Origin: Elusimicrobiota bacterium
Lineage (GTDB): Bacteria > Elusimicrobiota > UBA8919
Assembly (NCBI GenBank): GCA_016218625.1
Contig: JACRDL010000045.1
Coordinates: 1 to 63,799, forward strand
Reading direction: 5' to 3'
Length of the DNA: 63,799 nucleotides
In this document: positions 1 through 63,799 of the stretch, one piece after another
How positions within the stretch are numbered: the stretch's first letter is position 1
Layout: each line of letters starts with the position of its first letter
Made by a program: the position numbers and the translations under genes
Notes under the pieces: model-generated
Databases searched by the model: none
The model's input: the letters and a program-made list of their open reading frames with translations, nothing else
What the model was told of the DNA's origin: nothing

Positions 1-1
1 C

Positions 2-145
2 AATCTTCTTATTTCAAAATATGCAGTGGACTCAAAACGGCTGAAAGCGGTGGGTTACGGCGAAGAAAAACCGATTACGGATAATAAAACGGATGCCGGC
101 AGAGAACAAAACAGAAGAGTGGAAATCATAATACTTAAAAAGTAA
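2..145 (+). CDS. OmpA-family peptidoglycan-binding protein, C-terminal fragment (5' end outside window)
   Basis: Frame reads ...RLKAVGYGEEKPITDNKTDAGREQNRRVEIIILKK-stop. GYGE...NRRVEI is the OmpA C-terminal signature. TAA 143-145 overlaps the next ATG. Confidence 0.7.
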   Translation, partial: NLLISKYAVDSKRLKAVGYGEEKPITDNKTDAGREQNRRVEIIILKK

Positions 146-981
146 TGACAGGGTTTAAAAAAATAATTTTGTCGGTTTTTATAATAATAATTTCTCTGAT
201 AATTATTTTTACGGTTGTAATAAAATTAGTTTTTCCGTCAAAACTTTTGAAAAATTATGTGCAGGGAAGAATCTCGTATATTTCCGGAGCTAAAACCGAG
301 TTAAAAGATATATCGGTCGGCTTAAGTGGGATTAAACTGATTGATATTACGATATCATTGCCGGATGTATTTGAATTAAAAATTGAAAAAATAATAATTT
401 CCCCCAATTTATTCCCGTTTCCGAGAAAGCAGGTTGCTTTTAACGAAATAAAAATAATAAAACCAAAAATTAAAATTTGGAAAGGGTTTAGAAATTTCAA
501 AACAAAAAAAAGCATTTTACGCTCCGGACACACATTAGTTTTAAGCAGATTAAAGATTGAAAACGGAAGTTTTTATTGCGGCGAACTTGAAATTTCTGAC
601 ATTCAAATTGATATAAAAAATGCATCAATTATCGGCGTCTTCCCGATAGAAATATTTTTTAATATGAAAGGTGCTGAATCATATATTGATGCCGAGTATG
701 ATTTCCAAAAACAGTATCTTAAAATAAAGAACGCAGTTTTTAAAAGCGATAAAAAAAATATAATAATTTCGGGTAGTATTGAAAAACTCGTGAACCCGGA
801 TGAGGCGAAGTTTGATGTCAGTGTCAAGGGTAGCGGAGAATTATTCAACAAAATTTTTCTGTCAAACCTCCGGCATAAAAAGAAAATTATCATTTTTAAT
901 AAGGGAAATATCAATCTAAAAATTCACAGCGATATTGATTCATTTCAGATACTAAATTTGCAGGGAGGTGATGTAAAATGA
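145..981 (+). CDS. hypothetical membrane-anchored protein (weak AsmA-like N-terminus)
   Basis: 278-aa ORF with one N-terminal TM helix (IILSVFIIIISLIIIFTVVI) followed by a beta-rich part. Family call is by eye only. Confidence 0.4.
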   Translation: MTGFKKIILSVFIIIISLIIIFTVVIKLVFPSKLLKNYVQGRISYISGAKTELKDISVGLSGIKLIDITISLPDVFELKIEKIIISPNLFPFPRKQVAFNEIKIIKPKIKIWKGFRNFKTKKSILRSGHTLVLSRLKIENGSFYCGELEISDIQIDIKNASIIGVFPIEIFFNMKGAESYIDAEYDFQKQYLKIKNAVFKSDKKNIIISGSIEKLVNPDEAKFDVSVKGSGELFNKIFLSNLRHKKKIIIFNKGNINLKIHSDIDSFQILNLQGGDVK

Positions 982-1199
982 TGGCAGTAATTGGCGGTAT
1001 TGTTGCGGTCTTAATCGGTGTTGTTTTGCTATTCGGCGGTCCGCTTTTTGGTATTCCTGTTTATATGTGGGATGACTTTAAGGTCTGTCTGAAAGGAACA
1101 CTCTCTTGCGGACTTGTGCTGGGCGGAATTCTCGCAGTTATAGCCGGTGTTTCGGCAATCAAGGACAGGGTAAAAGCGAAATCAGAGGAAAATAAATAA
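978..1199 (+). CDS. small membrane protein (two TM helices)
   Basis: 73-aa ORF with an ATGA overlap on the upstream stop. Hydrophobic G/V/L-rich helices. Confidence 0.4.
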   Translation: MMAVIGGIVAVLIGVVLLFGGPLFGIPVYMWDDFKVCLKGTLSCGLVLGGILAVIAGVSAIKDRVKAKSEENK

Positions 1200-2195
1200 T
1201 TGAAAATATCTCAACTTGGCGAGTTTGGTTTAATAGAAAGAATAAGAGAGAAAAACAAAAAAGCGGTTCATCATTCCGGAACGGTTACCGGCATAGGTGA
1301 CGATTGCGCTGTCGTAAAATGCAGTCACAGTGAGTATTTTCTTTTTACAACAGACACGCTTGTGGAAAATATCCATTTTTCAAAAAAATATTACAGTTTT
1401 TTTGATATCGGATATAAATCACTTGCCGTTAACCTTTCCGATATCGCTGCGATGGGAGGTCTGCCGCTTTACGCTCTTGTAACCGCCGGTTTTCCTGCTG
1501 AAACGAAAATTGAAGACGCAGATGAAATTTATCGCGCAATTCGTAAACTTGCTTCCGAGTTCAATGTTGAAATTATAGGAGGAGATACCGTTAAGTCCCC
1601 ATCCGCTTTAATAATTTCAATTACACTTATAGGAAAGGCGATTTACGGTTCGGGTATAAAAAGAAGCGGCGCAAAAGTGGGCGATTTAATTTTCACAACT
1701 GGAAATTTTGGTGATTCTTCGGCAGGACTTTATTTGCTTCAAAAAGATATTTCGGGCTACAAAGAACTTAAAAAAAGGCATCTGAATCCCTACCCGCGAA
1801 TTAAAGAAGGACTTTTTATCGCAAAATCCGGTTTTGCAACTTCAATGATTGATTCTTCCGACGGGTTTGACAAGTCAGTCCGTTTTATTTGTCAGGAATC
1901 AAAAGCCGGCTGTGAAATATATCTTGATAAAATTCCTGTTTCCGAATCACTCAAAAAATTTATTACCACTTACCACTTATCGCAGGATAAATCCTGCGAC
2001 TACATTAATTACTGTCTTTTTGGTGGCGAAGAATATGAACTGCTCTTTACCATCCCTCCCAGTAAAAAACCATATTTTAAAAAAAGATTTTATGAAGTAG
2101 GGAAAATTACAGAAAACAAAAAAGTTATTTACCTTGATTCAAACAATAAAAAAATCAACTTAAAAGATAAAGGGTATGATCATTTTAAGAAATAA
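1200..2195 (+). CDS. thiL: thiamine-monophosphate kinase
   Basis: AIR-synthase-like motifs GIGDDCAVV, LSDIAAMGG and EIIGGDT. TTG start directly after the upstream stop. Confidence 0.85.
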   Translation: MKISQLGEFGLIERIREKNKKAVHHSGTVTGIGDDCAVVKCSHSEYFLFTTDTLVENIHFSKKYYSFFDIGYKSLAVNLSDIAAMGGLPLYALVTAGFPAETKIEDADEIYRAIRKLASEFNVEIIGGDTVKSPSALIISITLIGKAIYGSGIKRSGAKVGDLIFTTGNFGDSSAGLYLLQKDISGYKELKKRHLNPYPRIKEGLFIAKSGFATSMIDSSDGFDKSVRFICQESKAGCEIYLDKIPVSESLKKFITTYHLSQDKSCDYINYCLFGGEEYELLFTIPPSKKPYFKKRFYEVGKITENKKVIYLDSNNKKINLKDKGYDHFKK

Positions 2196-3732
2196 TTTTT
2201 CAAAATTGTTGTTTTTAAGTTTTTTATGCTTTATTCTTTTTTTGCCGTTTTTTAATAAAGCAATTTCCGGCGATTCAATTTTTTACATTTACACTGCAAA
2301 ACAGATTTTGAGAGAATCATTTAAACCGTTTGATTTTCAAATAAACTGTGCCGAAAAAAATTATTACGGGTGGGATGTTGCCAATAATCCGCCGTTGGTT
2401 TCATACCTCATTGCCGGTAGTATAAAAATTTTTGGCGAAAATGAAAAAATAATGCATTTTGTTTTTTTTGGTTTTACGCTATTTGCCGTTATTGGTATGT
2501 ATTTGCTTTCTAAAGAATTAAAAATAGATCCGTTTTTTTACGCACTTTTTTTAATAGCAAGTCCGGCATTTTTTGTGAATGCTACCGATATTATGCTTGA
2601 TATTCCGATGCTCGCGTTTTCAATATGGGGTATCTATTTTGTAATTAAGGAAAAGGCGCTCGGCTGGATTTTACTTGGTTTGGCGGTTCTTATAAAATTT
2701 GTAGCGATTATAAATTTGCCGGTTGTCTTCGCATGGTTTTTACTTAATAAAAAACTAAAAAAAAATCTTATATTTTTTTTGATTCCGATTTTATTTTTAA
2801 TTGCCTGGTCAGTGCATAATAAATTAGTTTATGGTGAAATTCAAATTTTTAAAAAATCACTATCAGTAGGACTGTTTTTTGGTATCGTCAAAGAAATCCC
2901 GCTTTTAACCTACATTGGAGGCGCCTTTATTTTTCCTTTGAGTATTTTATGGCTTAGTTTCAAATACAATAAAGTTTATATTTGGTTTTTTATAATTTTA
3001 TTTTCAGTTGCAAATCTTTTTTTTAATTTACTCGGCTATTCTAATCTTCAAAATCTGCTTCTTGGCGTTTTTATATCTTCATCAGTTATATTTATTTTTA
3101 TTTTTGCGGAGCATCTTAAAAAAACAAATTTCCAAAACGAAACAGTTTTTCTTGTAGCGTGGTTTTTGATATATTTTCTTTTTTTTGCATCCGTTTCTGC
3201 GATAATTGCGGTAAGATATCTTTTGCCTCTTTTACCGCCTGCAATAATGCTATTGGTAAAAATATCGGAAAAAGTATCAGGCAGAAAAGTTTTTTTGACA
3301 ATAACGGTTACCGCAGGAATTATCTTGTCGTTATTTCTTGCCCATTCCGACTATGTTCTTGCTAATTCATACAGAGACATTTCCCGGTATATTAAAAATA
3401 ATTATTCAAATAAAAACATTTATTTTACGGGTCATCTTGGTTTTCAATATTATATGGAAAAAAACGGTTTTTTAGCAGTTGATTCGAACGAAAAAGCATA
3501 TCCGAAAAATTCAATTTTAGTTAATCCGGTTTTCCCTGTTCCGCAGAAAATTCATAAAGACGTTATAAAAAAATTAAAATTTATCGGAGAAAAATATGTA
3601 TTTACAAAAAATCCGTTTAGAACAATGAATCCCTCCGCAAATGCGGGATTTCACTTAAATATGTACGGTCTTCTGCCGTATTCATTTTCAAAAATGTCGT
3701 TAGAAAAATTTACAATTTATAAAATACAATGA
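2176..3732 (+). CDS. polytopic GT-C-type glycosyltransferase (ArnT/PMT family-like)
   Basis: 518 aa with more than 10 TM helices. The N-terminal loop (YYGWDVANNPPLVSYL) resembles the ArnT/PMT_2 family. Overlaps the thiL end. Confidence 0.55.
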   Translation: MIILRNNFSKLLFLSFLCFILFLPFFNKAISGDSIFYIYTAKQILRESFKPFDFQINCAEKNYYGWDVANNPPLVSYLIAGSIKIFGENEKIMHFVFFGFTLFAVIGMYLLSKELKIDPFFYALFLIASPAFFVNATDIMLDIPMLAFSIWGIYFVIKEKALGWILLGLAVLIKFVAIINLPVVFAWFLLNKKLKKNLIFFLIPILFLIAWSVHNKLVYGEIQIFKKSLSVGLFFGIVKEIPLLTYIGGAFIFPLSILWLSFKYNKVYIWFFIILFSVANLFFNLLGYSNLQNLLLGVFISSSVIFIFIFAEHLKKTNFQNETVFLVAWFLIYFLFFASVSAIIAVRYLLPLLPPAIMLLVKISEKVSGRKVFLTITVTAGIILSLFLAHSDYVLANSYRDISRYIKNNYSNKNIYFTGHLGFQYYMEKNGFLAVDSNEKAYPKNSILVNPVFPVPQKIHKDVIKKLKFIGEKYVFTKNPFRTMNPSANAGFHLNMYGLLPYSFSKMSLEKFTIYKIQ

Positions 3733-5708
3733 TGAAAAAATATTTCAAATTATTTTTTATAAGTTTTGCGGCACTTTTTTTAGAAATTGCATGCATCAGA
3801 TGGTTCAACTCCAATGTTGTTATGCTTTCTTATTTTTCCAACTTTGTCTTGCTTGCATGTTTTTTAGGGCTGGGTATCGGGATGCTTCTTGTATCCAAAA
3901 AGATGGATTTCATAGTTTTATTTCCTTCATTTTTTTTAATTTTGTGTGTTATATTCTGGAAAGTTATCATCAGATTGACGGTTAATTCCGATATAAGCGT
4001 ATATTTTACCGCGTCAGGTTTTGCCAAAGGCGTGCCGTTGTATAATGCCAGCGCATGGTGGTTTCTCCCCGTTATTTTTATACTTGCAACTGTAATGTTT
4101 ATTTCTGTCGGGCAGGAGGTCGGCAGGGCATTTTCCGGCATTAAACCGCTTGTCGCTTACATAATAAATATCTGTGGAGCAATTCTTGGCGTCGGATTAT
4201 TTACAGCAATTTCATTTTTTAACAGTTCACCTCTTGTGTGGTTTGTGATTGCCTTTTTGTGCCTTTTGCCTTATCTGTACAAAAAACGGCTTTTCTATTT
4301 TAATGTTCTCGCGTTTATATTATCATTTTTTTTCATTTGGATGATAAGTTATGGCGCAATTTTTTCGCCTTATTATAGAATTGATGTAATCAATAATGTC
4401 AACGGTGTGATAGTCAACGGAATCCCCCATCAGATAATGCTTAATATAGACAAAGAGTTTGTCAATAACTATGAATTTCCGTATAAACTTGTAAAAAAAC
4501 CAAAAAAGGTCTTGATACTCGGCGCCGGTACCGGAAATGATGCGGCAGTTGCATTAAAAAACGGCGCTGAAAAAATAGATGCTGTTGAAATAGATCCTGT
4601 GATTATTGAAATAGGAAATCGGCACCCGAATAAACCCTATCAAAATAAAAAAGTAAAAATTTTTAATGATGATGCCCGGGCTTTTCTTAAAAAATCGGAC
4701 GAAAAATATGATTTGATAATTTTTGCCCTGATTGATTCGCTGACTGTATTTTCGCAATTTTCGTCGGTGCGTCTTGAAAATTTTGTTTTTACAAAGGATG
4801 CTTTTGAGGACGTAAAAAGGCATTTAACCGACGATGGTGTTGTTGTTATATATAATCAGTTCAGAAAAATCTGGCTCGTTGAGCGCCTATCAAAAATGCT
4901 TGAAGAAACTTTCGGCAAAAAAACAATTGTCTACAATGAACAGGAAAAAGAGCACTTCGCTGTATTGTTTAACGGTCCGGGAATTGAGAAAATAAATTTT
5001 CCCCAAAAAGCGGAATTATTTCCGAAGCAAAAAGTTCCGTTGTTTTTAACATTAAATTACCATATTAAATCAACAACCGACAACTGGCCATTTTTGTATC
5101 TTAAAAATCCGACAATTCCGAAACATTATGTTATGGCTATTTTTATGGTATTATTTTTTGCTGCCTTACTTGTTTATGTGTCGTCGGATGTTTCTTACGG
5201 TATAAACAACCATTTCTTTTTTCTCGGTGCGGGTTTTATGATTTTGGAAACATCTGCGATTATCAGAATGGCGATTTTACTTGGCTCAACATGGATTGTA
5301 AATTCGGTTGTGATAATCGCGATTTTGGTTATGGCTTTTTTTGCAACATATTTTACAAAAGTAATATCTGTGCAAAATAACAAAAAATATTATATTTTTC
5401 TGTTTTTAATTATAATCGCAAATATTATTATTCCGCTAAAAACATTTTTAATTTTTCCGCAATATATAAGAATTTTTCTTTCAGCAATTTTATTGTTTCT
5501 ACCGGTATTTTTTTCGGGAGTAATTTTTGCCACATCATTTTCTAAATCGGAAAACCCGCCGTCATCTTTAGGCTCAAATTTAATCGGTTCAATGTTCGGC
5601 GGCTGTTTGGAATACATCTCGTTAAAATACGGTTATAGTTCGTTGATGATTCTTTTGCTGGGGGTATATCTTGTTTCAATTAAAAACTTTAAGTGGAAAT
5701 TCAGATAA
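3729..5708 (+). CDS. membrane-embedded spermidine-synthase-like (SpeE-fold) protein
   Basis: 659 aa. TM bundles flank a Rossmann core (VLILGAGTGNDA, IDAVEIDP, YDLIIFALID) typical of aminopropyl/methyltransferases. Confidence 0.6.
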   Translation: MMKKYFKLFFISFAALFLEIACIRWFNSNVVMLSYFSNFVLLACFLGLGIGMLLVSKKMDFIVLFPSFFLILCVIFWKVIIRLTVNSDISVYFTASGFAKGVPLYNASAWWFLPVIFILATVMFISVGQEVGRAFSGIKPLVAYIINICGAILGVGLFTAISFFNSSPLVWFVIAFLCLLPYLYKKRLFYFNVLAFILSFFFIWMISYGAIFSPYYRIDVINNVNGVIVNGIPHQIMLNIDKEFVNNYEFPYKLVKKPKKVLILGAGTGNDAAVALKNGAEKIDAVEIDPVIIEIGNRHPNKPYQNKKVKIFNDDARAFLKKSDEKYDLIIFALIDSLTVFSQFSSVRLENFVFTKDAFEDVKRHLTDDGVVVIYNQFRKIWLVERLSKMLEETFGKKTIVYNEQEKEHFAVLFNGPGIEKINFPQKAELFPKQKVPLFLTLNYHIKSTTDNWPFLYLKNPTIPKHYVMAIFMVLFFAALLVYVSSDVSYGINNHFFFLGAGFMILETSAIIRMAILLGSTWIVNSVVIIAILVMAFFATYFTKVISVQNNKKYYIFLFLIIIANIIIPLKTFLIFPQYIRIFLSAILLFLPVFFSGVIFATSFSKSENPPSSLGSNLIGSMFGGCLEYISLKYGYSSLMILLLGVYLVSIKNFKWKFR

Positions 5709-7134
5709 AATTGTTTTTCCTATATTTGCATTTGTATTAGCAGTTTTTTTGATTTTGCTTATTTTTCATCGTGAGGTTGTTATTGATGAAGGAGTTTATC
5801 TTTATGCAGGTAAATTAGTGTCTGAAGGTAAAATTCCTTATTTGGATTTCGCACATGTTCAGGGGCCTTTATTTCCATTTTTTTACGGAATTATAAATTT
5901 ATTGATTGGAAGCGATATTTTTATTAACAGGATTATTACAGCATTTTTCGGTTTCTGTGGACTTATTTTTGCCGGTTTGATTGTAAGGAAAATCGGAGGC
6001 AATATCGCTGCGATTATATTTTTTTTATTCTGTCTCACAAGTGTTTATATGTTGAGTCATTATGTTGTTGTTGCCACATATGGGATAACTGCTTTTTTTC
6101 TTTATCTGGCAATTTATCTTGCACTTAATAAAAACTGCATTTTTTTATCATATTTTTTTTTAGGAATTACGCTGTCAATTCGTTTGAGCACTGCCATATT
6201 GGTTCCGGTTTTCATTTTTTATTTTATAATTAGTAATAAGAAAAAAACAAAAATTTCTTTAGAGTATTCGTTAATTTTAATTTTACTTTTTTGTGCAATT
6301 TTTTTACCGTTTATTATTAAAGCACCCAATGTATTTTTTTATAATATACTTGGCAAACATCTTACCATTTTAAGCATAAAACAAAGATTATTGATGACCG
6401 GCAGTGTGTTTTTTGCAAATATTAAAGATTACGCAGTTTTATTGCTGGTAACCCTATTGAGTTTTTTGTCTCTTATTAAGACAAGCACCGAAAATTTCAG
6501 TAAATTTCTTTTTCTTTTTTTGGTGTTTATCTTTTTATTTATTGCCAATCTTTTGCCAGTAGCAAGCCGTGGGAGTTATTATAATTCTCTTAATCTACCG
6601 ATATTATTTATGATAATTGGATTAGCAACGGCAAAGATGATAAAGACCGAAAAAAAAATAGCGGCTGTAATTCCGATTATACTTTTTATGAATTTTGCCG
6701 AGCAATCCGTACTGGTGAAAAAACATAAACTTATATCGGAAGAAAATGCAATGACAAAGATAAAAGAAGAAGCAAAATTTATAGAGATGGACATATTACC
6801 AAGCAGGAATCTATTGACATTTAGTACTCTTTTAACAGTTCAATCAAACCTGAATATACCGATTGAGTTTGCAGAAGATTGTTTTTCGTATAAAGGCGAT
6901 TGGTTGACCGATAAATGCAAAAAGTATAAAAGAGTAAATAACGAAATTTTTATGGATTATGTTTCAGATAAAGGAATAAGGTTAATTGCTCTTGGTGATT
7001 TTGACTTATATCAATTTGGAGAAAATAAAAAAATCATATTACAGAAAATGGAGAAATCAGGATTTACTTATGTTAAAAAAATTGAAAATTTCGGCCAGTG
7101 GCATGACAATCTTTATATTTTTACGAGGAAGTGA
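5671..7134 (+). CDS. polytopic GT-C-like membrane protein
   Basis: 487 aa, multi-TM. The first loop (IDEGVYLYAGKLVSEGKIPYLDF) is like PMT_2/GT-C families. The TTG start is uncertain. Confidence 0.45.
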   Translation: MFQLKTLSGNSDKIVFPIFAFVLAVFLILLIFHREVVIDEGVYLYAGKLVSEGKIPYLDFAHVQGPLFPFFYGIINLLIGSDIFINRIITAFFGFCGLIFAGLIVRKIGGNIAAIIFFLFCLTSVYMLSHYVVVATYGITAFFLYLAIYLALNKNCIFLSYFFLGITLSIRLSTAILVPVFIFYFIISNKKKTKISLEYSLILILLFCAIFLPFIIKAPNVFFYNILGKHLTILSIKQRLLMTGSVFFANIKDYAVLLLVTLLSFLSLIKTSTENFSKFLFLFLVFIFLFIANLLPVASRGSYYNSLNLPILFMIIGLATAKMIKTEKKIAAVIPIILFMNFAEQSVLVKKHKLISEENAMTKIKEEAKFIEMDILPSRNLLTFSTLLTVQSNLNIPIEFAEDCFSYKGDWLTDKCKKYKRVNNEIFMDYVSDKGIRLIALGDFDLYQFGENKKIILQKMEKSGFTYVKKIENFGQWHDNLYIFTRK

Positions 7135-7631
7135 AAAAATTGAAATCTACAAGTGCTGAAGAAACAGAAAAAACAGGCAAAAAAATAGCCATGACAGTTA
7201 AACCATTTGATGTTATCTGTCTTTTTGGCTCACTTGGGGCAGGTAAAACTGTGTTTGTGCAAGGTATATGTAAAGGCCTCGCGGTTAAAGATTTTGTCAA
7301 CAGTCCTTCTTTTAAGATTGTTAACGAATACAGAGGAAAATTTCCGGTTTACCCCGAACCTCGTCAAAAACCCCGTTTTTCTAAGACGGGTATGGGTAAA
7401 CGGCAAAAATTTACGAGGTGCGGGGTTTATCATATTGATTTATATCGTTTGAATTCTGCAGGAGAAATAAATGATTTAGGACTTGACGAATATATTTATG
7501 GGAATGGAATTGCAATTATTGAATGGGCTGAAAAATTGGGCAAAAAAAATTTGCCGAAAAAAAGAATAGAAATTTATATAAAAATTAAAAGTGAAAATGA
7601 GAGAGAAATAAAATGGCGGCGATATCCATAG
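7131..7631 (+). CDS. tsaE: tRNA t6A37 biosynthesis ATPase TsaE, carrying an in-frame palindromic insertion
   Basis: Walker A GSLGAGKT, then SPSFKIVNEY ... VYHIDLYRL. About 25 extra residues lie between these conserved blocks. Confidence 0.8.
   Translation: MKKLKSTSAEETEKTGKKIAMTVKPFDVICLFGSLGAGKTVFVQGICKGLAVKDFVNSPSFKIVNEYRGKFPVYPEPRQKPRFSKTGMGKRQKFTRCGVYHIDLYRLNSAGEINDLGLDEYIYGNGIAIIEWAEKLGKKNLPKKRIEIYIKIKSENEREIKWRRYP
7348..7429. repeat. TTTACCCCG...CGGGGTTTA palindromic mini-element, copy 1 (in frame inside tsaE)
   Basis: ACCCCGAACCTCGT (7351-7364) and ACGAGGTGCGGGGT (7413-7426) are inverted repeats with 1 mismatch. There is an inner CCCGT/ACGGG stem. Confidence 0.75.
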
Positions 7632-9523
7632 TTTTATTATTAGCAATTTTGATTTTACATTTCAAGACAGTTTTTCTTTTTGGACTTTTTTCTGCCCATC
7701 AAGCAGGTGCGAATGATATTACAACTTTATATTTTCCGTCAAGATTTTTTTTCGGAAATTCTCTGCGTACAGGTGAATTCCCGCTGTGGAATAATAATAT
7801 GTTTTTGGGTTTTCCGATACATGCCGAGGGTCAGGGTGGTTTTTTTTACCCGCTAAATATTATTTTTGCAATTTTTCCTCAATGGATTGCGTATAATTAT
7901 ATTTTCCTAATGCATGTTTTTTTAGGCGGATTTTTTATGTATCTTTTTTTAAGAGAAATAAAACTGAAAAAAATACCGTCACTTTTGTCCTCGTTTATTT
8001 TTATTTTTTCTGGATTTTTTGCCTGCCACGCAGAGCATATGAATCTCTTCAATTCCTGTATCTGGATACCGCTCGGATTTCTTTTTGTTTTGAAAAAGCA
8101 ATATTTATGTTTATCATTGATTTTTGCCCTGCAACTTTTAACGGGTTTCCCGCAAATTGCTTTTTATTCGGGAATAATTTTGTTTTTCTGGCAGATATTT
8201 AATATCAGAAAGTTCAAAGAAATTGTTAGACTTTTTTTATCATCAATTTTAGGAATTTTAATCGCTTTTTGTCAGGTACTGCCCACAATTGAACTTATTC
8301 CTCATTCAATCAGAAGCAAAGGCATAAATCCGCATGATATGTTTTCATGGGGATATTATTTGAAGGATATGCTCTTGTTTATTCATCCATATATTTTCGG
8401 CAATCCTGTTTTAGGCACTTATACAAGAAAAGATAGCATTTTTTGCGAGAATTGTGTATTTATCGGAATTATGACGATATTACTTGTAATTTTAAGTATT
8501 ATAAAAAACAAAAGTTTGGGAGTGAAGCGAATTGGTTTCTTTGCCGGACTTTCTATCGGCATTATTGTTTTTTTATTGGTGTTTCCGATTATTTCTGATT
8601 TAGTTTTGTATATTCCGGGGTTTAAGTTTTTCCGTCTTCCCCAGCGTTTTTTGGTTTTTATAGTTTTTTCACTTTCAATTCTTGCTGCCTACGGTTTTCA
8701 GTCGTTGAAAAGATTAAAAATACCCGTTTTGTTTATTATTTTACTTGAACTTATTAACTTTGGTTCCGGATACAACAAAGTACTTGATATGGAATATTTT
8801 AATATCCCATATTCAGTTAAATTTCTTAAAAAAGATGCTGATATATTCAGGGTTTTTGTTCTTGATGCCGGCAAAAAAGCATGGATTTCGAACTATGTAT
8901 TATCCACAATGCCGGAGACAAATTATATTTCTCAGAAGGGTTATCTGAATTATTTGCCGCCGAATACAAACATAATTTTTGATATTCCGGTGTTAAATAT
9001 TTATTCTCCGCTTAAAGTTGTAGACGACTCCGAATATTCCGAATTGGCAAAATCAAATGTAAAATATATACTTTCATCGGCAAATTTAAGCGATAAAGAA
9101 TTTGTACTCGCCGAAAAGATTTATTTGCCTTTGTTTTTACCGTCCTTGAAAATTTACAAAAATAGAAATTATTTTTCGCATGCATTTTTTGAAGATGAAA
9201 AAAAACAAAAGAAAGAATCTTTAAGAATCTTACAGTACAGCAGCAATAAAGTTAAAATTGAAAAAAATATAAATTTTGCCGGCACAGTTACGCTTTTAGA
9301 TTTTAATTATCCAGGATGGTCTGTTTTCGTTGACGGTAGTAGTTCAAAAATGTATACAGCGAATGCAATGACTCGCTCGGTAAAAGTAAGCCGTAGTTCT
9401 AAAAAAATTGATTTTATTTTTTTGTCGGAGTCATTTATAGTCGGAGTTTGGATTTCGATATTCGCAATATTTGTGGTTTTTTGTGTTTTAGGTATATTTG
9501 ACTATGAAAATACTTGCTATTGA
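7613..9523 (+). CDS. YfhO-like polytopic membrane protein (putative glycosyltransferase)
   Basis: 636 aa. N-terminal multi-TM region with the GQGGFFYPLN loop, a large C-terminal extracytoplasmic part and a final TM helix. Confidence 0.5.
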   Translation: MAAISIVLLLAILILHFKTVFLFGLFSAHQAGANDITTLYFPSRFFFGNSLRTGEFPLWNNNMFLGFPIHAEGQGGFFYPLNIIFAIFPQWIAYNYIFLMHVFLGGFFMYLFLREIKLKKIPSLLSSFIFIFSGFFACHAEHMNLFNSCIWIPLGFLFVLKKQYLCLSLIFALQLLTGFPQIAFYSGIILFFWQIFNIRKFKEIVRLFLSSILGILIAFCQVLPTIELIPHSIRSKGINPHDMFSWGYYLKDMLLFIHPYIFGNPVLGTYTRKDSIFCENCVFIGIMTILLVILSIIKNKSLGVKRIGFFAGLSIGIIVFLLVFPIISDLVLYIPGFKFFRLPQRFLVFIVFSLSILAAYGFQSLKRLKIPVLFIILLELINFGSGYNKVLDMEYFNIPYSVKFLKKDADIFRVFVLDAGKKAWISNYVLSTMPETNYISQKGYLNYLPPNTNIIFDIPVLNIYSPLKVVDDSEYSELAKSNVKYILSSANLSDKEFVLAEKIYLPLFLPSLKIYKNRNYFSHAFFEDEKKQKKESLRILQYSSNKVKIEKNINFAGTVTLLDFNYPGWSVFVDGSSSKMYTANAMTRSVKVSRSSKKIDFIFLSESFIVGVWISIFAIFVVFCVLGIFDYENTCY

Positions 9524-10172
9524 AACATCGGGTAGCATTTGCGGTGCCGCTGTGATAAACAGTGATAAAATTATTGCCGAGAAAAATATTTTTTTGCCAA
9601 AAAATTCGTCCTCCAAAATTTTTGATATTATAAAAAATATCGCAAAGAAAAACTTACAGTTTAATGCAATCGCAGTTGATGTGGGTCCCGGTTCTTTTAC
9701 CGGTATAAGAGTTGGCGTTTCTCTGGCTCGGGCTTACGGACAATTTCTGAAATTACCTGTTATCGGCGTTTCGTGTCTGGATTGTTTGGTTTTCAACGCA
9801 TTAAAAGACGCTACGCTAAAAAATGTTTCGGGAAAAATTTTCCCGATAGTAGATGCACTCCGCGGCGAAGTTTACACGGCAGAGTATGGGGGGCTAAAAA
9901 GAAAAACAAAATATAAAATAATTAAGGTTGAAAAATTCTTAAAAATGTTGGATAATAAATCAACGGTTATCGGCAATAGGGAAATTTGTAAAAAAATTTC
10001 CATGAAAAAATGCGTTATTATTAACGTATCCGCTTCTTCCGTCGGATTTACGGCGTTAAATAAATTTAAAAAAAATAAAAAGCACAATTATAATGAAGTT
10101 CTGCCTTTGTATATAAGGAGGGCTTTTGCCCAAGAGCATTATGCCGATTGTAAATCGACAAAAAGATACTGA
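9504..10172 (+). CDS. tsaB: tRNA t6A37 biosynthesis protein TsaB
   Basis: KILAIETSGSICGAAV and GPGSFTGIRVGVSLARA motifs. ATG at 9504 is preferred over TTG at 9498. Confidence 0.8.
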   Translation: MKILAIETSGSICGAAVINSDKIIAEKNIFLPKNSSSKIFDIIKNIAKKNLQFNAIAVDVGPGSFTGIRVGVSLARAYGQFLKLPVIGVSCLDCLVFNALKDATLKNVSGKIFPIVDALRGEVYTAEYGGLKRKTKYKIIKVEKFLKMLDNKSTVIGNREICKKISMKKCVIINVSASSVGFTALNKFKKNKKHNYNEVLPLYIRRAFAQEHYADCKSTKRY

Positions 10173-10605
10173 AATTGAGATTCGCCGGGTGCGGATTGAT
10201 GACATAAGGACAATTGCCGAAATTGAAAAAAAATCATATCCGGATCCATGGTCGGAAAATTTGTTTAAAAGGGAGATGCACCTTGAATTCTCAAATTTTT
10301 TTGCGGCGATAAAAGACCACGAAATCGCCGGGTATATATGTTTCTGGAAAGTTTCCGACGAAGGACATCTTACTAACATTACTGTTAAGGAAAAATTCAG
10401 GAGAAAAGGCATTGGCTCAGGACTTATGAAATATATTATAGATATATCTTACGCTATGGGAATAAAAAAAATGTTTCTGGATGTAAGAGCAATCAATTAC
10501 CAGGCACTATCGCTTTATGAGAAATTCGGATTCAAAAAAATAGGAGTAAGAAAAAAATACTATTCAAATTCTGACGATGCCGTAGTTATGTCCAAAACTT
10601 TATGA
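10126..10605 (+). CDS. rimI: ribosomal-protein-alanine N-acetyltransferase (GNAT)
   Basis: GNAT core RRKGIGSGLMKYII...ALSLYEKFGFKK. Sits in the classic tsaB-rimI position. The exact start is uncertain. Confidence 0.75.
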   Translation: MPKSIMPIVNRQKDTEIEIRRVRIDDIRTIAEIEKKSYPDPWSENLFKREMHLEFSNFFAAIKDHEIAGYICFWKVSDEGHLTNITVKEKFRRKGIGSGLMKYIIDISYAMGIKKMFLDVRAINYQALSLYEKFGFKKIGVRKKYYSNSDDAVVMSKTL

Positions 10606-12746
10606 AAAAGAAGTTTGTTTTGCTTTTCTTACTCACTTATTCACTTACTCACTCACTCACTTTTATTTCCGCCTCCCAATCCGACGCATATTATCATTAT
10701 CTTCTCGGTAACATCGCTGAAATGAAGGGTGATTTGCCAAAAGCAATAGAAGAATACAAAAAATCAATCTTATATGATATTGATTCCGTTTATGTGAAAA
10801 AACAACTTGTCAAGATTTATATTTTAACAGGAGATATGAAAGCGGCCTCGGAAATAATATCGGAAATTTCAAAAGTTACGCCTGATGATGAATCAACAAC
10901 CGAACTTGCCGCAGAATTATCAATTTACAATAAAAGACCCGAAAAAGCGATTTCGGCATATGAGAAAATATTATCAACAGAGCCGGCAAATAAAAAAGCA
11001 CTTTATAATCTCGGAGTGTTATATTCCGAAACAGGAAAATATGAAAAAGCAATTTTGTATTTTGAAAAATTTTTGCAGACTGAACCTGACTCGCCGGATG
11101 TTTATGTCAATATCGGGATTTTGTATAGTAAACTTGATCGTCCGACGGAAGCGGAATTATATCTGAAGAAAGCCGCTGAAATAGACGGTAATTCCGTTGT
11201 TGGGCTAATTGCCCTTGCAGGTATCTATGAGGAAAAAAAGGACTACACATTAGCGATTGAGTTATATGATAAACTGCTCAAAATACTGCCGGACGATGCG
11301 GAACTCACGATGAAAATTGCAGGACTTTATATTCTACAAAAGGATTATCTGTCGGTGAAAAAATATCTTACAGCAGCAAAAGAGAAGTTCCCAAAAAACC
11401 ACTGGATTGACTATTATCTCGGGCTTTTGTCTCTTGAAGAAAAGGACTACGAAACAGCGCTCAAATATTTTGACAAATCAATTTATCTGAATAAAAAATC
11501 ACCCGAGCCGCATATACAAAAGGGTTATATTTTTACAATTCAGGAGGACACAAAAGAAGCGGTAAAGTCATTTGAAAAAGCAGTGGGTCTCGGCGCCGAA
11601 GTTTCCGATCTGTATTTTTTTCTTGCGATGAATTACGAAGTTTTAGGCAAGTATAAAAAATCGGAAAGTTATCTGAAAAAAGCAGTTACACTTGAACCGC
11701 AAAATTCAAAATACCGGTTTGAACTGGGAATTGTTTATGATAAATTAAAAAAACAGGAATTAGCGGAAAAAGAGTTTTTTAGCGTTATAGAAATTGATTC
11801 AAATTCTGCGGTAGCATATAATTATCTCGGCTATACTTATGCTGACAAAAACATAAAACTTAACGAAGCGGAAGAACTGATAAAAAAGGCGCTGGAAATA
11901 GATGCCGAAAATCCCGCCTATATTGATTCACTCGGCTGGGTTTTTTACCGAAAGATGCAATATGCCGAAGCGATGACATTACTTAAAAAAGCGTCCAAAA
12001 AATTGGATGACGCCGTGATTTTTGACCATCTCGGCGACTGTTATTTTACCCTCGGGGATAAAGAGAAAGCAGTTGATAGTTGGGAGACATCTTTTTCTAT
12101 TGAAAAAAATAAAGCAGTCAAAAAAAAGATAAAAAAGCACCGTAGAAACTTAAAGTGGTCAAAAGATATAATAAAATTACGGGCAATGAGAAGTTTTAAG
12201 GAAATACAGGATATTTCCGGGTTTGTCAGTGCGAACACTATCTATAAAAACGAGGGATACGGAGTGAATGGGCCGTTTTTTTTCAAGAAACCGAAACAAT
12301 TGCGGTTTGAAATTTTAGGGCTGTTTTCCATCCCTCATGGGCTTATTTTGATGCGTCAGGGAACGATTGTTTATATCACGCCGGAAAAAAAGATATACAA
12401 CCTTACCGATGATTTTTTTTGGGTTAAGGATATTTTCAGTATTTTTGATGCGGAATGTTTTGATGGACTTGATAATGTTTCGGAGGGGAAAAATTTCTAT
12501 ATCTTTAAAAATGATTTGATTGAAATAAAGGTTGATAAAAAAGAACATACTGTTTCTGAGATAAAATTTGTCAACGGTTCCGTTATTATTCCTGCTGATT
12601 ATAAACTGTTGGGAAAAATAAAATTCCCGCACAAATTGAATTTTATAAGTTCCGGTGGGGATATAAAAACAACATTGATTCTCAAAAAACTCAATCTCAA
12701 TAAAAACATAAAAATAGATTTATTTAATGTGCCCGAGGCCCAGTAA
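10602..12746 (+). CDS. secreted TPR-repeat protein with a LolB/DUF4292-like C-terminal domain (tentative)
   Basis: 714 aa. Signal peptide, about 12 TPR units (AIEEYKKSI..., ALYNLGVLY...), then a beta-rich C-terminus. Confidence 0.65.
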   Translation: MKKKFVLLFLLTYSLTHSLTFISASQSDAYYHYLLGNIAEMKGDLPKAIEEYKKSILYDIDSVYVKKQLVKIYILTGDMKAASEIISEISKVTPDDESTTELAAELSIYNKRPEKAISAYEKILSTEPANKKALYNLGVLYSETGKYEKAILYFEKFLQTEPDSPDVYVNIGILYSKLDRPTEAELYLKKAAEIDGNSVVGLIALAGIYEEKKDYTLAIELYDKLLKILPDDAELTMKIAGLYILQKDYLSVKKYLTAAKEKFPKNHWIDYYLGLLSLEEKDYETALKYFDKSIYLNKKSPEPHIQKGYIFTIQEDTKEAVKSFEKAVGLGAEVSDLYFFLAMNYEVLGKYKKSESYLKKAVTLEPQNSKYRFELGIVYDKLKKQELAEKEFFSVIEIDSNSAVAYNYLGYTYADKNIKLNEAEELIKKALEIDAENPAYIDSLGWVFYRKMQYAEAMTLLKKASKKLDDAVIFDHLGDCYFTLGDKEKAVDSWETSFSIEKNKAVKKKIKKHRRNLKWSKDIIKLRAMRSFKEIQDISGFVSANTIYKNEGYGVNGPFFFKKPKQLRFEILGLFSIPHGLILMRQGTIVYITPEKKIYNLTDDFFWVKDIFSIFDAECFDGLDNVSEGKNFYIFKNDLIEIKVDKKEHTVSEIKFVNGSVIIPADYKLLGKIKFPHKLNFISSGGDIKTTLILKKLNLNKNIKIDLFNVPEAQ
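10628..10660. repeat. CTTACTCA/CTCACTCA word repeat encoding the signal-peptide core
   Basis: cttactcacttattcacttactcactcactcac encodes LTYSLTHSLTHSL. Confidence 0.7.
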
Positions 12747-13998
12747 AAAATGTTTAGAAAAATTTTACTTTTTACTTTTTACTTTTTACTTTTTACTTTT
12801 TACTTTTATTTACGCTCCTGACCTGACAGTTACATTTATAAATGTCGGGCAGGTCGGCGATTCAATTTTAATTCAGACACCGTTAAATAAAAACATACTT
12901 ATTGACGGCGGTTTGTGGTATGCAGGTGAAAAAAATATAGCCCCCGTTCTTAAAAACAAAAATATAGAAAAAATTGATACCATAATTCTTACCCATCCCC
13001 ACGGCGACCATTACGGCGGGTTGGAATATATTCTTAAAAACTTTAAAGTATTAGAGGTATTAGACAGCGGAATTGTCTCACCGGTTGAGCCATATCAGGA
13101 TTTTCTGTTAGATGTGAAAAAAAACGGCGCAGCATATAAAATAGTTGCCGTCGGTGAAAAATACGATTGGGGTGGATGCGAAGCGACTGTATTAAATGCA
13201 AAAAACGAGGTATTGTACGGTACGGAAGCATATAATAACCACTCTATAGTAATAAGGGTTGTTCATGGTAAAAATTCGTTTCTTTTTACAGGTGATATAG
13301 AAAAAGAAGCCGAAAATTTTTTACAAAGAAATGATATAAAATCTACCGTCTTAAAAATCCCGCACCACGGAAGCAGTTCATCGTCAAGTTATGAATTTCT
13401 GAAAAAGGTATCACCCAAAATTGCCGTGCTTACCGTCGGTGAGCCCAACGATTACGGTTTGCCGGTTTTCTCAACGCTTGAAAAATATAAGCAACTTAAC
13501 GTTAAATTATACAGAACAGATATTGACGGTAACATTGAAATCATTTCAGACGGAAAAAACTTGAAAATTAACACGGAAAAAAAATCGGATATAAACAGGT
13601 ATTCAGCATCCGTCGGTACATTTTCAATAAATTACGATGACTTTTGGATGTATATGGATAAGGGTTGGTTTTTAGTGAGGGATAAAAAATTTGATGAAGC
13701 GGTCGTTGAATTGAAGAAAGCCGTTATGATGGATCCTAATTCCGCCGATGCCCGCTCCAAACTCGGCTATGCTTATAAAAAAACAAATAATTCCGTCCTC
13801 GCCGAGAAAGAATTTTTGAAAGCAATTTCTCTTAACGATAAAGAATATTATGCACGGATACACCTCGGATTGATGTATTACTTTGATGATAATTTTGACG
13901 AAGCGATTACACTTTTCAGAAAAGCACTTGAAGTTGAGCCACACGGACGGTACACCGATTTACTGAATGAGAAAATAAAGGAAATAGAGGAGAAATAG
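12727..13998 (+). CDS. secreted MBL-fold hydrolase (ComEC C-terminal-like) fused to TPR repeats
   Basis: THPHGDHYGG and LKIPHHGS metallo-beta-lactamase motifs. C-terminal TPRs follow. Confidence 0.7.
   Translation: MCPRPSKKCLEKFYFLLFTFYFLLFTFIYAPDLTVTFINVGQVGDSILIQTPLNKNILIDGGLWYAGEKNIAPVLKNKNIEKIDTIILTHPHGDHYGGLEYILKNFKVLEVLDSGIVSPVEPYQDFLLDVKKNGAAYKIVAVGEKYDWGGCEATVLNAKNEVLYGTEAYNNHSIVIRVVHGKNSFLFTGDIEKEAENFLQRNDIKSTVLKIPHHGSSSSSSYEFLKKVSPKIAVLTVGEPNDYGLPVFSTLEKYKQLNVKLYRTDIDGNIEIISDGKNLKINTEKKSDINRYSASVGTFSINYDDFWMYMDKGWFLVRDKKFDEAVVELKKAVMMDPNSADARSKLGYAYKKTNNSVLAEKEFLKAISLNDKEYYARIHLGLMYYFDDNFDEAITLFRKALEVEPHGRYTDLLNEKIKEIEEK
12763..12804. repeat. perfect heptamer tandem repeat (TTTTACT)x6 inside the signal peptide
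   Basis: Six perfect copies read directly. They encode FYFLLFT FYFLLFT. Confidence 0.9.
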
Positions 13999-15203
13999 TG
14001 TTTACTCATTTACACAATCATTTTATCGGCTCGTTTTCTGACAGCGCACTGCGGATTGATGAAGCGGTAAAAAAAGCGAAATCACTCGGACAAAATGCAA
14101 TCGCCATAACGGAACACGGCGAAATGCCGTTTATGTATGAATTTTCGGATGCCTGTAAAAAATACGGCGTGAAACCGATTTTCGGTGTTGAAATATATTT
14201 TGTCGACGATGCCCAAAAATCAATTGAAAAGAAGGACAAAAACAGGTTTCATCTTCTTTTATTTGCTAAAAATGAGGTCGGCTATAAAAATCTCGTTTCA
14301 CTCGTTTCTGATAGTTGGATTGAAAACAATTATTATGAAAAAAGAGGGCTGGTTGATTGGAAACTTTTAGAAAAATATTGTGTGGGTTTAATTGCTTCGT
14401 CCGCCTGTTTTTTTAATCAGACCTCGCAGGCATACATAAAAAACGGTCTTCCCGATGCGGAAAAAATTTTCATAAGATACAAAGAAATTTTTGGGAACGA
14501 TTTCTATGTTGAGATAGCAAAGCACGGGATTACCGACGAGGAAATATCAAATAAAGGGCTGCTGGAACTTGCCAAAAAATATAATGTGGTTCCGATTGCG
14601 ACAAATGATGTTCATTATTTGGAAATTGACGATTGGCTTGCCCACGACATTATCATAAAAACCCGTTTTGATAAAATTTCATCATTTAAGATTGATTCGC
14701 ATCACTTTTGGCTTAAGTCGGAAAAAGAAATGTTTGCCGCGGGAATGCCGCAGGAGTTTTTGGACAACACTCAAAAAATTGTTGCGAAGTGCGAATTTGT
14801 TCTGAAAGATTTTCCGCAAGTGCTGTATGAAAACACAGGGTCGGAAGATGTAGAAATAAAAAAAGGCAATGCCGCTTATCTGTCGCAATTGGAGTATATT
14901 GAAAGCAGCAAGGCAATTTATTACGCTGAAAACATAATAGGAAAAAATCACCCGGATGTTGCTCATTATGCCGAAAGAATTACTGGAATTCCGAGAAGAA
15001 ATTCGCAGAACCCGGATAAAATTGTATATCTTCCCGACATAAAAGAAAAGATCCCGTTAAAACTTTCGCTCGGCAAAGTTATCACGCAATTCACCGAAGA
15101 TTCTTGTCGGCGCGCCGGTGCCGAAATTGTGCCGCTCATACGCTCAACTTTGGCAGAGGCATTGCTCAAAGCCCAAAAAGCTCTCAAAAAAATTATTAAA
15201 TAA
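13998..15203 (+). CDS. PHP-domain protein resembling the N-terminal third of DNA polymerase III alpha (DnaE)
   Basis: FTHLHNH, AIAITEHGEM, GVEIYF, FHLLLFAKNEVGYKNL, FYVEI and VPIATNDVHYL match the DnaE PHP region. The ORF ends at 401 aa. Confidence 0.65.
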   Translation: MFTHLHNHFIGSFSDSALRIDEAVKKAKSLGQNAIAITEHGEMPFMYEFSDACKKYGVKPIFGVEIYFVDDAQKSIEKKDKNRFHLLLFAKNEVGYKNLVSLVSDSWIENNYYEKRGLVDWKLLEKYCVGLIASSACFFNQTSQAYIKNGLPDAEKIFIRYKEIFGNDFYVEIAKHGITDEEISNKGLLELAKKYNVVPIATNDVHYLEIDDWLAHDIIIKTRFDKISSFKIDSHHFWLKSEKEMFAAGMPQEFLDNTQKIVAKCEFVLKDFPQVLYENTGSEDVEIKKGNAAYLSQLEYIESSKAIYYAENIIGKNHPDVAHYAERITGIPRRNSQNPDKIVYLPDIKEKIPLKLSLGKVITQFTEDSCRRAGAEIVPLIRSTLAEALLKAQKALKKIIK

Positions 15204-15210
15204 AAGATGC

Positions 15211-15238
15211 TTGAATAATTTTTCAGAAAAAGTATAAT
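15211..15238 (+). promoter_or_regulatory. candidate sigma70-type promoter (TTGAAT-N16-TATAAT)
   Basis: The -10 element ends 6 nt before ATG 15245, so the mRNA would be leaderless. AT-rich context makes a chance match plausible. Confidence 0.25.
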
Positions 15239-15244
15239 AAAATT

Positions 15245-16123
15245 ATGCCAAAAAAAATCAATTTCAAAGACGAATATGTCTGCACGATAACAGGGCTTGT
15301 TTCAAACGGTCTTCTGACGATAATTAAGTTTTTTGCCGGAATTTTTGGTCACAGTCAGGCAATGATTGCCGACGCCATCAATTCGCTTTTTGATGTATTG
15401 ACATCGGTGATTATTTATCTCGGAATAAAAATGGGTAAAAAACCCGAAGATGACGAACATCCATATGGACATGAAAACATAGAAGTTATTGTTTCATGGA
15501 TTGTCTCTATCATTGTGTTGTCCACCGGTCTGTTTCTCGGTTATTCCGCTTTTCATACTATAATTGACAAAAACTACAGCCATCCTTCTGCCGTCGCTTT
15601 GTGGGCTGCTATTATTACAATAATAATAAAAGAAATACTGCACAGGTATACTCTGAAAGTCGGCAATATCTTAAATTCACCCGCTATCAAGGCAAACGCT
15701 TTTGACCACCGTTCGGATGTTCTTGCATCAACGAGTGCGCTCATAGGTATTACTGGCGCCCGAATGGGATGGCTTTTTCTTGACCCTGTTGCAAGTTTAG
15801 TAGTATCAGTTTTTATTATGAGGACAGGCGCGAATATAATGAAGGAGAGCAACAGGATAATAATGGATTCCATTCCTTCGGAAGAATTTGTAAGGGAAAT
15901 AAAAGAATTTATTTTAAGATATCCCGAAATAAAAAAATTTTCTAATCTGCGGGTGCATCCCGTGGGAAGAAATTACATAATAGATGTTTCAATATTCGTA
16001 AGCTCGAATTACACAGTTTCAAAAGGACACGAGATAGCAACTAATTTAAGGGAGGCGATGATTAAAGAGAAAATTTTTTTAAAGGATGTAATCGTACATG
16101 TAGAACCGTATGGGGAAGGTTGA
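15245..16123 (+). CDS. cation diffusion facilitator family transporter
   Basis: Six TM helices, DALNS-like ADAINSLFD, HPYGHENIE and DHRSDVLAS motifs, plus a C-terminal dimerisation domain. Confidence 0.85.
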   Translation: MPKKINFKDEYVCTITGLVSNGLLTIIKFFAGIFGHSQAMIADAINSLFDVLTSVIIYLGIKMGKKPEDDEHPYGHENIEVIVSWIVSIIVLSTGLFLGYSAFHTIIDKNYSHPSAVALWAAIITIIIKEILHRYTLKVGNILNSPAIKANAFDHRSDVLASTSALIGITGARMGWLFLDPVASLVVSVFIMRTGANIMKESNRIIMDSIPSEEFVREIKEFILRYPEIKKFSNLRVHPVGRNYIIDVSIFVSSNYTVSKGHEIATNLREAMIKEKIFLKDVIVHVEPYGEG

Positions 16124-16832
16124 TTTTCACGATTTTTTTGATATAATAAAACTAACGGAGGTTTTCTCAAAAATATTTATGATGAATTTTATTAAACGAT
16201 TTGTAATTATGGTTAAATGGCTGTTCGGCGGAAGGAAAGGCATTTCCCCTCATCACTCGCAGGAAGATATTTACTTTGAAGTTCTCTCTGCACTTGCCGA
16301 GGCTATTGAAGCGAAAGACCACTCCACCCGCGGGCATTCCGAAAGAATGGTAAAACATGTAGATTACCTTGGAAAAAAACTTGGGTTATCAAAACAGGAA
16401 TTAAAGGATTTAGAAATGGCAGCAGTTCTTCACGATGTGGGAAAAATAGGAATTGACAAATCGGTTTTTCTGAAACCCGGTAAATTAACCTCCGAAGAAT
16501 ACGAGATTATAAAAAAACATTCCACAATAGGCGCCAACATCATCAGTCGCGTAAGTTTCCTGAAAGGCGCCGCCGAGTATGTCAAACATCACCATGAGAG
16601 ATGGGACAGCAACGGCTATCCGGACAAACTTAAAGGGAATGATATTCCTCTCGGCGCAAGGATTCTCGCCGTTGTTGACTCATTTGATGCTATGATGTCG
16701 GAGCGGCCTTACAAAAAACCGATGACACTATCAGAAGCGTTCGTGGAACTTAAAAAAAACAGCGGCTCGCAATTTGACGCGAAAGTTGTTGATGAATTCC
16801 TGAAATACGATTTCCAATCGGAAAAATTATAA
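16110..16832 (+). CDS. HD-GYP domain phosphodiesterase
   Basis: HSERMV, LHDVGKIGI and HHERWDSNGYPD motifs. The start is uncertain (internal Met candidates exist). Confidence 0.8.
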   Translation: MGKVDFHDFFDIIKLTEVFSKIFMMNFIKRFVIMVKWLFGGRKGISPHHSQEDIYFEVLSALAEAIEAKDHSTRGHSERMVKHVDYLGKKLGLSKQELKDLEMAAVLHDVGKIGIDKSVFLKPGKLTSEEYEIIKKHSTIGANIISRVSFLKGAAEYVKHHHERWDSNGYPDKLKGNDIPLGARILAVVDSFDAMMSERPYKKPMTLSEAFVELKKNSGSQFDAKVVDEFLKYDFQSEKL

Positions 16833-16844
16833 AACCGTTATATT

Positions 16845-16941
16845 TACCACGAAGACACAAGATAAGCCACAGAATGTCACAGAATTTCACTGAATCTTTT
16901 TCTGTGTGATTCTGTGGCGCCTTTTTCGTGCTTTCGTGGTT
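16845..16941. repeat. CACAGAA-word long hairpin (inverted-orientation copy of the family)
   Basis: Arms ACCACGAAGACACAAGATAAGCCACAGAATGTCACAGAA and TTCTGTGTGATTCTGTGGCGCCTTTTTCGTGCTTTCGTGGT. Positions 16861-16890 are the exact reverse complement of 48490-48519. Confidence 0.85.
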
Positions 16942-16958
16942 ATGAAGTTTTCTTGAAG

Positions 16959-17924
16959 ATGTATAAAAAACTCATCCGCACAATTTCCATTCTTGTTTTT
17001 ATTTTATTATTCGGCACACTTGGCTACATCATTATTGAAAAATGGAATTTTTTTGATTCTCTTTATATGACCGTCATTACGCTTGCCACCGTCGGTTACG
17101 GAGAGACCCATCCGCTTACAGTTCACGGAAGAATTTTTACGATTATTTTGATTTTATCCGGGATTAGCACTATGCTTTATGCCGTCTCATCTATTACCTC
17201 GTTTTTTATAGAGGGAGAAATGAGTCAGATTTTCAGGAGGAAAAAAATGCTTAAAACCATCTCACAATTAAAAAATCATTTTATTTTATGCGGCGCCGGA
17301 AAAGTAGGCAGCCACATCATCTCGGAACTTTCACAGACAAAAAGAGATTTTGTTATAGTTGAAAAAGATAAGGATTTGTTGAAAAAATATGAAAATTACC
17401 TCTGTATAAATAATGATGCCGGCGATGAAAATGTTCTTAAAGAGGCAGGGATAGAAAATGCCGCAGGCCTTTTTGCCGCACTTTCCACGGACGAGGAAAA
17501 CATTTTTTTAATTATAACTGCGCGCGAACTGAATCCAAATATAAAAATAATCGCCAAGGCGGTTAAGGATTCCTCAGCGAGAAAACTTATGTTTGCCGGC
17601 GCAAATTCGGTTGTCCTTCCTAATCTTATAGGTGGTTTGCGAATGGCTTCGGAAATGGTTCGTCCGACGGTTGTTTCGTTTCTTGATATGATGTTAAAAG
17701 AAGGAAAGGGCGACCTTCGGGTTGAAGATGTAGAGGTAAGAAATCCGAATGTTTCAACGGTTTCACAAGTGCAATTTGAAAAAACGGGAGTGCTGCTTCT
17801 TGCCATAGCAACAAAACAGGGTTACAAGTTCAATCCGCCTAAAGATACCTCAATTTGTGTAGGCGATAAACTGATTATTATGGGCAGTGCAGACCAGGTC
17901 TTATCGCTAAAAAATCTTCTGTAA
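16959..17924 (+). CDS. potassium channel with RCK (TrkA-N/TrkA-C) domains
   Basis: Selectivity filter TLATVGYGE and Rossmann motif CGAGKVGSHI. ATG 16959 is preferred because the longer ORF starts inside the hairpin. Confidence 0.8.
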   Translation: MYKKLIRTISILVFILLFGTLGYIIIEKWNFFDSLYMTVITLATVGYGETHPLTVHGRIFTIILILSGISTMLYAVSSITSFFIEGEMSQIFRRKKMLKTISQLKNHFILCGAGKVGSHIISELSQTKRDFVIVEKDKDLLKKYENYLCINNDAGDENVLKEAGIENAAGLFAALSTDEENIFLIITARELNPNIKIIAKAVKDSSARKLMFAGANSVVLPNLIGGLRMASEMVRPTVVSFLDMMLKEGKGDLRVEDVEVRNPNVSTVSQVQFEKTGVLLLAIATKQGYKFNPPKDTSICVGDKLIIMGSADQVLSLKNLL

Positions 17925-17925
17925 G

Positions 17926-18387
17926 ATGAGAATAATTTTAACGATAATTTTTGCGGCCGCGATGGGTTATCTGGAAGCCGCCGTCGTCGCATATTTGAGA
18001 GAACTTTATTATCCAAACGGATTTCACATTTCTAAAAAAATAAAATTTCCGTTTATAAAATTCGGACCCGTGGCCGAACTCAAACCTTTCTCGGAAAGAA
18101 TTTTTTTAACCGAACTTGCCCGTGAATTGTTCACGATGATAATGCTTGTTTCTTTTGCCTGGCTTGTCGGCAATTCTTTGTCATCACGTATCGTGTATTT
18201 TTTGCTGGCGTTCGGTGTGTGGGACATTTTTTATTATATTTTTCTTAAAATAATTTTGAACTGGCCGGAATCGTTTGGCACGACAGATGTTTTCTTTCTG
18301 ATACCGACTCCGTGGATAGGACCCGTGTGGCTGCCGATTTTGTGCTCAGTAATAATCATAGCAATTTCATTTCTGATACTTTTATGA
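17926..18387 (+). CDS. hypothetical membrane protein
   Basis: 153 aa with 4 predicted TM helices. No recognisable family. Confidence 0.4.
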   Translation: MRIILTIIFAAAMGYLEAAVVAYLRELYYPNGFHISKKIKFPFIKFGPVAELKPFSERIFLTELARELFTMIMLVSFAWLVGNSLSSRIVYFLLAFGVWDIFYYIFLKIILNWPESFGTTDVFFLIPTPWIGPVWLPILCSVIIIAISFLILL

Positions 18388-18830
18388 ATCATAAAAAATT
18401 TACCATTGAAAAAAATAAAAAATATTTTGAAAAGTTCCTGCAAATTCCTGCTAATAAAAGAATGATTTTGGTGCCGCAGTGTTTGAGGAATATAAAAAAA
18501 TGCAGAGCAAAGGAGTTCGGAAGTTATTATATCTGTGCCGAGTGCGGCGGCTGTAAAATATGCAAAATTTCGCAGACGGCAAAAACCGCCGGCTATCTCG
18601 GATTAAGAATACTGAAAGGCGGAAGCACCGTTAAAAAAATGGTTGCGGAATTAAAACCCGGGGCAATTTTGGGCGTTGCCTGTTATTTTGAGGGTGCGCA
18701 GGGAATAAAAGAGTGCGAGAAACGGAAAATTCCCGTATATTTTTATCCGCTGTCCAAAGACGGATGCGAAAATACCGATTTAGAATTAAACAATTTGTTA
18801 AAATTATTGGAGGAAAAAAATGGCAAGTGA
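18384..18830 (+). CDS. DUF116-family Cys-rich protein
   Basis: LVPQCLRN...C..., YICAECGGCKIC and a GGS motif. The ATGA overlap at 18384 is preferred as the start. Confidence 0.5.
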   Translation: MNHKKFTIEKNKKYFEKFLQIPANKRMILVPQCLRNIKKCRAKEFGSYYICAECGGCKICKISQTAKTAGYLGLRILKGGSTVKKMVAELKPGAILGVACYFEGAQGIKECEKRKIPVYFYPLSKDGCENTDLELNNLLKLLEEKNGK

Positions 18831-19317
18831 TTTTAGTTTTGACATTGTTTCGCAGGTTGATTTACAGGCAGTGGACGATGCAGTTAATATTTCAATGAAA
18901 GAAATAATCAACAGGTTTGATTTGAAAGGGACCAATTCCACAATTGAATTAAACCGTGTTGAGAAAACGGTCATACTCTCTGCCAGTTCGGAGTTTCATC
19001 TTAAACAGATTAAAAATGTCTTGTCGTCAAAAATGGCAAAAAGGGGAGTAAGCCAGAAAGCATTGACGGTAAAAAAAACCGAGACGAATATAAGCGGTGC
19101 CGTAAGGGAAACGGACAACATCGTCTGCGGCATAGAAAAAGAACTCGCGAAAAGCATCGTAAAAGACATAAAGACCTTAAATCTGAAAGTCCAGTCGGCG
19201 ATACAGGATGAGCAGATAAGGGTTTCAAGCAGAGATAAGGATGCCCTACAGTCGGTTATCAGTTTTATAAAATCCAAGGACTACCCCGTCCCGCTGCAGT
19301 TTGTAAATTACAGATAA
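18820..19317 (+). CDS. yajQ: YajQ-family nucleotide (c-di-GMP)-binding protein
   Basis: N-terminus SFDIVSQVDLQAVDDAVNISMKEIINRFDLKG is the UPF0234/YajQ signature. Confidence 0.85.
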   Translation: MASDFSFDIVSQVDLQAVDDAVNISMKEIINRFDLKGTNSTIELNRVEKTVILSASSEFHLKQIKNVLSSKMAKRGVSQKALTVKKTETNISGAVRETDNIVCGIEKELAKSIVKDIKTLNLKVQSAIQDEQIRVSSRDKDALQSVISFIKSKDYPVPLQFVNYR

Positions 19318-19337
19318 GTGAAAGGAGCATTAGGAAT

Positions 19338-19724
19338 ATGTTTAGGCTGTTTTTTATCGCCCTCGGCGGCGCTCTCGGAACACTGGTGCGGTATCTTATT
19401 TCCGGGCTTGATTATAAATTCTCCGGAGGTATTTTTCCTGTCAGCACTTTTGTAGTTAATCTTTCCGGTTCGTTAATCATCGGTTTTTTGTGGGGAATTT
19501 CCGACCGCATCGTTGTTTCGCCTAATGTAAGATTATTTGTTTTCATGGGAATTCTCGGAGGATACACCACCTTTTCCACATTCACTCTGGAAAGTTTTAA
19601 CCTTTTGCGCGACGGAGAATACGGCATAGCAGCGGCTAATATTTTGCTTTCCGCTATTTTCGGAATAGGTTTCGTATTCATCGGTTTTTTTGCTTCCAAA
19701 TTTTTAATTAACATGTTTGATTAA
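19338..19724 (+). CDS. crcB: fluoride channel CrcB/FluC
   Basis: 128 aa, 4 TM helices, GGALGTLVRY and GGYTTFSTF motifs. Confidence 0.85.
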   Translation: MFRLFFIALGGALGTLVRYLISGLDYKFSGGIFPVSTFVVNLSGSLIIGFLWGISDRIVVSPNVRLFVFMGILGGYTTFSTFTLESFNLLRDGEYGIAAANILLSAIFGIGFVFIGFFASKFLINMFD

Positions 19725-19737
19725 GGAGGTTTTCAAA

Positions 19738-20070
19738 ATGAAATTACCGGAAGAAGGAATGCTTTTAAGAATATTTATCGGAGAATCAGACCACTATAAA
19801 GGAAAATCGCTGTATGAACAGATTGTGTTAAAAGCAAGGGAACTGAATTTGGCGGGTGCAACGGTATTGCGCGGCATTATGGGTTTTGGTGCCGATAGTA
19901 GGATGCATACTGCAAAACTATTGCGATTGTCCGAAGACCTTCCGGTTATAGTTGAAATAGTTGATACCGACGAAAACCTTCAAAAAATTCTGCCTTTTCT
20001 GGATGAAGTGGTAACGGAAGGACTTATCACAATTGAAAAAGCAAGAGTAATAAAGTACAGGCATAAGTAA
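19738..20070 (+). CDS. DUF190 (UPF0166) protein, the usual crcB partner
   Basis: LRIFIGESDHYKGKSLYEQIV...ATVLRGIMGFG. AAGGAGG lies 10 nt upstream of ATG 19738. Confidence 0.75.
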   Translation: MKLPEEGMLLRIFIGESDHYKGKSLYEQIVLKARELNLAGATVLRGIMGFGADSRMHTAKLLRLSEDLPVIVEIVDTDENLQKILPFLDEVVTEGLITIEKARVIKYRHK

Positions 20071-20139
20071 AGCATGTTTTTAGACGGCGGCAATATTCCG
20101 CATTCAATAATGGCGTCCGTAACAATTGTGCGTTAGAAA

Positions 20140-20478
20140 ATGAAAATTGAATACTACGATTTTGGAGAAGTTATTGTTGACGGTAAAGAATACACCGTCG
20201 ACGTAATTATTTATCCTGACAGGGTTTTCGCGAACTGGTGGAGAAAGGCAGGGCATTCATTGTGTATTGATGACTTAAAAGATGTGATTTCGGAAAAACC
20301 GGAGATTATTATTGTGGGAACAGGTTATGACGGTTGTATGAAAATTCCTCCTGAAACAAAAAAATATATTGAAAGCCAAAACATAAAATTAATTATAGAA
20401 ACCACAAAAAAGGCAATTGAAATACACAATGAACTTCAATTTAAACATATAATCACCTGCTTGCATTTAACCTGCTAA
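20140..20478 (+). CDS. Mth938-like (DUF498) domain protein
   Basis: GEVIVDGKEYTVDVIIYPD...IIIVGTGYDG...CLHLTC resembles the MTH938 family. Confidence 0.55.
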   Translation: MKIEYYDFGEVIVDGKEYTVDVIIYPDRVFANWWRKAGHSLCIDDLKDVISEKPEIIIVGTGYDGCMKIPPETKKYIESQNIKLIIETTKKAIEIHNELQFKHIITCLHLTC

Positions 20479-20652
20479 ATTAAAAATAAAAATAGAAGTG
20501 AAAGTAGAAGCAGAAGTGATGAGCAAAAATTGTACCTGCCCCATTTTTCCATCTCTTTTTATATCTTATAACATTGACAGATTCAAATTTTTCTTTCCAA
20601 GAGTAAAATAGGTAGAGGGTTAAAACTATTTTTCCTATTTGTGAGATATCTA

Positions 20653-20681
20653 TTGACAGAATTCAGTTTCACGTTTATACT
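20653..20681 (+). promoter_or_regulatory. candidate sigma70 promoter TTGACA-N17-TATACT
   Basis: TTGACA 20653-20658, a 17-nt spacer, then TATACT 20676-20681. It sits upstream of the ORF starting at 20711 (AGGGGA Shine-Dalgarno). Confidence 0.45.
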
Positions 20682-20710
20682 CATAATAAGTGTTATATCA
20701 GGGGATATTT

Positions 20711-21248
20711 ATGGTGCAAGATACTATTGTTAGCGAATATGAAAATATGCTTGAAAAAGGCGAACAAATAATGCAGGTTTATGAATCCCGACGTTTTATT
20801 ATATTACTTGAAAATCTACCGGTCATAATTTTTGCGTTAGGATGGTTCTATTTTTACGACCACTACTTATACTTGAAAATATTTATTTTTTTATATGAAA
20901 TCTTAGATAAAGATATTTTTTTTTAGTAAGGCAACACCGTTATTATTAGCATTCACTGCTGGTTTATTAGCAATACCTTTCATAATAAGTTTGATACTTT
21001 ACCCATTACAGCCGATTTATAGAAATAATAAATATATTCTAACAGACAAAAAGTTTATATTAGATTCTTCGAATTTTTTTAAGTCAAAAATAATCTATTA
21101 TGACAAAATACAAAAAATCGAACTAATCAACAAAAAGATTGAGAAAAGATTTGATTTGGGCACGATAAAAATATTTCTAAAATCATCAAAAATAAAAAAT
21201 AAATTCGTTGTAATTCCGGCAGTGTATAATGGGGACGGAGGTAATTAA
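20711..21248 (+). pseudogene. bPH_2/DUF304-type membrane protein split by a frameshift in a T9 tract
   Basis: ORFs 20690-20926 and 20991-21248 join if one T is removed from the T9 run at 20916-20924. The junction then reads ...DKDIFFSKATPLLLAFTAGLLAIPF. The C-terminal part has the bPH_2 pattern (ILTDKKFIL...DKIQKIEL). Confidence 0.5.
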
Positions 21249-21264
21249 ATTGTTGACAATAGGT

Positions 21265-22434
21265 TTAAATCAAAAACAACAGTAGAACTGCCGAGAGGAC
21301 GCCGGTAAATCCACCCAGAATGAACGGCGCCGCTGCCCCGAGTTGGGTCCACAAAATTCCGGCTAAAAATGATGCGGGGAAAAGTCCGATTCCGACGATT
21401 GTAGCGTGAAGTCCTATTATTGTTGCCTTCTTATCCGTCGGTGCGACATCCGAAATAAACGCTTTTTCAATACCTTCCGTCAAGCCGATGTAAAGTCCGT
21501 AAAGCGCAAATAAAATCCAGATTGAAATTTTCGCCGAGGCATAAGCAAATCCAAAATACACTAACCCGTAGAAAAAATAACCCATTACCAGTATTTTTTT
21601 TCTGCCGATGTTGTCGGAAATAATTCCAGCCGGATAAGACACAAAAGCATAAACGATATTATACATTAAATAAAGCAGAATTATGTTTGCCGCGGAAAAT
21701 CCGAGATTTTTGGAACGCAGAAACAAAAACTGGTTTGAAGAATTTCCGAGTGTGAACAGCATCGCTATCATTAAAAAATATTTTAATTTTTTATCAAGAT
21801 ACTTAAAACTTTTAAAATTGATTTTTAGTTTTGTGTCTGTTCCGTGTTTTTGTTCCGTGTCAGTTTTGTGCTTTTCTTTAACGAAAAACAACACCACGAC
21901 ACCCAATGCTGCCGGCACCACCGACCACAAAAAAACGGTTTTGTAACTGCCATGCCACGTTGTGATGAAAAAGTAAGCAAGTAAAACGCCGGCTGCCGCG
22001 CCGATAGTGTCCATAGTCCTGTGGAGACCGAACGCTTTTCCCTTTTTGCCGTCTTGCGAACTTTCGGCGATAAGAGCGTCCCGCGGTGCCGTCCGGATGC
22101 CTTTTCCCAGCCGGTCAAAAATCCTCGCAAAAAAAACAAGGTGCCAAGTTGTAGAAATATAAAGCAAAAATTTTCCAACTGCGGAAAATGAATATCCAAA
22201 AATCACAAACGGTTTTCTTCTTTTTGTTTTATCCGAGAAATGACCGGAAAAAACTTTCAATAATGACGCTAAACTTTCCGCTATGCCTTCAATAAGTCCG
22301 ATAATAGCAGGTGTCGCACCCAGCGACGAAAGATAAACGGCAATCAAAGGATAAACCATCTCCGACGAAATATCGGTCAGCAAACTTGTAATTCCGAGAA
22401 TAATAATGTTGGACATAAATTTTATTATACACAA
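21265..22434 (-). CDS. MFS transporter
   Basis: 389 aa, about 12 TM helices, an MFS loop motif GHFSDKTKRRKP and a central charged loop. Confidence 0.8.
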   Translation of the reverse strand: MCIIKFMSNIIILGITSLLTDISSEMVYPLIAVYLSSLGATPAIIGLIEGIAESLASLLKVFSGHFSDKTKRRKPFVIFGYSFSAVGKFLLYISTTWHLVFFARIFDRLGKGIRTAPRDALIAESSQDGKKGKAFGLHRTMDTIGAAAGVLLAYFFITTWHGSYKTVFLWSVVPAALGVVVLFFVKEKHKTDTEQKHGTDTKLKINFKSFKYLDKKLKYFLMIAMLFTLGNSSNQFLFLRSKNLGFSAANIILLYLMYNIVYAFVSYPAGIISDNIGRKKILVMGYFFYGLVYFGFAYASAKISIWILFALYGLYIGLTEGIEKAFISDVAPTDKKATIIGLHATIVGIGLFPASFLAGILWTQLGAAAPFILGGFTGVLSAVLLLFLI

Positions 22435-22476
22435 TTTTTACTTGTTTTCAATCTTTATTTTTTGTAAAATCAAACT

Positions 22477-23637
22477 ATGGATATTGAAAAAATAATTTTG
22501 GAAAATTTTAATTGTTTCGGCGGAAAACACTGCCAGACGACAGCATTGAAAAGTATTCTTGAGTATCATAATTTGAATTTATCGGAGGAAATGCTTTTCG
22601 GTCTGGGCGGCGGCGTCGGTTTTATCTACTGGCATACAAAAAAAATGCCGGCACCGTTTATCGGATGCCGTAATTCAAAGGTTGATGAGTTTGTTGTAAA
22701 AATTTGTAAGCGAATCGGTGCAGAAGCAATATTATGGCAGACAGGCAACGCTGAAAAAAGTTACGAAGAAGTAAAAAAACTGCTCCGGTCCGGCGAGCCG
22801 GTTTATGTTTTTGTTGATATGGCATATCTTCCGTATATGGCTCTTCCATCGGAAGCACATTTTGGAGGGCATGCTGTTACCGTCTTCGGAATTGACGAAC
22901 AAGAAAATAAAGTTTATATTGCAGACAGAGGAAAAAAAGCCGTTTTTGTTTCTATCGGTGATTTCAAAAAAGCCCGTTCATCAAAATTCCCGCCGTTTCC
23001 CGCAAAAAATAAATTGTTCAAAATAAAATGTCCGCCGATAATACCGGATTTGAAAGAATGCATCAAAAACGGCATAAAAGAATGTTGTGATGCGATGATA
23101 AATCCGCCGATAAAAAATATCGGGCTTTCTGGAATGCAAAAATGGGTCGGGCTTATCCCAAAGTGGAATGAACAATTTAAGGGAATGAACCTGTTAGAAT
23201 GTCTTCTCAATACATTCATCTATATTGAAATCGGAGGCACCGGCGGCGGTGCCTTTCGCCCGATGTATGCAAAATTTTTAAGAGAATCAGCAGAAATTCT
23301 AAACTCGCCAAAACTCAGTGAAGTTGCCGAAATTTTTGAAAAATCGTCGGTAAAATGGACCGAAATAGCATCTGCCACCCTGCCCGACGAAATCCCAGAA
23401 CTTAGAAAAACAAGGGAATTACTTTTCCAAAAAAACAAAATTTTTGAGGAACAAGAACCCGATACAATTGAAAAAATGAAAAAAATCAACATTGAAATAA
23501 ACGGGTTAACAAAAAAAGCAGTTAACTGTTTACGAGAAAACCACTCGTTATTGGTCAACCTTCAGCAAAAAATTTTGGATTGCTATGAAACCGAAAAACA
23601 GGCATTCCTATTATTAAGCAAATCAAATATTTTTTGA
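22477..23637 (+). CDS. BtrH_N / DUF4872 domain protein (C39-peptidase-like fold)
   Basis: N-terminus NCFGGKHCQTTALKSILEYHNLNLSEEMLFGLGGGVGFIY matches the BtrH N-terminal family. Confidence 0.55.
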   Translation: MDIEKIILENFNCFGGKHCQTTALKSILEYHNLNLSEEMLFGLGGGVGFIYWHTKKMPAPFIGCRNSKVDEFVVKICKRIGAEAILWQTGNAEKSYEEVKKLLRSGEPVYVFVDMAYLPYMALPSEAHFGGHAVTVFGIDEQENKVYIADRGKKAVFVSIGDFKKARSSKFPPFPAKNKLFKIKCPPIIPDLKECIKNGIKECCDAMINPPIKNIGLSGMQKWVGLIPKWNEQFKGMNLLECLLNTFIYIEIGGTGGGAFRPMYAKFLRESAEILNSPKLSEVAEIFEKSSVKWTEIASATLPDEIPELRKTRELLFQKNKIFEEQEPDTIEKMKKINIEINGLTKKAVNCLRENHSLLVNLQQKILDCYETEKQAFLLLSKSNIF

Positions 23638-23693
23638 AAATTATTTTTCCTTGAAAACCCGCCTAAAAAGTAGTAAAATAACAACATATAAAA

Positions 23694-24080
23694 ATGATTA
23701 AAAAAATTCTCATCGCAGACGATAATGCCGATATAAGAGAACTTCTTAAAACGATACTTTTTCCGCTTGGGCATCAAATTCTTGTTGCCAAAGACGGTGC
23801 CGAAACATTTTCTATATGCCGTAAGGAGAAACCCCATCTTGTAATTTTGGACATAATGATGCCGTTTTTTTCCGGCTATCAGGTGTTAAGACGCTTAAAA
23901 CGGGACGAATCATTCAGTCCTCATCCGAAGATATTAATTCTTTCCGCAAAATCCCAGCCCGAAGACATTAAGCAGGCGGAGATGTTAGGATGCGATTCTT
24001 ATTTTGTAAAGCCGTTTTCAAACGAAGAACTTGTTGAAAAGGTTGAAGAATTATTATCTTCCAAGGATTACATATTGTAA
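23694..24080 (+). CDS. single-domain response regulator (CheY-like receiver)
   Basis: KILIADDN, LVILDIMMP and LSAK motifs. 128 aa. Confidence 0.85.
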   Translation: MIKKILIADDNADIRELLKTILFPLGHQILVAKDGAETFSICRKEKPHLVILDIMMPFFSGYQVLRRLKRDESFSPHPKILILSAKSQPEDIKQAEMLGCDSYFVKPFSNEELVEKVEELLSSKDYIL

Positions 24081-24082
24081 AA

Positions 24083-24778
24083 ATGACAAGAAAAAATATG
24101 TTCCGAAATTGTAGAATGATAATAATATATTTTTCAGCGGCATTCGTAACGGTACTTGTAAATATATCTACAGTATTCCCGGAAGTAGTGCGAAAAATAA
24201 CCCGGAACGGGAATATAAAAGAGATTTTTTTCTACAGTGGCGATAAGGAAATAGCGAGAGAAATAATTGATGGAAAAGGAAACATTAAAAAGTCAGGCGT
24301 TATACCCGACGGAATAGTCAAGCAATATTATGATAGTGGCCAGTTATTTTCAGAGACAAACTATAAAAAAGGTTCGCAGGAAGGCATCATCAGGTTGTAT
24401 TATGAAACGGGCAAGGTGATGCAAGAAGCAAATTATAAAAACGGTAAATTGGACGGTAAAACCAGAGAATATTATGAAAGCGGAAAATTGAAGGATGGGA
24501 TAAACTACAAGGACGGAAAATTGGAAGGTACAAGCAAAATGTATTACGAGAGTGGCAAAGTATTTCATAAGGTTAACTACAAGAATGATGAATTAAACGG
24601 AACATACAAAACATATTATGAAAACGGAAAATTAAAGGAAAAATCTGATTACAAAAATGGGAAGTTGGACGGAGTTTGCAAGGAGTATTATGAAACCGGA
24701 GAGATAATGTATAAAGATACCTACAAAACCGGTGAAAGAATAAAAAGTAAAAAATATAATAGTAAAGGCAAAAAATGA
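24083..24778 (+). CDS. MORN-variant repeat protein (YwqK-like)
   Basis: At least seven repeats of the type YYESGKLKDGINYKDGKLEG. N-terminal TM or signal sequence. Confidence 0.7.
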   Translation: MTRKNMFRNCRMIIIYFSAAFVTVLVNISTVFPEVVRKITRNGNIKEIFFYSGDKEIAREIIDGKGNIKKSGVIPDGIVKQYYDSGQLFSETNYKKGSQEGIIRLYYETGKVMQEANYKNGKLDGKTREYYESGKLKDGINYKDGKLEGTSKMYYESGKVFHKVNYKNDELNGTYKTYYENGKLKEKSDYKNGKLDGVCKEYYETGEIMYKDTYKTGERIKSKKYNSKGKK

Positions 24779-25755
24779 AAAAAATTATTTTGGTTTCTGC
24801 GGTTTTTTTATTCGGTTGCCCCAGCGGGACTTCCGTTGGTCGTTCAGTGGTTAGCAAGGAATTTTCCGAGAAGAAACTTTTAATGGGAACGACTGTAGAG
24901 ATAAAAATTTTATCTTATGATAAGACAATTGCTAAAAAATCAATCTCGGATGCCTTTGGTGAAATTGCCCACGTTGAAAATATTTTTTCCGTCTATAAGC
25001 CCGTTTCGGAAATTTCACAACTGAATAAAAACGGTTCGGCAGTTGTTTCGGATGAAGTAATTCAACTTATAAAAAAATCAAAATATTTTTCTGAAATTTC
25101 AGCAGGTGCGTTTGATATAACTGTATTACCCATTATTGAATTATGGAAAAATTCAAAGAAAATGGAGCGATTGCCATCAAAAAAAGAAATTGAGAATGCC
25201 AGAAAACTTGTCGGTTGGAAAAATATTAGCATTGACGAAAAAAACAAAAAAATTATCTTCGCAAAAAAAGGAATGAAAATAGATTTAGGCGGGATTGCCA
25301 AGGGCTATGCTGTGGATAGAGCCGTAGAAGTACTAAAAAAATCAGGGATAAAAACCGGCATAGTAAATGCCGGCGGTGATATTAGATGTTTTGGCGGCAA
25401 AATATGGAAAATAGCACTTCAGAATCCGCGTGATAAAAATGATTTTATTACGATAGTGAAAATCAAAAACAAAGCAGTGACCACTTCCGGCGATTATGAG
25501 AGATACTTTTTTCTTGACAAAATAAAAATTTCACATATAATAAATCCGTTGTCCGGCTATTCGGCAAATAAGTCAATAAGTTCAACTATCATAGCAGATA
25601 ATGCAACCGATGCCGATGCGCTTGCGACGGCGACATATGTTTTGGGACCCGAGGACGGAGTCAAACTTGTGCAATTGTACAAAGTTGCCGAGTGTCTTGT
25701 AATTGATAAAGAAAGGAAAATTTATAAAACAACGGGTTTTGCGCATTATGAATAG
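24775..25755 (+). CDS. apbE: FAD:protein FMN transferase ApbE (lipoprotein)
   Basis: LFGC lipobox. DLGGIAKGYAVD, NAGGDI and TSGDYERYF motifs. Immediately upstream of rnf. Confidence 0.85.
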   Translation: MKKIILVSAVFLFGCPSGTSVGRSVVSKEFSEKKLLMGTTVEIKILSYDKTIAKKSISDAFGEIAHVENIFSVYKPVSEISQLNKNGSAVVSDEVIQLIKKSKYFSEISAGAFDITVLPIIELWKNSKKMERLPSKKEIENARKLVGWKNISIDEKNKKIIFAKKGMKIDLGGIAKGYAVDRAVEVLKKSGIKTGIVNAGGDIRCFGGKIWKIALQNPRDKNDFITIVKIKNKAVTTSGDYERYFFLDKIKISHIINPLSGYSANKSISSTIIADNATDADALATATYVLGPEDGVKLVQLYKVAECLVIDKERKIYKTTGFAHYE

Positions 25756-27055
25756 TTTCGTCGGAGGAGTTCATCCTCCGCAATCAAAATACACATCACA
25801 GATAGAGACGGAGGAAATACCGCTCCCGAAAAAAGCGGTTATTCCTTTAGCACAACATACCGGTTCACCTTCAAAGTCCATCGTGAAAATCGGCGACCTC
25901 GTAAAAACCGGACAACTAATCGCCGAGGCAACCGGATTTATCTCCGCAAATCTGCACTCACCTGTTTCAGGAAAAGTTTCTGATATTTCCAGCCGTATTC
26001 ATCCCTGCGGATATAATTTTGACTCAATAATCATTGACTCCGACGACAAAGACGAGACGGTTGAGTTTAAAAAAAACAATCCTGAAAAACTTTTTCCGAA
26101 TGAAATCGTTGAAATTATAAAAAATGCAGGCATTGTTGGGCTTGGCGGCGCGGCTTTCCCGACACATGTAAAACTTTCTCCGCCGAAAGAGAAAAAGATT
26201 GACAGTGTTATATTAAACGGATGTGAATGTGAACCCTATTTAACCTGTGACCATAGAGTAATGCTTGAAGAGACGGAAAAAGTCGTCGGCGGTCTGAAAC
26301 TTATAATGAAAGTTCTTGATGTAAAAAACGGTTTCATCGCAATTGAAGATAGTAAAGAAGATGCGATAGAAAGGTTCAGAGTTCAGAGTTCAGAGTTCAG
26401 AGAAAAACTTAAAATTGTAAAACTTAAAACCAAATATCCTCAGGGTGCGGAAAAACAACTGATTAAAGCCGTTTTGAAACGAGAAGTTCCGTCCGGAAAA
26501 TTGCCTATGGATGTAGGTTGTGTAGTCCAAAATATCCAAACAGCAAAAGCGATTTACGAGGCGGTTTATGAAGGGAAACCGCTTTATGAACGGGTAATTA
26601 CCGTAGCAGGTTCCGTAAAAAGGCCGGGCAATTTGAAAGTTCGTATCGGGACATCACTGTCTGAAATTATTGATTATTGCGGCGGTTTTGTAGAAGATTT
26701 GCCGGGGCAAAAGGTTATAGCCGGTGGACCTATGATGGGAATTACACAGTTTAATTTGGATGTTCCCGTTGTAAAAGGTTTTTCCGGGCTGGTTATTCTT
26801 GCCCAGAAAGAGTCAAAATTTTATGAACCTTCTAATTGTATCCGTTGCGGAAAATGCATAGATGTCTGCCCGATGGGTCTTGTACCGACGATGATTTCTC
26901 GGCTGATAGAAAAAGAAAGATATGAGGAAGTGAAAAGTTACAGTCCGCTTGATTGTATGGAATGCGGCTGCTGCGCATATGAATGTCCCGCAAAAATTCA
27001 TCTTGTTCAGAATATAAAATTAGCAAAAACACTTATTCAGCAGAAAAAAATATGA
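25748..27055 (+). CDS. rnfC: Rnf complex subunit C
   Basis: GLGGAAFPTHVK, two 4Fe-4S motifs (CIRCGKCIDVCP and CMECGCCAYECP). ATG 25748 is preferred (MNSFVGGVHPP). Confidence 0.9.
   Translation: MNSFVGGVHPPQSKYTSQIETEEIPLPKKAVIPLAQHTGSPSKSIVKIGDLVKTGQLIAEATGFISANLHSPVSGKVSDISSRIHPCGYNFDSIIIDSDDKDETVEFKKNNPEKLFPNEIVEIIKNAGIVGLGGAAFPTHVKLSPPKEKKIDSVILNGCECEPYLTCDHRVMLEETEKVVGGLKLIMKVLDVKNGFIAIEDSKEDAIERFRVQSSEFREKLKIVKLKTKYPQGAEKQLIKAVLKREVPSGKLPMDVGCVVQNIQTAKAIYEAVYEGKPLYERVITVAGSVKRPGNLKVRIGTSLSEIIDYCGGFVEDLPGQKVIAGGPMMGITQFNLDVPVVKGFSGLVILAQKESKFYEPSNCIRCGKCIDVCPMGLVPTMISRLIEKERYEEVKSYSPLDCMECGCCAYECPAKIHLVQNIKLAKTLIQQKKI
26374..26401. repeat. (GTTCAGA)x4 heptamer tandem repeat inside rnfC
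   Basis: Four perfect copies encoding RFRVQSSEFRE. They lie in a region that is variable among RnfC proteins. Confidence 0.9.
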
Positions 27056-27057
27056 AA

Positions 27058-27187
27058 GGTCGCTCGCAAGCAAATTTGTCGGAAACGCTCATCCGACCGT
27101 CCTGTCGGATTTCGCTCTGTTCGTCGCTCCTGAAAGCGTAGTCGCTCCTCAAGGTTCCTTACAAATTTCTTGCTTCGCTCCGCGATT
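27058..27187. repeat. ~130-nt palindromic element between rnfC and rnfD
   Basis: Outer arms GCAAGCAAATTTGT and ACAAATTTCTTGC. Inner hairpin TCCGAC-cgtcct-GTCGGA. Rich in CGCT/GCGA words. Confidence 0.65.
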
Positions 27188-27200
27188 ACAAGGATTAAGA

Positions 27201-28112
27201 ATGAAGTTTACGATTTCACCTGCGCCACATATTAAATCAAAAGAAACGACATCAAAGATAATGTTGTCAGTTTTTTTGGCGCTAATTCCTTCAGGTTTAT
27301 GGGGTGTTTATAAATTTGGAGATCATTCAGGCTATGTTATTTTAACATCAGTTTTAAGTTGCGTTTTCTTTGAGTATGTTTCGCAAAAGTTTATTTTTAA
27401 AACAAAAGTAAAAATTACCGACGGCAGTGCAGCACTAACCGGACTTTTGATGGCTTATTGTCTTCCGCCGGATATTGCTTTATGGCAGGTTTGCATCGGT
27501 TCATTTTTTGCAATTTTTATAGCGAAGGAATGTTTCGGAGGCGTTGGTTTCAACATTTTTAATCCCGCTCTGATAGGTCGCGCCGTTTTACTTTCTTCGT
27601 TTCCGACTGTTATGACAAAATGGCAGATTGACGGAGTAACCTCCGCAACGCCGCTCGGTATTCTGAAAGAAAAACTTGCTCAACAACTACCTTCATATGC
27701 GGATTTGTTTGTCGGAAATATTCCCGGTTCCATCGGAGAGGTATCAAAAATTCTGCTTTTATTGGGAGCGATTTTTCTTTTTTACCGTCGGATAATTTCC
27801 TGGCATATTCCCATAACATTCATTTTAACCGTTGCGGTTCTTTCGGTTCTTTTCAGGCAGGATCCGGTTTTCCAAGTCATATCTGGCGGAATAATTTTGG
27901 GCGCATTTTTTATGGCGACCGATTATGTTACAAGCCCATTGTTTTCAAAAGGAAAAATTATTTTCGGATTTGGTTGCGGACTCTTGACCGTCTTAATAAG
28001 AAATCTCGGCTCATATCCTGAAGGCGTCTGTTATTCAATTTTGATTATGAATATACTTGTGCCTTTGATTGACAGATTCACAAAGCCAAGGGTCTTCGGA
28101 ACATGGGAATAA
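27201..28112 (+). CDS. rnfD: Rnf complex subunit D
   Basis: Polytopic, with the flavinylation motif GVTSATPLG. 303 aa. Confidence 0.9.
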   Translation: MKFTISPAPHIKSKETTSKIMLSVFLALIPSGLWGVYKFGDHSGYVILTSVLSCVFFEYVSQKFIFKTKVKITDGSAALTGLLMAYCLPPDIALWQVCIGSFFAIFIAKECFGGVGFNIFNPALIGRAVLLSSFPTVMTKWQIDGVTSATPLGILKEKLAQQLPSYADLFVGNIPGSIGEVSKILLLLGAIFLFYRRIISWHIPITFILTVAVLSVLFRQDPVFQVISGGIILGAFFMATDYVTSPLFSKGKIIFGFGCGLLTVLIRNLGSYPEGVCYSILIMNILVPLIDRFTKPRVFGTWE

Positions 28113-28114
28113 TA

Positions 28115-28178
28115 AGCCACAGAATTTCACAGAAAGGCACAGAAATAAATCTGTGTAAATCTGTGTTTATCTGTGGCT
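28115..28178. repeat. CACAGAA-word hairpin between rnfD and rnfG
   Basis: AGCCACAGAATTTCACAGAAAGGCACAGAAAT pairs with ATCTGTGTAAATCTGTGTTTATCTGTGGCT. Confidence 0.8.
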
Positions 28179-28191
28179 AAAAAGAAAAAAA

Positions 28192-28719
28192 ATGAAAGAA
28201 ACTATTAAACTCGGAAAATATCTTTTTATAATCTGTGCTGTTGCTGGTGTTACGCTTGCCGTCACCAATTATTTTACTACAAAAAAAATTGTTTCTCAAA
28301 AACTGAAGGATGAAAACGCTGCACTTAAAGAGGTTTTGCCGGTTGCTTTTTGTTTTGAAGTAAAAAATACTTTTCCAAAGAACGGTTATGACGAAAAAAA
28401 TAATATGGTCGGTTATGTTCTAAAAGTAATCGTAACCGGATATTCAAGCGAGATTTCGGCATTGGTCGGAATTGACAGGGACTTTAAGATAACCGGTGTA
28501 AAAATACTTTCACAGAACGAAACTCCCGGTCTTGGTTCAAAAATATCCGAGAAACATTTCCTTTTGCAATTTATCGGCAAATTTTCGGAAAAAATATTAT
28601 TGAAGAAAGATGCTCAAACCGGTGAAATTGACGGTGTTACATCGGCTACAATTTCTTCGCGGGCAATTACCGATGCTATAAGGAAAAATATAGATGAGTT
28701 CAAAAAAACTGTTAAGTGA
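28192..28719 (+). CDS. rnfG: Rnf complex subunit G
   Basis: N-terminal TM helix, FMN-binding domain, DGVTSATISSRAI motif. Confidence 0.85.
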   Translation: MKETIKLGKYLFIICAVAGVTLAVTNYFTTKKIVSQKLKDENAALKEVLPVAFCFEVKNTFPKNGYDEKNNMVGYVLKVIVTGYSSEISALVGIDRDFKITGVKILSQNETPGLGSKISEKHFLLQFIGKFSEKILLKKDAQTGEIDGVTSATISSRAITDAIRKNIDEFKKTVK

Positions 28720-29332
28720 ATTTACCCCGTTAGAAATGGCGTCCCGCAAAGCGGGATTTCTAACGGGGTTTACAAAAGGAATAATTAAAGAAAATCCTGT
28801 TCTGGGTTTGATGCTCGGGCTTTGCTCGGTGCTTGCCGTCTCAACCGAGGTAAAAAATGCAATCGGAATGGGTTGTGCGATGACATTCGTGCTTTTGGGT
28901 TCAAACATTTTGGTTTCGCTGCTTCGCAAAACAATCCCGCAAAAAGTCCGCATCCCGGTATTTTTAATAGTCATCGGTTCTTTCACGACAATTGTGGATT
29001 TAGTGATGAATGCATATGCCCCCGCTATTCACAAAAACCTCGGAATTTTTATCCCGTTGATTGTCGTCAATTGCATAATTATTGCTCGGGCGGAGGCGTT
29101 TGCGGCAAAAAAACAGATTTTGGAATCAGTAATAGATGCTCTCGGAATGGGTTTCGGATATACTTTGGTTTTATTTGTTATAGCGACAATAAGAGAGATT
29201 TCAGGCAATGGGACTTTTTCCGGCGTAAAACTTTTTGCTGAATTTAATCCGGTTTTAGTTATGATGTTGCCGCCCGGTGCGTTCATTACAATAGGACTGC
29301 TAATGGCAGTTTTGAGAGCGATAAAAAAATAA
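28694..29332 (+). CDS. rnfE: Rnf complex subunit E
   Basis: KENPVLGLMLGLC..LAVS plus conserved TM pattern. The start is ATG 28694 or the in-frame ATG 28736, which lies inside a palindrome. Confidence 0.85.
   Translation: MSSKKLLSEFTPLEMASRKAGFLTGFTKGIIKENPVLGLMLGLCSVLAVSTEVKNAIGMGCAMTFVLLGSNILVSLLRKTIPQKVRIPVFLIVIGSFTTIVDLVMNAYAPAIHKNLGIFIPLIVVNCIIIARAEAFAAKKQILESVIDALGMGFGYTLVLFVIATIREISGNGTFSGVKLFAEFNPVLVMMLPPGAFITIGLLMAVLRAIKK
28721..28772. repeat. TTTACCCCG...CGGGGTTTA palindromic mini-element, copy 2 (5' coding end of rnfE)
   Basis: Perfect 14-bp arms ACCCCGTTAGAAAT and ATTTCTAACGGGGT. Inner stem TCCCGC-aaa-GCGGGA. Confidence 0.85.
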
Positions 29333-29337
29333 TAAAA

Positions 29338-29462
29338 ACGATTTAGACAGATAAGAAACACGGATGAAAACGGATGGAGTCACGGATTCAGACAGATATA
29401 AATCCGTTTGCATCCGAAATAATCCGTCTGAATCTGCGTTTTTATCCGTTTGAATCGCTGTT
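29338..29462. repeat. ACGGAT/CAGACAGAT-word long hairpin between rnfE and rnfA
   Basis: About 60-nt arms. Starts AACGATTTAGACAGAT and ends GTTTGAATCGCTGTT. Same family as 31294-31410. Confidence 0.8.
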
Positions 29463-29465
29463 AAT

Positions 29466-30041
29466 ATGAAAGAACTTATTTTACTGTTACTGTCAACGAT
29501 TTTCGTCAACAATTTTGTATTTGCGAGATTTCTCGGTACCTGTCCATATATGGGTGTTTCCAGAAAAATAGCCGACTCAATCGGTATGGGACTTGCTGTT
29601 ATTTTTGTGCTTCTGATGGCGGCAGTTTCATCATGGTTTATCCAATATTTTATTCTTAACCCGTTGCATATTGAATATCTCCAGACGATTGTTTTTATTC
29701 TTGTGATAGCCGCCCTTGTTCAGTTTGTTGAAATGGTTATTATGAAAACATCGCCTGCACTTTATAAAGCATTGGGAATTTATCTTCCTTTGATTTCTAC
29801 CAATTGCATAATTTTAGCGGTTGCGATTTTGAATATCAGAGAAAATTACAATCTTATAAAAACGGTTGTATTTACAGTCGGTGCGGGTTTGGGTTTTACG
29901 CTCGCTTTGATTTTGATGTCATCTATAAGAGAGCGGCTTGAAATCGCCGATATTCCAAAACCACTTGAAGGCGAGCCGATAGCGTTTATCATTGCGGGAC
30001 TTATTGCAATAGCATTTTTCGGATTTTCGGGAATGATGTAG
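29466..30041 (+). CDS. rnfA: Rnf complex subunit A
   Basis: 191 aa, 6 TM helices, FVNNFVFARFLGTCPYMGVS typical of RnfA/NqrE. Confidence 0.9.
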   Translation: MKELILLLLSTIFVNNFVFARFLGTCPYMGVSRKIADSIGMGLAVIFVLLMAAVSSWFIQYFILNPLHIEYLQTIVFILVIAALVQFVEMVIMKTSPALYKALGIYLPLISTNCIILAVAILNIRENYNLIKTVVFTVGAGLGFTLALILMSSIRERLEIADIPKPLEGEPIAFIIAGLIAIAFFGFSGMM

Positions 30042-30049
30042 GGGGGATA

Positions 30050-30499
30050 ATGCAAGTTAAAAGTGAAAGGTTAAAGGTTAAAATTTTATGGTTGGTTATT
30101 TTTATTTGCGAAATTTCACGCTATACAACTTTTTGCGAAGCAAAAAACGATTCCGAAATTGGCGTTATCATCGGAAAGCCCGTTGGTATTTCCGGAAAGT
30201 GTATGCTTTCAGAGAAGACCGCTATTGACGGTGTATTTGGTTTCGGCTCCGGTTTTATGGCACATTTAGATTACTTATGGCATGATTTTAATGCACTCAA
30301 AGTAAATGAAGGAAAACTTCCGTTTTATTACGGCGTCGGTGCTTTAGTCAGTGAAAAAAATTTTTGTGTTCAGGGAAAACTTGGTCTTGAATATCTTTTT
30401 GATACAAATCCGCTCGGTATATTTATTGAGATTGCGCCGGCCGTCGGGACCGATTTTATATTTCAAGGCGGTATTGGTGTAAGGTATCGGCTAAAATGA
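30050..30499 (+). CDS. small secreted beta-rich protein embedded between rnfA and rnfB
   Basis: GGGGGG Shine-Dalgarno, a signal peptide, Gly/aromatic-rich alternating strands, and an ATGA overlap with the rnfB start. Confidence 0.45.
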   Translation: MQVKSERLKVKILWLVIFICEISRYTTFCEAKNDSEIGVIIGKPVGISGKCMLSEKTAIDGVFGFGSGFMAHLDYLWHDFNALKVNEGKLPFYYGVGALVSEKNFCVQGKLGLEYLFDTNPLGIFIEIAPAVGTDFIFQGGIGVRYRLK

Positions 30500-31290
30500 G
30501 CGTTTTTATTGTTCCATTATTGGTTCTCGGTATATTAGGGCTTCTTTTGGGAATAGGTCTTGCAATTGCATCTAAAAAATTTGCTGTTAAAACCGACCCA
30601 AAAGTTGAAATTATTTTCGGGATACTTCCCGGTGCTAATTGCGGTGCCTGCGGTTTCGCCGGCTGTCTCGGTTATGCAAAAGAGATCATAGAAGGTAGAG
30701 CGAAAACAGGACTTTGTCCTGTCGGCGGCGAAGATGCATCAAAAAAAATCGCAGAGGTATTAGGTATTGAAATTAGTTCACGGCAGAAACTTGTTGCCCG
30801 TATTCACTGCGGTGGTGATATCTCAGAAAAAAGGCAGAGGGGAAATTATAACGGAGTAAGGACATGTCTGTCGGCAACGCTGGTTTCCGGCGGTACCGTT
30901 ATGTGCAGTTATGGATGTTTAGGTTTCAGCGATTGCGTAAGGGTTTGTCCTTTTGATGCAATAAAATCAAGAGAAAATTTACCGCCGGAAATTGATGAAG
31001 AAAAATGTACTGCCTGTGGGTTGTGTGTGAAATCATGTCCGAAAAATTTAATTAAACTCACACCGCTAGATAAAAGATTTTTAATTGCCTGCTCATCACA
31101 CGATAAAGGAAAAATTACAAGGCAAGTTTGCGATGTGGGCTGTATCGCCTGCGGACTTTGTATAAAAAAGTGTCCCGAAAAAGCATGCAATCTTGAAAAT
31201 AATCTTTCCAAAATTGATTACACAAAATGCAAAAATATCGGAGAATGTTTTAAGGCGTGCCCGACTAAATGTATCCAATGGAAGAGATAA
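30496..31290 (+). CDS. rnfB: Rnf complex subunit B
   Basis: N-terminal TM helix, CGACGFAGC cluster and several CxxCxxCxxxCP ferredoxin motifs. Confidence 0.9.
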   Translation: MSVFIVPLLVLGILGLLLGIGLAIASKKFAVKTDPKVEIIFGILPGANCGACGFAGCLGYAKEIIEGRAKTGLCPVGGEDASKKIAEVLGIEISSRQKLVARIHCGGDISEKRQRGNYNGVRTCLSATLVSGGTVMCSYGCLGFSDCVRVCPFDAIKSRENLPPEIDEEKCTACGLCVKSCPKNLIKLTPLDKRFLIACSSHDKGKITRQVCDVGCIACGLCIKKCPEKACNLENNLSKIDYTKCKNIGECFKACPTKCIQWKR

Positions 31291-31293
31291 TAA

Positions 31294-31410
31294 GACGATG
31301 TAGACAGATGGAAAGCGGATTCAGAAAAAGAGGATGCAAACGGATTTTTATCTGTCTAAATCTGCGTCACTATCCGTCTGAATCGTAGTTATAATCTGTT
31401 TGAATCGTCG
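31294..31410. repeat. ACGGAT/CAGACAGAT-word long hairpin after rnfB
   Basis: Starts GACGATGTAGACAGAT and ends GTTTGAATCGTCG. It is a direct-orientation paralog of 29338-29462. Confidence 0.8.
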
Positions 31411-31420
31411 CTAATTTATT

Positions 31421-31510
31421 GTATCGGAAACTGAAAGGCGCCACAGAACCACACAGAAAAAGAACACAGAAATAACTTCTGTGAACTTCTGTGAAATTCT
31501 GTGGCTTATA
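31421..31510. repeat. CACAGAA-word hairpin, near-identical paralog of 48421-48520
   Basis: GTATCGGAA..GCGCCACAGAACCACACAGAAA...TTCTGTGAAATTCTGTGGCTTAT. A 22-nt block is identical to the other copy. Confidence 0.85.
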
Positions 31511-31540
31511 GTGGAGTCCTTGCGAAAGCAAGGTTATCTT

Positions 31541-31951
31541 GTGGAAGAAATTGCAACAGTAGTTGAAATTTCCGGCAACAGATTAAAATTGTCATTTACC
31601 CTGTTAGATAGTAAACATCTAACGGGGTTTACCCGCCAAGAGATGTGTAAAAAATGTGGTTCCTGCCAAAAATCAGAGAATGGTATAATGTATCTTGAAC
31701 TTGAAAACAGCATCGGTGCAAAGGTTGGCGATAAAGTTCTCGTTAAAATTGAGCCGTCAAACCTAAAAATCTCGGCAATACTTTACGGAATCCCTTCCAC
31801 TATGCTTATCATCGGTATTTTTTTGGGATATTTTTTATTCAATTCGGAAATTTATGGATTTTTAACCGGATTTATTTTTTTATTCATTTCATTTTTAGTA
31901 ATTAAAAAATCTATAAAAAAATACAAACCAAAAATAGAAAAAATAATTTGA
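31541..31951 (+). CDS. rseC: RseC/MucC-family protein (SoxR-reducing-system-associated)
   Basis: VEEIATVVEISGN.., CKKCGSCQ, and two C-terminal TM helices. GTG 31541 is preferred because the longer ORF starts inside the hairpin. Confidence 0.6.
   Translation: MEEIATVVEISGNRLKLSFTLLDSKHLTGFTRQEMCKKCGSCQKSENGIMYLELENSIGAKVGDKVLVKIEPSNLKISAILYGIPSTMLIIGIFLGYFLFNSEIYGFLTGFIFLFISFLVIKKSIKKYKPKIEKII
31595..31631. repeat. TTTACCCYG...CGGGGTTTA palindromic mini-element, copy 3 (in frame inside rseC)
   Basis: ACCCTGTTAGAT pairs with ATCTAACGGGGT (1 mismatch). Encodes FTLLDSKHLTGFT. Confidence 0.75.
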
Positions 31952-31963
31952 CGGGAGGTATTT

Positions 31964-32512
31964 ATGGTCTGGTTTTTTCTGATTGTTTTAGCTGGTGTTG
32001 TTCTGTATGTTGTCAGTATCTACAACAGGTTGATTAGATACAGGGTTGAATCGGAAAACTCATGGAGTCAAATTGATGTTCAACTTAAAAGGCGGCATGA
32101 CCTGATTCCGAACTTGGTTGAAACGGTTAAGGGCTATATGCAGTTTGAAAAAGACACACTTACAAAAGTGATGGAGGCACGCGCAAAAGCCGTCGGTTCA
32201 GGTGATATGCAAAGCCGTATGAAAGCCGAAGGCGAGATTTCCGGGCTTTTGGGTCGGTTGTTTGCGGTATGGGAGAATTATCCGGACTTGAAAGCAAACA
32301 AAAATGCGATGCAACTTCAGGAAGAACTTACTACAACTGAAAATCGGATTGCATATTCTCGCGGGCATTACAATGATGTTGTTGCAAATTACGATGCGCT
32401 TCTTGAGCAGTTTCCGTCAAATCAGGTTGCAAAGATGTTCGGTTCTTTTCAGGAAAAGATATTTTTTGAGATGCCCGAGTTAGAAAAAGAAGTACCAAAA
32501 GTTAAATTTTAA
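31964..32512 (+). CDS. lemA: LemA family protein
   Basis: N-terminal TM helix, YNRLIRYRV..WSQIDVQLKRRHDLIPNLVETVKGY. Confidence 0.85.
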   Translation: MVWFFLIVLAGVVLYVVSIYNRLIRYRVESENSWSQIDVQLKRRHDLIPNLVETVKGYMQFEKDTLTKVMEARAKAVGSGDMQSRMKAEGEISGLLGRLFAVWENYPDLKANKNAMQLQEELTTTENRIAYSRGHYNDVVANYDALLEQFPSNQVAKMFGSFQEKIFFEMPELEKEVPKVKF

Positions 32513-34137
32513 TGATTCATTCACTTCCTACTGAAACCGTTTTAGATGCAAGAGAACGGACAGAACGAACCACTCGGGTTCTATTTGTTTTGATACTGAT
32601 AGTATACACTATTTTTTTCAATCTAATATTTGCAGTAGTGCTTGCCTGTCTCGGTAAACATGTTTACTTTTTTATTGTAAAAAAATTCTGGATGTTTAAT
32701 ACAATTGCCACAGCGGTTGCTTTGATAACAGGTGTAGTTCATTTTCTTTTGGCACGGAAACGGTCTCTCAATGAAATTCTTAATCAGTTGGGTGCAATTC
32801 CGGCCGATAAAAGAGATGAGTATCATAAAGTTTTTATAAATATCGTTCAGGAAGCAGAATTGGCAGCGGGCATAAGACCGATTTTGCCGGTAGTTATTCC
32901 GTCTGCGGGATGCAATGCATTTTCTGTAGAGGACGGTTTTCACCTTACAGCGATTGGTGTAACGGAAGGCACATTAGTACGATTAGACCGTTCTGAACTG
33001 ACAGCGGTTGTATCTCACGAGGCGGCGCATTTGGTTTCTGGTGATTCACGGCTTGCTACGACGGTAAGTAATATTTTGAGCATATTTAACCGTCTGCGAG
33101 TGCTTTTTACAAAATCAAAACTCTGGCAGGTTTTGTCCAAAACAAGAGCATCCGTATTTCTAATATTGGCCCGACCGTTTTTATGGTTTCTGGCGGCACT
33201 CGGTCACTTTGTCACCAAATTTATATATATGGGGATTTCAAGGAAACGGGAATTTCTTGCCGATGCCAACGCGGTGAATATGTGCAAAGACCCGCTTTCA
33301 CTTGCGGAGGCGATTTACAAAATTTCACAAAAATACAGAGGCAGTTTTGATGTGCCTGAAGGTTTTGCGCCGCTTTTTATTTTAAGCCCGCAGGTATCTT
33401 GGTTAGATGAAAAACGCGGTTTTTTAGCGAATCTTTTCAGCACCCATCCGCCTGTTGCCGACCGTCTTAAAAAATTGATGACTTGGGCAAAAACGGATGT
33501 GATTGAAATTAAGCAGGACTTAAAAATTGAGAAAAATTTGATAGAGACGAAAGAGGAGCCGCCGAAATTTTTCGCGCACATAAAAGAAAACTGGGAAGGT
33601 CCGTTCACGCTAACACAGATACTTGCATTGGATACGATTAAGCCGTCAACATTTGTCTGTTCTGCCGACGGCGATAAAATTGTCCGCGCGGCCGATAACG
33701 AATTTTTGCTTCAACTTTTTGTTCGCCGAATGACGAATGAAGTATCAAAAAACAGATGTCCCAGATGTAATGTTTCGCTGGTTGAGATGCCATATGAGGG
33801 TACTTTTACGCTGCATTGCAGTTTTTGTAACGGTAATTTAATGAAATATGGAGTATTGGAAAGAATTATTACAAGAAAAGATAAAGTATTTTCTGATGAA
33901 GAAATAAAAAATGCTAAAATTTGGCGAAATCTGCAAAAGGTAAACATTCCTGCAATTGACAGTTTCCCGAATATCAGATGTCCGATTTGTAATACCCAAA
34001 TGGCGATGGTCTTTCACTGTATGCTTACCGGTGTTATTATTGACAGATGCTTAAATAAAAATTGTCGTGCTGTTTGGTGCGACGGCGGGGAATTGGAAAA
34101 AATTCAGATATTGGTTGAAGACGCTGAAAAAACATAA
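32512..34137 (+). CDS. M48-family (HtpX-like) metallopeptidase fused to a GYF_2-like domain and two zinc ribbons
   Basis: HEAAHLVSGD (HExxH) and EFLADANAV. WEGPFTLTQILAL is GYF-like. Zinc ribbons: CPRCN...CSFCNG and CPICN...WCDGGELEKI. Confidence 0.7.
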   Translation: MIHSLPTETVLDARERTERTTRVLFVLILIVYTIFFNLIFAVVLACLGKHVYFFIVKKFWMFNTIATAVALITGVVHFLLARKRSLNEILNQLGAIPADKRDEYHKVFINIVQEAELAAGIRPILPVVIPSAGCNAFSVEDGFHLTAIGVTEGTLVRLDRSELTAVVSHEAAHLVSGDSRLATTVSNILSIFNRLRVLFTKSKLWQVLSKTRASVFLILARPFLWFLAALGHFVTKFIYMGISRKREFLADANAVNMCKDPLSLAEAIYKISQKYRGSFDVPEGFAPLFILSPQVSWLDEKRGFLANLFSTHPPVADRLKKLMTWAKTDVIEIKQDLKIEKNLIETKEEPPKFFAHIKENWEGPFTLTQILALDTIKPSTFVCSADGDKIVRAADNEFLLQLFVRRMTNEVSKNRCPRCNVSLVEMPYEGTFTLHCSFCNGNLMKYGVLERIITRKDKVFSDEEIKNAKIWRNLQKVNIPAIDSFPNIRCPICNTQMAMVFHCMLTGVIIDRCLNKNCRAVWCDGGELEKIQILVEDAEKT

Positions 34138-34206
34138 AAATGATATTTGTTCATTTAATCATTTAACTAAATGAGCAAGTGAGAGCAAAACAAATGGAGG
34201 CAAAAA

Positions 34207-34881
34207 ATGCAAAAGTATCTTGATGGGTTTTGTGATGGATTGAGAAGTTCATTGGGCGAGGATTTGGTTTCTGTGATTCTTTACGGAAGTGCTGTAAAAA
34301 GTGAAAATATTTCAAAGCAGTCAGATGTAAATATAATGGTGGTTGTAAAAAAGTTTTCTCTTGAATGTTTATCTTCAATAGAAAAAATAATTTCTCGTGC
34401 AGAACGCAAAGCAGACATTAACCCTGTTTTCTGGACAGAGGACGAACTAAAAAATTCCGTGGATGTTTTTCCTATAGAATTTACGGATATAAAAGAAAGT
34501 TATCGTGTGTTGTATGGCAGAGATATTATTTCTGAAATTTCTATTGATACAAAAAACCTGCGTCATCAGTTAGAGTTTGAATTACGGAGTAAACTTTTGC
34601 GACTCAGAACTGAATGGTTAAGTGTCAAAGGGTCAAAATCACTTCTTTTTGATTTTCTTACTCGTGCAGGAACCTCGCTTTTGCATCTGTTTAATTATGC
34701 ACAGAAATTGTTAGAAGGAAAGATGGATAATTTTTTAGCAGAGCCGTTCAAAAAATGCGTGCTGCTTAAAAAAAAAGAGATAAAATTAGGTCGAGCGGAA
34801 TTGGAGAAACTCTATGAAGATGTTCATAATTCCGTCAATAAAATCATTTCCAGTGTCAATGAACTTGATTCTGTAAAGTAA
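34207..34881 (+). CDS. nucleotidyltransferase-domain protein
   Basis: LVSVILYGSAVKSE..SDVNIMVVV minimal nucleotidyltransferase motif, plus a helical C-terminus. GGAGG Shine-Dalgarno. Confidence 0.55.
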   Translation: MQKYLDGFCDGLRSSLGEDLVSVILYGSAVKSENISKQSDVNIMVVVKKFSLECLSSIEKIISRAERKADINPVFWTEDELKNSVDVFPIEFTDIKESYRVLYGRDIISEISIDTKNLRHQLEFELRSKLLRLRTEWLSVKGSKSLLFDFLTRAGTSLLHLFNYAQKLLEGKMDNFLAEPFKKCVLLKKKEIKLGRAELEKLYEDVHNSVNKIISSVNELDSVK

Positions 34882-34888
34882 AAAATGG

Positions 34889-34954
34889 AACCACGAGATT
34901 TACACAAGATTTTCACAAGAAAAAAATACTAAAAATCTGTGTTAATCTGTGGTT
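34889..34954. repeat. degenerate CACA(A)GA-word hairpin
   Basis: AACCACGAGATTTACACAAGATTTTCACAAGA pairs with ATCTGTGTTAATCTGTGGTT. Confidence 0.6.
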
Positions 34955-34971
34955 AATTATCGGAGGGTAAA

Positions 34972-35541
34972 ATGAAATACAAAGGTTTAATTGTTGCGGT
35001 CGTAGTTCTTATTTTAGTGGTTGTAATTCCTGTTGGGATGTATAACGGGCTTGTAAGAAGAGATGTAGCAGTAACAACCGCGTGGTCACAGGTAGAAAAT
35101 GTTTTGCAAAGAAGGGCGGATTTAATTCCGAATCTGGTCTCGTCGGTAAAGGGCTATATGAAACACGAAAAAGAGATATTGGATAATCTTGCGAAAGCCC
35201 GAACTCAATATACCGGCGCAAAGACATTTAATGAAAAACTGAAGGCAGGTGCTTTAATGGAAGGCGCACTTGCACGGCTTCTCGTCATTGTAGAAAATTA
35301 TCCAAACTTAAAAGCAAACGAAACATTTAATCGTCTGATGGACGAACTTGCAGGAACAGAAAACAGAATCGCAGTTGAAAGAAAAAGATACAACGAATCG
35401 GTTCAGGACTTGAATACAACTATTCGTAGAGTGCCTTATAATTTAATAGCAAACCAATTCAATTTTAAAGCCAAGCCATTTTTTGAAGCAGAATCCGGAG
35501 CAAAAGCAGTTCCAAAAGTGGACTTTGAGACAACAAAATGA
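34972..35541 (+). CDS. lemA: LemA family protein (second copy)
   Basis: YNGLVRRDV..WSQVENVLQRRADLIPNLVSSVKGY. Confidence 0.85.
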   Translation: MKYKGLIVAVVVLILVVVIPVGMYNGLVRRDVAVTTAWSQVENVLQRRADLIPNLVSSVKGYMKHEKEILDNLAKARTQYTGAKTFNEKLKAGALMEGALARLLVIVENYPNLKANETFNRLMDELAGTENRIAVERKRYNESVQDLNTTIRRVPYNLIANQFNFKAKPFFEAESGAKAVPKVDFETTK

Positions 35542-36230
35542 AAAATCTGCTGTTTTTATCCTTTTTGCTTACAATTAACCTTTATGCAAACATTCCTCAA
35601 AAACCCGTCGGTTATGTAAACGATTTTGCAAATATCCTTGACGATAAAACAAAATCGGAATTACTCTCTCTCATTATACAGGTTGAACAGAAGACATCAG
35701 CAGAAATTGCCATGGTGACAGTTTCGTCATTGGAAGGAATGAGTGTTGAAGATTATGCAGAAAAACTTTTTAAGAAATGGGGTATAGGAAAAAAAAGGAA
35801 GGACAATGGGGTTTTAGTTTTAATTGCTCCGAATGAAAGAAAAGTAAGGATTGAAGTCGGATACGGACTTGAGCCAGTTCTTCCCGACGGACTTGTAGGA
35901 GAAATTATACGAGAACAATTTATTCCCGCTTTTAAGCGGAACAATTTTTCTGACGGGATTACAAGCGGAGTTAAACGAATTGTTCAAATTATTGAACGCA
36001 ATGAACCGGCTCCAAAATTTTCGTTTGCCGGCCACCCGCAATGGATTTCACTACTGTCACTGTCTATATTTTTCTTAGTTTTTTTTGTTGTGATGTGGAA
36101 TTCAGCGAGTGGTAGGGGTGGTGGCGATAGTGGATGGAGTGGTAGTGGTGGATTTTATAGTGGTGGCGGTGGGTTCGGTGGGTTTGGAGGCGGTTCGTCG
36201 GGTGGCGGTGGTGCCAGTGGCAGTTGGTAA
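35538..36230 (+). CDS. TPM-domain (YgcG-like) protein with a Gly-rich tail
   Basis: VNDFANILD, AEIAMVTV, DNGVLVLIA, then a TM helix and a GGGFGGFGGGSSGGGG tail. Confidence 0.8.
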   Translation: MKNLLFLSFLLTINLYANIPQKPVGYVNDFANILDDKTKSELLSLIIQVEQKTSAEIAMVTVSSLEGMSVEDYAEKLFKKWGIGKKRKDNGVLVLIAPNERKVRIEVGYGLEPVLPDGLVGEIIREQFIPAFKRNNFSDGITSGVKRIVQIIERNEPAPKFSFAGHPQWISLLSLSIFFLVFFVVMWNSASGRGGGDSGWSGSGGFYSGGGGFGGFGGGSSGGGGASGSW

Positions 36231-36233
36231 ATT

Positions 36234-37046
36234 ATGAAAGAATTTGTCATTAACATAATTATTCACTGGTGGCAGGAATTTTTAATAGAAATAAAACACT
36301 TTTTATTTCTCATGCAAGAGATGGATCGTTTGACGCAAGTTTTTTGGCCGGGGAAGACAGAACCAAGTATGCCTGAAGCTATATTTTTCTTTCTAATGTT
36401 TATGGGTATTCCTATGAGTGCATGTTTTATTGCAGACAAAATGGTTAAGAAAATAAAAATAGATAAGTTTAATGGGAAAATTATAAGAGAAAAATTTGTC
36501 GCACAATGGCTACCAAGAGGTGTCTTAATCGCATACCTTTTAGCACTTCTAATTATATTTCTCCCGGATAGTTGGCTGATAAAAACCAACTCTTTAGAAC
36601 CGAGAAGTTTTCAACGAGTCATCCTCACTCTGATATTGGCAGTAGTAGCACTTTTTTTTACTTTTATTGAGTTCATTCAGAATTATATATTTGTAAAAGA
36701 ATGGGAAAGATCACGATTTTCTTTATTTAGATTATTAGCAGGAACTTTAGGTAGGTTAATATTACTTTGGACGATTGTATTAGCAATGAGTTTCATAGCA
36801 TTTATGCCGATTTTTTTTCTTTACGGTGCAGTAACATTAGAAAATGCTCGTCGCATATTGCTTTTCAGTCATAAAAATTGGATTCTTGTTTTTTTGCCTG
36901 TCTATATGATTTTCGGACGGAACCGGCGGTTTCTCTGGCAGATTTTAAGTTTGAATCTTCTTTTTGTTCCAATCCCCAGAATCCCCCGATGGAAGGGCTT
37001 TGGTGGAGGATTTTCCGGCGGTGCCGGAGTAGGTGCGAACTTCTAA
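36234..37046 (+). CDS. hypothetical polytopic membrane protein with a Gly-rich C-terminus
   Basis: 270 aa with several TM helices. Ends GFGGGFSGGAGVGANF. Confidence 0.4.
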   Translation: MKEFVINIIIHWWQEFLIEIKHFLFLMQEMDRLTQVFWPGKTEPSMPEAIFFFLMFMGIPMSACFIADKMVKKIKIDKFNGKIIREKFVAQWLPRGVLIAYLLALLIIFLPDSWLIKTNSLEPRSFQRVILTLILAVVALFFTFIEFIQNYIFVKEWERSRFSLFRLLAGTLGRLILLWTIVLAMSFIAFMPIFFLYGAVTLENARRILLFSHKNWILVFLPVYMIFGRNRRFLWQILSLNLLFVPIPRIPRWKGFGGGFSGGAGVGANF

Positions 37047-37067
37047 AAATTTTATATAATAAGATTA

Positions 37068-37176
37068 TTGAAAAAGTCCCTTTTGCCGTCATTGCGAGGC
37101 ATAGTCGTGGCAATCTCTACGACGAGATTACTTCGTCGCTTTGCTCTTCGTAATGACAAATCGCAGGGTTTTTCAA
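37068..37176. repeat. GTCATTGCGAGG-type nested palindromic (REP/MITE-like) element
   Basis: Outer stem TTGAAAAAGTCCC/GGGTTTTTCAA. Inner stems GTCATTGCGAGG/CTTCGTAATGAC and GCAATCTC/GAGATTAC. Confidence 0.8.
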
Positions 37177-37213
37177 CGGTATTATAAAGTTGGTGGCGGC
37201 GGAGGTGGGGGGT

Positions 37214-37633
37214 ATGAATAGTAAGATGGTTGTGGGGTTAGGATTGTTTTGTGGTTTGGTGGTTTGCTTGACTTCTTGCGGTAAGAAGGAACCGAGTTCT
37301 GTTCCCGCAGAAAAACCGGCTGATGAGATAGCATTTGAGTCAGAGGTTAAACAACTGATTGAAAGCGGGACAGACATCAATCAGGCAAAGACAACGAAAT
37401 ATGACGTACCAATTTTTTATTATGCAGTTGTACGCAGATATGTAGACGCTGCAAAAATGCTTTTGGAAAAAGGGGCTCAACCAAATATACAAGATAAACT
37501 CGGGAACACTGCTTTGTCTTATGCAGAAAAAAGAGAAATGGAATCAGTGTATCAGAAAACTGGTAAGCCGTATTACCCCGGTGCTGATTACGACAAAACT
37601 ATAGAAGTTCTTAAAGGATATGGAGCAAAATGA
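37214..37633 (+). CDS. ankyrin-repeat lipoprotein (short paralog)
   Basis: Lipobox LTSC and one or two ANK repeats (NTALSYAEK). Its termini are homologous to ORF 38204. Confidence 0.65.
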   Translation: MNSKMVVGLGLFCGLVVCLTSCGKKEPSSVPAEKPADEIAFESEVKQLIESGTDINQAKTTKYDVPIFYYAVVRRYVDAAKMLLEKGAQPNIQDKLGNTALSYAEKREMESVYQKTGKPYYPGADYDKTIEVLKGYGAK

Positions 37634-37645
37634 ATAATGAGACCG

Positions 37646-37755
37646 CTGAAAAAGTCCCATAAGCAGTCATCCTGAACAGAGTGAAGGAACTCGCCTTTGA
37701 CGGAAAGAGATTCTTCGTTTCACTCAGAATGACATCAAAAAGAGGTTTTTCAACA
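37646..37755. repeat. GTCATCCTGAAC-type nested palindromic element (same architecture as 37068-37176)
   Basis: Outer stem CTGAAAAAGTCCC/GAGGTTTTTCAAC. Inner stem GTCATCCTGAACAGAGTGAAGGAACTC/GAGATTCTTCGTTTCACTCAGAATGAC. Confidence 0.8.
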
Positions 37756-37775
37756 GTATCATAATAAAAAATTTT

Positions 37776-38177
37776 ATGAGAATAAAAAATATTATAGAAA
37801 TTCTGATTTTGCCTATTAGGATTATTTATTTTAATGTTTTGGGTTTGGTATTATTTGTTAGATGTTTATTACCACATATCAAAGTAAAAAAGGGTGATAA
37901 ATTTCTTGTTTTGGAAGATACTAAAGGAGATGCAGAGATACATTATAATGCGCCTTGTACAGATGGTTTTAAATGCATAATACCAAAAGGAACCATTTTA
38001 GTCGCTTATTACGATCCACCACGTCTTACAGCAGGTTTCGGATGTATTCCAGAAAACAAAGACGAATTTGAAAAACGATATGTGCCACAAGATGTTAGAA
38101 TGAGTCCTAAATATGCAGGCTATTCTTTTGGAATAAAATATAGTGATATTGGGAAGAAGATAAAAAAGATTGAATAG
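37776..38177 (+). CDS. hypothetical protein
   Basis: 133-aa ORF with an N-terminal hydrophobic segment. No recognisable family. Confidence 0.35.
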   Translation: MRIKNIIEILILPIRIIYFNVLGLVLFVRCLLPHIKVKKGDKFLVLEDTKGDAEIHYNAPCTDGFKCIIPKGTILVAYYDPPRLTAGFGCIPENKDEFEKRYVPQDVRMSPKYAGYSFGIKYSDIGKKIKKIE

Positions 38178-38203
38178 AGCGAAAACAAAAATGGAGGTGC
38201 CTT

Positions 38204-38956
38204 ATGAATGGTTGTAGGATTAGGATTGTTTTGTTGGTGTGGCTTTGTGGAATTTGGTTGGCAAGTTGCAGTAAGAAGGAGTCAACTTCTGGCTTTGGTA
38301 AAAAATCTGCTGATGAAGTAGCATTTGAGTCAGAGGTTAATCAACTGATTCAAAGCGGGGCTGATATCAATCAAGCAAAAAAATCTGCTGGTAGTGCACA
38401 GATTCCGTATCTCTGGTGTGCAGTTAGTATGAATTTTGTGGATGCAACAAAGATACTGCTTGAAAAAGGTGCAGACCCGAATACAACTCGTGATGAAAGA
38501 TCAGAGCCGGTTCTTTTTCAAACAACATGTCCACCTATGTATGGTGGAAGAGATGACCAGCCAATGCTCAATAGAACCAAAGCGATTGCAGAACTTCTTA
38601 TACAGCACGGTGCAAATGTTAATTATTCTTTTGTTCAGGGAGAAACACCTTTGCATAGAGCTGCATTTGGTGGCAGAGCCGACCTTTGTCAACTGTTTAT
38701 TGAAAAAGGCGCTTTAGTAAATGCAACTGAAAATCTATTGGGAAGAACACCGCTCCATACAGCGGCTGAAATGGGAAACTGGGAGGCAGTCCAGATGCTA
38801 CTTGAAAAAGGTGCTGATATAAACTTAAAAGATAAAAACGGCGTCACAGCACTGACTCTGGCAGAAGCAAAAAGATACAACGAGCGTATGTATCGTACTC
38901 CCAATGTTGATTATGACAAGACAATAAAAGTTTTAAAAGAGCGAGGTGCACAATGA
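38204..38956 (+). CDS. ankyrin-repeat lipoprotein (long paralog)
   Basis: Lipobox LASC. ANK repeats (GETPLHRAAFGGRADLCQLFIEKGALVNA; GRTPLHTAAEMGNWEAVQMLLEKGADINLKDKNGVTAL). Confidence 0.8.
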   Translation: MNGCRIRIVLLVWLCGIWLASCSKKESTSGFGKKSADEVAFESEVNQLIQSGADINQAKKSAGSAQIPYLWCAVSMNFVDATKILLEKGADPNTTRDERSEPVLFQTTCPPMYGGRDDQPMLNRTKAIAELLIQHGANVNYSFVQGETPLHRAAFGGRADLCQLFIEKGALVNATENLLGRTPLHTAAEMGNWEAVQMLLEKGADINLKDKNGVTALTLAEAKRYNERMYRTPNVDYDKTIKVLKERGAQ

Positions 38957-39387
38957 TAATAATTACTGCAATATTTATTGGATTCCTTGTTAAAATTGTC
39001 CTGCTGGTTTTTATTATAGGTGGATATAAAGGACTTAAATTAAGCAATGATGAGGTTATCAGCGGTATAGAAACTTCTACACAAAAACATCTCACACGAA
39101 GGTCAATAATAACTATTGGAAGTTTGATTTTTGTGCAATGGGTGAAGTTCGGGTCTTTTGGCTATGCAGAGTTAGAAGGTGCCTCGCTGATAATGTATAT
39201 CATTATTATCTATGAAGTTATCGGCGATTTTGCTATGTTATTTTTCAGGAAAGGGTATGTAAATGAATTGAAGTGGTTAGCACGAAATTTTCCTTTACTA
39301 CTCAGGTTGCCTGTAATTGGTATTATTATATTTCTCTGTTACCTTTTTGTGAAAGATGTTATGCTTGATCTATCAATGATATTTTAG
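38953..39387 (+). CDS. hypothetical membrane protein
   Basis: 144 aa, 4 TM helices, ATGA overlap with the upstream gene. Confidence 0.4.
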   Translation: MIIITAIFIGFLVKIVLLVFIIGGYKGLKLSNDEVISGIETSTQKHLTRRSIITIGSLIFVQWVKFGSFGYAELEGASLIMYIIIIYEVIGDFAMLFFRKGYVNELKWLARNFPLLLRLPVIGIIIFLCYLFVKDVMLDLSMIF

Positions 39388-39390
39388 AAA

Positions 39391-39774
39391 ATGAAACGGT
39401 TAAATAAAGCATTAGATAATTTAATAAATTTTTTATCTTTGGCAAATGAAAGCCACTGGGCTAAACTACTTTCTGAAATTAAAAATGAACTAAACCAACC
39501 GGACAAAAGAGAAGAAGCACTTAAATCACTTGGGAGTTGTTTCGGAGGCATGGGTAGTTTGAATGATTTGTATATTTGCAAAGAATATAACAATATACCA
39601 CAGGGTTATACTGCAATAGATGTGAATAAAAAATTAGATAAACTCATGGATAATTTATTTAAAGAATATAAATTGGTATCATTAAATCCATTATCTCGGA
39701 TTTTGTGGAAAATATTAGAATTTAAGTACAGAAATGATTTTCCACCGAGAATAAAAAACGCCTTTAAGAAATAA
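39391..39774 (+). CDS. hypothetical protein
   Basis: 127-aa helical ORF. No family recognised. Confidence 0.35.
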   Translation: MKRLNKALDNLINFLSLANESHWAKLLSEIKNELNQPDKREEALKSLGSCFGGMGSLNDLYICKEYNNIPQGYTAIDVNKKLDKLMDNLFKEYKLVSLNPLSRILWKILEFKYRNDFPPRIKNAFKK

Positions 39775-39839
39775 TTCAAGTTAGGAAAAAATTGGCAAGA
39801 AGTGGTAAAAATTATTTTTGGTATACAAAAAGAGGGGAA

Positions 39840-40661
39840 ATGAAATTAAAAGCAAACGCAAAGATAAATCTGTTTTTAGATGTGCTTGGGAAACGAAAAG
39901 ACGGGTATCACAATATAAAAACGATTTTTCAGGAAATTTCGCTTTTCGATGATATTTTTATTAGAGAAACAAAAAACAGAATCAAAATTTTTTGTGATCA
40001 TCCAAAAGTTCCGACCGATAAAAGAAATCTTGTTTATAAAGCGGTGGATTTAATAAAAAAACGGTTCAAAATTAAAAAAGACATTGAAATAAAAATCAAA
40101 AAAAGAATCCCTGTCGGAGCAGGTTTGGGAGGCGGTTCGTCGGATGCTGCGGCTGTGTTAGGAGGACTCAATAAACTTTGGAATTTGAAACTTGATAAAA
40201 ATCAACTTGCCAAAATAGGAAAAAAACTCGGCGCCGATGTCCCGTTTTTTATTTATGGCGGCAGATGTCTTGGCGAAGGAATAGGCGATAAACTTATGCC
40301 GCTTAAAATCAGAAAAACCCAGTGGTATGTGATAGTTAAGCCGCCATTTGAAATTTCTACAAAAAACATATATTTAAGATTGACAAAAACAAGAAAAACT
40401 GGTAAAATAAAAAAATATATTAACAGATTAGAAGATGTTGTAATTCCTTTGTATCCTGAAATAAAAAAGATTAAAGAGAAATTAGTTGATTATGGTGCAG
40501 AATTTTCATTAATGTCCGGCAGCGGGAGTTGTGTTTTCGGTTTTGTAAAAAATAAAAGTGTCGGCGAAAAAATAAAAAACAAAATGAAAAAAGCCGGCTA
40601 TGCTGTTTGGTTGGTACATTCGGTAGAAGGCAGTAAGTGGGAAGTGGGAAGTGGGAAGTAA
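39840..40661 (+). CDS. ispE: 4-diphosphocytidyl-2-C-methyl-D-erythritol kinase
   Basis: KANAKINLFLDVLGKRKDGYH and the GHMP motif GAGLGGGSSDAAAVL. The C-terminal 9 aa run into a GGGAAGT repeat. Confidence 0.85.
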   Translation: MKLKANAKINLFLDVLGKRKDGYHNIKTIFQEISLFDDIFIRETKNRIKIFCDHPKVPTDKRNLVYKAVDLIKKRFKIKKDIEIKIKKRIPVGAGLGGGSSDAAAVLGGLNKLWNLKLDKNQLAKIGKKLGADVPFFIYGGRCLGEGIGDKLMPLKIRKTQWYVIVKPPFEISTKNIYLRLTKTRKTGKIKKYINRLEDVVIPLYPEIKKIKEKLVDYGAEFSLMSGSGSCVFGFVKNKSVGEKIKNKMKKAGYAVWLVHSVEGSKWEVGSGK

Positions 40662-40708
40662 GAAGTGGTTTTGGTTTAACTACTCTCTACTTACTACTAC
40701 CTACTCCC
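40632..40708. repeat. GGGAAGT/AGTAAG-word hairpin between ispE and spoVG
   Basis: AGTAAGTGGGAAGTGGGAAGTGGGAAGTAAGAAGTGG pairs with AACTACTCTCTACTTACTACTACCTACTCCC. Confidence 0.75.
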
Positions 40709-40727
40709 TGATTTTATGGGGGGCATC

Positions 40728-41039
40728 ATGGAGATTACAGAGGTTCGGGTTTTTTTGAAGGAAGAGGAGCGGTTAAGGGCATATGTGACGGTGACATTTG
40801 ACAATGCATTTGTCGTCAGGAATATGAAAATTGTCAAAGTCAATGACAAACTGATTGTTTCTATGCCGTCAAGAAAAATGAAGGACGGTTCGCACAAAGA
40901 CATCGCACATCCGATAAATGCGGAAATGAGACAAAAAATAGAAAAAGCGGTTATGGATGCATATGAGAAAGAACTTAAAAATCCGCATCCCGTCAAACCG
41001 AGAGAGGTAAAAAGCGAATATCCCGCGAAGGAAGAATAA
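40728..41039 (+). CDS. spoVG: septation/regulatory protein SpoVG
   Basis: MEITEVRVFLKEEERLRAYVTVTFDNAFVVRNMKIV...VSMPSRK. ATG 40728 is preferred. Confidence 0.85.
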   Translation: MEITEVRVFLKEEERLRAYVTVTFDNAFVVRNMKIVKVNDKLIVSMPSRKMKDGSHKDIAHPINAEMRQKIEKAVMDAYEKELKNPHPVKPREVKSEYPAKEE

Positions 41040-41041
41040 AA

Positions 41042-43021
41042 ATGAAAAAGGAAATGATGATACGGTTATACGGTGATAAGATGATACGAATCAGCATATC
41101 AGCATATCAGCATATCATCGCAGTTTTTTCACTTACTTGCTTACTCGCTTACTCGCTTACTCGCTGTCTCTATGCTGCACCGTCGGGAAACATTCAACTT
41201 TCAATCGCTTCCCCTGACCCCGCCACTGCCGGTGAAAAAGTAACATTTCAGGTAATTGCATTGAATACGGGTAGTGAAAAATGGCTTTCCGATGAATATT
41301 ATATGGAAGCCGAGATTTATGATGCGCAAAAAAATTACATCAAAAAAACAGGGAAACTGAAAGTTAAAAATGATGTCAACACGGGTGAAACGGCGCTTGC
41401 CTATATTCCGTTTACCGTGCCGAGTTCTTTTTCCGGCGAGTATTTTTACAAAATTACTTTAACACTTAAAGAGCAAAGAATTATCGTCTCCGAGTATCTT
41501 CCTTTTACCATAGTTGAACTTGCCCGCCCCCTTCAACCGGAAAAAAAAGTTACCGTCGGCGGTAATGCCATTCTTTCATGGAAACAATCGCAAAAAAAAT
41601 ATGAGGTAGACAGTTCTTCATCCGACTACAACGGTTCTCTCAATTTGAATTTGGTTGGCAATGTCTATCAAACGCCGGTTTCGCTGAATGTTTATGCGCT
41701 CTATACGAAATCAGATCAATTTGACCTTGACAATTTTCTTTTTAATTATTACGGGAAAAAAATTCAGGTCGCTTTCGGCGACATACAGCCGTCATATAAT
41801 TCGCTTACATTATATGGTGCGGGAATCCGCGGTTTGAATATCACAGGAACAACAGGAAAATTTTCCGCATCCATCGTCGGTGCCCAGTCGGCGGAAAAAG
41901 AGGAAGGGACGGACACTGCCAACGGCATCTACGAAAGGTATCTATACGGCGGAAAAATAAATCAGGGCTTCACCGAGATGAACACCGTTTTAGGCGGCTC
42001 ATATATTGAAAGCAAAGATAATGAAAATTCTATTGAAAGACCCGGTACAACCCTTCCCGTTAAAAATACCGTTATCGGCGGTGATGTATATTTTGAACCC
42101 ATTGATTTTTTAGGAGTGAAAGGCGATTACGGGCAATCGGAGTACTGGGAGGATATTTCGTCAGGTTCAGTTAAGGACTCCGGCATCAGAGCGACGATTT
42201 CTTCCGTCAATGTTAAAAACTTTTCATTCACGGGAATATACTCAAAAATAGAACCGGATTTCAACTCGCTTGGTGCCCCCGCTTCCACAAAAGACAAGGA
42301 ATCATATGAACTCTCAACCGGGTATTCTCTGGAGCGTTCCTGTTCGCTTTCCGTCTATTTCAACAATTATCATGATAATTTGAACAAGGATCCGAGCAAG
42401 ACAACTACAACTCAAAATCTCGGAAGTGTTACATTGGCAACCGGCATTCCGAAATATCCGGTTTTGACTCTGGGTTATTCCATGAATATAGCGAAAGGCG
42501 ATCCGATAAACGCTCTTAACAATGAAACAAAAACGCCGTCGGTTGGAATTTCTCACACGATAAAAATGACGACACTTTCTTTAAATGCCCAGCAGTCAAA
42601 ATTCAAAGATAAAACCAGTGTCTCATCCGATTTAAAAACTGACACGGGAAATCTCGGATTTTCAACACGCATCGGAGAGAATATTTCCGTTTCCGGCGGT
42701 ACCACGCTCTCTAAAACATTAAATATTGCTTCATCAACGGAAACCGCAACTGGCTCATATTCACTCAACATAAATTATCTCAACATCATAAAAGATAAAC
42801 TCTCCGCCGCAATGTGGGGTTCTTATACGACTTCTCTTGATAAACCGATGCAATCAACGGATAATATAAACACGACCGGCACCGTTGAGTTGACATACAA
42901 CCTTCGTCAAAATCTTTCCGCCACACTCGGCTATACGCTCGCCGACTATAAAGACGATATTTCCGTAGTAAACAGTTATAAAGAAAATTCCGGAAATATC
43001 CGGCTATCAATGAGTTTTTAA
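41042..43021 (+). CDS. putative outer-membrane beta-barrel protein with an N-terminal Ig/CARDB-like domain
   Basis: Signal peptide ending CLYA. An Ig-like ~110 aa domain (GEKVTFQVIALNTGSEKW), then ~500 aa of alternating beta pattern. Terminal ...IRLSMSF. Confidence 0.55.
   Translation: MKKEMMIRLYGDKMIRISISAYQHIIAVFSLTCLLAYSLTRCLYAAPSGNIQLSIASPDPATAGEKVTFQVIALNTGSEKWLSDEYYMEAEIYDAQKNYIKKTGKLKVKNDVNTGETALAYIPFTVPSSFSGEYFYKITLTLKEQRIIVSEYLPFTIVELARPLQPEKKVTVGGNAILSWKQSQKKYEVDSSSSDYNGSLNLNLVGNVYQTPVSLNVYALYTKSDQFDLDNFLFNYYGKKIQVAFGDIQPSYNSLTLYGAGIRGLNITGTTGKFSASIVGAQSAEKEEGTDTANGIYERYLYGGKINQGFTEMNTVLGGSYIESKDNENSIERPGTTLPVKNTVIGGDVYFEPIDFLGVKGDYGQSEYWEDISSGSVKDSGIRATISSVNVKNFSFTGIYSKIEPDFNSLGAPASTKDKESYELSTGYSLERSCSLSVYFNNYHDNLNKDPSKTTTTQNLGSVTLATGIPKYPVLTLGYSMNIAKGDPINALNNETKTPSVGISHTIKMTTLSLNAQQSKFKDKTSVSSDLKTDTGNLGFSTRIGENISVSGGTTLSKTLNIASSTETATGSYSLNINYLNIIKDKLSAAMWGSYTTSLDKPMQSTDNINTTGTVELTYNLRQNLSATLGYTLADYKDDISVVNSYKENSGNIRLSMSF
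41055..41165. repeat. composite word repeats (GATACGG, CAGCATAT x3, CTTACTCG x3) encoding the leader peptide
   Basis: Read directly. Encodes MIRLYGDKMIRISISAYQHIIAVFSLTCLLAYSLTR. Confidence 0.85.
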
Positions 43022-43082
43022 TAGACTATAGATTACACGGATAAAAGACAAGATTACACAGATTAAAATCCTGGGAGGGAAA

Positions 43083-44522
43083 ATGAAACTAAAATCGGGA
43101 AGTGGGAAGTGGTTTGTAGCGGGCGAATTGCTATTCGCCATATTTTGTGGGATAGCAATCCCACCGCTACTCCCTACTCCCTGTCTTTACGCTCAAAAAG
43201 AATCAAAGACATCAATTGAAACCAAAATTGCCATTGAATCAAGCATGGAGAACCGTCTGAAAAAGGTCCTGACCGAAATAACCGGCACCGAAAAAATCGT
43301 CATCATAGTAAATGTCCAGTTGATGAGCGAAAAAAAGGAAAAAGCGCCTGCTAAAAAAGAGGATGAAATGTTTCTTCCCGGAGTTCCCATAAAAGAAACA
43401 CTTGCCGAAAAAAAGGTTGAGTCGGTTATGATGTCCGCACTTGGCGACGACACCAGGACGCTCATCAAAAAACTTTCGGTCACTATTATACTTGATAAAT
43501 CCGTATCTTCCGCAGTGGTTGAAATAGTAAAAAAAGTTTCATCGGGCCTTCTGGGGATTGAACCGGAGAGAGGCGATGAACTTAAAATTGAGCAGATGAG
43601 TTTTCATAAAGATATTTTTTCGTGGAGTTCGCTTATTTATCCGCCGAATATCTACTGGATTTTTGCTGTCTTGGCAGCACTCGGCTTTACCTTAACGATT
43701 TCACTGTTTTTGTTCGGACCTTTCCAGAAATTTGCCAAAGACCTTGTTTCTGCGGCTGTCAGTTCGGCGTCATCATTTAAGGAAAAGACATCGGAAGCAT
43801 CAGGCGGCTTTGCGACTGGTGCGGCAATTCCGGAAATAGCCGCCCCGGCGGAAACAAGAAAGGAACTTACGGCTTCCGGCAAAGAGCCGCTTTTTTCGTT
43901 TGTCAATTCCGAGAACATAAAGGAACTTGTTTATCTTCTCAAAAACGAATCAGCAAAAAATATAGCAATCGTTATGAACTATCTGACATCGGAATTATCA
44001 GCCCGAATTTTTACCGAGCTCCCGAAGGATATAAAGAAAGATGTCGTCGGTTTTTTGTCCAAGGTGGAGGAACTTACTCCGTCGGAGGTTGAAAAATTAG
44101 AAAACCATCTTAAAATAAAAATTGATTTTCTTTCAGGCGGAGAGGAAAAAATACGGGATATTGTAAATAATGCCGACGAGAAACTTCAAGGCGAAATTAT
44201 TTCCGAACTAAAAACCAAAGACCCGAACCTTGCCCAAAAAATTGAAAAATCAATCGTTCGTATTGACATTCTTTCTTCTATGGATGTGTCTGGTTTGCAA
44301 CTTTTAATAAAACAGGCGGGGACTGCCGTATTCGGACAGATACTGAAAGTTTTGCCCGCCGAGCAGCAGGAAAAAGTGTTTTCCGTTTTGCCGGCCGGAG
44401 CCGCTACCCGCTTGAAACAGGAAATGGAATTGGGAAAATCAATAACACCCCAGCGGCTTGAAATTGAGAAAAAAAGAATGCTGGATATTATTCGTAGGAT
44501 GAAAGAGAGAGGACTGATATGA
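43083..44522 (+). CDS. FliF-like ring domain / TM / FliG-like (middle plus C-terminal domains) fusion protein
   Basis: GGGAGGG Shine-Dalgarno. Periplasmic MENRLKKVLTEITGTEKIVIIVNVQL and KKLSVTIILD...PERGDELKIEQMSF are YscJ/FliF-like. TM helix YWIFAVLAALGFTLTISLFLF. The cytoplasmic half aligns by eye with FliG_M/FliG_C. Confidence 0.65.
   Translation: MKLKSGSGKWFVAGELLFAIFCGIAIPPLLPTPCLYAQKESKTSIETKIAIESSMENRLKKVLTEITGTEKIVIIVNVQLMSEKKEKAPAKKEDEMFLPGVPIKETLAEKKVESVMMSALGDDTRTLIKKLSVTIILDKSVSSAVVEIVKKVSSGLLGIEPERGDELKIEQMSFHKDIFSWSSLIYPPNIYWIFAVLAALGFTLTISLFLFGPFQKFAKDLVSAAVSSASSFKEKTSEASGGFATGAAIPEIAAPAETRKELTASGKEPLFSFVNSENIKELVYLLKNESAKNIAIVMNYLTSELSARIFTELPKDIKKDVVGFLSKVEELTPSEVEKLENHLKIKIDFLSGGEEKIRDIVNNADEKLQGEIISELKTKDPNLAQKIEKSIVRIDILSSMDVSGLQLLIKQAGTAVFGQILKVLPAEQQEKVFSVLPAGAATRLKQEMELGKSITPQRLEIEKKRMLDIIRRMKERGLI
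43098..43183. repeat. GGGAAGT-word arms enclosing a 55-nt three-way-junction palindrome (inside the signal-peptide coding region)
   Basis: GTAGCGG (43116-22) pairs with CCGCTAC (43164-70). They enclose hairpins GCGAAT-tgct-ATTCGC and GTGGGAT-agca-ATCCCAC. Confidence 0.8.
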
Positions 44523-44733
44523 CCACAGAACAGACACGGAAGCCCCCGCTTAAAGCGGGGGACACGGAACAAACACGGAACTGGTGCGGAATGTCATTGC
44601 GAGGAGTGAATGAAATGAACGACGAAGCAATCTCATGGGATTGCCACGGGACTTTGTCCCTCGCAATGACAACTTCGTTGTCAGTTTAGTGTCAGTTCTG
44701 TGTACAAGTTCCGCTTCAGTTCCGTGTAAGGAG
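44523..44733. repeat. composite element: CACGGAAC-word arms, a GC hairpin, and a nested GTCATTGCGAGG palindrome
   Basis: GCCCCCGCT-taa-AGCGGGGG (44541-61). GTCATTGCGAGG...CCTCGCAATGAC (44593-44670). Right arm GTTCCGCTTCAGTTCCGTG. Confidence 0.8.
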
Positions 44734-44743
44734 CGTAGCGACT

Positions 44744-45517
44744 ATGGATTTAATGACTTTATGCGGGTTTCTTATCGGCGGCGGTGCCGTCTATTATGTA
44801 ATGGTTCAGGGAAATATTGTAAATCTTCTTTTAGACCTTAACGCCGCAATACTTGTATTCGGCGGCACGCTCGGCGCTGCACTGATTACATATCCATGGA
44901 AAATAGTAAAAATTATTCCGAAAGCGATAACGATGATGATTTTTCCGCCCAAAAGGATAAGCAACGATACGGCTGTAAAAACTATTGTTTCGCTTGCCGA
45001 AAAATCAAAGCGGGAAGGAATTGAAAAGTTGCAGGAAGAAATTCCAAAATTAGAAACACCGTTTTTAAGGGATGCTCTGCAGATGGTTGTTGACGGTTTG
45101 GAGACGGAAATTATCAAGGAAAAACTTGAAAAGGAACTTTCGCTTGTCCGCCAGCGTCACCATCAGGTTTCATCAATTTTTCGTTCAATGGGAGCGTATT
45201 CGCCTATTTTCGGACTGTTGGGAACGCTGATTGGTGTCGTTCAGGTTTTAAGAAATCTTTCAGATGCCCAATCAATGGGCGCTGCAATGGCTATCGCGGT
45301 GACCACGACATTTTACGGAATTTTCGGCGCCAATTTTTTATTTTTACCGATAGCGGGAAAACTTACCATTTATTCCGAGGATGAAATTACGCTGAAAGAA
45401 CTTCTTGCGCGGGGCGTTTTATCAATTCAAAAAGGAGATGTCCCTGTTTTAATTCAGACGAAACTTGAAGCATTTCTGGCGTATAAGTTGCGTGGAAAAG
45501 AAGGAGAGAAAAAGTAA
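44744..45517 (+). CDS. motA: flagellar-type stator protein MotA/PomA
   Basis: 257 aa, 4 TM helices, a cytoplasmic charged loop, and conserved prolines in AYSPIFGLLGT and LFLPIAGKL. AAGGAG Shine-Dalgarno. Confidence 0.85.
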   Translation: MDLMTLCGFLIGGGAVYYVMVQGNIVNLLLDLNAAILVFGGTLGAALITYPWKIVKIIPKAITMMIFPPKRISNDTAVKTIVSLAEKSKREGIEKLQEEIPKLETPFLRDALQMVVDGLETEIIKEKLEKELSLVRQRHHQVSSIFRSMGAYSPIFGLLGTLIGVVQVLRNLSDAQSMGAAMAIAVTTTFYGIFGANFLFLPIAGKLTIYSEDEITLKELLARGVLSIQKGDVPVLIQTKLEAFLAYKLRGKEGEKK

Positions 45518-45584
45518 GCAGTAAGCAGTGAGTTAGGGAAGTCAAAATCCTCACTCACTTACTCACTTACTCACTGTTTTTTTT
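45513..45584 (+). terminator. terminator-like word-hairpin plus T8 between motA and motB
   Basis: AGTAAGCAGTAAGCAGTGAGTTAGGG pairs imperfectly with CCTCACTCACTTACTCACTTACTCACT. A T8 run (45577-84) follows, abutting ATG 45585. Confidence 0.5.
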
Positions 45585-46241
45585 ATGGCTCAACGAAGAG
45601 AAACAGATTCTCAGGAAGGTAATATCTGGACAACCGTATATTCGGATATGGTGACCAATCTCATGCTTTTTTTTCTGATGCTATACGGCTTGACTCGAAT
45701 GTCAGCCGATATGCGCAGCGATATCACAAAAGGGCTTGAAAAAAAATTCCGCGGCGCAACCTCTGCGGAAGTCCGTGCGGAAAAGGTGGTAAAAAAATTC
45801 ACCGAAGAAGAAACCGCCTCAAAGGTCAGCGATCTTGCTCAAAGCGAAAAATCGGAATATACATCCGTTGAAATAAACGAGAAACAAATCAAAATTATTC
45901 TTAATTCCCCTGTGCTTTTTTCACCCGGAAGCGCCGAGTTGCCCGATGCAACAAAAATCGCGCTGAATGATGTGGCAAGAATTATTAAACCCGTTCCCAA
46001 TACGATAATAATAGAAGGGCACACCGATGATATGCCGATTTCCAGAGGGCAATACTCAACAAACTGGGAACTTTCCGTGGCGCGGGCTTACAGCGTTATT
46101 GAATATTTCGTCAAAATTAAAAATATTCCTGCCGGCAGGTTTGTCGCGGCGGGTTACGGCGAGTTTAAAGCGATTGCGGGAAACGAAACCGAAGAGGGCA
46201 GGGCAAGAAACAGAAGGATTGAAATTGTGATGGTACGGTGA
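45585..46241 (+). CDS. motB: stator protein MotB (OmpA-like peptidoglycan-binding C-terminus)
   Basis: NIWTTVYSDMVTNLMLFF carries the channel Asp (D21, 45645-47). IIEGHTDDMPI...RARNRRIEIVM is the OmpA domain. Confidence 0.8.
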   Translation: MAQRRETDSQEGNIWTTVYSDMVTNLMLFFLMLYGLTRMSADMRSDITKGLEKKFRGATSAEVRAEKVVKKFTEEETASKVSDLAQSEKSEYTSVEINEKQIKIILNSPVLFSPGSAELPDATKIALNDVARIIKPVPNTIIIEGHTDDMPISRGQYSTNWELSVARAYSVIEYFVKIKNIPAGRFVAAGYGEFKAIAGNETEEGRARNRRIEIVMVR

Positions 46242-46242
46242 G

Positions 46243-46291
46243 GAACACGGAACTGACGCGGAATGAAGGAACACGGAACTGACACGGAATT
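46243..46291. repeat. CACGGAAC-word left arm flanking the GxxExxY gene
   Basis: GGAACACGGAACTGACGCGGAATGAAGGAACACGGAACTGACACGGAA. Complementary to 46667-46712. Confidence 0.8.
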
Positions 46292-46666
46292 ATGAGCAAA
46301 CTTTTATATGAGAGCGAGTCATATATTATTCGCGGTGTGGCATATGATATCTACAAGAAATTCAGGAATAGACATAAGGAAAAAGTTTATCAGAGTGCTT
46401 TTTATTATGGTCTTGTAAATAAGGGACTTAAAACGGAAAAAGAAAAAAGAATTGAGGTGAATTTTGATGGCAGAAAAGTCGGGACATATATACCGGATTT
46501 AATTGTGGAAGATAAACTTATGATAGAACTCAAAGTTAAACCGGAAATAACATCCGAAGATATAAAACAGTTCTGGTATTATCTTAAAAATTCAGGATAT
46601 AAAGTAGGTTTTCTAATAAATTTTGGCAGGTCTGATGGAATTAGAATAATCCGCAGAGTTCATTAA
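46292..46666 (+). CDS. GxxExxY-family (PD-(D/E)XK-like) protein
   Basis: 124 aa. EKVYQSAFYYGLVNKGL, YIPDLIVEDKLMIELK and GFLINFG match the GxxExxY family pattern. Confidence 0.75.
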   Translation: MSKLLYESESYIIRGVAYDIYKKFRNRHKEKVYQSAFYYGLVNKGLKTEKEKRIEVNFDGRKVGTYIPDLIVEDKLMIELKVKPEITSEDIKQFWYYLKNSGYKVGFLINFGRSDGIRIIRRVH

Positions 46667-46712
46667 AGTTCCGCTTCTGTTCCGTGTATAAGTTCCGTGT
46701 CAGTTCAGTGGT
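46667..46712. repeat. GTTCCGTG-word right arm flanking the GxxExxY gene
   Basis: AGTTCCGCTTCTGTTCCGTGTATAAGTTCCGTGTCAGTTCAGTGG. TTCCGTGTCAGTTC is the exact complement of GAACTGACACGGAA upstream. Confidence 0.8.
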
Positions 46713-46716
46713 ATTT

Positions 46717-47475
46717 ATGGATAAAGATTATTTTCAGGAAGACAGTGATATAATTGCGGCGATTGAAGGCGGCGAGGATTCGCAGAAAACTTCAAAACCC
46801 GAAGGTGAAAAATCCGAAAGTGAACATCGCGATCATTTTATTTCCACTGATTCATGGGTAATTCCATATGCCAATCTTATGACGATTTTGATGATTTTCT
46901 TTATGATACTTTATGCTTATGCCATTTTGTACGGCGGCGGCGCCCGATATGAAAAAGCAATGGCATCTATTCAGAAAGGCGTTGCTACGGGTAGCGAACA
47001 GTTAAAAAAAATAGAAACGCTTGAAAAAGAGGCGAATGCCGGAACGCAGATGGAGGATTTCATCAAGGAAAAAAATCTTTCCGAATATGCAAAGGTAGAA
47101 ACAAACGCCCAGAGAATAAAAATTTCTCTGTCAAATCCGATATTGTTTGACAGCGGTTCCGCGGAACTTAAAAGTGCCGCAACTCCTGCATTAAAAGAAA
47201 TAGCCCAGTTAATTCTCACTATGGAAAATCCGATTATTGTTGAAGGACACACCGACGATGTTCCTATTTCTTCGGCGAAATACCGTTCCAATTTTGAACT
47301 TTCTGCCGCGCGGGCGTTCAGCGTTATAAATTATTTCATCAACATTGAAAAAATATCCCCGGAAAGATTTTCCACATTCGGTTACGGCGAATACAGGCCG
47401 GTCGTCTCAAATGATACCGAAGAAAACCGTGCAAAAAACAGAAGAATTGAGATTAACATTATAAGAAAAACATGA
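46717..47475 (+). CDS. MotB paralog with Asn in place of the channel Asp
   Basis: SWVIPYANLMTILMIFF (N53, AAT 46873-75). IVEGHTDDVPI...RAKNRRIEINI is the OmpA domain. ATG 46717 is preferred. Confidence 0.75.
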   Translation: MDKDYFQEDSDIIAAIEGGEDSQKTSKPEGEKSESEHRDHFISTDSWVIPYANLMTILMIFFMILYAYAILYGGGARYEKAMASIQKGVATGSEQLKKIETLEKEANAGTQMEDFIKEKNLSEYAKVETNAQRIKISLSNPILFDSGSAELKSAATPALKEIAQLILTMENPIIVEGHTDDVPISSAKYRSNFELSAARAFSVINYFINIEKISPERFSTFGYGEYRPVVSNDTEENRAKNRRIEINIIRKT

Positions 47476-48392
47476 AAAAAGAATCGTTGATACGGTTATA
47501 TGCTTATATGCTGATACGATTTTTACATATCATCGTATTACCGTATTACCGTATTACTGTAGTTGTTTTACTACTTATCACCGTATCATCTTATCACCGT
47601 ATCACCTGCCTTTATGCACAGGAAATTTCCACTCTCTATCAGGATGCGATGACGGCGTTTTACAAAAAGGACTACAAAAAAGCGATTTCACTCTGGGAAG
47701 AGGTATTAAAAGTTGACCCAAGGCAAAAAAATCCGCAGAAACTTATAGAGATGGCTCGCTCAAAAATGGCGGAGAATATAAAGCCGCTCACCGACGAATT
47801 CAACAAATTTTTGGAAAGGGGCGAATACCTTCAATCAGTGGAAAAACTGGACCAACTTCTGGAACTTGACCCTACAAATCCAACTTGGCAGAGTTACAGA
47901 GAAAAACTTCAGAAGTTCACGGTGAATGTTGCACCGTCAATTACGGAGAAGGGAAAAATCCCTCAACTTTTAAGAAAAAGCGTCAACAGTTATTTAGGCA
48001 GAGAAAAAGACGACCGTATTGCCGTTCTTGCCTCCCGTTACGCGTGGCAACTTGAAAAATCAAATAAACTTTCTGAAAAGGTTTTTCTTTTTATGGACAA
48101 GGAGTTCTCGGTGGTCGCCCGGATTGAGGTTATTGACAGGGTGAAGACCGTTGTTGAGCAGAAGCAGGATACGATTTTGGATGCGATTTACGACGGTAAA
48201 TACGAATACGCCAAAATGGAATGCGAACTGGTAATATCAATTGAGCCGGAGAATGCTCTCGCTTGGAAACGGCTCGGCTCGGTGTATTATGCTCTCGGAA
48301 AAAGAACTGATGCAAAGGCGTGCTGGCAGGAAGCGATGAGAATTGCACCCGATGACTCCGAAACAAAAAAATTTTTACAGAAAATCAAGTGA
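47472..48392 (+). CDS. secreted TPR-repeat protein
   Basis: Leader ends CLYAQ. TPR units (AFYKKDYKKAISLWEEVLKVDP; AWKRLGSVYYALGKRTDAKACWQEAMRIAP). ATGA overlap with upstream. Confidence 0.65.
   Translation: MKKESLIRLYAYMLIRFLHIIVLPYYRITVVVLLLITVSSYHRITCLYAQEISTLYQDAMTAFYKKDYKKAISLWEEVLKVDPRQKNPQKLIEMARSKMAENIKPLTDEFNKFLERGEYLQSVEKLDQLLELDPTNPTWQSYREKLQKFTVNVAPSITEKGKIPQLLRKSVNSYLGREKDDRIAVLASRYAWQLEKSNKLSEKVFLFMDKEFSVVARIEVIDRVKTVVEQKQDTILDAIYDGKYEYAKMECELVISIEPENALAWKRLGSVYYALGKRTDAKACWQEAMRIAPDDSETKKFLQKIK
47487..47608. repeat. GATACGG/GTATTACC-word palindromic repeats encoding the leader peptide
   Basis: Shares TGATACGGTTATA (direct) and ACGGTGATAAGATGATACG (inverted, 47582-47600) with the leader of ORF 41042. 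Confidence 0.85.
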
Positions 48393-48420
48393 AAGACAAT
48401 TAAGAATTGATTTTTTTAGA

Positions 48421-48520
48421 GTATCGGAATTTGAAAAGCGCCACAGAACCACACAGAAACAACACAGAAAGAAACAAGAAAAAACTTCTGTGAAATTCTG
48501 TGACATTCTGTGGCTTATCT
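48421..48520. repeat. CACAGAA-word hairpin, paralog of 31421-31510
   Basis: GTATCGGAATTTGAAAAGCGCCACAGAACCACACAGAAA...TTCTGTGAAATTCTGTGACATTCTGTGGCTTATC. Confidence 0.85.
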
Positions 48521-48521
48521 T

Positions 48522-49016
48522 ATGGATTACATTCAGATTTTTGATGAATTGAATAAGGAAGAGATTGAATATCTGGTTGTCGGCGGACTGGCTTTGAATT
48601 TGCTGGGCATTCCGAGAGCGACATATGATATTGACCTGCTTTTAGAGTTATCATCGCACAACCTTATAAAGTTTTTGTCTTTGGTAAAAAAGTGGGGATT
48701 TAAACCTAAGGTTCCGGTAAGCATTATGGATTTTGCTGAGAAAGAAAAAAGAGACGGCTGGATAAAAAAGAAAAATATGAAAGCGTTCTGTCTGGTAAAT
48801 CCCGATTGGGCATTATCGGAAATTGACATTATTATTGATACACCGGTAACATACAATTTAGCGGCAAAAGATGCTAAACATATCAAAATCGGCACTGCTC
48901 CCGCTGTTTCCGTTCCGGTTATTTCAGTGAATAATCTTATAAAAATGAAACAAAAAACCGCCAGGCAGCAGGACAAAGCGGATATAAGATATTTAAGGAA
49001 ACTGCAAGATGTCTAA
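48522..49016 (+). CDS. nucleotidyltransferase-fold protein (possible toxin-antitoxin component)
   Basis: YLVVGGLALNLLGIPRATYDIDLLL and the C-terminal KQKTARQQDKADIRYL resemble uncharacterised nucleotidyltransferase families. Confidence 0.45.
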   Translation: MDYIQIFDELNKEEIEYLVVGGLALNLLGIPRATYDIDLLLELSSHNLIKFLSLVKKWGFKPKVPVSIMDFAEKEKRDGWIKKKNMKAFCLVNPDWALSEIDIIIDTPVTYNLAAKDAKHIKIGTAPAVSVPVISVNNLIKMKQKTARQQDKADIRYLRKLQDV

Positions 49017-49191
49017 AAAATTTAAAGAGTGCGGATTTAATTACTATCTTTCCAAAGAAAGGATAGAAGAATATCGGAAAAAACCGCCGGTGAAACGGCT
49101 TCTCTGGTTGTATCAGTTGAACCTTTTCCGTGCGAAATATCCGCAGAGCATTAGAAAAATCCAGGACAGGTTTCGAAGCGGAGAGTTATAA
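49009..49191 (+). CDS. small hypothetical protein overlapping the upstream nucleotidyltransferase gene
   Basis: 60-aa ORF with an 8-nt overlap. No family recognised. Confidence 0.3.
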   Translation: MSKKFKECGFNYYLSKERIEEYRKKPPVKRLLWLYQLNLFRAKYPQSIRKIQDRFRSGEL

Positions 49192-49216
49192 AAATCGCTA
49201 TGTGCAAAAAATCACA

Positions 49217-49245
49217 TTGACAAGATTGCAAAAATAGTTTATACT
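49217..49245 (+). promoter_or_regulatory. candidate sigma70 promoter TTGACA-N17-TATACT
   Basis: TTGACA 49217-22, a 17-nt spacer, then TATACT 49240-45. Same hexamers as the candidate at 20653. Confidence 0.45.
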
Positions 49246-49248
49246 TTT

Positions 49249-49335
49249 GGTAGTCGCAGGGTTTCCTGCTAATGTAGCTGCAGAGCGAAGCTCTGCTTGT
49301 GTTGTAGTCGCAGACCCTCGGTCTGCTGATGTAAA
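49249..49335. repeat. array of three (T)GTAG-hairpin modules
   Basis: GCAGG-gttt-CCTGC, GCAGAGC-gaa-GCTCTGC and GCAGACC-ctc-GGTCTGC. Each is preceded by (T)GTAG(T/C). Confidence 0.8.
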
Positions 49336-49358
49336 GCAAATATGAGCGATATAAGTAT

Positions 49359-49389
49359 TATGAAAATCAGAACCGTCCCGATAATTTCC
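49359..49389. repeat. 31-nt direct repeat, copy 1 (upstream of the MNT/HEPN pair)
   Basis: TATGAAAATCAGAACCGTCCCGATAATTTCC. Matches 50170-50200 at 30 of 31 positions. Confidence 0.9.
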
Positions 49390-49448
49390 TTGTCATGCAT
49401 TTTCATGGATGACGGGAAACTGTTTTTAAGAATAAAGGAATAGTTCGT

Positions 49449-49772
49449 ATGATTGGAAAAGAAAAAATAGACGAAATAGTTAAAAAAATTGTTGAAAATG
49501 TAAAACCGGAGAAAATTGTTTTATTCGGTTCATATGCTTATGGTAATCCGGCAAAGCACAGCGATTTGGATTTGTGTGTGGTTGTAAATGAGGATATTAT
49601 TAAAAATCCTGATATTGGCTGGGAAATAAGAAAATTATTTTGGGGTTGGTTAATTCCAATGGATATAATTACATACTCTCAAAAAGAGATTAATGAATGG
49701 AAAAATGTAAAAATGGCATTTCCTACTACAATTATGAGAAAAGGCAAAGTGCTATATGAAAAACAACAATGA
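49449..49772 (+). CDS. MNT-type nucleotidyltransferase (antitoxin of a HEPN/MNT module)
   Basis: IVLFGSYAYGNPAKHSDLDLCVV. Confidence 0.8.
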   Translation: MIGKEKIDEIVKKIVENVKPEKIVLFGSYAYGNPAKHSDLDLCVVVNEDIIKNPDIGWEIRKLFWGWLIPMDIITYSQKEINEWKNVKMAFPTTIMRKGKVLYEKQQ

Positions 49773-50151
49773 TTTAGTCAATGAATGGTTTAAAAAAGCA
49801 GATGAAGATATTCTGACTATTGAAAATAACTTAAAAGCGGAAAAGATACCAACATCAACCGTTTGTTTTCATTCTCAGCAATCTGCTGAAAAATATTTAA
49901 AGGGTTATTTGTCATATAAAGAAATAGAATTTGAATTTGTGCATGATATGGAATATTTAATTAATCTGGCAACAGAGAATGAAAAGAAATTTGAAGAATT
50001 AATTGAAGTAGTTAAAAAATTAGATAAGTATTCTGTAAAAATAAGATATTCATATTTTTATACACCGACATTGGAAGAAGCAAAAGAATCTTATGAAATG
50101 GCAGTAAAAATCAGAGATTTTGTGTTAAGTTTATTAAAAGGGAAAATGTAG
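49756..50151 (+). CDS. HEPN-domain protein (toxin of a HEPN/MNT module)
   Basis: WFKKADEDIL...CFHSQQSAEKYLKGYL...H. Overlaps the MNT gene by 17 nt. Confidence 0.8.
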   Translation: MKNNNDLVNEWFKKADEDILTIENNLKAEKIPTSTVCFHSQQSAEKYLKGYLSYKEIEFEFVHDMEYLINLATENEKKFEELIEVVKKLDKYSVKIRYSYFYTPTLEEAKESYEMAVKIRDFVLSLLKGKM

Positions 50152-50158
50152 AATTTTT

Positions 50159-53100
50159 ATGAAAAATAGTATGAAAACCAGAACCGTCCCGATAATTTCC
50201 CTTTGTAGTCGCAGAGTTTACTCTGCTTTCTTGTCATTGCGAGCGATAGCGAAGGTTGTCATTGCGAGGGCGAAGCCCGTGGCAATCTCTGTGTTTGTTC
50301 TGCGTCAGTTCCGCGTTCTGTTCCGCGTCTGTTCAGCGGTCTTAATAATTTCCTCCGTCCCCATTAGTTTATATGCTTGGGTAAAATATTCGGGAAATCC
50401 TATCCTGATTCACGAAAATGTTGGGGCACGGTTTCCAACAACGCTGAAAGAAAATAATACATATTATCTATTCTATGGCGAGTTAAATGTTGGCGACAAT
50501 GCAATGTGGGTAAACCTTGCAACTGCAACTGCTGTTACAGGTCCATATGGCAAATATGGAACCGTTCATAATATAAATTTACAAACATGGATGTCCCATG
50601 CTGTTTATCCCGGGTGTGTGCTTAAAGTTGCAACAACTTACTTTATGTACTATCATGGTGATGATGCGAACCTTGACCCCAACCGATATATCGGGGTTTC
50701 TACAAGTACGAATCTGTACAACTGGTCACCACATTATAATAATCCTGTCTTAAGTACAGGCCTCGCGGGGTCGCCAGATTCTCAAATGGCTACAAATCCA
50801 AGTGTAATCTATAAAGACAGCCAGTTTATTATGTGGTATATTGGTTATAATGGAAGTGTTAATTCGGTATGTCGTTCAACCTCAACAGATGGATACAACT
50901 GGGAAAAATATTCAGGAAATCCTGTTCTTTCCCCAAACGGTGAGGAAGTAAATATAGAAGATGTTAGTGTTATATTTGATACCGCAACCGCAAAATACAG
51001 AATGCTTTACGACAAAGCAGATAATAATATAAGATATGCAGAATCTACTGATGGTATAAACTGGGTGAAAAAATCCAACAATCCTGTTTTGGTGGGCGGA
51101 CCATCAGCATGGGATGCTCAAAGATCAGTCATGGCAAATTTTCTTAAAGATGCTACTACTGGTTATGTAATGTGGTATTGGGGATACCCTAACGAAGATA
51201 TTGGTTTTGCTAATAATCCCGAACCTGATGCTATTACAAATCTTTCAGCACTTACAGGTCAAAATTTTAATGAGATAAAATTAAGTTGGACAAGTCCTGG
51301 CGCTAATTATGATTTGGACTCACTTCCATCAGGCAGTCAATACAAAATTCAGTACTCATCATATTCGATTAATTGGTCAACTGCTTCAGCCAATCTTACC
51401 ATTTCAACTTCTGCTGTTTCGCCAGGAAGTTTACAATCATATACCCTAACCGGTTTAATAGGAGGGGCAACTTATTACATTAGAATTTGGACAGGCGATG
51501 AAACACCAAGTTGGTCTGACCTATCTAATGATGCAACTGCACAAGCAAAACCTGACAACACACCACCGGCGGGGATTAGTAATTTGACCGCGTTAAAGGG
51601 AGCGAATGCGGGACAAATTGTTTTACAATGGACATCGCCAGGTGATGACGGAACGGTCGGCAATTTAACGGGGCAGTTTGAAATTGAATACACCACAGGC
51701 GGAATAATAACGAACGCCAATTATTATTCTCCGCCGCCGCAAATGACATCAATAAGTATTTCAACGAGTAATCTTGCACCGCTGACCGCATGCACCACAA
51801 CGCTTTACAACTTGTCGCCAGGGGCGACATACTACTTTGCAATCAAGTCAAAAGACGATGTCAACAACATATCGGTTTGGAACTCCTCTGCGGATGTTTC
51901 AGGCGTCAACACCGCCGCCTTCCTTTATATACCGTTCATTGCCAAATCAATGTTTACCGGGAATTGGAATGTTCCGGGCACATGGGAAGGGAATGCGGTT
52001 CCGTGGGCAAATCAGGGAGTAGAAATTAAAAGCGGTAATACAGTTACTTTTAGCACGACTAATGCGTCGGTTACTTGCTCAACACTTACAATTTTGGGAA
52101 CTTTGCAGTTTGACGGAGCGGTTGCCAATCGGTCAATGGTTGTAGCGGGTAACATTGACATCCAGAATGGAGGTCAATTTTTGATGCCGCCGAATACGGG
52201 TTATATTTCAACACTGAAAATCAGGTGCGATACTGCCGGTCAGTATGGAATAATCGTCAATAACGGCGGAAAGTTTGATGTTCAGGGCAACACCACAACA
52301 ACGCCATCAACGAGAAATTGCCTAATCGCATCAGACAACCCGTCATACAAAACATACATCCGAAACCTTTCACTAACAGAAGCAAATTTTAATATGTATT
52401 ATGTAGAAGTAAGCAGCGTTGGAGTGGATGCTACATCAAAAGGGGGAATAACTTTTGATGGTGCCGGAACAAGAGGAAAAATCAATTATTGCAGTATTCA
52501 TAATGGGTATATTGGCATTTATCTTAACTCCAGTTCCAGCAACACAATAAGCAATAACAATTGTTACTCAAATACTCAATATGGCATTTACTTTTACAAC
52601 AGTTCCAACAATACAATAAGCAATAATAGTATCTATGCAAATTCTTATTATGGCATTTATTTTTACAACAGTTCCAACAACACTATAAGCAATAACAGTT
52701 GTTACTCAAACTCTCAAAATGGCATTTACATTGATTCCAGTTCCAACAATACTTTGAACAATAACAGTTGTTATTCAAATACTCTATACGGCATTTACTT
52801 TGTTGGCAGTTCTAATAACATAATGAGCAATAACAATTGTTACTCAAATGCTCAAAGTGGCATTGTTTCAGGTAATAATTCCATAAATAATACAGCAGTG
52901 AAATGTGAATTGAGCAATAACACAAATAGTGATATTCAGTATATCAATGGTTCTGTTTCCAAACTAACCTTAAAAAATTGTAATTTATATTCTTCAACGA
53001 AAGTCAATACGACAGGAATAAATACTGCGGGGTCATATCTTGTTTCGTATAATCAGGACGGGACACAGGGGACGACGAAGATTTGGGGCGATTACCATAT

Positions 53101-56100
53101 TGGAACAGGGCAAGCCCTGTCACTCCAGAAATTCAATTACGCAGAACCCTTATATGTTTCAACCGCAACCCTGCCGAATTCTACATTATCAGGCACCGGT
53201 TCAATTACATATCCGACGACTATTAGCAGTCAAACGCTGACAGAATTCTGGGAAGTGAAATTTAATGGGTCGTCTTTTGATGTCCGAAGAGGAACTTGGT
53301 CTGTTCTTACAAATGATGGCACGGCATCTGCTGCAGGAGTGCCTTATACAAGCACAACAAGAGGAGTGAGTTTTGCAGCAAACGGCACTTTCATATTAAA
53401 TGATGCGTTTTATTTTGTAACGATTTCTTCTTCCGCTGATATGAATGTTCAGAAAAAACTGGAATTCAGCGATTCGCCGATCGGGACAAAACTTACCGTT
53501 GATAACGGCGGGACAATCCAGATGCTCGGCACTTCTGCTAATCCCACAATTTCCACAAATGCAGTCGGAAGCACTTATTACGGATTTCAATCGTCAGGCA
53601 CGCTTAATTTGAGCAATTATGATATTTTCAATTTGAAATCATCCGGTCTGGAGATTTATCCGAATGCGAATGTCGTTGATTTAAGCACCGGCACTTTTGA
53701 TAACAGTCAGGGCGGCGCCGGTTCAAGTTGTATCAATGTGAACGGAATAACATCAAACAAGACATTTTACGGTTGTAAATTTAATGCTCCCGCGGACTAT
53801 AATGTCAAAGCCGATGGTGCGGGTATCAACTGGACGTTCCTCAACTGGTCGGGAGTAAGGGCGGGCGAAAATTATGATTATGAAACAAACGGAGCGCAAA
53901 TAAAATGGGATGCTACTCCGCCGACGATTACGGATTTGCAAGGCGGGGATGATGTTGTAAGGAACGCGGGGGGGACGGCTTATAATGTTGATTTTAATGA
54001 TAATGACAAGTTGGATACGATTCAATACAGGGTGACAACGCTGCCGTCTATTTCCGGCGGCGGAACGGAAATCATTCCGTGGACAAATATAGCGGTGAAC
54101 ATAGGAGCAAGCTCCTATACTACAGATTGGCAGGTTAATTTTGCGGCACTTCAATCGCTTCCAACCACCAACTATGTTTCCGTTCGCGTCTGGGATGTCG
54201 CAGGAAATACTACAACTGTCAACGATGTTTTTTATGTGATGAAAGACACCGTTCCGCCGACCTCCGGGGTTTCAAGTCCTGTTGATGCTATAAATGTGCA
54301 AACGCTTACAACAATTTCCGGCACCTGTGCTGATAATTACAGTGTAGGTAACGTTAATATACAGATAAAACGATTTTCAGATGGGCAGTATTGGGATGGT
54401 GTTAGCAAAGTTTGGACTACTGTTATGTGGAATGCTGCTTCTTCAACTTATCCATCATGGTGGACATATACGCCTCTTACCGATGCATATCTTACACCCG
54501 GCACATCCTACCAGATTCGTACTTTTGCAGTTGATACCTTAAATAATAATGAAACACCCGGTGCCGGCATCACATTCACATATAAAACGAAAAAAACGAT
54601 TTCATCTGGCAACTGGACAGATGCTGCGACATGGTCAGGCGGACAGCAGCCGCTTGATGGCGATGCGGTCTTTCTAAAACCGTCGTGGGCAGTAACCTTA
54701 AATGCCAACACATCCAACCTTTATTCTTTGACGATAGAAGACGGTGCGAAACTTGGCAATACAAGTTATCAAATCAACATTTCCTCCTTTGACGGCGGCG
54801 GGATTTATAATTATGGGACGCTTGATTATAATACATCCGGTGCTCTTAATATGAAAGGAAACAAAGTTGTCGTGTCAACGGCCACCAGCCAGCAGATATG
54901 CAATGATTTTTATGTTCTTACCGGTGCGACAATTACTCTTCAGTCGGACATCACTGTCGGCGGTATCAGAATTGAAAATGGCGGGAAACTGGATTCAGCC
55001 AGCAAACAAATCACACTAAAAACAGGCAGTTGGAACATGCTAAGCGGAGGAACATTTTTAGCGGGGTCATCAACGGTGACATTCGCCGGAGGAACGGGGT
55101 CCCCTCAGGACATCAATTTTCTCAGCAACTTACCTCAAAACTTCGCCAATTTAAGAATCAATAATGGCTTTTCCGTTGTCCCATATGGGGCACTTGACAT
55201 CAATGGAGACTTTACGATTCAGAGCGGAACATTTGTCGCAGGTAATTTTGAACACTTTATTTCAAGCAATTTCACTCAGACCGGCGGCGGGTTTGAAGCG
55301 AACACATCCACAATAACATTTGACGGTTCAGGATTACGAACAATTTCTGTATTAGCAGGCACTTCTTTCTACTGTTTAAAAAATACAGGAATCACCGGTA
55401 GTACTTTGAGACCGCTTTCTAATTTAGATATAAACGGTGATTTTACGCACGCAGGGACGGGTTCGTTTGATTTTGGAAACTATACTTATAATTTTGCAGG
55501 TAAAGTTTCTGTATTATCCGGCGCGAGTTATGGCGGAAGTTCTAAATGGATATATGACGGCATAACACAACAAATTGGTCACACCAGTGGAGATATCATT
55601 ATTGTAAAAAATCCCGCCGTATTAAAATTTACTGCAACACCATTGCTCAGATCTATTAATATAGACCCGGGCTGTTCAGTTGATGCAACAGGACTAAATC
55701 TGCAACTTCGAGAAAGTTTCACCAGTTCGGGAACTTTTATAAATAGCGGCTCAACAGTAACATTTGAGACATATTCTGGTAATGGGTCAATCTGGACAGT
55801 GGCGTCATCAACATTTAATAACGTAACGATACAGAAACCATCAATAACTGATATCGTGACCGCACTTACTTCTTTAAATATCGGCGGGTGGCTGAAAGTT
55901 AATTCCGGCACACTTAATATGGGTTCTACAATTCATACGATTCAAGGCAATACAACCATCAGCGGTATTCAGTCACGGCTGGACATCGGCTCGTCCACGA
56001 CTACGCTTGTAGGTGCGGTTAATGTGCTGAACGGAGGCACGCTTTTACTACCTAATGCCACACCCAACCCTGTTCTTAAACTCGGAGTGCCGGGAGCAAA

Positions 56101-59100
56101 TTATCTGAATGTTGACAGCGGCGGATTTTTCATTTCGCAATCATCAAATAATTTAATTACTTCAACCAATCCCGGCGGCACACGATACACATTCAAGTGC
56201 TATGCTTCCACTCTCAACATAACAGGCGCTACTTTTGAGTCGCCATGTTGGGAGGATGACGCACTGTTTATATCAAGCGATACAAAAATTGTCAATTTGA
56301 ACAATGTGAACTTTAAATCATTAGTATCAACAAGTAGGGCGATTACACTTGGTTATACAACTATTCCGGGAACTTTTACATTCACCGGACATCAGTTTGA
56401 TTCAACTGTGAATACAAATGTTAATGCACCTAATTTAACCAGCGGAATTGTAGTGATGCAGGATGCAACCGGTGCAAAAGCAGGCGCTGCCTACGAATGG
56501 GACAATAACGACAGGGTTTTCTGGCAGCCGGGCGATTCAATTTCGGTTGTTAAACCGGCCGGCGGCGAAATTTATGTGGTTGGGACATCAACGCCGATTT
56601 TGTGGAATACAAATGGGTCAATCAAAAATGTCCGACTTGAGTATTCAAAAGACGATTTCGCCACAGCGGGTATTTTTATAGCGAATGTGTCAACCTCGGC
56701 GAGTTTCGGAAGTTACAACTGGACAATTCCGAATGATGTTTCAGCCACTGTGAAGGTTCGCGTATCTGCATTGAATTATTCTGCGATATACAGCAATTCA
56801 ACTTCAAACTTTACAATCCAGCAACCCGTTGCGGCGCCGTCAAATCTGAAGGTCTCGTTATTAGGCACGACATCAATCCAGTGGCAGTTCACGGATAATG
56901 CTACAAATGAGACAGGGCTGTATATTTCCAGCGGCGCAAATGTTTCAATGCGGCTGTCAAATAATTTAGGACCATTGACCGGCACCGGCTTAACGACGAG
57001 TTGGTTTGAAATAAATCTTTCAACAAATACTCAATACACAAGGTATGCGGAAGCGGTCAATGCCGGCGGAAGCAGTTGGTCAGCCGTAATTTCATCATAC
57101 ACCGCTGCGGCTGTGCCGAAAGGGACAAAAATAATTGCCCGCTCATCATACAGCGTAGAACTTGATTGGCAGCCGAACGGCAACCCTGAACCCGGTACCG
57201 GTTACGATGTCTGGTCTTCAAGCGTATCGGACTTTTATAATTACACAGCTGTAGGTGCTTCAACAACATCTTATGTCGTTGCCAATTTATTGGCAAACAC
57301 AACATACTATTTCAGAGTTCATGCAATGAATGAGGATTTGGTTCAAACTGATGATGATATAACAATATCAACTCAAACACTTAAGGCACAGGCGTCAAAA
57401 CTTGTGGTGGTTGCGCCTGGCGAGACATTTACGGATGGTGTAGGCAAAGCGGGGGCACCGACGAGCCAAACAGCGGGGGTTTCATTCACAATCACAGTTA
57501 ATGCTGTTGGGATTACTAACTGGATAGACCCGACAGCAAATCAGATAACAACCGTAACGACAACAGATAATTACGACACGGAGCCGATAAATCGGCAACT
57601 ACAGAACGGGACAACAACATTTGATATAACGCTTGTAACGGCGAAGGTGTCGTCGGTAACTGCGAGTGCAACCGGGATTACTGCCGGCAGTTCGTATCTT
57701 AATGTAGTTGCTGGGTTACCCAGCAAATTACAAGTGCTCGTTCCCGGTGAAACAGTAGTTTCTGGCTCTGCAACAGGTAAGACGGGCACACCGAACAATC
57801 AGCAATCAGGCGCCGCTTTCAATATCACAGTGAATGTTGTTGATAGTTATTGGAATCTTGTTACCTCAACACAGCCGACGGTTAAAATTGTAACAAGCGA
57901 CCCGGTGGATACAGAGCCGATAAATCGGCAACTACAAAACGGCACAACCACATTCATGGTAACACTTATTACACTTGGCAATACGACAATCACAGCGAGT
58001 GATGTAAGTTCTACATTAACACAGGATATTTCACCGAGTATAACAGTGAATACGGAAAGCACGCCGCCGACGGTGGCGATAATAGAGCCGGCAAACAATT
58101 CTTACAAAAACTCACTTACCTCAATTTCCGGCACTGCTGCGGATAATGTTTCCGTGTCGTCGGTAACGATACGGATAAGTGATGGTTCGCAGGATTGGGA
58201 TGGTGTTAGTGCGTGGACAGTACCATCAATATGGCTTGGTGCGACGCTGTATCCATCTTCATGGACTTATACAAGTGTTCCTTCTTGGGTGAGTGGTTCA
58301 TCATATACAGTAATAGCAAAATCAAAGGATTCATCAGACAACTGGTCCACTGCATACTCTACAAATACATTTACATATGATACAACTGCGCCGACATCTG
58401 CGGTAGTAAATCCTGCGGATGGTTCTACAATAAGTTCGCTTGGCACGATTTCGGGGACAGCAACTGACAATGTAGGGCTGAACAAGGTAGAGGTCGCATT
58501 TATGCGACTTTCTGATAATCAATACTGGACAGGTGGTGCTGGTTGGAGTGTAGAGACATGGCTATCAGCGACGGGCACAAATCCGTGGCAATACACAGGG
58601 ATTACAAATGGTGATTTAACCGATAACACATCATATCAAATAATAAGCAAAGCAACTGATTTAGCGAACAATGTTGAAACACCTGGAGCTAGAATCAAGT
58701 TCACATACTTACAACCACCGAATGCACCGACTGCATTTACAATTTCAGATAGAGGCACAAATTATCTGTACTGGGGTTGGTTTGATAATTCAACTAACGA
58801 GTCAGGGTTCAGGTTAAGGAATTCAACAGGCGGATTAGTAGCGGAGTTATCAGTGAATACGACATATTATCTTGAGAGCGGGCTATCTGTGAATACTTCA
58901 TACTATCGTTATGTGGAATCATATAATGCAAATGGAAGCAGTGCAAGCACTGCGGCTACATATTATACATCAGCCAATCCACCTTCAGGAACCTCTGTGG
59001 TCTCTGTGTCCTCTGTGGTGATTTCGTTGACTTGGTCATCAAATAGCAATCCTGCTTGGACTGATTTCTTTGTGCAGCGGGCAACGAGTAGTGATTTTGG

Positions 59101-60652
59101 GAACATAGTAGAGGACGGCGGGACGAATGTATTGAGTTACAACTGGACAAGTTTGAGTCCGAATACTGAGTATTATTTCCGAGTCAGAGCCAGAAATGGC
59201 GATGGAATTCCGACTAATTTTGATGTAACAATACAAACAGTTACACTGCCAGCACCTGTCAGTGCACCCGATGCACCGACGGGTCTTGCGGCAACTGAAG
59301 TGACGAATTCGTCAATCAAATGGGTATGGACTGATGTTGCAAACGAACAGGGATATTATTTGCAAACCAGCACTGGGGGATTTGTATCCTCACTTTCGGC
59401 TGATGTTGTAAGTTATTCCGAAACCGGGCTTACACCGAACACGCAATACAGCCGTTATTTGGAAGCATATAACGCCGGCGGAATAAGTACATCAACCGTT
59501 GTTTCAAAATACACACTTGCAAGTACTCCGACAAGTTTTCTCTGTTCTTCAAAGGACTTCAACTGGATTTCACTTTCTTGGTCGGCGAATAGCAATTCGC
59601 CCGCTACAATTTACGAACTATATCGTTCTACTGATAATGCTTCATTCGGCTTGATAAATCAAGCCACTACAACTGTTCATTTGGATACGGGATTGGCGCA
59701 ACTTACGACATACTATTACCGTCTGTATTCGGTTAATGCGGAAAGTATTAAAACGGGTCCTGCGGAACTTACGGTTCAGACGCTTAACTCTGTCATCAAA
59801 GGGCCGATTTCAGGAAAAGTGACTCAGGCGAACGGAACTGTCGCGTTTCCGGTTTTAGTACAATTGTTCAATAATGATGGCACAATAAAAATAGCAGAGA
59901 CATTTAATAAGTCCGACGATGGCAGTTATTTGTTTGAGAATCTTGACGACGGGATTTATCAAGTTAAGTGCAGTTGGCTTGTCAACGAAATTGAGTCGGT
60001 GGTTTATAAAACGGACATTCCCGAAAACAGCAAGGATGTTTTATTCACGCTTGAAATAAAGTATGATGTGGCGTTCCTGTCTGGCAAAATTACGCTCGGA
60101 AGCAAAGCGAATTTTGTAACAGGGAGATTTGCCCCAGCTCAACAGCCGTTTGTTGAACTTTTACAGAGAGGAAGGGTGATAGCGAAAATAGATGCGGACA
60201 CTTCCGGCAATTACACGATACCCAATTTACTGCCCGGAAAATATGTTGTGAGAGCGTTTAACGGCGTTCAGATGTCCGAGCCGTCTGAAATAAAAGTTGC
60301 CGAAGGCGAAAAGATAATGCTTAATTTCAGGTGGGCGCTGGGACTTCAGGACAGCGAAGTTTATGCATATCCGAATCCGTGCAAGGACTCTGTAACAGTA
60401 CGATATAAAGCAAATACCAACCACACTGCAACTTTGAGAATCTATAATATCGCAAGTGAACTTGTAAAAACAATTAAAGGTGACGGTTCTGATTTCCGAA
60501 AAGGTTCTAATTATAAAATTCCGTGGAATTTAGAAAACGACGACGGTTCAGAAGTTGCTTCCGGAATTTATATCTACATTCTTGAACTTAAAGAGACCGG
60601 CGATGACGGCGAAAAAGCGACGGTGAAGAAAAAAATAGCGGTGATAAAATGA
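50159..60652 (+). CDS. giant (3,497 aa) multidomain surface protein. Domain order: beta-propeller glycosidase-like, FN3, parallel beta-helix (PbH1), Ig-like, FN3, CarboxypepD_reg-like, then a T9SS/FlgD-Ig-type C-terminal domain.
   Basis: Repeated W-x-K-Y-S-G-N-P-(I/V)-L blades. NNTISNNSCYSN..GIYF beta-helix repeats. Many LSWTSPG-type FN3 domains. C-terminus YAYPNPCKDSVTV...SGIYIYILE. The start is uncertain (ATG 50159 or GTG 50291). Confidence 0.85.
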   Translation: MKNSMKTRTVPIISLCSRRVYSAFLSLRAIAKVVIARAKPVAISVFVLRQFRVLFRVCSAVLIISSVPISLYAWVKYSGNPILIHENVGARFPTTLKENNTYYLFYGELNVGDNAMWVNLATATAVTGPYGKYGTVHNINLQTWMSHAVYPGCVLKVATTYFMYYHGDDANLDPNRYIGVSTSTNLYNWSPHYNNPVLSTGLAGSPDSQMATNPSVIYKDSQFIMWYIGYNGSVNSVCRSTSTDGYNWEKYSGNPVLSPNGEEVNIEDVSVIFDTATAKYRMLYDKADNNIRYAESTDGINWVKKSNNPVLVGGPSAWDAQRSVMANFLKDATTGYVMWYWGYPNEDIGFANNPEPDAITNLSALTGQNFNEIKLSWTSPGANYDLDSLPSGSQYKIQYSSYSINWSTASANLTISTSAVSPGSLQSYTLTGLIGGATYYIRIWTGDETPSWSDLSNDATAQAKPDNTPPAGISNLTALKGANAGQIVLQWTSPGDDGTVGNLTGQFEIEYTTGGIITNANYYSPPPQMTSISISTSNLAPLTACTTTLYNLSPGATYYFAIKSKDDVNNISVWNSSADVSGVNTAAFLYIPFIAKSMFTGNWNVPGTWEGNAVPWANQGVEIKSGNTVTFSTTNASVTCSTLTILGTLQFDGAVANRSMVVAGNIDIQNGGQFLMPPNTGYISTLKIRCDTAGQYGIIVNNGGKFDVQGNTTTTPSTRNCLIASDNPSYKTYIRNLSLTEANFNMYYVEVSSVGVDATSKGGITFDGAGTRGKINYCSIHNGYIGIYLNSSSSNTISNNNCYSNTQYGIYFYNSSNNTISNNSIYANSYYGIYFYNSSNNTISNNSCYSNSQNGIYIDSSSNNTLNNNSCYSNTLYGIYFVGSSNNIMSNNNCYSNAQSGIVSGNNSINNTAVKCELSNNTNSDIQYINGSVSKLTLKNCNLYSSTKVNTTGINTAGSYLVSYNQDGTQGTTKIWGDYHIGTGQALSLQKFNYAEPLYVSTATLPNSTLSGTGSITYPTTISSQTLTEFWEVKFNGSSFDVRRGTWSVLTNDGTASAAGVPYTSTTRGVSFAANGTFILNDAFYFVTISSSADMNVQKKLEFSDSPIGTKLTVDNGGTIQMLGTSANPTISTNAVGSTYYGFQSSGTLNLSNYDIFNLKSSGLEIYPNANVVDLSTGTFDNSQGGAGSSCINVNGITSNKTFYGCKFNAPADYNVKADGAGINWTFLNWSGVRAGENYDYETNGAQIKWDATPPTITDLQGGDDVVRNAGGTAYNVDFNDNDKLDTIQYRVTTLPSISGGGTEIIPWTNIAVNIGASSYTTDWQVNFAALQSLPTTNYVSVRVWDVAGNTTTVNDVFYVMKDTVPPTSGVSSPVDAINVQTLTTISGTCADNYSVGNVNIQIKRFSDGQYWDGVSKVWTTVMWNAASSTYPSWWTYTPLTDAYLTPGTSYQIRTFAVDTLNNNETPGAGITFTYKTKKTISSGNWTDAATWSGGQQPLDGDAVFLKPSWAVTLNANTSNLYSLTIEDGAKLGNTSYQINISSFDGGGIYNYGTLDYNTSGALNMKGNKVVVSTATSQQICNDFYVLTGATITLQSDITVGGIRIENGGKLDSASKQITLKTGSWNMLSGGTFLAGSSTVTFAGGTGSPQDINFLSNLPQNFANLRINNGFSVVPYGALDINGDFTIQSGTFVAGNFEHFISSNFTQTGGGFEANTSTITFDGSGLRTISVLAGTSFYCLKNTGITGSTLRPLSNLDINGDFTHAGTGSFDFGNYTYNFAGKVSVLSGASYGGSSKWIYDGITQQIGHTSGDIIIVKNPAVLKFTATPLLRSINIDPGCSVDATGLNLQLRESFTSSGTFINSGSTVTFETYSGNGSIWTVASSTFNNVTIQKPSITDIVTALTSLNIGGWLKVNSGTLNMGSTIHTIQGNTTISGIQSRLDIGSSTTTLVGAVNVLNGGTLLLPNATPNPVLKLGVPGANYLNVDSGGFFISQSSNNLITSTNPGGTRYTFKCYASTLNITGATFESPCWEDDALFISSDTKIVNLNNVNFKSLVSTSRAITLGYTTIPGTFTFTGHQFDSTVNTNVNAPNLTSGIVVMQDATGAKAGAAYEWDNNDRVFWQPGDSISVVKPAGGEIYVVGTSTPILWNTNGSIKNVRLEYSKDDFATAGIFIANVSTSASFGSYNWTIPNDVSATVKVRVSALNYSAIYSNSTSNFTIQQPVAAPSNLKVSLLGTTSIQWQFTDNATNETGLYISSGANVSMRLSNNLGPLTGTGLTTSWFEINLSTNTQYTRYAEAVNAGGSSWSAVISSYTAAAVPKGTKIIARSSYSVELDWQPNGNPEPGTGYDVWSSSVSDFYNYTAVGASTTSYVVANLLANTTYYFRVHAMNEDLVQTDDDITISTQTLKAQASKLVVVAPGETFTDGVGKAGAPTSQTAGVSFTITVNAVGITNWIDPTANQITTVTTTDNYDTEPINRQLQNGTTTFDITLVTAKVSSVTASATGITAGSSYLNVVAGLPSKLQVLVPGETVVSGSATGKTGTPNNQQSGAAFNITVNVVDSYWNLVTSTQPTVKIVTSDPVDTEPINRQLQNGTTTFMVTLITLGNTTITASDVSSTLTQDISPSITVNTESTPPTVAIIEPANNSYKNSLTSISGTAADNVSVSSVTIRISDGSQDWDGVSAWTVPSIWLGATLYPSSWTYTSVPSWVSGSSYTVIAKSKDSSDNWSTAYSTNTFTYDTTAPTSAVVNPADGSTISSLGTISGTATDNVGLNKVEVAFMRLSDNQYWTGGAGWSVETWLSATGTNPWQYTGITNGDLTDNTSYQIISKATDLANNVETPGARIKFTYLQPPNAPTAFTISDRGTNYLYWGWFDNSTNESGFRLRNSTGGLVAELSVNTTYYLESGLSVNTSYYRYVESYNANGSSASTAATYYTSANPPSGTSVVSVSSVVISLTWSSNSNPAWTDFFVQRATSSDFGNIVEDGGTNVLSYNWTSLSPNTEYYFRVRARNGDGIPTNFDVTIQTVTLPAPVSAPDAPTGLAATEVTNSSIKWVWTDVANEQGYYLQTSTGGFVSSLSADVVSYSETGLTPNTQYSRYLEAYNAGGISTSTVVSKYTLASTPTSFLCSSKDFNWISLSWSANSNSPATIYELYRSTDNASFGLINQATTTVHLDTGLAQLTTYYYRLYSVNAESIKTGPAELTVQTLNSVIKGPISGKVTQANGTVAFPVLVQLFNNDGTIKIAETFNKSDDGSYLFENLDDGIYQVKCSWLVNEIESVVYKTDIPENSKDVLFTLEIKYDVAFLSGKITLGSKANFVTGRFAPAQQPFVELLQRGRVIAKIDADTSGNYTIPNLLPGKYVVRAFNGVQMSEPSEIKVAEGEKIMLNFRWALGLQDSEVYAYPNPCKDSVTVRYKANTNHTATLRIYNIASELVKTIKGDGSDFRKGSNYKIPWNLENDDGSEVASGIYIYILELKETGDDGEKATVKKKIAVIK
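50170..50200. repeat. 31-nt direct repeat, copy 2 (5' end of the giant ORF)
   Basis: TATGAAAACCAGAACCGTCCCGATAATTTCC. Confidence 0.9.
50201..50339. repeat. composite of a TGTAG hairpin, two GTCATTGCGAG half-elements and GTTCCGCG words, all within the giant ORF's 5' end
   Basis: TTTGTAGTCGCAGAG-ttta-CTCTGC. GTCATTGCGAGCG and GTCATTGCGAGGGCGAAGCCCGTGGCAATCTC. GTTCCGCGTTCTGTTCCGCG. Confidence 0.8.
52531..52870 (+). repeat. five tandem ~69-nt coding repeats (23-aa PbH1 beta-helix coils)
   Basis: SSSNTISNNNCYSNTQYGIYFYN-type units are repeated at both the DNA and protein level. Confidence 0.85.
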
Positions 60653-62478
60653 AAAAAATAATTTCTAATTTTATTAGTAGCGGCAAAGCGATAGCTTTGC
60701 TTGGCAGAGCGGCGTTTATCCCGATGATTATATCGGGACTCTGCGGCTACATTTATGGGTTAGAAATAAAATCCGTGTCTGTGACAGACCAATTAGGTGC
60801 TGTAAGAAGCAACTATTCCAATACAGAAAAATTAAATTTCAATGTAACGGTGTATAATTCCGCCGTAGTTGACAGAATCTCTTTTAAGTTTGCAATATAT
60901 GACCCCGCCGGAGTTGTTAGGTTTACTCACACAGGCAATTCAATTCCGGGAACTATAGGTTCCGGCGGCTCGTCGGTGAAATATATTCCCATCACTAATT
61001 TTTTCTCAACCAGCGGGAATTACAAATTAGTCGTCACTGCAAACACCGTTTCAAAAGAGGCATCTTTTTCCGTCTACGCTCCTAACATCACGCCGACATA
61101 CCCTTCAAATTACGCTCGGGACTTAACTGATAAACCACTTGTTTTCAGGTGGGTGGCATCCGGCGCTGCAAAATACAAAATATATGTGGCTCTTGATGCG
61201 GCATTTTTCAATACTATACTTACCGACGAAACGGCGCTTTTGCAGTTCAGTTATCCCGATAATCCCGTTGATGTGAGGCAGAAACTTTCCGCCGGCACCG
61301 TCTATTACTGGAAAGTTGAGGGGCTGGATGCCGCAGGAAACATAGTCGCAAAAATGTCGTCGCCTTCAAATTTTACTATAAAGTCAACAGCGATAACCAT
61401 TACCGCAAAAGACCTAATTGTTTTGGATATTATTCCGACGCCTTATCAGCCGAAAGTGACAGTCAGCATAAAAAATCAGGGCGGGAAACAGGAGAACTCA
61501 ATTCCGCTCTCATTATACTTAAACGGTATGCTTGTCGGCACTCAAAACATAGACATGATTTCCGTGGGTGAGACAAAATCGCTCAATTTCCTGACAAATA
61601 TTTCGGGGCTGGTTATCGCGATGGCGTCTTTGACTTTTGAGGATGATAATGTAAAAAATAATAGTTTGACTAAGCAGATAAATATCTTTACGCCTGTTGT
61701 TGTTTCAACCGCTCCTGCAGTAGTTGAAAAAGCGAAGATACTGGGCACGGTGATGACTATGGACGGCAAAAAACTTCCCGATGTCGTTATCAAGTACGAT
61801 GGTCCTTCAAAAGGAACGGTTCTGACAAACTATGGCGGCGAGTATAAACTGGACGATTTATCGCTCGGAGAATACAAACTTACCGTCTCTGCAAGCGGAT
61901 ATATTGAAGCGGAAAGCATTGTTAAAGTGGACAAATTAAAAGCATATACGAATGTTGATTTCAAACTGCAATCGGTTGAAATCGCCAAACAGGAAGAGGC
62001 GCCTGCTGCCGGAATTATCAAAGGGCTTGTGGCTGATGAAAATAAAAAAGGACTCGCGGAAATGGAGATTGTTCTTCTGAAAAAAGACAAAAATGGCAAA
62101 CTTGGGGAATACCAAAACATTGTTTCCGATAAAAACGGTTATTATAAGTTTTTAGATGTGCCCGAAGGCGATTATGTTCTGTCGGTCAAAAACGATACTT
62201 ATGAAAATGTGGAAATCCCGGTTGAGTTAAAGGACGGAAAAACTGAGATAAAGGATATAAAGTTGGTTGTCAAAAAAGAGGAAGTTGCTGACTACTCAAA
62301 GGACTCAAAAAAATTGTGGGCAAAACTGAAAGAGTTCATCAAAGACGAAAAAATATTATCTCAATTAGACGGTTACGAAATATCTGGCGTAGAAACAAAA
62401 GCGGATGTCAATAAAATAATTTCCGAATTGGAAGAAGGCAATGCAAAGATAGTCGGTGCGGAAATCACAGCGGAGTAA
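60649..62478 (+). CDS. secreted/anchored protein with Ig/FN3-like, CARDB-like and two CarboxypepD_reg-like domains
   Basis: ATGA overlap with the giant gene stop. CARDB-like VTVSIKNQGGKQENSIPLSLYLNG. GEYKLTVSASGY and GDYVLSVKNDTY are carboxypeptidase-regulatory-like. Confidence 0.55.
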   Translation: MKKIISNFISSGKAIALLGRAAFIPMIISGLCGYIYGLEIKSVSVTDQLGAVRSNYSNTEKLNFNVTVYNSAVVDRISFKFAIYDPAGVVRFTHTGNSIPGTIGSGGSSVKYIPITNFFSTSGNYKLVVTANTVSKEASFSVYAPNITPTYPSNYARDLTDKPLVFRWVASGAAKYKIYVALDAAFFNTILTDETALLQFSYPDNPVDVRQKLSAGTVYYWKVEGLDAAGNIVAKMSSPSNFTIKSTAITITAKDLIVLDIIPTPYQPKVTVSIKNQGGKQENSIPLSLYLNGMLVGTQNIDMISVGETKSLNFLTNISGLVIAMASLTFEDDNVKNNSLTKQINIFTPVVVSTAPAVVEKAKILGTVMTMDGKKLPDVVIKYDGPSKGTVLTNYGGEYKLDDLSLGEYKLTVSASGYIEAESIVKVDKLKAYTNVDFKLQSVEIAKQEEAPAAGIIKGLVADENKKGLAEMEIVLLKKDKNGKLGEYQNIVSDKNGYYKFLDVPEGDYVLSVKNDTYENVEIPVELKDGKTEIKDIKLVVKKEEVADYSKDSKKLWAKLKEFIKDEKILSQLDGYEISGVETKADVNKIISELEEGNAKIVGAEITAE

Positions 62479-62482
62479 AAAA

Positions 62483-63514
62483 ATGAAAAATAGAAAGTTC
62501 GGAGTTCGGAGTTCGGAGTTCATAGTTCGTAGAATCTTGTTGATTTTGCTTTTAACTATGAACTATGAACTATCAACTATCAACTGTCTCCATTCTGCCC
62601 AGATGGCAGGCGTTATTACAACCATAAAGGAAGATGTCCATGTATTGCCCTATCAGAAAAACATCTGGCAGCCGTCAAAAGTCGGGGCGTTTCTTTACGA
62701 AGGCGACACGGTAAAAACATTGAAAAACTCTCAGGCAGCGATAACTTTAACAAATGGCGTGGTAATAAAACTAAACCAAAATACGGAGTTTTCTTTTGAT
62801 GTAAACAGTTCAATTGAAAAAATATCTTCACAGATAAAAATGAAAGCGGGACAGATTTGGTCAAAAGTGCGTCCCAAAACAAAATTTGAAATTCACACGC
62901 CCGTTGCAATTGTTGCGGTAAGAGGAACGGAGTTTGATGTAAATTACGGGGCAGGTAAACTGAAACTTAAGGTCTACAAGGGTATGGTCAACTTAAAAAA
63001 TAAATTCGGAAATGTGAACGTGAAAGAAGGGAAAGAAGCATCGGCAGGGGATGAAGGTGTGCCTGAGCCGCCGAAAGACAGCGAAGGAGAAGAGAAAAAA
63101 TGGGACGACGAAATAGTGTCCAAGGGCTCACTTAAAATAGAAACGAAAACCGCAAAACCGGTTACGGATAAAGCATTTGAAATAGCGGTTTCTGTTTATG
63201 ATGCGGATAATAAATTGGACAAAACGGCAAAGCCCGAGATCACAATTAAATCTGATATAGCAGAAATGTCCTTTTCTTCCGACGGTGCAAATTGGATCAA
63301 CGAACTCAAAACAGAAGGTGTCTCAGAAGGTGTCATAAAACTTTTCGCAAAAACATCTGCAGCCGGCGTCAGTTCAATTATTGCCTCATCAGACGGCTAC
63401 ACAGCCGGACAAATCAGTATAACAGCCATCCCAGCCAAAACAAAAAACCTCAAAGTGAAAGTCACCTCATCAACCGGTGACGACGAACTCCTCCTCAAAT
63501 TCAAGAAGAAATAA
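62483..63514 (+). CDS. FecR-domain protein with a C-terminal Ig-like domain
   Basis: GDTVKTLKNSQAAITLTNGVVIKLNQNTEFSF...IHTPVAIVAVRGTEFDV. Leader ends CLHSAQ. Confidence 0.6.
   Translation: MKNRKFGVRSSEFIVRRILLILLLTMNYELSTINCLHSAQMAGVITTIKEDVHVLPYQKNIWQPSKVGAFLYEGDTVKTLKNSQAAITLTNGVVIKLNQNTEFSFDVNSSIEKISSQIKMKAGQIWSKVRPKTKFEIHTPVAIVAVRGTEFDVNYGAGKLKLKVYKGMVNLKNKFGNVNVKEGKEASAGDEGVPEPPKDSEGEEKKWDDEIVSKGSLKIETKTAKPVTDKAFEIAVSVYDADNKLDKTAKPEITIKSDIAEMSFSSDGANWINELKTEGVSEGVIKLFAKTSAAGVSSIIASSDGYTAGQISITAIPAKTKNLKVKVTSSTGDDELLLKFKKK
62496..62585. repeat. GTTCGGA/AACTATGA-word hairpin encoding the leader peptide
   Basis: (GTTCGGA)x3-GTTCATA-GTTCGTA pairs with AACTATGAACTATGAACTATCAACTATCAACT. Confidence 0.85.
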
Positions 63515-63520
63515 TGCCTT

Positions 63521-63628
63521 TGTAGTAGCGAGGTCTCCTCGCTGTTTTGTAGTTGCCTGATTTATCAGGCATAATGGCGCTCAATAAAATTGAGCAACTA
63601 CATTTAGGCAGGGAGACCCTGCCACTAC
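63521..63628. repeat. nested four-hairpin palindrome built from TGTAGT/ACTACA modules
   Basis: TGTAGT-[AGCGAGG tct CCTCGCT]-TGTAGT-[TGCCTGA ttta TCAGGCA]-[GCTCAAT aaa ATTGAGC]-ACTACA-[GGCAGGG aga CCCTGCC]-ACTAC. Confidence 0.85.
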
Positions 63629-63674
63629 CTTTAACCTTTAATTTTAATTTTTAACCTGTCGGTGAATTCAACCA

Positions 63675-63799
63675 TTAAGTGCAACAGTGCGAATTGAAAA
63701 CCTCGTTTGGAGTAGAGAACCCGAGACATTTTCTCGGTCTGTTGTTGAGCCAAGATTCGACCTTTGAAATATCAGCATCAGAAATAATATCAAAATTAG
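63675..63799 (-). mobile_element. IS30-family transposase, C-terminal 40 codons (rest outside window)
   Basis: The minus strand reads NFDIISDADISKVESWLNNRPRKCLGFSTPNEVFNSHCCT-stop. LNNRPRK.LG..TP.EVF is the IS30 C-terminal signature. Confidence 0.65.

Follow-up and report, generated by a model that had tools for sequence, protein, structure and literature searches.

The closest published systems to the elements described here are the Ssn nucleases with their SRM repeats and the RPEs of Rickettsia. Ssn proteins are GIY-YIG nucleases; each binds the hairpin repeats on either side of its gene, with cleavage of single-stranded DNA upstream (Chenal et al. 2025, Nat Commun, PMC11893778). The NTS/SRM repeats have the consensus CGTCATTCCCGCG...GCGGGAATC, and the authors noted that the repeat–gene–repeat architecture resembles an insertion sequence, although they framed Ssn as a domesticated regulator of transformation and not as an active transposon (PMC11893778). 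RPEs, as described in a summary of Ogata et al. 2000 (PMC10969869), are palindromes of ~100–150 bp that lie in frame within unrelated housekeeping genes, occur in both coding and non-coding DNA, and are translated as extra segments compatible with protein folding. Other short repeats include the GTAG- or CGTC-tagged palindromes of the REP/REPIN type with RAYT (Di Nocera et al. 2013, PMC3733652) and the MITEs, which usually measure 70–300 bp (PMC3733652).

The window, a stretch of 63,799 nt from a 1.8-Mb Elusimicrobiota genome (G000; assembly 86% complete), carries palindromic inserts within tsaE, rnfE and rseC (Table 1). The tsaE frame translates to SPSFKIVNEYRGKFP[VYPEPRQKPRFSKTGMGKRQKFTRCG]VYHIDLYRL, in which the inner bracketed part is the insert. 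Its product matches the Pfam TsaE family (PF02367, E = 3e-36) in two stretches parted by the insert, and the alignment with the TsaE structures 5NP9/5MVR in the PDB (E = 4e-28) breaks exactly there; the alignment includes the invariant residues of the Walker A motif and the YHxDLYR block (G36, G38, K39, T40, H101, D103 and R106). A preliminary description of this DNA had placed extra residues between two conserved TsaE blocks, and they are present at the coordinates that it gave, 26 in number; it had also read the extra DNA as a palindrome with 14-nt arms and one mismatch, which is correct (13 nt when the flanking A/T is left out). Folded as single-stranded DNA, the palindrome CCCCGAACCTCGT...ACGAGGTGCGGGG has a free energy of -16.7 kcal/mol (z = -2.4), and the ancestral left arm was probably CCCCGCACCTCGT. 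Where a surface loop had been expected, an AlphaFold2 model places a low-confidence loop that lengthens a beta-hairpin. The TsaE loop also varies in other lineages, an insert of 5 aa being present in one clade and one of 11 aa in P0018.

Table 1. Positions of the host genes, palindromic elements and flanking repeats within the window.
Feature	Position	Strand	Remarks
tsaE CDS	7131..7631	+	166 codons from GTG start; intact; carries the insert
Left 4-nt flanking direct repeat TTTA	7348..7351	+	Single TTTA (GGTTTATCAT) in G001–G005, G007, G008 and G010
Palindromic non-autonomous element in tsaE, 74 nt	7352..7425	+	With one repeat, 78 nt = 26 codons
Left arm CCCCGAACCTCGT, terminal inverted repeat	7352..7364	+	Pairs with 7413–7425, 1 mismatch
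Remnant of a GIY-YIG nuclease gene (3' part), AAGACGGGTATGGGTAAACGG	7383..7403	+	Encodes KTGMGKR; in frame with tsaE; 18/21 nt match
Right arm ACGAGGTGCGGGG	7413..7425	+	Complement of the left arm; fold
Right copy of the TTTA flanking repeat	7426..7429	+	From comparison with relatives
rnfE/rnfA-type Rnf subunit gene	28694..29332	+	Pfam PF02508, E = 3e-63; canonical element near the N-terminus
Canonical element in rnfE, 44 nt	28725..28768	+	TTTA at 28721–28724 and 28769–28772
rseC/mucC-like gene	31481..31951	+	RseC_MucC, Pfam PF04246, E = 6e-22
Short element in rseC, 29 nt	31599..31627	+	TTTA at 31595–31598 and 31628–31631; 29 + 4 = 33 nt

Could the tsaE insert be a lineage-specific expansion of a functional loop, the palindrome being a regulatory RNA or DNA hairpin and not a mobile element? 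The variability of this loop in other lineages would suit such a reading, as would the fact that a 26-codon insert, open and in frame, has been kept at the same site of tsaE in two genomes whose genera differ. However, the empty sites that the preliminary description had proposed to look for in TsaE orthologs exist in nine relatives (G001–G005, G007, G008, G010 and G021), which have an uninterrupted tsaE with the exact empty site GGTTTATCAT, and in three related metagenome populations, whose contigs (from three runs, 90–95% alike) skip exactly 78 nt. The closest relatives without the insert have 96% amino-acid and 90–95% nucleotide identity, and the absence is precise at the TTTA repeat. These empty-site data argue strongly against a functional loop. 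So do the tips, stem length and flank rule that the insert has in common with ~55 dispersed copies, the remnant of a GIY-YIG gene inside it, and the recurrence of its arms in an unrelated gene of another organism (metagenome locus L109, positions 10070–10140: 71 nt, flanked by TTTA on both sides, in frame within a 498-aa ORF). We give the loop explanation almost no credence; the insert is DNA that was added to an ancestrally uninterrupted gene, namely a 74-nt palindrome and a second TTTA.

Among the 120 closest TsaE clusters (from 5.8 billion proteins), the insert occurs only in the proteins of G000 and G006, the latter belonging to another genus of the same taxonomic family. The G006 insert is homologous, also 78 nt long and at the same tsaE site; its palindrome is degraded and its fold is lost (z = +0.6), yet it is open and in frame. 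Its presence requires parallel insertion, precise losses or transfer, and it counts against the explanation that we favor below. A homologous, non-palindromic insertion in TsaE across unrelated lineages had been named in advance as grounds for refutation, and G006 does not supply it, because its insert is a degraded palindrome within the same family and is not spread over unrelated lineages. The arms of G000 and G006 differ by two paired changes of a compensatory kind, which is the chance expectation given the decay, and we do not count them as evidence. No further copy of the tsaE-type 74-mer was found in 301 Elusimicrobiota genomes, which likewise speaks against the favored explanation. The source sample yielded only the inserted form of tsaE at a likeness of at least 99% (assembled contigs only, no raw reads). 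The G000 copy is probably a non-autonomous, immobile relic.

The rnfE element reads CCCCGTTAGAAAT-GGCGT-CCCGC-AAA-GCGGG-ATTTCTAACGGGG (z = -7.1 as folded DNA) and the rseC element CCCTGTTAGAT-AGTAAAC-ATCTAACGGGG. Both copies are in frame, and both sites are empty in the sister genome G001, which has GTGAA-TTTA-CAAAAGG at the rnfE site. The spans between terminal motifs had been given as 82, 52 and 37 nt, and these are correct. The shared termini had been given as TTTACCCYG, of which only the CCCYG tips are part of the element, whereas TTTA is the 4-nt flanking repeat and is found once at the empty sites of the relatives; therefore, the inserted DNA amounts to 78, 48 and 33 nt, and all three copies preserve the frame, as had been claimed. 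The three had further been taken for elements of one type. They do agree in their CCCCG/CGGGG tips, 13-bp stem, 4-nt repeat and a total length that is a multiple of three, but in nothing else, the arm type of tsaE (CCCCGCACCTCGT) being rare and unlike the CCCYGTTAGA... arms of the rnfE and rseC copies.

Across the genome the family has ~55 copies with the ends CCCYGTTAGARRT...AYYTCTAACRGGG, ranging from 26 to 97 nt with a mode at the canonical 44 nt (33 copies exactly). A genome-wide motif search, proposed in the preliminary description, recovers them when the core without TTTA is used; the strict TTTACCCYG...CGGGGTTTA gives only four. The lack of further copies, which would also have refuted that description, is thus not met, and its idea of a selfish in-frame palindrome that behaves like an RPE but forms a separate family is supported by the empty sites and the ~55 copies. 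Palindromes of this type were observed 65 times versus once in a shuffled genome, and a reversed-pattern control gave none versus 29 canonical copies, a number well in excess of chance in both comparisons. The ends are invariant at CCCYG/CRGGG (consensus CCCCGTTAGAAAT..ATTTCTAACGGGG), and in 43 distinct copies pairing within the 13-bp arms reaches 99%. Furthermore, 95% of cells in the covariation analysis are paired, with 108 double-change cells where shuffles give 35 and none of 500 attains 108, and all five pairs of the inner stem covary. When the element and 4 nt were removed and the 53 reconstructed empty sites were queried in relatives, the length difference was 0 at most of the sites found; most element sites are empty in sister genomes, and the target tetranucleotide is single in G001 at 10 of 14 aligned sites. 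Some copies are nested: the guest, one of three different elements, has entered at CGTG/CACG, at the apex of the inner hairpin of its host copy. These elements have multiplied recently in this Elusimicrobiota genome, and as a superfamily they are characterized by CCCYG...CRGGG tips, a ~13-bp stem, a variable inner hairpin, a 4-nt YNNR repeat and lengths of 3n-4.

The RPE hallmark of an in-frame palindromic repeat in unrelated, intact genes is met here. Differences from RPEs lie in the size (26–97 nt and mostly 44 nt, compared with ~100–150 bp), in the hosts (free-living groundwater Elusimicrobiota and many phyla), in the clear 4-nt repeat and in the identification of a gene-bearing parent. Tallying location and length modulo 3, as had been suggested, showed that ORFs of 150 codons or more contain 62% of the copies (about 60% in frame in long ORFs), with Pfam-confirmed hosts including dnaE, mutS, uvrB (two copies), topA, dnaX, yidC and murE. 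No copy that truly lies within a gene departs from a multiple of three or has a stop in the host frame.

It might be asked whether such inserts are translated at all, or are instead bypassed by the ribosome (as in phage T4 gene 60 or the mitochondrial 'byp' elements) or removed from the mRNA. The identical tetranucleotides around a stable hairpin, often falling as codons (GTT TA / GTT TA), superficially resemble take-off and landing sites. However, skipped sequence would be free of the length and stop-codon constraint that the intragenic copies obey and that the intergenic variants of 55–97 nt often do not. The decayed G006 copy no longer folds and is still open and in frame, and no Rfam match was found between positions 7000 and 32000 at E values up to 1. 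Skipping of the inserts is, in our judgment, very unlikely.

On both sides of ~70% of the copies there is an identical 4-nt repeat of the form YNNR (44 + 4 = 48 nt). The remaining ~30% have non-identical flanks, and wherever these could be polarized, it is always TTCA (read as TGAA from the opposite strand) that is in excess. The topology TTCA[element]TAAA suggests that the tetranucleotide on one side is the element's own and that on the other side the target's. Such flanks are not explained by simple staggered-cut duplication; the element behaves as though it carried one tetranucleotide along. In the 'peel and paste' transposition of IS200/IS605 (Ton-Hoang, Guynet, Chandler, Dyda), the ends are hairpins, there is a replication strand bias, one tetranucleotide is owned by the element and the other by the target, and the target tetranucleotides are fixed, without duplication. 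The elements here resemble IS200/IS605 in their hairpin ends, strand bias and TTCA[element]TAAA topology, and differ in enzyme class and in having flanks that are mostly identical but variable. An IS608-like guide sequence was considered and rejected, the flank tetranucleotides being uncorrelated, on inspection, with the subfamily or the variable stem positions. As for the strand bias, in 19 of 22 copies the bulge 5' of the inner hairpin lies on the strand that agrees in orientation with GC skew and gene strand, and intergenic copies show the orientation bias as well (5/5), which fits a strand-specific enzyme acting on single strands.

Terminal inverted repeats with a 4-bp direct repeat of two-fold symmetric YNNR form are what a symmetric transpososome would produce, and G000 has four DDE_Tnp_1 genes. 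The copies might then be ordinary MITEs of a DDE-type IS (e.g., IS1380 or IS5-like) that makes 4-bp staggered cuts, with the GIY-YIG gene as a mere passenger. Like Neisseria Correia/NEMIS and pneumococcal RUP, they have terminal inverted repeats, target-site duplication, no coding capacity and a longer element with the same ends. However, none of the four DDE_Tnp_1 genes has matching ends, G000 has no pair of ends 0.3–6 kb apart other than separate minis, and no pair of ends bounds a transposase gene in five other genomes. Moreover, DDE_Tnp_1 is absent from G301, which has 18 termini per strand, and from four element-bearing CPR genomes, and a DDE duplication would not be expected to leave non-identical flanks in which TTCA recurs. 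By the usual description of MITEs, the inverted repeats are met and the target duplication is met in ~70% of the copies, whereas the transposase-encoding partner and the size are not, since the copies measure only 26–97 nt and the parent, at only ~270–315 bp, encodes a nuclease and not a recognized transposase. We consider a DDE-type origin improbable.

What, then, lies between such ends when they are farther apart? These 13-bp ends are shared by at least seven phyla, and we collected 47 loci from Omnitrophota, Planctomycetota, Saccharibacteria, Yanofskybacteria, Nitrospinota, Nitrospirota, Desulfobacterota and Elusimicrobiota, 33 of them with identical 4-nt flanks; no match was found among 2.9 million viral contigs. 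These ends also bound elements of 265–315 nt, a connection that the preliminary description did not foresee, and the sole ORF in them, a single-domain GIY-YIG nuclease of 84–93 aa, fills the space between the ends and may take its stop codon from the flank. Elements of 279–282 nt with the same 13-bp ends are present in three phyla, with ORFs that match the Pfam GIY-YIG family (PF01541) at E = 9e-19 and 3e-17; the closest solved structure to the parent protein is the UPF0213 protein 1ZG2 (E = 2e-7). The hairpin repeat flanks the gene on both sides at L129, L130, L135, L137, L142 and L156, and the GIY-YIG gene was the only one met with between such ends (3-kb candidates in L085 and L100 proved to be ordinary genes with a chance terminus). 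Among the relatives, the parent ends are canonical in G007 and G010, CCCCGTGAGATAA in G001, and CCCCGCACCTTTT and CCCCGCCCTTTTGAGA in G017. The orthologous site in G000 (C113:7264) lacks the G001 element with its TGAA (269 nt), so that at least one gene-bearing element is itself an insertion relative to G000.

The likeness to Ssn is considerable: single-domain GIY-YIG proteins of ~85–100 aa (found in relatives and in other phyla but missing from the G000 assembly), genes flanked on both sides by hairpin inverted repeats, dispersal of the same hairpin in many copies, and directional repeats. On the other hand, the repeat here is CCCYGTTAGA... and not the CGTCATTCCCGCG... of NTS/SRM, the ORF fills the whole element with a stop codon possibly drawn from the flank, and insertion is directly evidenced here by empty sites, 4-nt flanking repeats and nesting. 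The relative G060 encodes a homologue of the parent protein (40% identity, E = 2e-9), and a dRS3/NTS-like ATTCCCGCG hairpin flanks its gene. In the G000 assembly we found no close homologue of the end-bounded gene, only a YhbQ-like gene without such ends; consequently, the recent burst has no visible driver in this genome. Over 41 relatives, a parent is present in 3 of 5 with minis and in 4 of 36 without, a modest association (hypergeometric p ~0.03).

REP/REPIN-type repeats, moved as single-stranded hairpins by RAYT or an IS200-like Y1 (HUH) transposase, have to be weighed at this point. REP elements are hairpins of 20–45 nt in high number, some of them in replication or repair genes, that are proposed to move in single-stranded form through an enzyme whose gene the repeats flank, and in these respects the present copies resemble them. 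The asymmetric bulge and 19:3 orientation bias of the copies would agree with a Y1 enzyme, and Y1_Tnp genes (PF01797) are common: G000 has four, and they occur in 11 relatives out of 13 and, in other phyla, in 7 of the 9 genomes that bear the element. However, they are as frequent in relatives without the element, and not one of the 22 Y1 loci inspected (4 in G000 and 18 elsewhere) adjoins an element or a CCCYG..CRGGG palindrome of this family. The sole REPtron-like Y1 gene of G000 (contig C2) has a different flanking hairpin, GCACGGTCTGTGACCGTGC, and no Y1 gene lies between the ends, where only the GIY-YIG gene was found. The elements also lack a GTAG or CGTC tag and any association with RAYT, carry a 4-nt repeat, have a GIY-YIG and not an HUH candidate, and are mostly intragenic (the 62% given above) compared with the predominantly extragenic REP. 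A Y1-driven origin thus seems doubtful at best.

The tsaE insert connects the minis with the GIY-YIG elements. The first 10 nt of its left arm are identical to the ends of the GIY-YIG element L142 in the relative G017. Its KTGMGKR segment matches the YLKTGMGKRYL region of the Omnitrophota element L129 at 18 of 21 nt, and this motif has only one weak chance match elsewhere in the six-frame translation of the genome. The insert keeps a piece of the gene, and we infer that it is a cut-down copy of a 265–315-nt GIY-YIG element.

As a joint explanation of these results, we think it probable, without regarding it as settled, that the minis are MITE-like derivatives of GIY-YIG elements, mobilized in trans and tolerated in frame. 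Mini-palindromes would arise by internal deletion of the GIY-YIG elements, and a nuclease supplied in trans, which is inferred and has not been shown, would mobilize them. By analogy with Ssn, the nuclease would act on single-stranded DNA, recognizing the hairpin and cutting next to it, after which host repair or ligation would complete the insertion beside a YNNR tetranucleotide. We know of no strand-transfer activity of a GIY-YIG hydrolase, and for this reason the joining step remains unexplained. The ribosome would read through the insert, and the host protein would gain a surface loop of 10–26 residues; in TsaE, this loop is predicted to extend the beta-hairpin ahead of VYHIDLYRL. Copies within genes would survive because the element and its repeat together add up to 3n nucleotides and because, on each strand, stop codons are missing from two of the three frames.

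A bolder proposal can be made only tentatively and may well fail. It holds that the 265–315-bp units, consisting of two 13-bp inverted repeats and one gene for an 84–93-aa Ssn-like GIY-YIG protein, are autonomous transposons of a class unrecognized in prokaryotes and the smallest known, that the nuclease cuts the end hairpin on single-stranded DNA and host enzymes do the joining, that hairpin-only derivatives down to 26 nt, being stop-free and 3n long with their flank, can colonize essential genes of gene-dense genomes over at least seven phyla, and that the tsaE insert represents a fossil stage on the way from parent to mini. We found no published description of a mobile element of this kind. 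If the GIY-YIG protein mobilizes DNA, this would be a new chemistry for prokaryotic DNA transposition. The smallest insertion sequences are ~700 bp, and the lower size limit of an autonomous mobile element would, if the proposal is true, fall to ~270 bp. The Ssn-type nucleases, published in 2025 as tools and transformation regulators, would gain a plausible natural role. For annotation, such inserts split profile matches, as in TsaE here, and break assemblies. Gene-dense genomes tolerate this selfish repeat because it is built to be translated, and DnaE, DnaX, MutS, UvrB, TopA, YidC, MurE and TsaE would each gain loops of 10–32 residues from it.

The contig studied here, C19 of the Elusimicrobiota genome G000 (1.81 Mb, 38% G+C, 124 contigs), encodes a TsaE whose sequence around the extra residues reads ...SPSFKIVNEYRGKFP-VYPEPRQKPRFSKTGMGKRQKFTRCG-VYHIDLYRL.... 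The preliminary description had placed a palindromic insertion here, and this was borne out; its arms and flanking repeat are given in the Table. The alignment with B. subtilis TsaE (5NP9) breaks at Leu76-Tyr77, where the repeat-encoded VY, in both copies, aligns, and the conserved TsaE motifs are undamaged. A surface loop had been expected for the insert; in an AlphaFold2 model (mean pLDDT 86, pTM 0.82), residues 74-92 form a low-confidence tip lengthening the hairpin of strands 64-73 and 93-103. The loop at this site is generally tolerant of insertions; an unrelated, non-palindromic 11-residue insert (LNWHVKCLEPC) occupies it in a TsaE from an ENA contig (L061, protein P0018), and a separate TsaE clade has five additional residues there.

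Comparison with orthologs was expected to reveal empty sites, and it did so in both protein and DNA. Searching relatives with the TsaE protein from which the insert had been deleted, we found uninterrupted proteins in three same-genus genomes (G001, at 96% identity, G002 and G003), five same-family genomes and G021. The tsaE DNA of these relatives reads ...TTTCCGGTTTATCAT..., versus ...TTTCCGGTTTA[74 nt]TTTATCAT... in G000. Furthermore, exactly 78 nt are absent from 90-95% similar metagenome contigs of one landfill run and two runs of the source study. The 26 residues are confined to G000 and G006, a genome of another genus in the same family, when the 120 closest TsaE clusters from 5.8 billion proteins are compared. 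The G006 insert is also 78 nt long, lies at the same TTTA and is 70% identical to that of G000 without indels, but it no longer folds (z = +0.6, compared with -2.4 in G000). The shared site could reflect an old insertion that was precisely lost several times, a hot spot that was hit twice, or transfer, and the data do not decide among these. Transfer of a large patch is disfavoured because the G000 flanks resemble G001, not G006, and different ages are favoured because the arms are nearly intact in G000 and decayed in G006. Site re-use is seen elsewhere: the TCAA site at G000 C113:8276, which carries a canonical copy in G000 and another, CCCCGC-type palindrome in G003, is one target re-used by two subfamilies.

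Related copies in an Rnf subunit gene and in rseC had also been proposed, and both were found, in frame. Further copies exist in the genome, as anticipated, although the search motif originally suggested, which included the flanking repeat, yields only 4. The core CCCYGTTAG...CTAACRGGG identifies ~55 distinct elements in G000, 33 of them exactly 44 nt long and others of 26, 29, 32 or 38 nt, in addition to A+T-rich-loop variants of 55-67 nt; palindromes of this type number 65, compared with 1 in a shuffled genome. The canonical unit has an outer stem of 13 bp, a bulge of 5 nt and an inner hairpin of 5 bp closed by a 3-nt loop. In a set of 43 distinct copies drawn from several phyla, 95% of cells are paired, all five inner pairs covary, and double changes number 108, whereas shuffles give 35 (none of 500 shuffles attains 108). 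Many of the inner 18-mers contain two overlapping hairpins shifted by 5 nt, so that both strands fold alike. In ~70% of copies, an identical tetranucleotide stands on either side (TTGA, TAAA, TTTA, TCAA, TGAA, CAAG, CTTG, CGTG or CACG), and these tetranucleotides fit YNNR. The elements also nest: CGTG/CACG in the inner-hairpin tip of one subfamily hosts other copies, with three different guests, and a 92-nt nested composite occurs twice.

Together with the repeat, the elements measure 48, 33, 30, 36 or 42 nt. Stops (TAG, TAA) fall in frame 0 of the element, and the remaining two frames have no stop on either strand. The proposed preservation of reading frame held for copies truly inside genes, all of which are 3n; 62% of copies lie within ORFs of at least 150 codons, compared with 86% for the genome background. 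Among the host genes are dnaE, mutS, uvrB (two copies), topA, dnaX, yidC and murE. The 55-67-nt variants are mostly non-3n and intergenic; with a TTGA flank, they form a near-consensus promoter (TTGACC-N17-TATAAT, e.g., TTGACCCCGTTAGAAATTTTTTGTATAAT) and may be portable promoters.

To look for recent movement, we removed the element and 4 nt at 53 sites, concatenated the reconstructed empty sites and searched them against five relatives. The length difference was 0 at most of the sites located, and alignments show the tetranucleotide to be single in G001 at ten sites, rnfE and rseC among them. These copies therefore postdate the split of G000 from G001. Exceptions are the two uvrB copies and C80:6862, which read TTCA[element]TAAA, the corresponding empty site having TAAA alone; at C21, C99 and C41:64257, an extra TGAA lies at the opposite end, equivalent to the TTCA configuration read from the other strand. 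In all five exceptions with a defined inner orientation, TTCA is 5' of the bulge-first strand, and the TTCA/TAAA pair also occurs in other phyla. One tetranucleotide seems able to move with the element, for which we have no full explanation. Gene strand and GC skew are very closely coupled in G000, where 95% of long ORFs (609 of 640 with 300 codons or more) run with the skew, and the bulge-first strand follows the GC-skew/gene direction at 19 of 22 copies, among them all 5 intergenic ones. The intergenic cases are beyond the reach of selection on the encoded peptide; a strand-specific process can explain them.

The strict 44-nt pattern matches 29 times in G000 and one to four times in each of 4 of 40 relatives, and a reversed-pattern control gave no matches. 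Among 185,579 species genomes, it found 47 loci, in Omnitrophota, Planctomycetota, Saccharibacteria, Yanofskybacteria, Nitrospinota, Nitrospirota, Dissulfurispiraceae, Syntrophorhabdaceae and Elusimicrobiota. The flank rule is unchanged at these loci (identical flanks in 33 of 47), and some inner sequences are identical between phyla, such as the ATCACGGCGTGATACGCC type in G000 and a Planctomycetia genome. No matches to the mini-element were found in viral contigs, and no Rfam family matched it.

Table. Coordinates and ends of the elements and associated genes.
Feature	Genome, contig	Position	Strand	Remarks
tsaE	G000 C19	7131..7631	+	Pfam PF02367, E 3e-36
Extra DNA in tsaE	G000 C19	7352-7425		13-nt arms CCCCGAACCTCGT and ACGAGGTGCGGGG, one mismatch; TTTA on either side
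Copy in Rnf subunit gene	G000 C19	28725-28768
Copy in rseC	G000 C19	31599-31627
29-nt member at GFT codons of type IV pilin-like N-terminus	G000 C45	21068-21104		..GFT[PYRDKSLTGFT]LIELMIVVA; prepilin cleavage motif duplicated
A+T-rich-loop variant	G000 C16	154-225
A+T-rich-loop variant	G000 C23	5601-5674
A+T-rich-loop variant	G000 C62	4719-4791
A+T-rich-loop variant	G000 C11	7919-7990
A+T-rich-loop variant	G000 C74	4937-5007
A+T-rich-loop variant	G000 C103	16476-16538
Palindrome, CCCCGC..GCGGGG tips	G000 C106	42804-42900		TGAA/TGAA flanks; arms CCCCGCYCCT, unlike the others, resembling ends of a G017 GIY-YIG element (L156)
Palindrome, CCCCGC..GCGGGG tips	G000 C107	15164-15232		As for C106
Region L047, containing palindrome CCCCGCTCTTTCTTGAAAAGACCCTTAGAGAGGGCGGGG	G003 C24	26581-26842		TCAA/TCAA flanks; orthologous to G000 C113:8276
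Y1 (IS200/RAYT-like) gene	G000 C2	9339-9554		Different hairpin GCACGGTCTGTGACCGTGC both upstream and downstream
446-aa DDE transposase gene	G000 C82	22813-23517		Long inverted repeats ..CCTGAAAAATGCGGGAAA.. ~120 nt upstream, 70 nt downstream
277-nt element	G007, G010			Canonical ends
265-nt element	G001			Ends CCCCGTGAGATAA; flanks TTCA..TAAA
Elements	G017			Ends CCCCGCACCTTTT and CCCCGCCCTTTTGAGA
Two GIY-YIG elements (L129)	G302 (Omnitrophota) C123	3157-3553		Head to tail, 4 nt apart, at contig end

Which enzyme could move such elements? Y1 transposase genes are common, but none adjoins an element at the loci inspected in G000 and other genomes; the Y1 gene on C2 with its own hairpin is a separate REPtron-like unit. 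The four DDE genes of G000 have unrelated ends, and DDE genes are absent from several element-bearing genomes; the C82 unit is an intact IS with no relation to the mini-elements. When every 13-mer terminus was listed in five other genomes, elements of 32-282 nt emerged. Those of 279-282 nt, in one Nitrospinota, one Omnitrophota and one Saccharibacteria genome, are mutually homologous (77% and 55-58% identity), and each contains a single ORF occupying the whole space between the ends (e.g., MVYTYVIKSKKDNKFYTGTTSDLRKRFREHNEGKVISTKNRGPFELIYYEGCTDKEDAFTRERYLKTGMGKRYLNNRLKRFLSLTG). The inverted repeat provides the codons for its C-terminal residues, and the flanking TAAA provides its stop, TAA. By Pfam, these ORFs are GIY-YIG (E 9e-19 and 3e-17), and among solved structures the UPF0213 protein 1ZG2 comes closest. 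Such parents also occur in relatives of G000 (G007, G010, G001 and G017; Table), and their end types mirror the arm types of the mini-elements, the tsaE type included. The parent is itself mobile: the G000 site orthologous to that of the G001 element (C113:7264) lacks the element plus TGAA (269 nt). A close homologue of its gene was not found in G000; several contigs of the source metagenome end in ...RYLKTGMGKR plus the inverted repeat.

The tsaE insert encodes ...FSKTGMGKRQKF... in frame, and 18 of the 21 nt of its AAGACGGGTATGGGTAAACGG agree with the part of the Omnitrophota element that encodes YLKTGMGKRYL. In a six-frame translation of G000, K[TS][GA]xG[KR]R occurs solely in this insert, apart from one weak chance match. 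The tsaE arm type is also present on a metagenome contig (L109), in a 71-nt element with TTTA/TTTA flanks (71 + 4 = 75) lying in frame inside a 498-aa membrane ORF. Given the motif remnant and the recurring arm type, the insert is best read as a GIY-YIG element with a rare end type that has lost its interior.

Definitions of REP and MITE were taken from PMC3733652, and the classic example of palindromes inserted in frame is the RPEs (PMC10969869). The closest published system to the parents and their mini-elements is the Ssn family of single-domain GIY-YIG nucleases. These enzymes recognise the hairpin repeats on either side of their own genes by binding them, and they cleave single-stranded DNA upstream of the repeats; the authors of that work remarked on the IS-like architecture and suggested domestication (PMC11893778). 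A full-text literature search found no description of inverted-repeat-bounded bacterial GIY-YIG elements or of in-frame mini-elements derived from them.

Our results show the mini-elements to be insertions; gene-bearing elements that share their ends exist and have been inserted too. That the nuclease moves them is inferred, not demonstrated. The in-frame palindromic mini-element originally described is confirmed as an observation and supported as a reading, and the tsaE insert is best explained as a non-autonomous element that derives from a tiny GIY-YIG element and is tolerated in frame.

Follow-up and report, generated by a model that had tools for sequence, protein, structure and literature searches.

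The 90-nt element at 31421-31510 is one of about 85-90 copies of a CACAGAA family in the genome. It belongs to a wider class of hairpins with arms of repeated short words, a different word in each family, found throughout the window, the whole 63,799-nt stretch of Elusimicrobiota DNA analysed here. These word hairpins are insertions without target-site duplication. Their arms are built like those that bracket two gene families, so the hairpins are probably gene-less copies, and we lean, by a modest margin of confidence, towards regarding them as miniature members of selfish cassettes that resemble rRNA intervening sequences (IVSs).

The element reads GCCACAGAA-cca-CACAGAA-aaagaa-CACAGAA, loop, TTCTGTG-aac-TTCTGTG-aaa-TTCTGTGGC. 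Its predicted DNA fold has -20 kcal/mol, against -5.8 ± 1.9 kcal/mol for 200 shuffled versions (z = -7.4), none of which folded as well. Across the family, the words are 94.7% complementary between arms versus 18% for the spacers, 57 spacer pairs are of unequal length, and a 10-nt period is seen in 77% of units. Median nearest-neighbour identity among copies is 94%, and nine copies are at least 98% identical to another. Two matches put forward in the sequence-only reading are literally true: 31438-31459 is identical to 48438-48459, and 16861-16890 and 48490-48519 are reverse complements. Elements of the CACAGAA, CACGGAAC and ACGGAT families end in GCC...GGC or similar and measure 60-130 nt; the AAGAT or AAAAT found on both sides of CACAGAA elements may be target or element sequence. 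A plasmid origin was rejected, as blastn of the 90-nt element against PLSDB gave no match, and membership in a known RNA family was rejected on an Rfam search of the whole window with no match at gathering score. The hairpins of the window to which no strand was assigned are as follows.

16845-16941, no strand: CACAGAA element nested within the loop of a CACGAA word hairpin
28115-28178, no strand: CACAGAA/ATCTGTG hairpin of 3+3 words between rnfD and rnfG, with an orthologue in G003
29338-29462, no strand: ACGGAT word hairpin, an insertion between the Rnf-Nqr membrane-subunit genes rnfE and rnfA
31294-31410, no strand: ACGGAT/CAGACAGAT word hairpin directly 3' of rnfB; five loci cover at least 50% of its length
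31421-31510, no strand: CACAGAA-family element, a 22-nt tail (GTATCGGAAACTGAAAGGCGCC) plus a hairpin of 3+3 words
34889-34954, no strand: CACAAGA/ATCTGTG word hairpin; junction empty in G008 (-4 overlap)
40632-40708, no strand: GGGAAGT/CTACTCC word hairpin of 7-nt period, from a dispersed family
44523-44733, no strand: CACGGAAC word hairpin that encloses two further small palindromic elements
45513-45576, no strand: AGTAAGC/CTCACTTA word hairpin of 7-8-nt period
48421-48520, no strand: CACAGAA-family element with tail, oriented as 31421
62496-62585, no strand: AGTTCGG/AACTATG word hairpin

Every site that had been listed from the letters proved to be a hairpin or a set of complementary short-word arrays, but several descriptions needed correcting. 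The stretch 46243-46712, taken for one hairpin, is two arms around a 124-aa gene. Three further sites had been called intergenic and lie within coding regions: those at 41055 and 47487 fall in the 5' parts of the coding regions of genes for secreted proteins, and 43098-43183 holds a double hairpin of GTAG type flanked by words.

41055-41170, plus strand: three successive 8-nt arrays (GATACGGT, ATCAGCAT, CTTACTCG) inside the 5' coding region of a gene starting at 41042
43098-43183, plus strand: GTAG-type double hairpin (REPIN-like) with GGGAAGT/CTACTCC flanks, in the N-terminal coding region of a gene starting at 43083
47487-47610, plus strand: 8-nt word arrays with partly complementary arms, in the 5' coding region of a TPR-protein gene starting at 47472

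The arrays at 41055-41170 read as a signal-peptide-like leader. A motif scan for signal peptides ([CS]L[YF][AS]) returned only 16 genes, six of them with arrays; the link between arrays and signal peptides is real at two genes of the window and forms no genome-wide rule.

The class as such, hairpins with different words per family, is real. Under a strict rule, in which a 6-mer occurs twice at 6-14-nt spacing and its reverse complement twice within 200 nt, the 1.8-Mb Elusimicrobiota MAG holds 143 loci, compared with one in a shuffled genome, and 130 of these fold well. TRF detected 1159 arrays of period 6-12, i.e. 640 per Mb; shuffled sequence gave 33 per Mb, and a set of 79 control loci taken from other bacteria gave 162 per Mb. 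Adjacent arrays of the same period are inverted-complementary in 126 of 159 pairs and direct in 10, and 454 array words are in use across the genome. Hairpins nest within one another's loops and re-use the same gene junctions, and three copies stand in tandem at C41:42886-43135. An assembly artefact was rejected, given that independent Logan contigs of run X1 repeat the arrays exactly, and an artefact confined to this contig was rejected on finding the same families in related MAGs from other studies. The locus was matched in DNA metagenomes only, with no RNA runs among the matches.

The observation that the purine-rich arm comes first also holds: the 5' arm is purine-rich at 96 loci versus 19, and 41 of 52 distinct left-arm words are purine-rich against 5 pyrimidine-rich. 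By our reasoning, such polarity (96 versus 19 loci, 41 versus 5 words) is what head-to-head fusion would give if a reverse-transcriptase or telomerase-like enzyme wrote arrays onto both 3' ends of a break that were then joined. We consider this origin extremely improbable. It was rejected after two array-rich genomes, G000 and the 97%-complete G003, yielded no RVT_1, and a fixed shared vocabulary with defined ends and tails fits whole-element copying better.

That the hairpins are insertions follows from empty sites in related strains, found at 28103/28192, 29328/29466 and 44523/44729 with a boundary ambiguity of 0-2 nt, and therefore no target duplication. The 28115 hairpin is missing from the X4 strain (0 nt at the joint, with a GT filler), as is the entire insert at 44523-44733 (no shared boundary letters), and the site of 29338-29462 is empty in G003, G008 and the X4 strain (2 nt ambiguous). 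Hairpin junctions were empty in G001, G003 or G008, and junctions of the rnf operon that are filled in one genome can be empty in another, where the genes overlap; all these contrasts are between genomes ~80-92% identical, and movement among near-identical strains was not observed. At the 40632-40708 junction, the G003 copy looks flipped.

The placement of the hairpins could suggest instead a functional intercistronic RNA or DNA structure, acting in processing, stability or termination and kept by selection for pairing, with the sequence at liberty to change while the arms still pair. With genes called by a crude ORF caller in a MAG 86% complete, co-oriented genes flank 93 of the 130 hairpins, convergent genes 5 and divergent genes 1. 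In each of the four genomes compared, the motor-gene cluster has hardly an unoccupied junction, and the similarly built rRNA IVS is cut by RNase III (PMC4990558). However, the rnf junctions vary between genomes, the spacers are systematically non-complementary, copies occur in both orientations and some lie inside coding regions, and Rfam offers nothing in the window. Strand comparison points the same way: the sense fold differs from the antisense fold by a mean of +0.03 kcal/mol, with 37 sense-better versus 56 antisense-better among the 93 hairpins between co-oriented genes. Sense and antisense stability are thus equal, which leaves no G-U signature of RNA-level selection; RNA-level selection was rejected for want of a sense advantage. 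An intrinsic terminator was likewise rejected: hairpins lie between genes inside the rnf operon, are A/T-rich and have internal loops, and the sequence 3' of them is AAAAAG... (28179) or TTATAGTGG (31506) rather than the T run that would follow a G+C-rich stem at the end of a transcription unit. A conserved intercistronic function is accordingly improbable as the general explanation. The earlier proposal of selection on secondary structure survives only in part, in that the structure, the words and the arm co-variation are real, but the insertions are polymorphic and the spacers only 18% complementary; presence/absence polymorphism means that per-locus selection on structure is not the driver.

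Co-variation of the arms, which had been read as complementarity kept while the word changes in place, needs the same division. Among homologous gene-bearing cassettes it stands: left arms match the right arm of their own locus better than those of other loci (16.1 versus 11.2, permutation p <= 2e-4), and the more alike two proteins are, the more alike are their arms (Spearman 0.54, Mantel p <= 5e-4), a co-divergence that simple linkage would lead one to expect. Within the window, word differences mostly reflect separate dispersed families with 3-40 paralogues per hairpin, so that compensatory change in situ is not what they record. Between the window and G003, the 28115 hairpin has kept its words, and its right-arm spacers have gone from TAA/TTT to TTC/TTC.

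The spacer change at 28115 shows directly how whole units are homogenised within an arm; at 62496-62585 each arm has been homogenised to its own variant, and the outer units pair at only 4 of 7 positions. Word number also varies among copies, and the two arms show unequal expansion of different word variants. In run X3, one Logan contig doubles back over the array at 40635-40667, as would be expected of a copy-number variant; Logan unitigs break at repeats and are of little use for slippage within populations. One could imagine a purely local product, in which replication slippage makes the units, intrastrand template switching copies one arm onto the other, and each hairpin arises on the spot without a mobile element. 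Homogenisation, unequal variant expansion between arms, differences in word number including the X3 contig, and very dense 7-11-nt arrays throughout the lineage would all suit such a process. Yet a given word, often together with its flanking tails, turns up at dozens of unlinked loci, other genera and phyla have such words next to the same gene family, and template switching should give complementary spacers, which are absent. Shared words and non-complementary spacers make slippage a secondary process and not the origin, and a purely local product is improbable.

The same word arms were found around two kinds of gene. The first is a GxxExxY protein gene, which in the window occupies the following cassette.

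46243-46291, plus strand: left arm of the cassette, (GGAACACGGAACTGAC) words in tandem with a period of ~11
46292-46666, plus strand: GxxExxY protein gene in the loop, PD-(D/E)XK (PF13366/TIGR04256), 124 aa, PD...ELK motif intact
46667-46712, plus strand: right arm of the cassette, GTTCCG(C/T) words complementary to those of 46243-46291

This PF13366 gene lies exactly between CACGGAAC arms, and the orthologous site in G001 carries a same-family hairpin in which the two arms are joined directly without a gene. The CACGGAAC arms that flank the gene recur in ~50 arrays, and CACAGAA differs from that word by one base. Words of GxxExxY cassettes are of the type C[AG]C-NN-[AG]A[ACT] at 10-11-nt phase, the type also present at 31421-31510 and in its relatives CACGGAAC, CACGAA, CACAGAT and ACGGAT. 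In G002 one PF13366 gene has CACAGAG...CTCTGTGGC arms, and beyond the window gene 13 PF13366 loci of this bacterial family use CACAGAG, CACAGAT, CGCAGAG, CGCAGAT, ACGAATA or CACGGAA. Co-varying C[AG]C..AAC arms surround the GxxExxY gene at most of ~40 metagenomic loci and at all four loci from genome or run assemblies (NCBI: Parcubacteria, Taylorbacteria, an unclassified bacterium). A PDB search by sequence gave no relative of the GxxExxY protein. The function of GxxExxY/PDDEXK_3 proteins has been given as "unknown", with multiple transfers (PMC3424549).

The second gene encodes the four-helix-bundle protein of 23S rRNA IVSs (PF05635; S23p/Avd-like), whose cassettes have words at 7-8-nt phase. 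All four PF05635 genes of G000 sit exactly between complementary word arms, one each with GGAGATT, GGTGATAC, AGTTCAT and AAAAATT. Flanks in G001, G002, G003 and G008 are mostly word arrays, although for matches on the minus strand the ends of the genes were not placed. Arms of 7-8-nt words surround four-helix-bundle genes also in Planctomycetota, Patescibacteria, Edwardsbacteria and Aureabacteria; the Edwardsbacteria protein is 79% identical and has GATACGG/GATATGCT words as in G000. The four-helix-bundle protein has no known catalytic activity, which counts against the cassette reading. The 23S gene was not found in the MAG, which thus offers no 23S rRNA IVS of its own to compare.

Words flanking the resident cassette genes are common ones, 4 of 5 ranking in the top 15 by frequency out of 454 array words. 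The genes could also be secondary tenants that target hairpin loops and do not own the arms; abundant families would then be struck most often, which would also explain the frequent flanking words.

Ownership by another enzyme has to be weighed as well. REP and REPIN elements, with features known from E. coli and Pseudomonas, would be moved as single-stranded hairpins by Y1 (RAYT/IS200-like) transposases, and the genome has such enzymes: G000 holds five PF01797 genes and its relatives 5-7 each, and C2:9267-9752 is a clear RAYT between GTAG hairpins. Lack of target duplications would suit them, as would the orientation of CACAGAA copies relative to co-oriented genes (48 antisense, 17 sense), one word group with a GTAG/CTAC motif every 7 nt, and tandem partial duplications adjoining the ends of ~230-aa Y1 genes. 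But no Y1 gene examined in G000, G001, G002, G003 and G008 is flanked by CACAGAA, CACGGAAC or other abundant words. Y1 flanks are GGGGACG.../...CGTCCCC or GTAG, repeats that do not occur in G000 as word-type doublets lacking a gene, and the word arms bracket other gene families across phyla. RAYT ownership of the words was rejected on these flanks, which carry other repeats in five genomes, and on the lack of gene-less GGGACG...CGTCCC doublets; as an account of the hairpins, Y1 mobilisation appears unlikely. The suggestion that the hairpins are not a standard REP/BIME class was borne out, the main families having no GTAG foot and the window no Rfam match.

We therefore return to IVS-like cassettes as the reading we favour. 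A cassette would consist of two inverted arrays, each of 2-5 phased short words, around a loop that is empty or holds one small gene, for a GxxExxY nuclease or a four-helix-bundle protein. The words would be putative recognition units for the cassette protein, in phase on one helix face or on the folded strand. One protein reading both arms could make the arms co-vary when a word changes. Gene-less copies would be moved or maintained in trans, and slippage of whole units would alter word number and spread variants within an arm. G000 has one nuclease gene versus roughly 140 gene-less hairpins whose word is identical or differs by one base, and no PF13366 gene was found in G003 or G001, both of which have word hairpins. 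Mobilisation in trans is hence something we infer only, and these genomes may hold relics. Perfect one-armed patches of ~28-32 nt, e.g. (AGTCCGA)4 and (GGGAAGT)4, occur inside genes with unrelated flanks and count against the cassette reading, as the hairpin-cassette model leaves them unexplained.

A bolder proposal, which we put forward as speculative and rather doubtful, is that the GxxExxY and four-helix-bundle proteins are predicted sequence-specific readers of two parallel, hitherto undescribed classes of transposase-less cassettes that insert into hairpin loops and whose arms would be phased arrays of the word each protein recognises (10-11 nt and 7-8 nt). If true, one mechanism would cover 23S rRNA IVSs, gene-less word hairpins, nesting and the re-occupation of junctions, and might also cover in-frame word patches in enzymes and the signal-peptide leaders with a purine and then a pyrimidine arm in this Elusimicrobiota clade. 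Two very large protein families of no known function (GxxExxY/PDDEXK_3 and the 23S-IVS four-helix bundle) would gain a testable role, and the question of where rRNA intervening sequences come from dates back to about 1990. The genome offers a compact test system, with one intact nuclease gene, ~140 hairpins and natural empty and filled alleles in related populations. Should the protein read phased words, this would be a new partnership of repeat and nuclease beside REP/RAYT and NTS/Ssn, and could supply programmable DNA recognition modules that are short and depend on phase. For annotation, the finding means that at least a quarter of the lineage's intergenic spacers are selfish insertions and not regulatory, some of them translated.

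A literature search returned no paper describing such cassettes, the nearest in print being rRNA IVSs, REP/RAYT (with PMC3116915 among the matches) and Ssn/NTS. Among more distant systems, cyanobacterial STRRs are short tandem heptamer repeats comparable to the word arrays. MITEs of DDE transposons (Tn7/Mu-type ends, plant Ac/Ds) have inverted ends with several direct binding words, and their non-autonomous copies outnumber the autonomous ones, a layout that the word hairpins would share. In contrast to these, the word hairpins are 60-130 nt long and have no associated DDE transposase, and target-site duplication is missing at 44523/44729 (0 nt), 28103/28192 (0 nt, GT filler) and 29328/29466 (2 nt). 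The TAACTGA repeats of Beggiatoaceae (PMC4679880) resemble the word arrays as abundant intergenic 7-nt units in 2-6 copies per set. Their sets nearly all repeat a single word in direct orientation (169 direct sets, one indirect), whereas 126 of 159 adjacent pairs here are inverted-complementary and the words number 454.

REP/BIME/REPIN elements with RAYT transposases share more. Like the word hairpins, they are short dispersed hairpin repeats in hundreds of copies, in both orientations, without target duplication and partly clustered or in tandem; several families coexist, and the cognate gene is bracketed by its own repeats. Dispersed extragenic copies without target duplication were likewise found here (three empty sites, 0-2 nt). 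They differ in the product of the bracketed gene, a Y1 HUH transposase there and a PD-(D/E)XK nuclease or four-helix bundle here, and no RAYT (Y1) gene in five genomes was flanked by the same repeat. Instead of a 20-40-nt palindrome with a GTAG foot, the elements are of 60-130 nt, the main word families have no conserved GTAG foot, and each arm is a repetitive array with a phase of 7-8 or 10-11 nt. The genome also has genuine GTAG REPs and RAYTs, which form a separate system (43098-43183).

The Ssn/NTS (SRM) system (PMC11893778) resembles the word cassettes in having a small nuclease gene framed by a hairpin repeat of hundreds of copies, with repeat variants that go with nuclease variants across phyla. 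Its nucleases, which cut this repeat, are GIY-YIG single-strand enzymes versus PD-(D/E)XK (PF13366) here, so that only the logic of the system is shared, and its repeat consists of single NTS units where the cassettes have phased words arrayed into one long hairpin with the gene inside.

Also near are the rRNA IVSs, which in Coxiella burnetii (helix 45) and Leptospira lie in 23S rRNA with an S23p ORF, and whose origin and mobility are not established (PMC4990558). As in the word cassettes, a terminal-inverted-repeat stem carries a PF05635 ORF in its loop, ORF-less forms exist, the sporadic distribution is consistent with horizontal transfer, and the element replaces the small loop of an existing hairpin (PMC4990558). 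An inverted-repeat stem with an optional PF05635 ORF is what we found at all four such genes of G000 and in four other phyla. The IVSs differ in sitting in rRNA (helix 9, 25 or 45 of 23S), the word cassettes lying between or inside protein-coding genes, and in a near-perfect 28-bp stem as opposed to phased words with unpaired spacers. Furthermore, gene-less word copies number in the hundreds, and the word design is shared by a second, unrelated gene, the GxxExxY nuclease: the PF13366 gene lies within inverted arrays of phased words, and the gene-less hairpins share its word type.

The window is contig C19 of a MAG of 1.81 Mb (38% G+C, 124 contigs, 86% complete); among named relatives, an Elusimicrobiota groundwater MAG is the closest. 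After a 22-nt tail, the hairpin at 31421-31510 reads GCCACAGAA-cca-CACAGAA-aaagaa-CACAGAA, loop, TTCTGTG-aac-TTCTGTG-aaa-TTCTGTGGC, that is, two inverted arrays of a short repeated word around a loop (a word hairpin). Its single-stranded DNA fold was -20 kcal/mol, against -5.8 +/- 1.9 kcal/mol in shuffles (z = -7.4). The sequence-only reading had listed further loci of this kind in the window, and each of these carries a hairpin or complementary short-word arrays; the identities it drew between CACAGAA copies (31438-31459 with 48438-48459, and 16861-16890 with the reverse complement of 48490-48519) were exact. It had also listed assembly artefacts confined to this contig among the outcomes that would refute it. 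Logan contigs of the source run match the arrays base for base, which argues against such an artefact.

In a strict census of word hairpins, the genome gave 143 loci and a shuffled version of it 1. TRF detected 1159 arrays (period 6-12, at least 2.5 copies), or 640 per Mb, compared with 33 per Mb after shuffling and 162 per Mb at 79 loci from other bacteria. With genes called by a crude ORF caller, a strong array was present in 177 of the 779 intergenic spacers of at least 40 nt, compared with 2 after shuffling. Where adjacent arrays shared a period (n=159), 126 pairs were inverted-complementary and 10 direct. Several statistics in this analysis include related copies, which are not independent events.

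Word hairpins are insertions from dispersed families. Nearly all those in the window have 3-40 paralogues elsewhere in the genome, and the CACAGAA family, to which 31421-31510 belongs, numbers 85-89 copies, whose ends are defined (CAAGATAAGCC ... GGCGCyTTTsAAATTCCGATrC). Their median nearest-neighbour identity is 94%; nine of them have a match of at least 98% among the other copies, and three stand in tandem on contig C41. The CACAGAA family occurs in three further MAGs from this bacterial family; 37 other Elusimicrobiota genomes lack it. Presence and absence of hairpins were compared between genomes 80-92% identical. The rnfE/rnfA hairpin (29338-29462) is missing from the related MAGs G003 and G008, whose rnfE and rnfA adjoin or overlap; the rnfD/rnfG hairpin (28115-28178) is common to the window and G003, with a different element there in a third relative, G001; and hairpin 34889 is missing from G008. 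Moreover, related strains on contigs of two sequencing runs have exact empty sites at 28103|28192, 29328|29466 and 44523|44729. The boundary ambiguity at these sites is 0-2 nt, and insertion therefore occurred without target-site duplication.

Two other junctions deserve description. An unrelated 145-nt MITE-like element (CGCTCGCAAGCAAATTTGT ... ACAAATTTCTTGCTTCGCTCCGCG) lies between rnfC and rnfD at 27057-27200, with ATGAA on either side that may be a target duplication; in G001 and G003 these two genes overlap (ATGA), and relatives of the element sit at other rnf junctions in G001. At 40661-40716 the window has (GGGAAGT)n...(CTACTCC)n, whereas the G003 locus has (GGGAGTA)n...(CCACTTA/CCACTTCCC), resembling the same element in opposite orientation.

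Conservation applies to the word rather than to the helix. Among 64 parsed CACAGAA copies, words were 94.7% complementary and spacers 18%, 57 spacer pairs were of unequal length, and 77% of units had a 10-nt period. When consensus words were compared between the arms of hairpin-type array pairs, complementarity was 78%, and only 4 pairs were perfect. Whole units are homogenised within an arm: in the orthologous 28115 hairpin, the window's right-arm spacers TAA and TTT correspond to two TTC spacers in G003, and at 62496 and C12:9066 the two arms have expanded different word variants. A reading of the hairpins as functional RNA is weakened by these unpaired spacers, by presence/absence polymorphism and by the lack of strand asymmetry; the G-U signature of RNA-level selection, which had been proposed as a check, was absent, sense and antisense RNA folds being equally stable. 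CACAGAA copies are oriented 48:17 with respect to co-oriented genes, a bias compatible with a DNA process that favours one strand or with selection on orientation. Purine-rich sequence forms the 5' arm in 96 of 126 hairpin-type pairs and in 41 of 52 distinct words. This polarity is the same whichever strand is read, and on either strand the purine-rich arm lies upstream of the loop.

Elements also nest, and different ones occupy the same sites. At 16845-16941 a CACAGAA element lies within the loop of a CACGAA hairpin, and at 44523-44733 a CACGGAAC hairpin encloses two other small palindromes. Almost all junctions of the motor-gene cluster (40661-48533) are occupied in 4/4 genomes, the word families differing; at 46243-46712 a GGTAGAC/CCGTCT hairpin is common to G003 and G008, which is of another genus, and a CACGGAAC element to the window and G001. 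Even within rnfC, one codon position in a variable RnfC loop (26374-26402) is occupied in the window by a perfect in-frame (GTTCAGA)4; G003 has a GTCATTGCGAG palindrome there and G001 an A/T hairpin, both also in frame. Nesting and varied occupants at the same junctions thus indicate that occupied or tolerant sites are hit repeatedly.

At this rnfC position the G003 palindrome reads GTCATTGCGAGCGAA...GAAGCAATCTC, the G001 hairpin TTTTCTAATTTG-CCC-AAATTAGAAAA, and the sequence in G008 is different. A small palindromic element at 44590-44675 (GTCATTGCGAGG ... CGAAGCAATCTC), which sits inside a word hairpin, recurs at 50231-50275, in the 5' coding region of a gene for a 3497-aa protein, and one of the same type lies in frame within rnfC of G003. 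Word arrays also occupy the 5' coding regions of two genes (41042-41200 and 47472-47620), whose frames stay open in 4/4 genomes although the words differ. Translated, the purine-rich arm gives a start rich in Lys/Arg/Glu and the pyrimidine-rich arm a hydrophobic core, as in a signal peptide, and the open frame runs to a conserved ...(C/S)LYA ahead of the mature protein. In G008, the orthologue of 47475-47615 has a complete four-helix-bundle gene between the two word arrays of the leader region of the TPR-protein gene. One-armed, near-perfect patches of ~28-32 nt, such as (AGTCCGA)4 and (GGGAAGT)4, lie inside >20 coding regions that are unrelated both in themselves and in their flanks; the constant length and common vocabulary of the patches go beyond what slippage alone or a hairpin-cassette model explains. 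These patches and the Y1-transposase-like genes of the genomes include:

C41:20978, one-armed patch
C113:12690, one-armed patch
C22:12421, one-armed patch
C9:14192-14884 of this MAG, ~230-aa Y1-transposase-like gene
C9:3480-4148 of this MAG, ~230-aa Y1-transposase-like gene
L092, L097, L098 and L103 (compared loci), ~230-aa Y1-transposase-like genes

The ~230-aa Y1 genes have inverted ends (...GGGGACGG plus about 10 nt, and about 10 nt plus CCGTCCCC...), adjoined by tandem partial end duplications and long word arrays, for example in G003 (GGAAATCA)5-GGACGTCCC-(GATTTACC)5. Two RAYT-like genes, on C115 (reverse complement, 9514-10005) and C70 (reverse complement, 4710-5327), carry in-frame GTAG-type palindromic insertions. 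Mobilisation of the word hairpins by a RAYT is weakened as an explanation, since the word families flank none of the Y1 genes in five genomes.

The element at 46243-46712, earlier read as one hairpin, proved to be two CACGGAAC arms around a 124-aa ORF. This encodes a GxxExxY protein (PF13366, E = 1.4e-27; TIGR04256) with an intact PD...ELK motif; G001 has a same-family hairpin at this site without the gene. Similarly, word arms exactly bracket all four PF05635 genes of the genome, with a 7-8-nt word that differs from gene to gene. These genes encode the four-helix-bundle protein known from 23S rRNA intervening sequences, a relative of DGR Avd. Word arrays also flank most PF05635 matches in the relatives. 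The writing of arrays by a reverse transcriptase is unlikely because RVT_1 was not found in this MAG or G003.

The repeat-armed cassette layout extends beyond this lineage. Upstream of the gene, most of ~40 metagenomic GxxExxY loci carry 2-4 words C[AG]C-NN-[AG]AAC at a period of ~11, with reverse complements downstream, and the same arms occur in 4 loci from genome or run assemblies, homologues named by NCBI as Parcubacteria, Taylorbacteria or unclassified bacterium. Four-helix-bundle genes of four other phyla have 7-8-nt word arms, and an Edwardsbacteria protein 79% identical to its homologue here has the same GATACGG/GATATGCT words. Purely local slippage with template switching cannot explain why dozens of unlinked loci, and other phyla too, share the same words. 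The GxxExxY arm word varies by locus (CACGGAAC, CACTAAAC, CGCGGAAC, CGCAAAAC, ACGGAT and others), and the proposed co-variation of arms held among gene-bearing loci: a locus's own right arm complements its left arm better than do right arms of other loci (permutation p <= 2e-4). Arm similarity increases with protein identity (Spearman 0.54, Mantel p <= 5e-4); some metagenomic ORF boundaries are mis-set, which weakens rather than inflates both statistics. Within this bacterial family, GxxExxY arms include CACAGAG...CTCTGTGGC, CACAGAT and CGCAGAT, which are the vocabulary of the window's first word group. The CACAGAA family thereby gains a candidate partner gene.

In the simplest interpretation, word hairpins belong to the GxxExxY and four-helix-bundle cassettes as members without a gene. 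We infer that the words would be protein-recognition units of these cassettes, a reading that would explain why units are phased at about one helical turn, why spacers are unpaired, why arms co-vary and why families differ in their words. Alternatively, the genes might be tenants of hairpin loops; G001 and G003 have such hairpins although their genomes lack a PF13366 gene. A cassette of word arms around a small gene has the same design as the rRNA intervening sequence, a terminal-inverted-repeat stem with an optional S23p ORF in its loop, of unknown origin and mobility (PMC4990558). Its logic is also similar to that of REP/RAYT and of NTS/Ssn, where the dispersed repeat on either side of a small nuclease gene is the one that the nuclease cuts (PMC11893778).

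Follow-up and report, generated by a model that had tools for sequence, protein, structure and literature searches.

An orphan flagellar-type rotor-stator gene cluster next to a barrel gene and a giant surface protein gene in Elusimicrobiota

Gene content of the locus

We analysed a 64-kb stretch of DNA (the window) from contig JACRDL010000045.1 of an Elusimicrobiota bacterium. Seven co-directional ORFs lie at positions 41042-48392. The preliminary description had placed a six-gene cluster there; ORFs were found at these coordinates, while the count was one short, as a PD-(D/E)XK_3 gene (46292-46666, 124 aa, Pfam) inserted between the two motB genes had been overlooked. This gene is missing in every related locus and is present in this window only. 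The other six encode an outer-membrane barrel, a FliF/FliG fusion, MotA, two MotB proteins and a TPR protein, and Pfam and AF2 bear out the orphan rotor-stator cluster that had been reported.

About 45 window proteins were scanned against Pfam. No other flagellar or chemotaxis gene was found among them, as had been claimed, and outside the cluster the scan detected housekeeping genes (Rnf, ApbE, TrkA, LemA, ispE, spoVG) or toxin-antitoxin genes, in agreement with the ispE/spoVG and toxin-antitoxin neighbours described before. Toxin-antitoxin and nucleotidyltransferase/HEPN genes lie near the cluster; comparison with related loci showed the toxin-antitoxin genes to be window-specific insertions.

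Rotor and stator proteins

The rotor protein (43083-44522, forward strand, 479 aa) was characterised by Pfam, profile comparison with the PDB, AF2, Foldseek and motif statistics. A signal peptide (to about residue 36, ...CLYA|Q) is followed by a periplasmic domain resembling FliF RBM3 (residues ~42-172), a single transmembrane helix (~189-211), a linker and the FliG middle and C-terminal domains (~270-479). Within the RBM3-like domain sits a 40-aa insert with an invariant LPGVP motif. Pfam detected FliG_M (5.9e-12), FliG_C (8.6e-18) and, weakly, YscJ_FliF_C (5.8e-4, residues 128-174), whose cut-off is passed by more distant members of the fusion family. The profile matched the FliG middle and C-terminal domains of 1lkv (E 4.7e-47), with weak matches to FliF and SpoIIIAG, and Foldseek searches with the AF2 model (pLDDT 77) ranked FliG on top, followed by FliF RBM3/S-ring structures. 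The relatedness to FliF and FliG proposed earlier is therefore upheld. The fusion is a type-I membrane protein with a periplasmic ring-building domain of FliF RBM3 type and cytoplasmic FliG middle and C-terminal domains, so that FliF and FliG are covalently joined and do without FliG-N and the FliF tail.

Neither Pfam nor the AF2 model revealed FliF RBM1/2 or FliG-N in the fusion, and motif statistics showed that the EHPQR FliM-binding motif is not conserved in its family. Lacking RBM1/2, it would offer an export gate no housing. Judged from sequence and predicted structure, a protein devoid of RBM1/2, FliG-N and the FliM-binding motif is not a normal flagellar rotor; its score with TIGR00207 (fliG) is 77 bits against a cut-off of 226.7. 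The family comprises 173 clusters at 50% identity, nearly all of fusion architecture, and its members carry FliG annotation in the source databases. The Gly-Gly hinge is kept (26/26 and 23/26), as are the torque-helix charges (R 24/26, K/R 22/26, E 25/26, E/D 22/26); where E. coli has R281, the canonical Arg of the torque helix, the family has Gly.

MotA (44744-45517, forward strand, 257 aa) matches MotA_ExbB in Pfam (3.8e-26), and its entire length can be aligned to solved structures of flagellar MotA and PomA (E 7.5e-50 to 2e-38). The best NCBIfam models are those of flagellar MotA/PomA/MotP, with ExbB and TolQ reaching merely E ~2e-3. The equivalents of the channel prolines P173 and P222 are conserved in 24/24 sequences, as is the basic pair at the R90 site (24/24), and the E98 position is mostly Gln. 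By structure alignment, NCBIfam and conserved residues, MotA is of flagellar type, in keeping with its earlier assignment as a MotA/PomA-type stator A subunit, and not of Tol, Exb, Agl, Gld or Zor type. With the hinge, the torque-helix charges, the MotA basic pair and the channel prolines kept, the best reading of these residues is that rotor and stator would still work as a pair; the interface differs from the flagellar one (R281 to Gly, E98 to Gln) and could be non-functional.

Both MotB proteins match MotB_plug and OmpA in Pfam. MotB1 (45585-46241, forward strand, 218 aa) has a plug, a transmembrane helix in which the Asp is conserved (YSDMVT) and a peptidoglycan-binding, OmpA-like domain; the aligned Asp column shows that the proton-carrying Asp is retained, and its description as a canonical MotB stands. 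MotB2 (46684-47475, forward strand, 263 aa), whose true start may be the ATG at MDKDY, likewise has plug, transmembrane helix and OmpA domain. The preliminary description was right in calling it a second MotB-like protein, with one correction: alignment to B. subtilis MotB and the Asp column show Asn in place of the essential channel Asp (PYANLMT). In a neighbour-joining tree MotB1 and MotB2 are reciprocally monophyletic and their clades agree in topology; a single ancient duplication gave rise to both. Loss of the channel Asp occurred on at least six separate occasions, and no locus has lost it from both paralogues; with no double loss seen and ~1.6 expected under independence, the pattern is not statistically strong. 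It is suggestive of a stator in which MotB1 and MotB2 would form a heteromer.

The secreted TPR protein (47472-48392, forward strand, 306 aa) starts within motB2, overlapping its stop by 4 nt, and its gene lies directly 3' of motB2 in all loci with flank. Pfam TPR families agree with the earlier assignment; the matches are generic, and no specific homology to MotX/MotY or PflA/PflB was detectable. Leaders ending in CLYA(Q) had been taken as the mark of a functional unit. This argument fails, because CLYA(Q) stands at the end of signal peptides that look ordinary, and tandem repeats of 7-8 nt encode the leaders of unrelated window genes too. Across the fusion family the end is xAQ|K, and CLYAQ is limited to close relatives.

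Conservation of the core and its linkage to barrel and giant genes

The order fusion-MotA-MotB1-MotB2-TPR is conserved in every locus with enough flank, in at least three Elusimicrobiota classes and down to 28% fusion identity. Synteny of the five-gene core is thus not lost, which, together with the relatedness of the fusion to FliF/FliG, supports the rotor-stator interpretation made earlier. No flagellar gene lies within ~10 kb of the fusion gene in 27 related loci. According to a preprint, most free-living Elusimicrobiota have no flagellar structural genes, yet carry motAB and fliG, and full flagellar gene sets occur in a few Elusimicrobiota; this statement about free-living members supports a presumed genome-wide lack of flagellar genes in carriers of the cluster.

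The gene preceding the fusion (41042-43021, forward strand) encodes a 659-aa protein with a signal peptide. Its AF2 model (pLDDT 71.6) shows a periplasmic Ig-like beta-sandwich (residues ~51-158) and a ~26-strand beta-barrel (~170-658) ending in ...RLSMSF, confirming the outer-membrane barrel with an Ig-like N-domain that had been predicted. The protein fell into no Pfam, NCBIfam or PADLOC family; among the large barrels matched by Foldseek, MtrB came first (E 1.7e-9, TMq 0.50), ahead of LptD, the FimD usher and TonB-dependent transporters. Homologues of 627-674 aa adjoin the motor genes in 16 loci, among which divergences run deep. All 17 database matches of the family come from Elusimicrobiota and have ~640 aa, and the family is known only from motor-gene context.

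Downstream lies the gene of a giant surface protein (50159-60652, forward strand, 3497 aa), which begins with a Sec leader and contains fn3, beta-helix and G8 domains (Pfam). The body of the giant differs among genomes, and the C-terminal ~285 aa alone are common to giants. This conserved module (residues ~3212-3497; 59792-60652, forward strand) has Ig-like domains and, after them, a sorting domain that is T9SS type-A-like, with the motifs VYAYPNP...VASGIYIY...KKIAVIK, and it aligns end to end with the giants of eight related loci (L003, L005, L006, L015, L021, L024, L027, L033; E 1e-35 to 1e-56). The C-terminal domain (CTD) scores 39 bits with TIGR04183 (cut-off 23), corroborating the T9SS-type domain noted earlier, and matches the PorU CTD (6za2); among all locus ORFs, the CTD HMM matches giants only. 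Next follow the accessory genes of a secreted multi-Ig protein (60649-62478, forward strand, 609 aa; CARDB and CarboxypepD_reg domains, Pfam) and a secreted FecR-domain protein (62456-63514, forward strand, 352 aa; Pfam FecR 1.4e-20), which occur in a subset of lineages. The order giant, CARDB, FecR recurs in L003, L006 and L015, there immediately upstream of the fusion gene, and in L017 the TPR protein is fused to a FecR domain, which ties the accessory genes to the core.

Giants adjoin the motor genes in 14 loci. The placing of barrel and giant varies (upstream, downstream or on the opposite strand), yet they lie beside the motor genes in most loci, which strengthens the link to the giant, previously a speculation. 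The linkage is not absolute, since no giant lies within the available flank of L001/L002, L013 and L014, and L001/L002 have no barrel either. Throughout the phylum the five core genes are passed on as a set, and barrel and giant beside them.

Known systems, competing explanations and a possible mechanism

With the flagellar motor core the cluster shares the FliF RBM3-type domain, FliG middle and C-terminal domains with Gly-Gly hinge and charged torque helix, a flagellar-type MotA in which the two channel prolines are present, and a MotB that has plug, Asp and OmpA-like domain. It differs in the missing RBM1/2, FliG-N and EHPQR, in FliF and FliG forming one polypeptide and in having two MotB paralogues; instead of export gate, C-ring (fliM/N), rod, hook, filament and che genes, a barrel and a CTD-bearing giant are linked to it. 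A shortened FliF periplasmic region joined to a FliG-like cytoplasmic domain has been described in the non-flagellated Chlamydiaceae (Bergeron 2016, PMC4768692). That natural fusion resembles ours, but has ~330 aa, keeps an RBM2-like region, carries a FliG-M-like domain only, lacks MotAB partners and is believed to act together with the T3SS; NF004606, probably the chlamydial model, gives the Elusimicrobiota fusion 23 bits (cut-off 297). GldLM/PorLM, T9SS and SprB of Bacteroidota follow the same logic, in which an ion-driven motor of 5:2 type in the inner membrane is combined with a barrel in the outer membrane and a giant CTD adhesin, although GldL/GldM are not flagellar-type and have no FliG ring; gldKLMN, sprA, porV and porU were absent from all neighbourhoods looked at. 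The T9SS is known in the FCB group, outside which Elusimicrobiota lie. The Myxococcus AglR/AglQ/AglS-Glt machinery has one A subunit and two B paralogues, TPR proteins and outer-membrane barrels carrying a surface adhesin. Our cluster is alike in its single A subunit with two B paralogues, TPR protein and barrel; Agl differs in being TolQR-like, in having no OmpA-type MotB, FliG or FliF, and in its coupling to MreB/AglZ tracks. The AglRS class is mentioned in PMC12505986. In Vibrio (MotX/MotY) and Campylobacter (PflA/PflB), stators are kept in place around the rotor by periplasmic proteins of TPR/Sel1 and OmpA-like type, which the TPR gene always found 3' of motB2 may recall; MotB2, having plug and transmembrane helix, is a genuine paralogue of MotB rather than a MotY.

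We somewhat favour the view that the cluster encodes a non-flagellar machine, derived from the flagellar motor's torque-generating core and coupled to both barrel and giant adhesin. The most serious competitor, itself unlikely, is a stand-alone envelope energiser resembling Tol-Pal (envelope integrity, cell division), with barrel and giant as cargo of another pathway. The five core genes without barrel or giant within 10 kb in L001/L002, the loci L013 and L014 without a giant nearby, and the frequent position of the cluster among housekeeping isoprenoid genes point that way; against it stand a barrel family known only beside the motor, an adjacency that survives rearrangements in 16 loci, and the dedicated C-terminal module kept by the giants. 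That the genes are for an ordinary, though fused, flagellar rotor with its stators, the rest of a normal flagellar regulon lying elsewhere in the genome, we regard as improbable: each of the four motor proteins is clearly homologous to a flagellar protein, the FliG annotation would fit and a few Elusimicrobiota have full sets, but the truncated fusion with its low TIGR00207 score, the absence of flagellar genes within reach of the 27 loci and in the window, the preprint's report on free-living members and the conserved barrel/giant link speak otherwise.

Still less probably, the genes are the decaying, now functionless remains of an ancestral flagellar motor. The mostly non-flagellated phylum (preprint), the frequent loss of Asp in one MotB paralogue and the frameshifted MotA and barrel genes of L003/L004 would suit decay; however, in at least three classes the genes are intact and syntenic, channel prolines, hinge and torque-helix charges hardly vary, no locus lacks the Asp in both MotB proteins, and the frameshifts are confined to one population and may be long-read assembly errors. 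A Zorya-like anti-phage system using MotAB homologues as envelope sensor is scarcely credible. Both MotB paralogues match ZorB models (~78-80 bits) and toxin-antitoxin and nucleotidyltransferase/HEPN genes lie nearby, but flagellar MotB/MotD/MotS models score far higher, the toxin-antitoxin genes are specific to this window, and MotA has neither a ZorA match nor the long ZorA tail; ZorC, ZorD and ZorE were not found either.

For a non-flagellar machine coupled to barrel and giant, a coupling we infer from gene neighbourhood, the fusion would assemble into an inner-membrane ring, by analogy with the 33-34-mer MS-ring, presenting its FliG torque helices to peptidoglycan-anchored MotA5:MotB1:MotB2 stators scaffolded by the periplasmic TPR protein. 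Ion flow would turn the ring, and the work would pass through the periplasm to the barrel, which may hold or translocate the C-terminal module of the adhesin. No periplasmic shaft comparable to the rod or GldM is evident; candidate links are the RBM3 ring, the TPR protein and the Ig domain of the barrel, and in some lineages the FecR and multi-Ig proteins. The likeliest output would be export and surface mounting of the giant, or its powered movement, a logic akin to that of GldLM and SprB. The locus suggests that in these bacteria a rotary motor has apparently been reused for something other than swimming.

A gene cluster with a fused rotor protein

The G+C content of the 63.8-kb window is ~38%, and the closest relatives of its proteins are found in Elusimicrobiota MAGs; the fusion shares 88-89% identity with its counterparts in UBA4817 and related MAGs, which GTDB assigns to class UBA8919. 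Seven co-directional ORFs are bounded by spoVG (40716-41039) on one side and by a series of nucleotidyltransferase/HEPN genes on the other. The first encodes a 659-aa protein matching no known family (41042-43021), followed by a 479-aa fusion (43083-44522; Pfam FliG_M 5.9e-12, FliG_C 8.6e-18 and a weak YscJ_FliF_C match), MotA (44744-45517; MotA_ExbB 3.8e-26), MotB1 (45585-46241; MotB_plug and OmpA), a 124-aa PD-(D/E)XK_3 protein (46292-46666), MotB2 (46684-47475; MotB_plug and OmpA) and a TPR protein (47472-48392). The six genes named in the preliminary description are all present; the seventh, the PD-(D/E)XK_3 ORF between motB1 and motB2, had been overlooked. This 'GxxExxY' gene is flanked by a 26-nt direct repeat (46241-46290) and is missing in all related loci, and so probably represents a mobile or selfish element that was inserted here.

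A Pfam scan of ~45 window proteins assigned the genes outside the cluster to housekeeping functions (Rnf complex, ApbE, TrkA, LemA, ispE) or toxin-antitoxin modules and detected no other flagellar or chemotaxis gene, as had been claimed from the sequence by eye. Scans of the window for tRNAs and Rfam RNAs found none. Nucleotidyltransferase (DUF6036-like) and MNT/HEPN toxin-antitoxin-type genes (48510-50151) separate the TPR gene from the giant surface-protein gene, a site at which relatives carry HicA or nothing; an ORF map of the related loci showed that the PD-(D/E)XK and toxin-antitoxin genes are specific to the window.

A rotor profile built from 33 homologues matched the middle-plus-C domains of T. 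maritima FliG with an E-value of 4.7e-47, and its periplasmic part gave weak matches to FliF and SpoIIIAG. The AF2 model of the fusion (pLDDT 77) consists of a hydrophobic N-terminal helix, an alpha-beta-[insert]-beta-alpha-beta domain (aa 42-172), a single transmembrane helix (aa 189-211), a disordered linker and an all-helical FliG region. Foldseek with this model ranked FliG structures first (E ~1e-8), followed by ~20 FliF MS-ring RBM3/S-ring structures (E 1e-3 to 2e-2, probability 1.0, target TM-score <=0.59). Distant family members pass the Pfam cut-off for YscJ_FliF_C, including the fusion of the variant locus L034 (43 bits) and the database proteins P0135 (36 bits) and P0181 (34 bits).

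The protein departs from its flagellar counterparts in several respects. Rather than RBM1, RBM2 and RBM3 with two transmembrane helices, as in canonical FliF, it has a single RBM3-like domain (aa ~42-172), preceded by a leader that looks cleavable and followed by one transmembrane helix. The leader of the whole family ends in a signal-peptidase-like xAQ|K site, indicating that the mature fusion is probably RBM3(out)-TM-FliG(in). The FliG N-terminal domain binds the FliF C-terminal tail; a separate domain of this kind is absent, the sole Pfam FliG_N match (E 0.0098) overlapping the M/C region, and in the AF2 model the linker runs straight from the transmembrane helix into FliG-M. The EHPQR motif of FliG-M, which binds FliM, is not conserved among 26 family members, where the His site is P/S/T, the Gln site E/K and the Arg160 site F/A/G. 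The Gly-Gly hinge is kept (26/26 and 23/26). The candidate torque helix, LPxGxxxRLKQEMEL, carries conserved charges (R in 24/26, K/R in 22/26, E in 25/26 and E/D in 22/26), but its canonical Arg281 position is Gly, with a conserved Arg one helical turn later.

Searching exhaustively with HMMER, with only the periplasmic domain as query, extended the family to 173 clusters at 50% identity, nearly all of 430-530 aa with the periplasmic domain N-terminal. FliG M/C domains were present in all ten divergent members checked, some of which carry an additional cytoplasmic C-terminal TPR region; P0135, P0161 and P0167 are among the distant variants. The named members belong to Elusimicrobiota; one protein on a 4.9-kb contig is labelled 'Thermoprotei archaeon' (P0206, RLE71917.1), most likely a binning error.

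In most family members Gln follows the predicted signal-peptide cleavage site (LYA|Q), at 43188 for the fusion and 47619 for the TPR protein of the window, recalling the 'Q-rule' reportedly described for Bacteroidetes. The preliminary description had read the repeat-encoded leaders ending in CLYA(Q) as the mark of a functional unit. This does not hold, as CLYA(Q) is the end of a signal peptide and the repeats also occur on unrelated genes. Tandem repeats of 7-8 nt in 2-6 copies, such as CTTACTCG x4.2, CGTATTAC x3.5 and AGTTCGG x4.9, build signal-peptide coding regions and some gene starts (41058-41165, 43097-43182, 47496-47606, 62496-62585; also 10628-10662, 12763-12807, 40635-40668 and 45553-45575). 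Because the unit length is not divisible by three, gain or loss of copies would shift the frame, and the repeats could permit slipped-strand on/off switching of envelope proteins, for which Neisseria opa is the comparison case; they might just as well be a peculiarity of the whole genome. Long periodic palindromes, each made of three CACAGAA units spaced at 10 nt and then three TTCTGTG units in inverted orientation, recur between operons (16868-16911, 28118-28170, 31442-31498, 34892-34957, 48442-48512). The 221-nt gap between the fusion and motA (44523-44743) holds a similar palindrome, CACGGAA...GTCATTGCGAGG / CCTCGCAATGAC...GTTCCGTG. These palindromes may be REP-like elements or terminators.

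A flagellar-type MotA and two MotB paralogues

Residues 1-246 of MotA align to residues 1-246 of a solved flagellar MotA (E 7.5e-50) and to PomA (E 2e-38). An A subunit of the flagellar (FIT) type has four transmembrane helices and an expanded cytoplasmic torque-generating domain; the full-length alignment places the protein in this type as defined in PMC12505986, which does not mention Elusimicrobiota. MotA favours the NCBIfam flagellar MotA/PomA/MotP models over ExbB/TolQ (E ~2e-3) by ~50 orders of magnitude, scoring 192 bits against an equivalog cut-off of 237. All 24 family members share the channel prolines (E. coli P173 and P222 sites) and the basic pair of the R90 site; their acidic residues are shifted, the E98 column being Gln with E/D close by.

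MotB1 has a plug, the transmembrane Asp (YSDMVT; E. coli D32 site) and an OmpA-like peptidoglycan-binding domain. MotB2 retains the plug and the OmpA domain and has Asn at the channel-Asp site (PYANLMT); the presence of both plug and transmembrane helix makes it a complete MotB paralogue and not a MotY analogue. We followed the Asp across the 22 loci having both paralogues. It is present in both proteins in 7 loci, in MotB1 only in 12 and in MotB2 only in 3, and no locus lacks it in both. In a neighbour-joining tree the paralogues fall into two reciprocally monophyletic clades whose topologies are congruent, indicating a single ancient duplication followed by six or more independent losses of the Asp. 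Together, the loss pattern and the paralogue clades suggest a heteromeric MotA5:MotB1:MotB2 stator in which a single Asp would suffice, the shortage of double losses (0 observed against ~1.6 expected by chance) being statistically weak.

Conservation of the block and its association with a barrel and a giant surface protein

Contig look-ups and a scan of GTDB species representatives yielded 34 loci, all from Elusimicrobiota or unclassified MAGs and none from a cultured species, covering classes UBA8919, Endomicrobia and Elusimicrobia. When every ORF was mapped with phmmer, the order fusion-MotA-MotB1-MotB2-TPR proved to be kept wherever the flank is long enough, even where fusion identity falls to 28%. 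L034, a distant variant, reads TPR, MotA, fusion (535 aa, full YscJ_FliF_C match), a 472-aa protein and MotB (5554-12858). Frameshifts break both MotA and the barrel in L003 (11438-12221 and 14600-16536), and likewise in L004; the two assemblies represent one population, and the frameshifts reflect either long-read assembly error or real inactivation. The genes conserved upstream in Elusimicrobiales loci were rejected as parts of the system, being dxs, polyprenyl synthase, radical-SAM and LOG-like housekeeping genes.

The motor genes have a homologue of the 659-aa protein (627-674 aa) beside them in 16 loci and a giant in 14, upstream, downstream or on the opposite strand. The persistence of this adjacency despite rearrangement argues that barrel and giant are functionally linked to the motor genes. 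L001 and L002 have neither barrel nor giant within 10 kb, L013 and L014 lack a giant in the flank available, and the distant variant L034 is a further exception. In the deep-branching locus L005 a lone CheY-like response-regulator gene (7096-7473), whose product could be a motor regulator, lies between the barrel and giant genes.

For the 659-aa protein, AF2 predicts (pLDDT 71.6) an Ig-like sandwich and a ~26-strand barrel with an aromatic final residue. Foldseek matched generic large barrels only, MtrB being best (TMq 0.50), then LptD, ushers and TonB-dependent transporters, with SprA at rank 43. The database family comprises 17 members, all ~640 aa and all from Elusimicrobiota.

The giants differ in their bodies, which carry fn3, beta-helix and G8 domains in the window protein (3,497 aa, 50159-60652) and Kelch or FG-GAP elsewhere. 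They have in common a Sec leader and a C-terminal stretch of ~285 aa conserved end to end (E 1e-35 to 1e-56). The last 400 aa of the window protein score 39 bits against TIGR04183, the T9SS type-A sorting domain (cut-off 23); the sorting-domain region is the last ~95 aa. The CTD carries YPNP, GxY and KKxAVIK/KKxAVIR motifs and matches the PorU CTD; Pfam Por_Secre_tail on the full-length protein stays below its cut-off (21.8 against 27). Among the ORFs of all loci, an HMM of this CTD matches the giants alone. A database search with the C-terminal 290 aa returned 6 matches, mostly fragments. The T9SS core proteins GldK/L/M/N, SprA, PorV and PorU were seen in none of the neighbourhoods examined, and to our knowledge Elusimicrobiota is a phylum without known T9SS. 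Within the giant gene, a 69-nt tandem repeat (52513-52864; 5.1 copies, ~77% identical) encodes 23-aa repeats.

The giant gene is followed in the window by a CARDB/CarboxypepD_reg gene (60649-62478) and a FecR gene (62456-63514), a sub-module (50159-63514) that is downstream of the motor here and immediately precedes the fusion in L003, L006 and L015. In L017 a single 637-aa protein (10592-12505) joins the cluster TPR protein to a FecR domain, a 'Rosetta-stone' fusion that ties the accessory FecR gene to the core. PDB sequence searches gave generic TPR matches only for the TPR protein and no match for the FecR protein.

A candidate rotor-stator machine for giant surface proteins

The analysis shows what the components are, in which features they depart from the canonical ones, that the block is conserved, and that it is linked to the barrel and the CTD-bearing giant. 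The system is real, conserved and essentially undescribed, and we class it, conservatively, as an ion-driven rotor-stator motor. On balance we favour a non-flagellar machine that serves the giant adhesin in export, mounting or movement. The FliF(RBM3)-FliG fusion subunits would form a ring, rotated by MotA5:MotB1:MotB2 stators, with the TPR protein as a putative scaffold. The motor's work would be transmitted to the barrel and the giant. More tentatively, there is a substantial chance that the system represents an undescribed class of envelope-spanning rotary machine, one that has no export gate, rod, hook or filament and drives export, mounting or movement of the CTD-bearing adhesin through a dedicated 26-strand barrel.

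The motor might instead energise the envelope in general, which we regard as unlikely. That the cluster is a piece of an ordinary flagellum appears improbable: genes of the export apparatus, C-ring, rod, hook and filament were found neither in the 64-kb window nor within ~10 kb in 27 loci. According to a preprint on magnetotactic Elusimicrobiota (10.1101/2022.07.08.499144), most free-living members of the phylum are without flagellar structural genes; it does not describe the fusion architecture, the paralogous MotBs or the barrel/giant link. We give very little credence to a relic, a reading that has to be set beside a gene order kept across three classes. A defence role, suggested by the stator proteins that Zorya also employs, is the least credible reading: Zorya has a ZorA with a long cytoplasmic tail together with ZorC/D or ZorE, whereas here MotA matched no ZorA model, ZorB matches were weak only, and PADLOC found no ZorA, so that the system is not Zorya.

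A fusion already described is the Chlamydiaceae FliF-FliG(M) protein of ~330 aa, which has an RBM2-like region, a FliG-M-only tail and no stators (PMC4768692). The window fusion, in contrast, combines RBM3 with both the M and C domains of FliG, and its score with the chlamydial model NF004606 is 23 bits, the cut-off being 297. Beyond that protein and a remark in the preprint (10.1101/2022.07.08.499144), the literature searched contains no description of the system.

If the proposed machine is real, it would be the first flagellar rotor-stator pair at work outside a flagellum, its stator would be able to run with one proton-carrying Asp, and a T9SS-like sorting domain would be used independently of T9SS. 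The MotB1/MotB2 pairs that hold one Asp in many lineages offer a naturally occurring test of whether two proton sites are necessary in a 5:2 stator, and a one-polypeptide rotor without FliM/FliN would be a much simpler subject for structural studies and biophysics. The known non-flagellar relatives of the stator (Tol, Ton, Agl, Gld, Zor) all lack FliG, as far as we know, and the literature searched held no FliG-type rotor outside flagella. Flagellar-type stators paired with a conserved FliF/FliG ring that has no axial structure would show that the torque core is a separable, re-wirable module, with implications for the evolutionary assembly or dismantling of the flagellum, and the link to giants with T9SS-like domains would point to an unrecognised route for the display or movement of very large surface proteins in uncultured bacteria.
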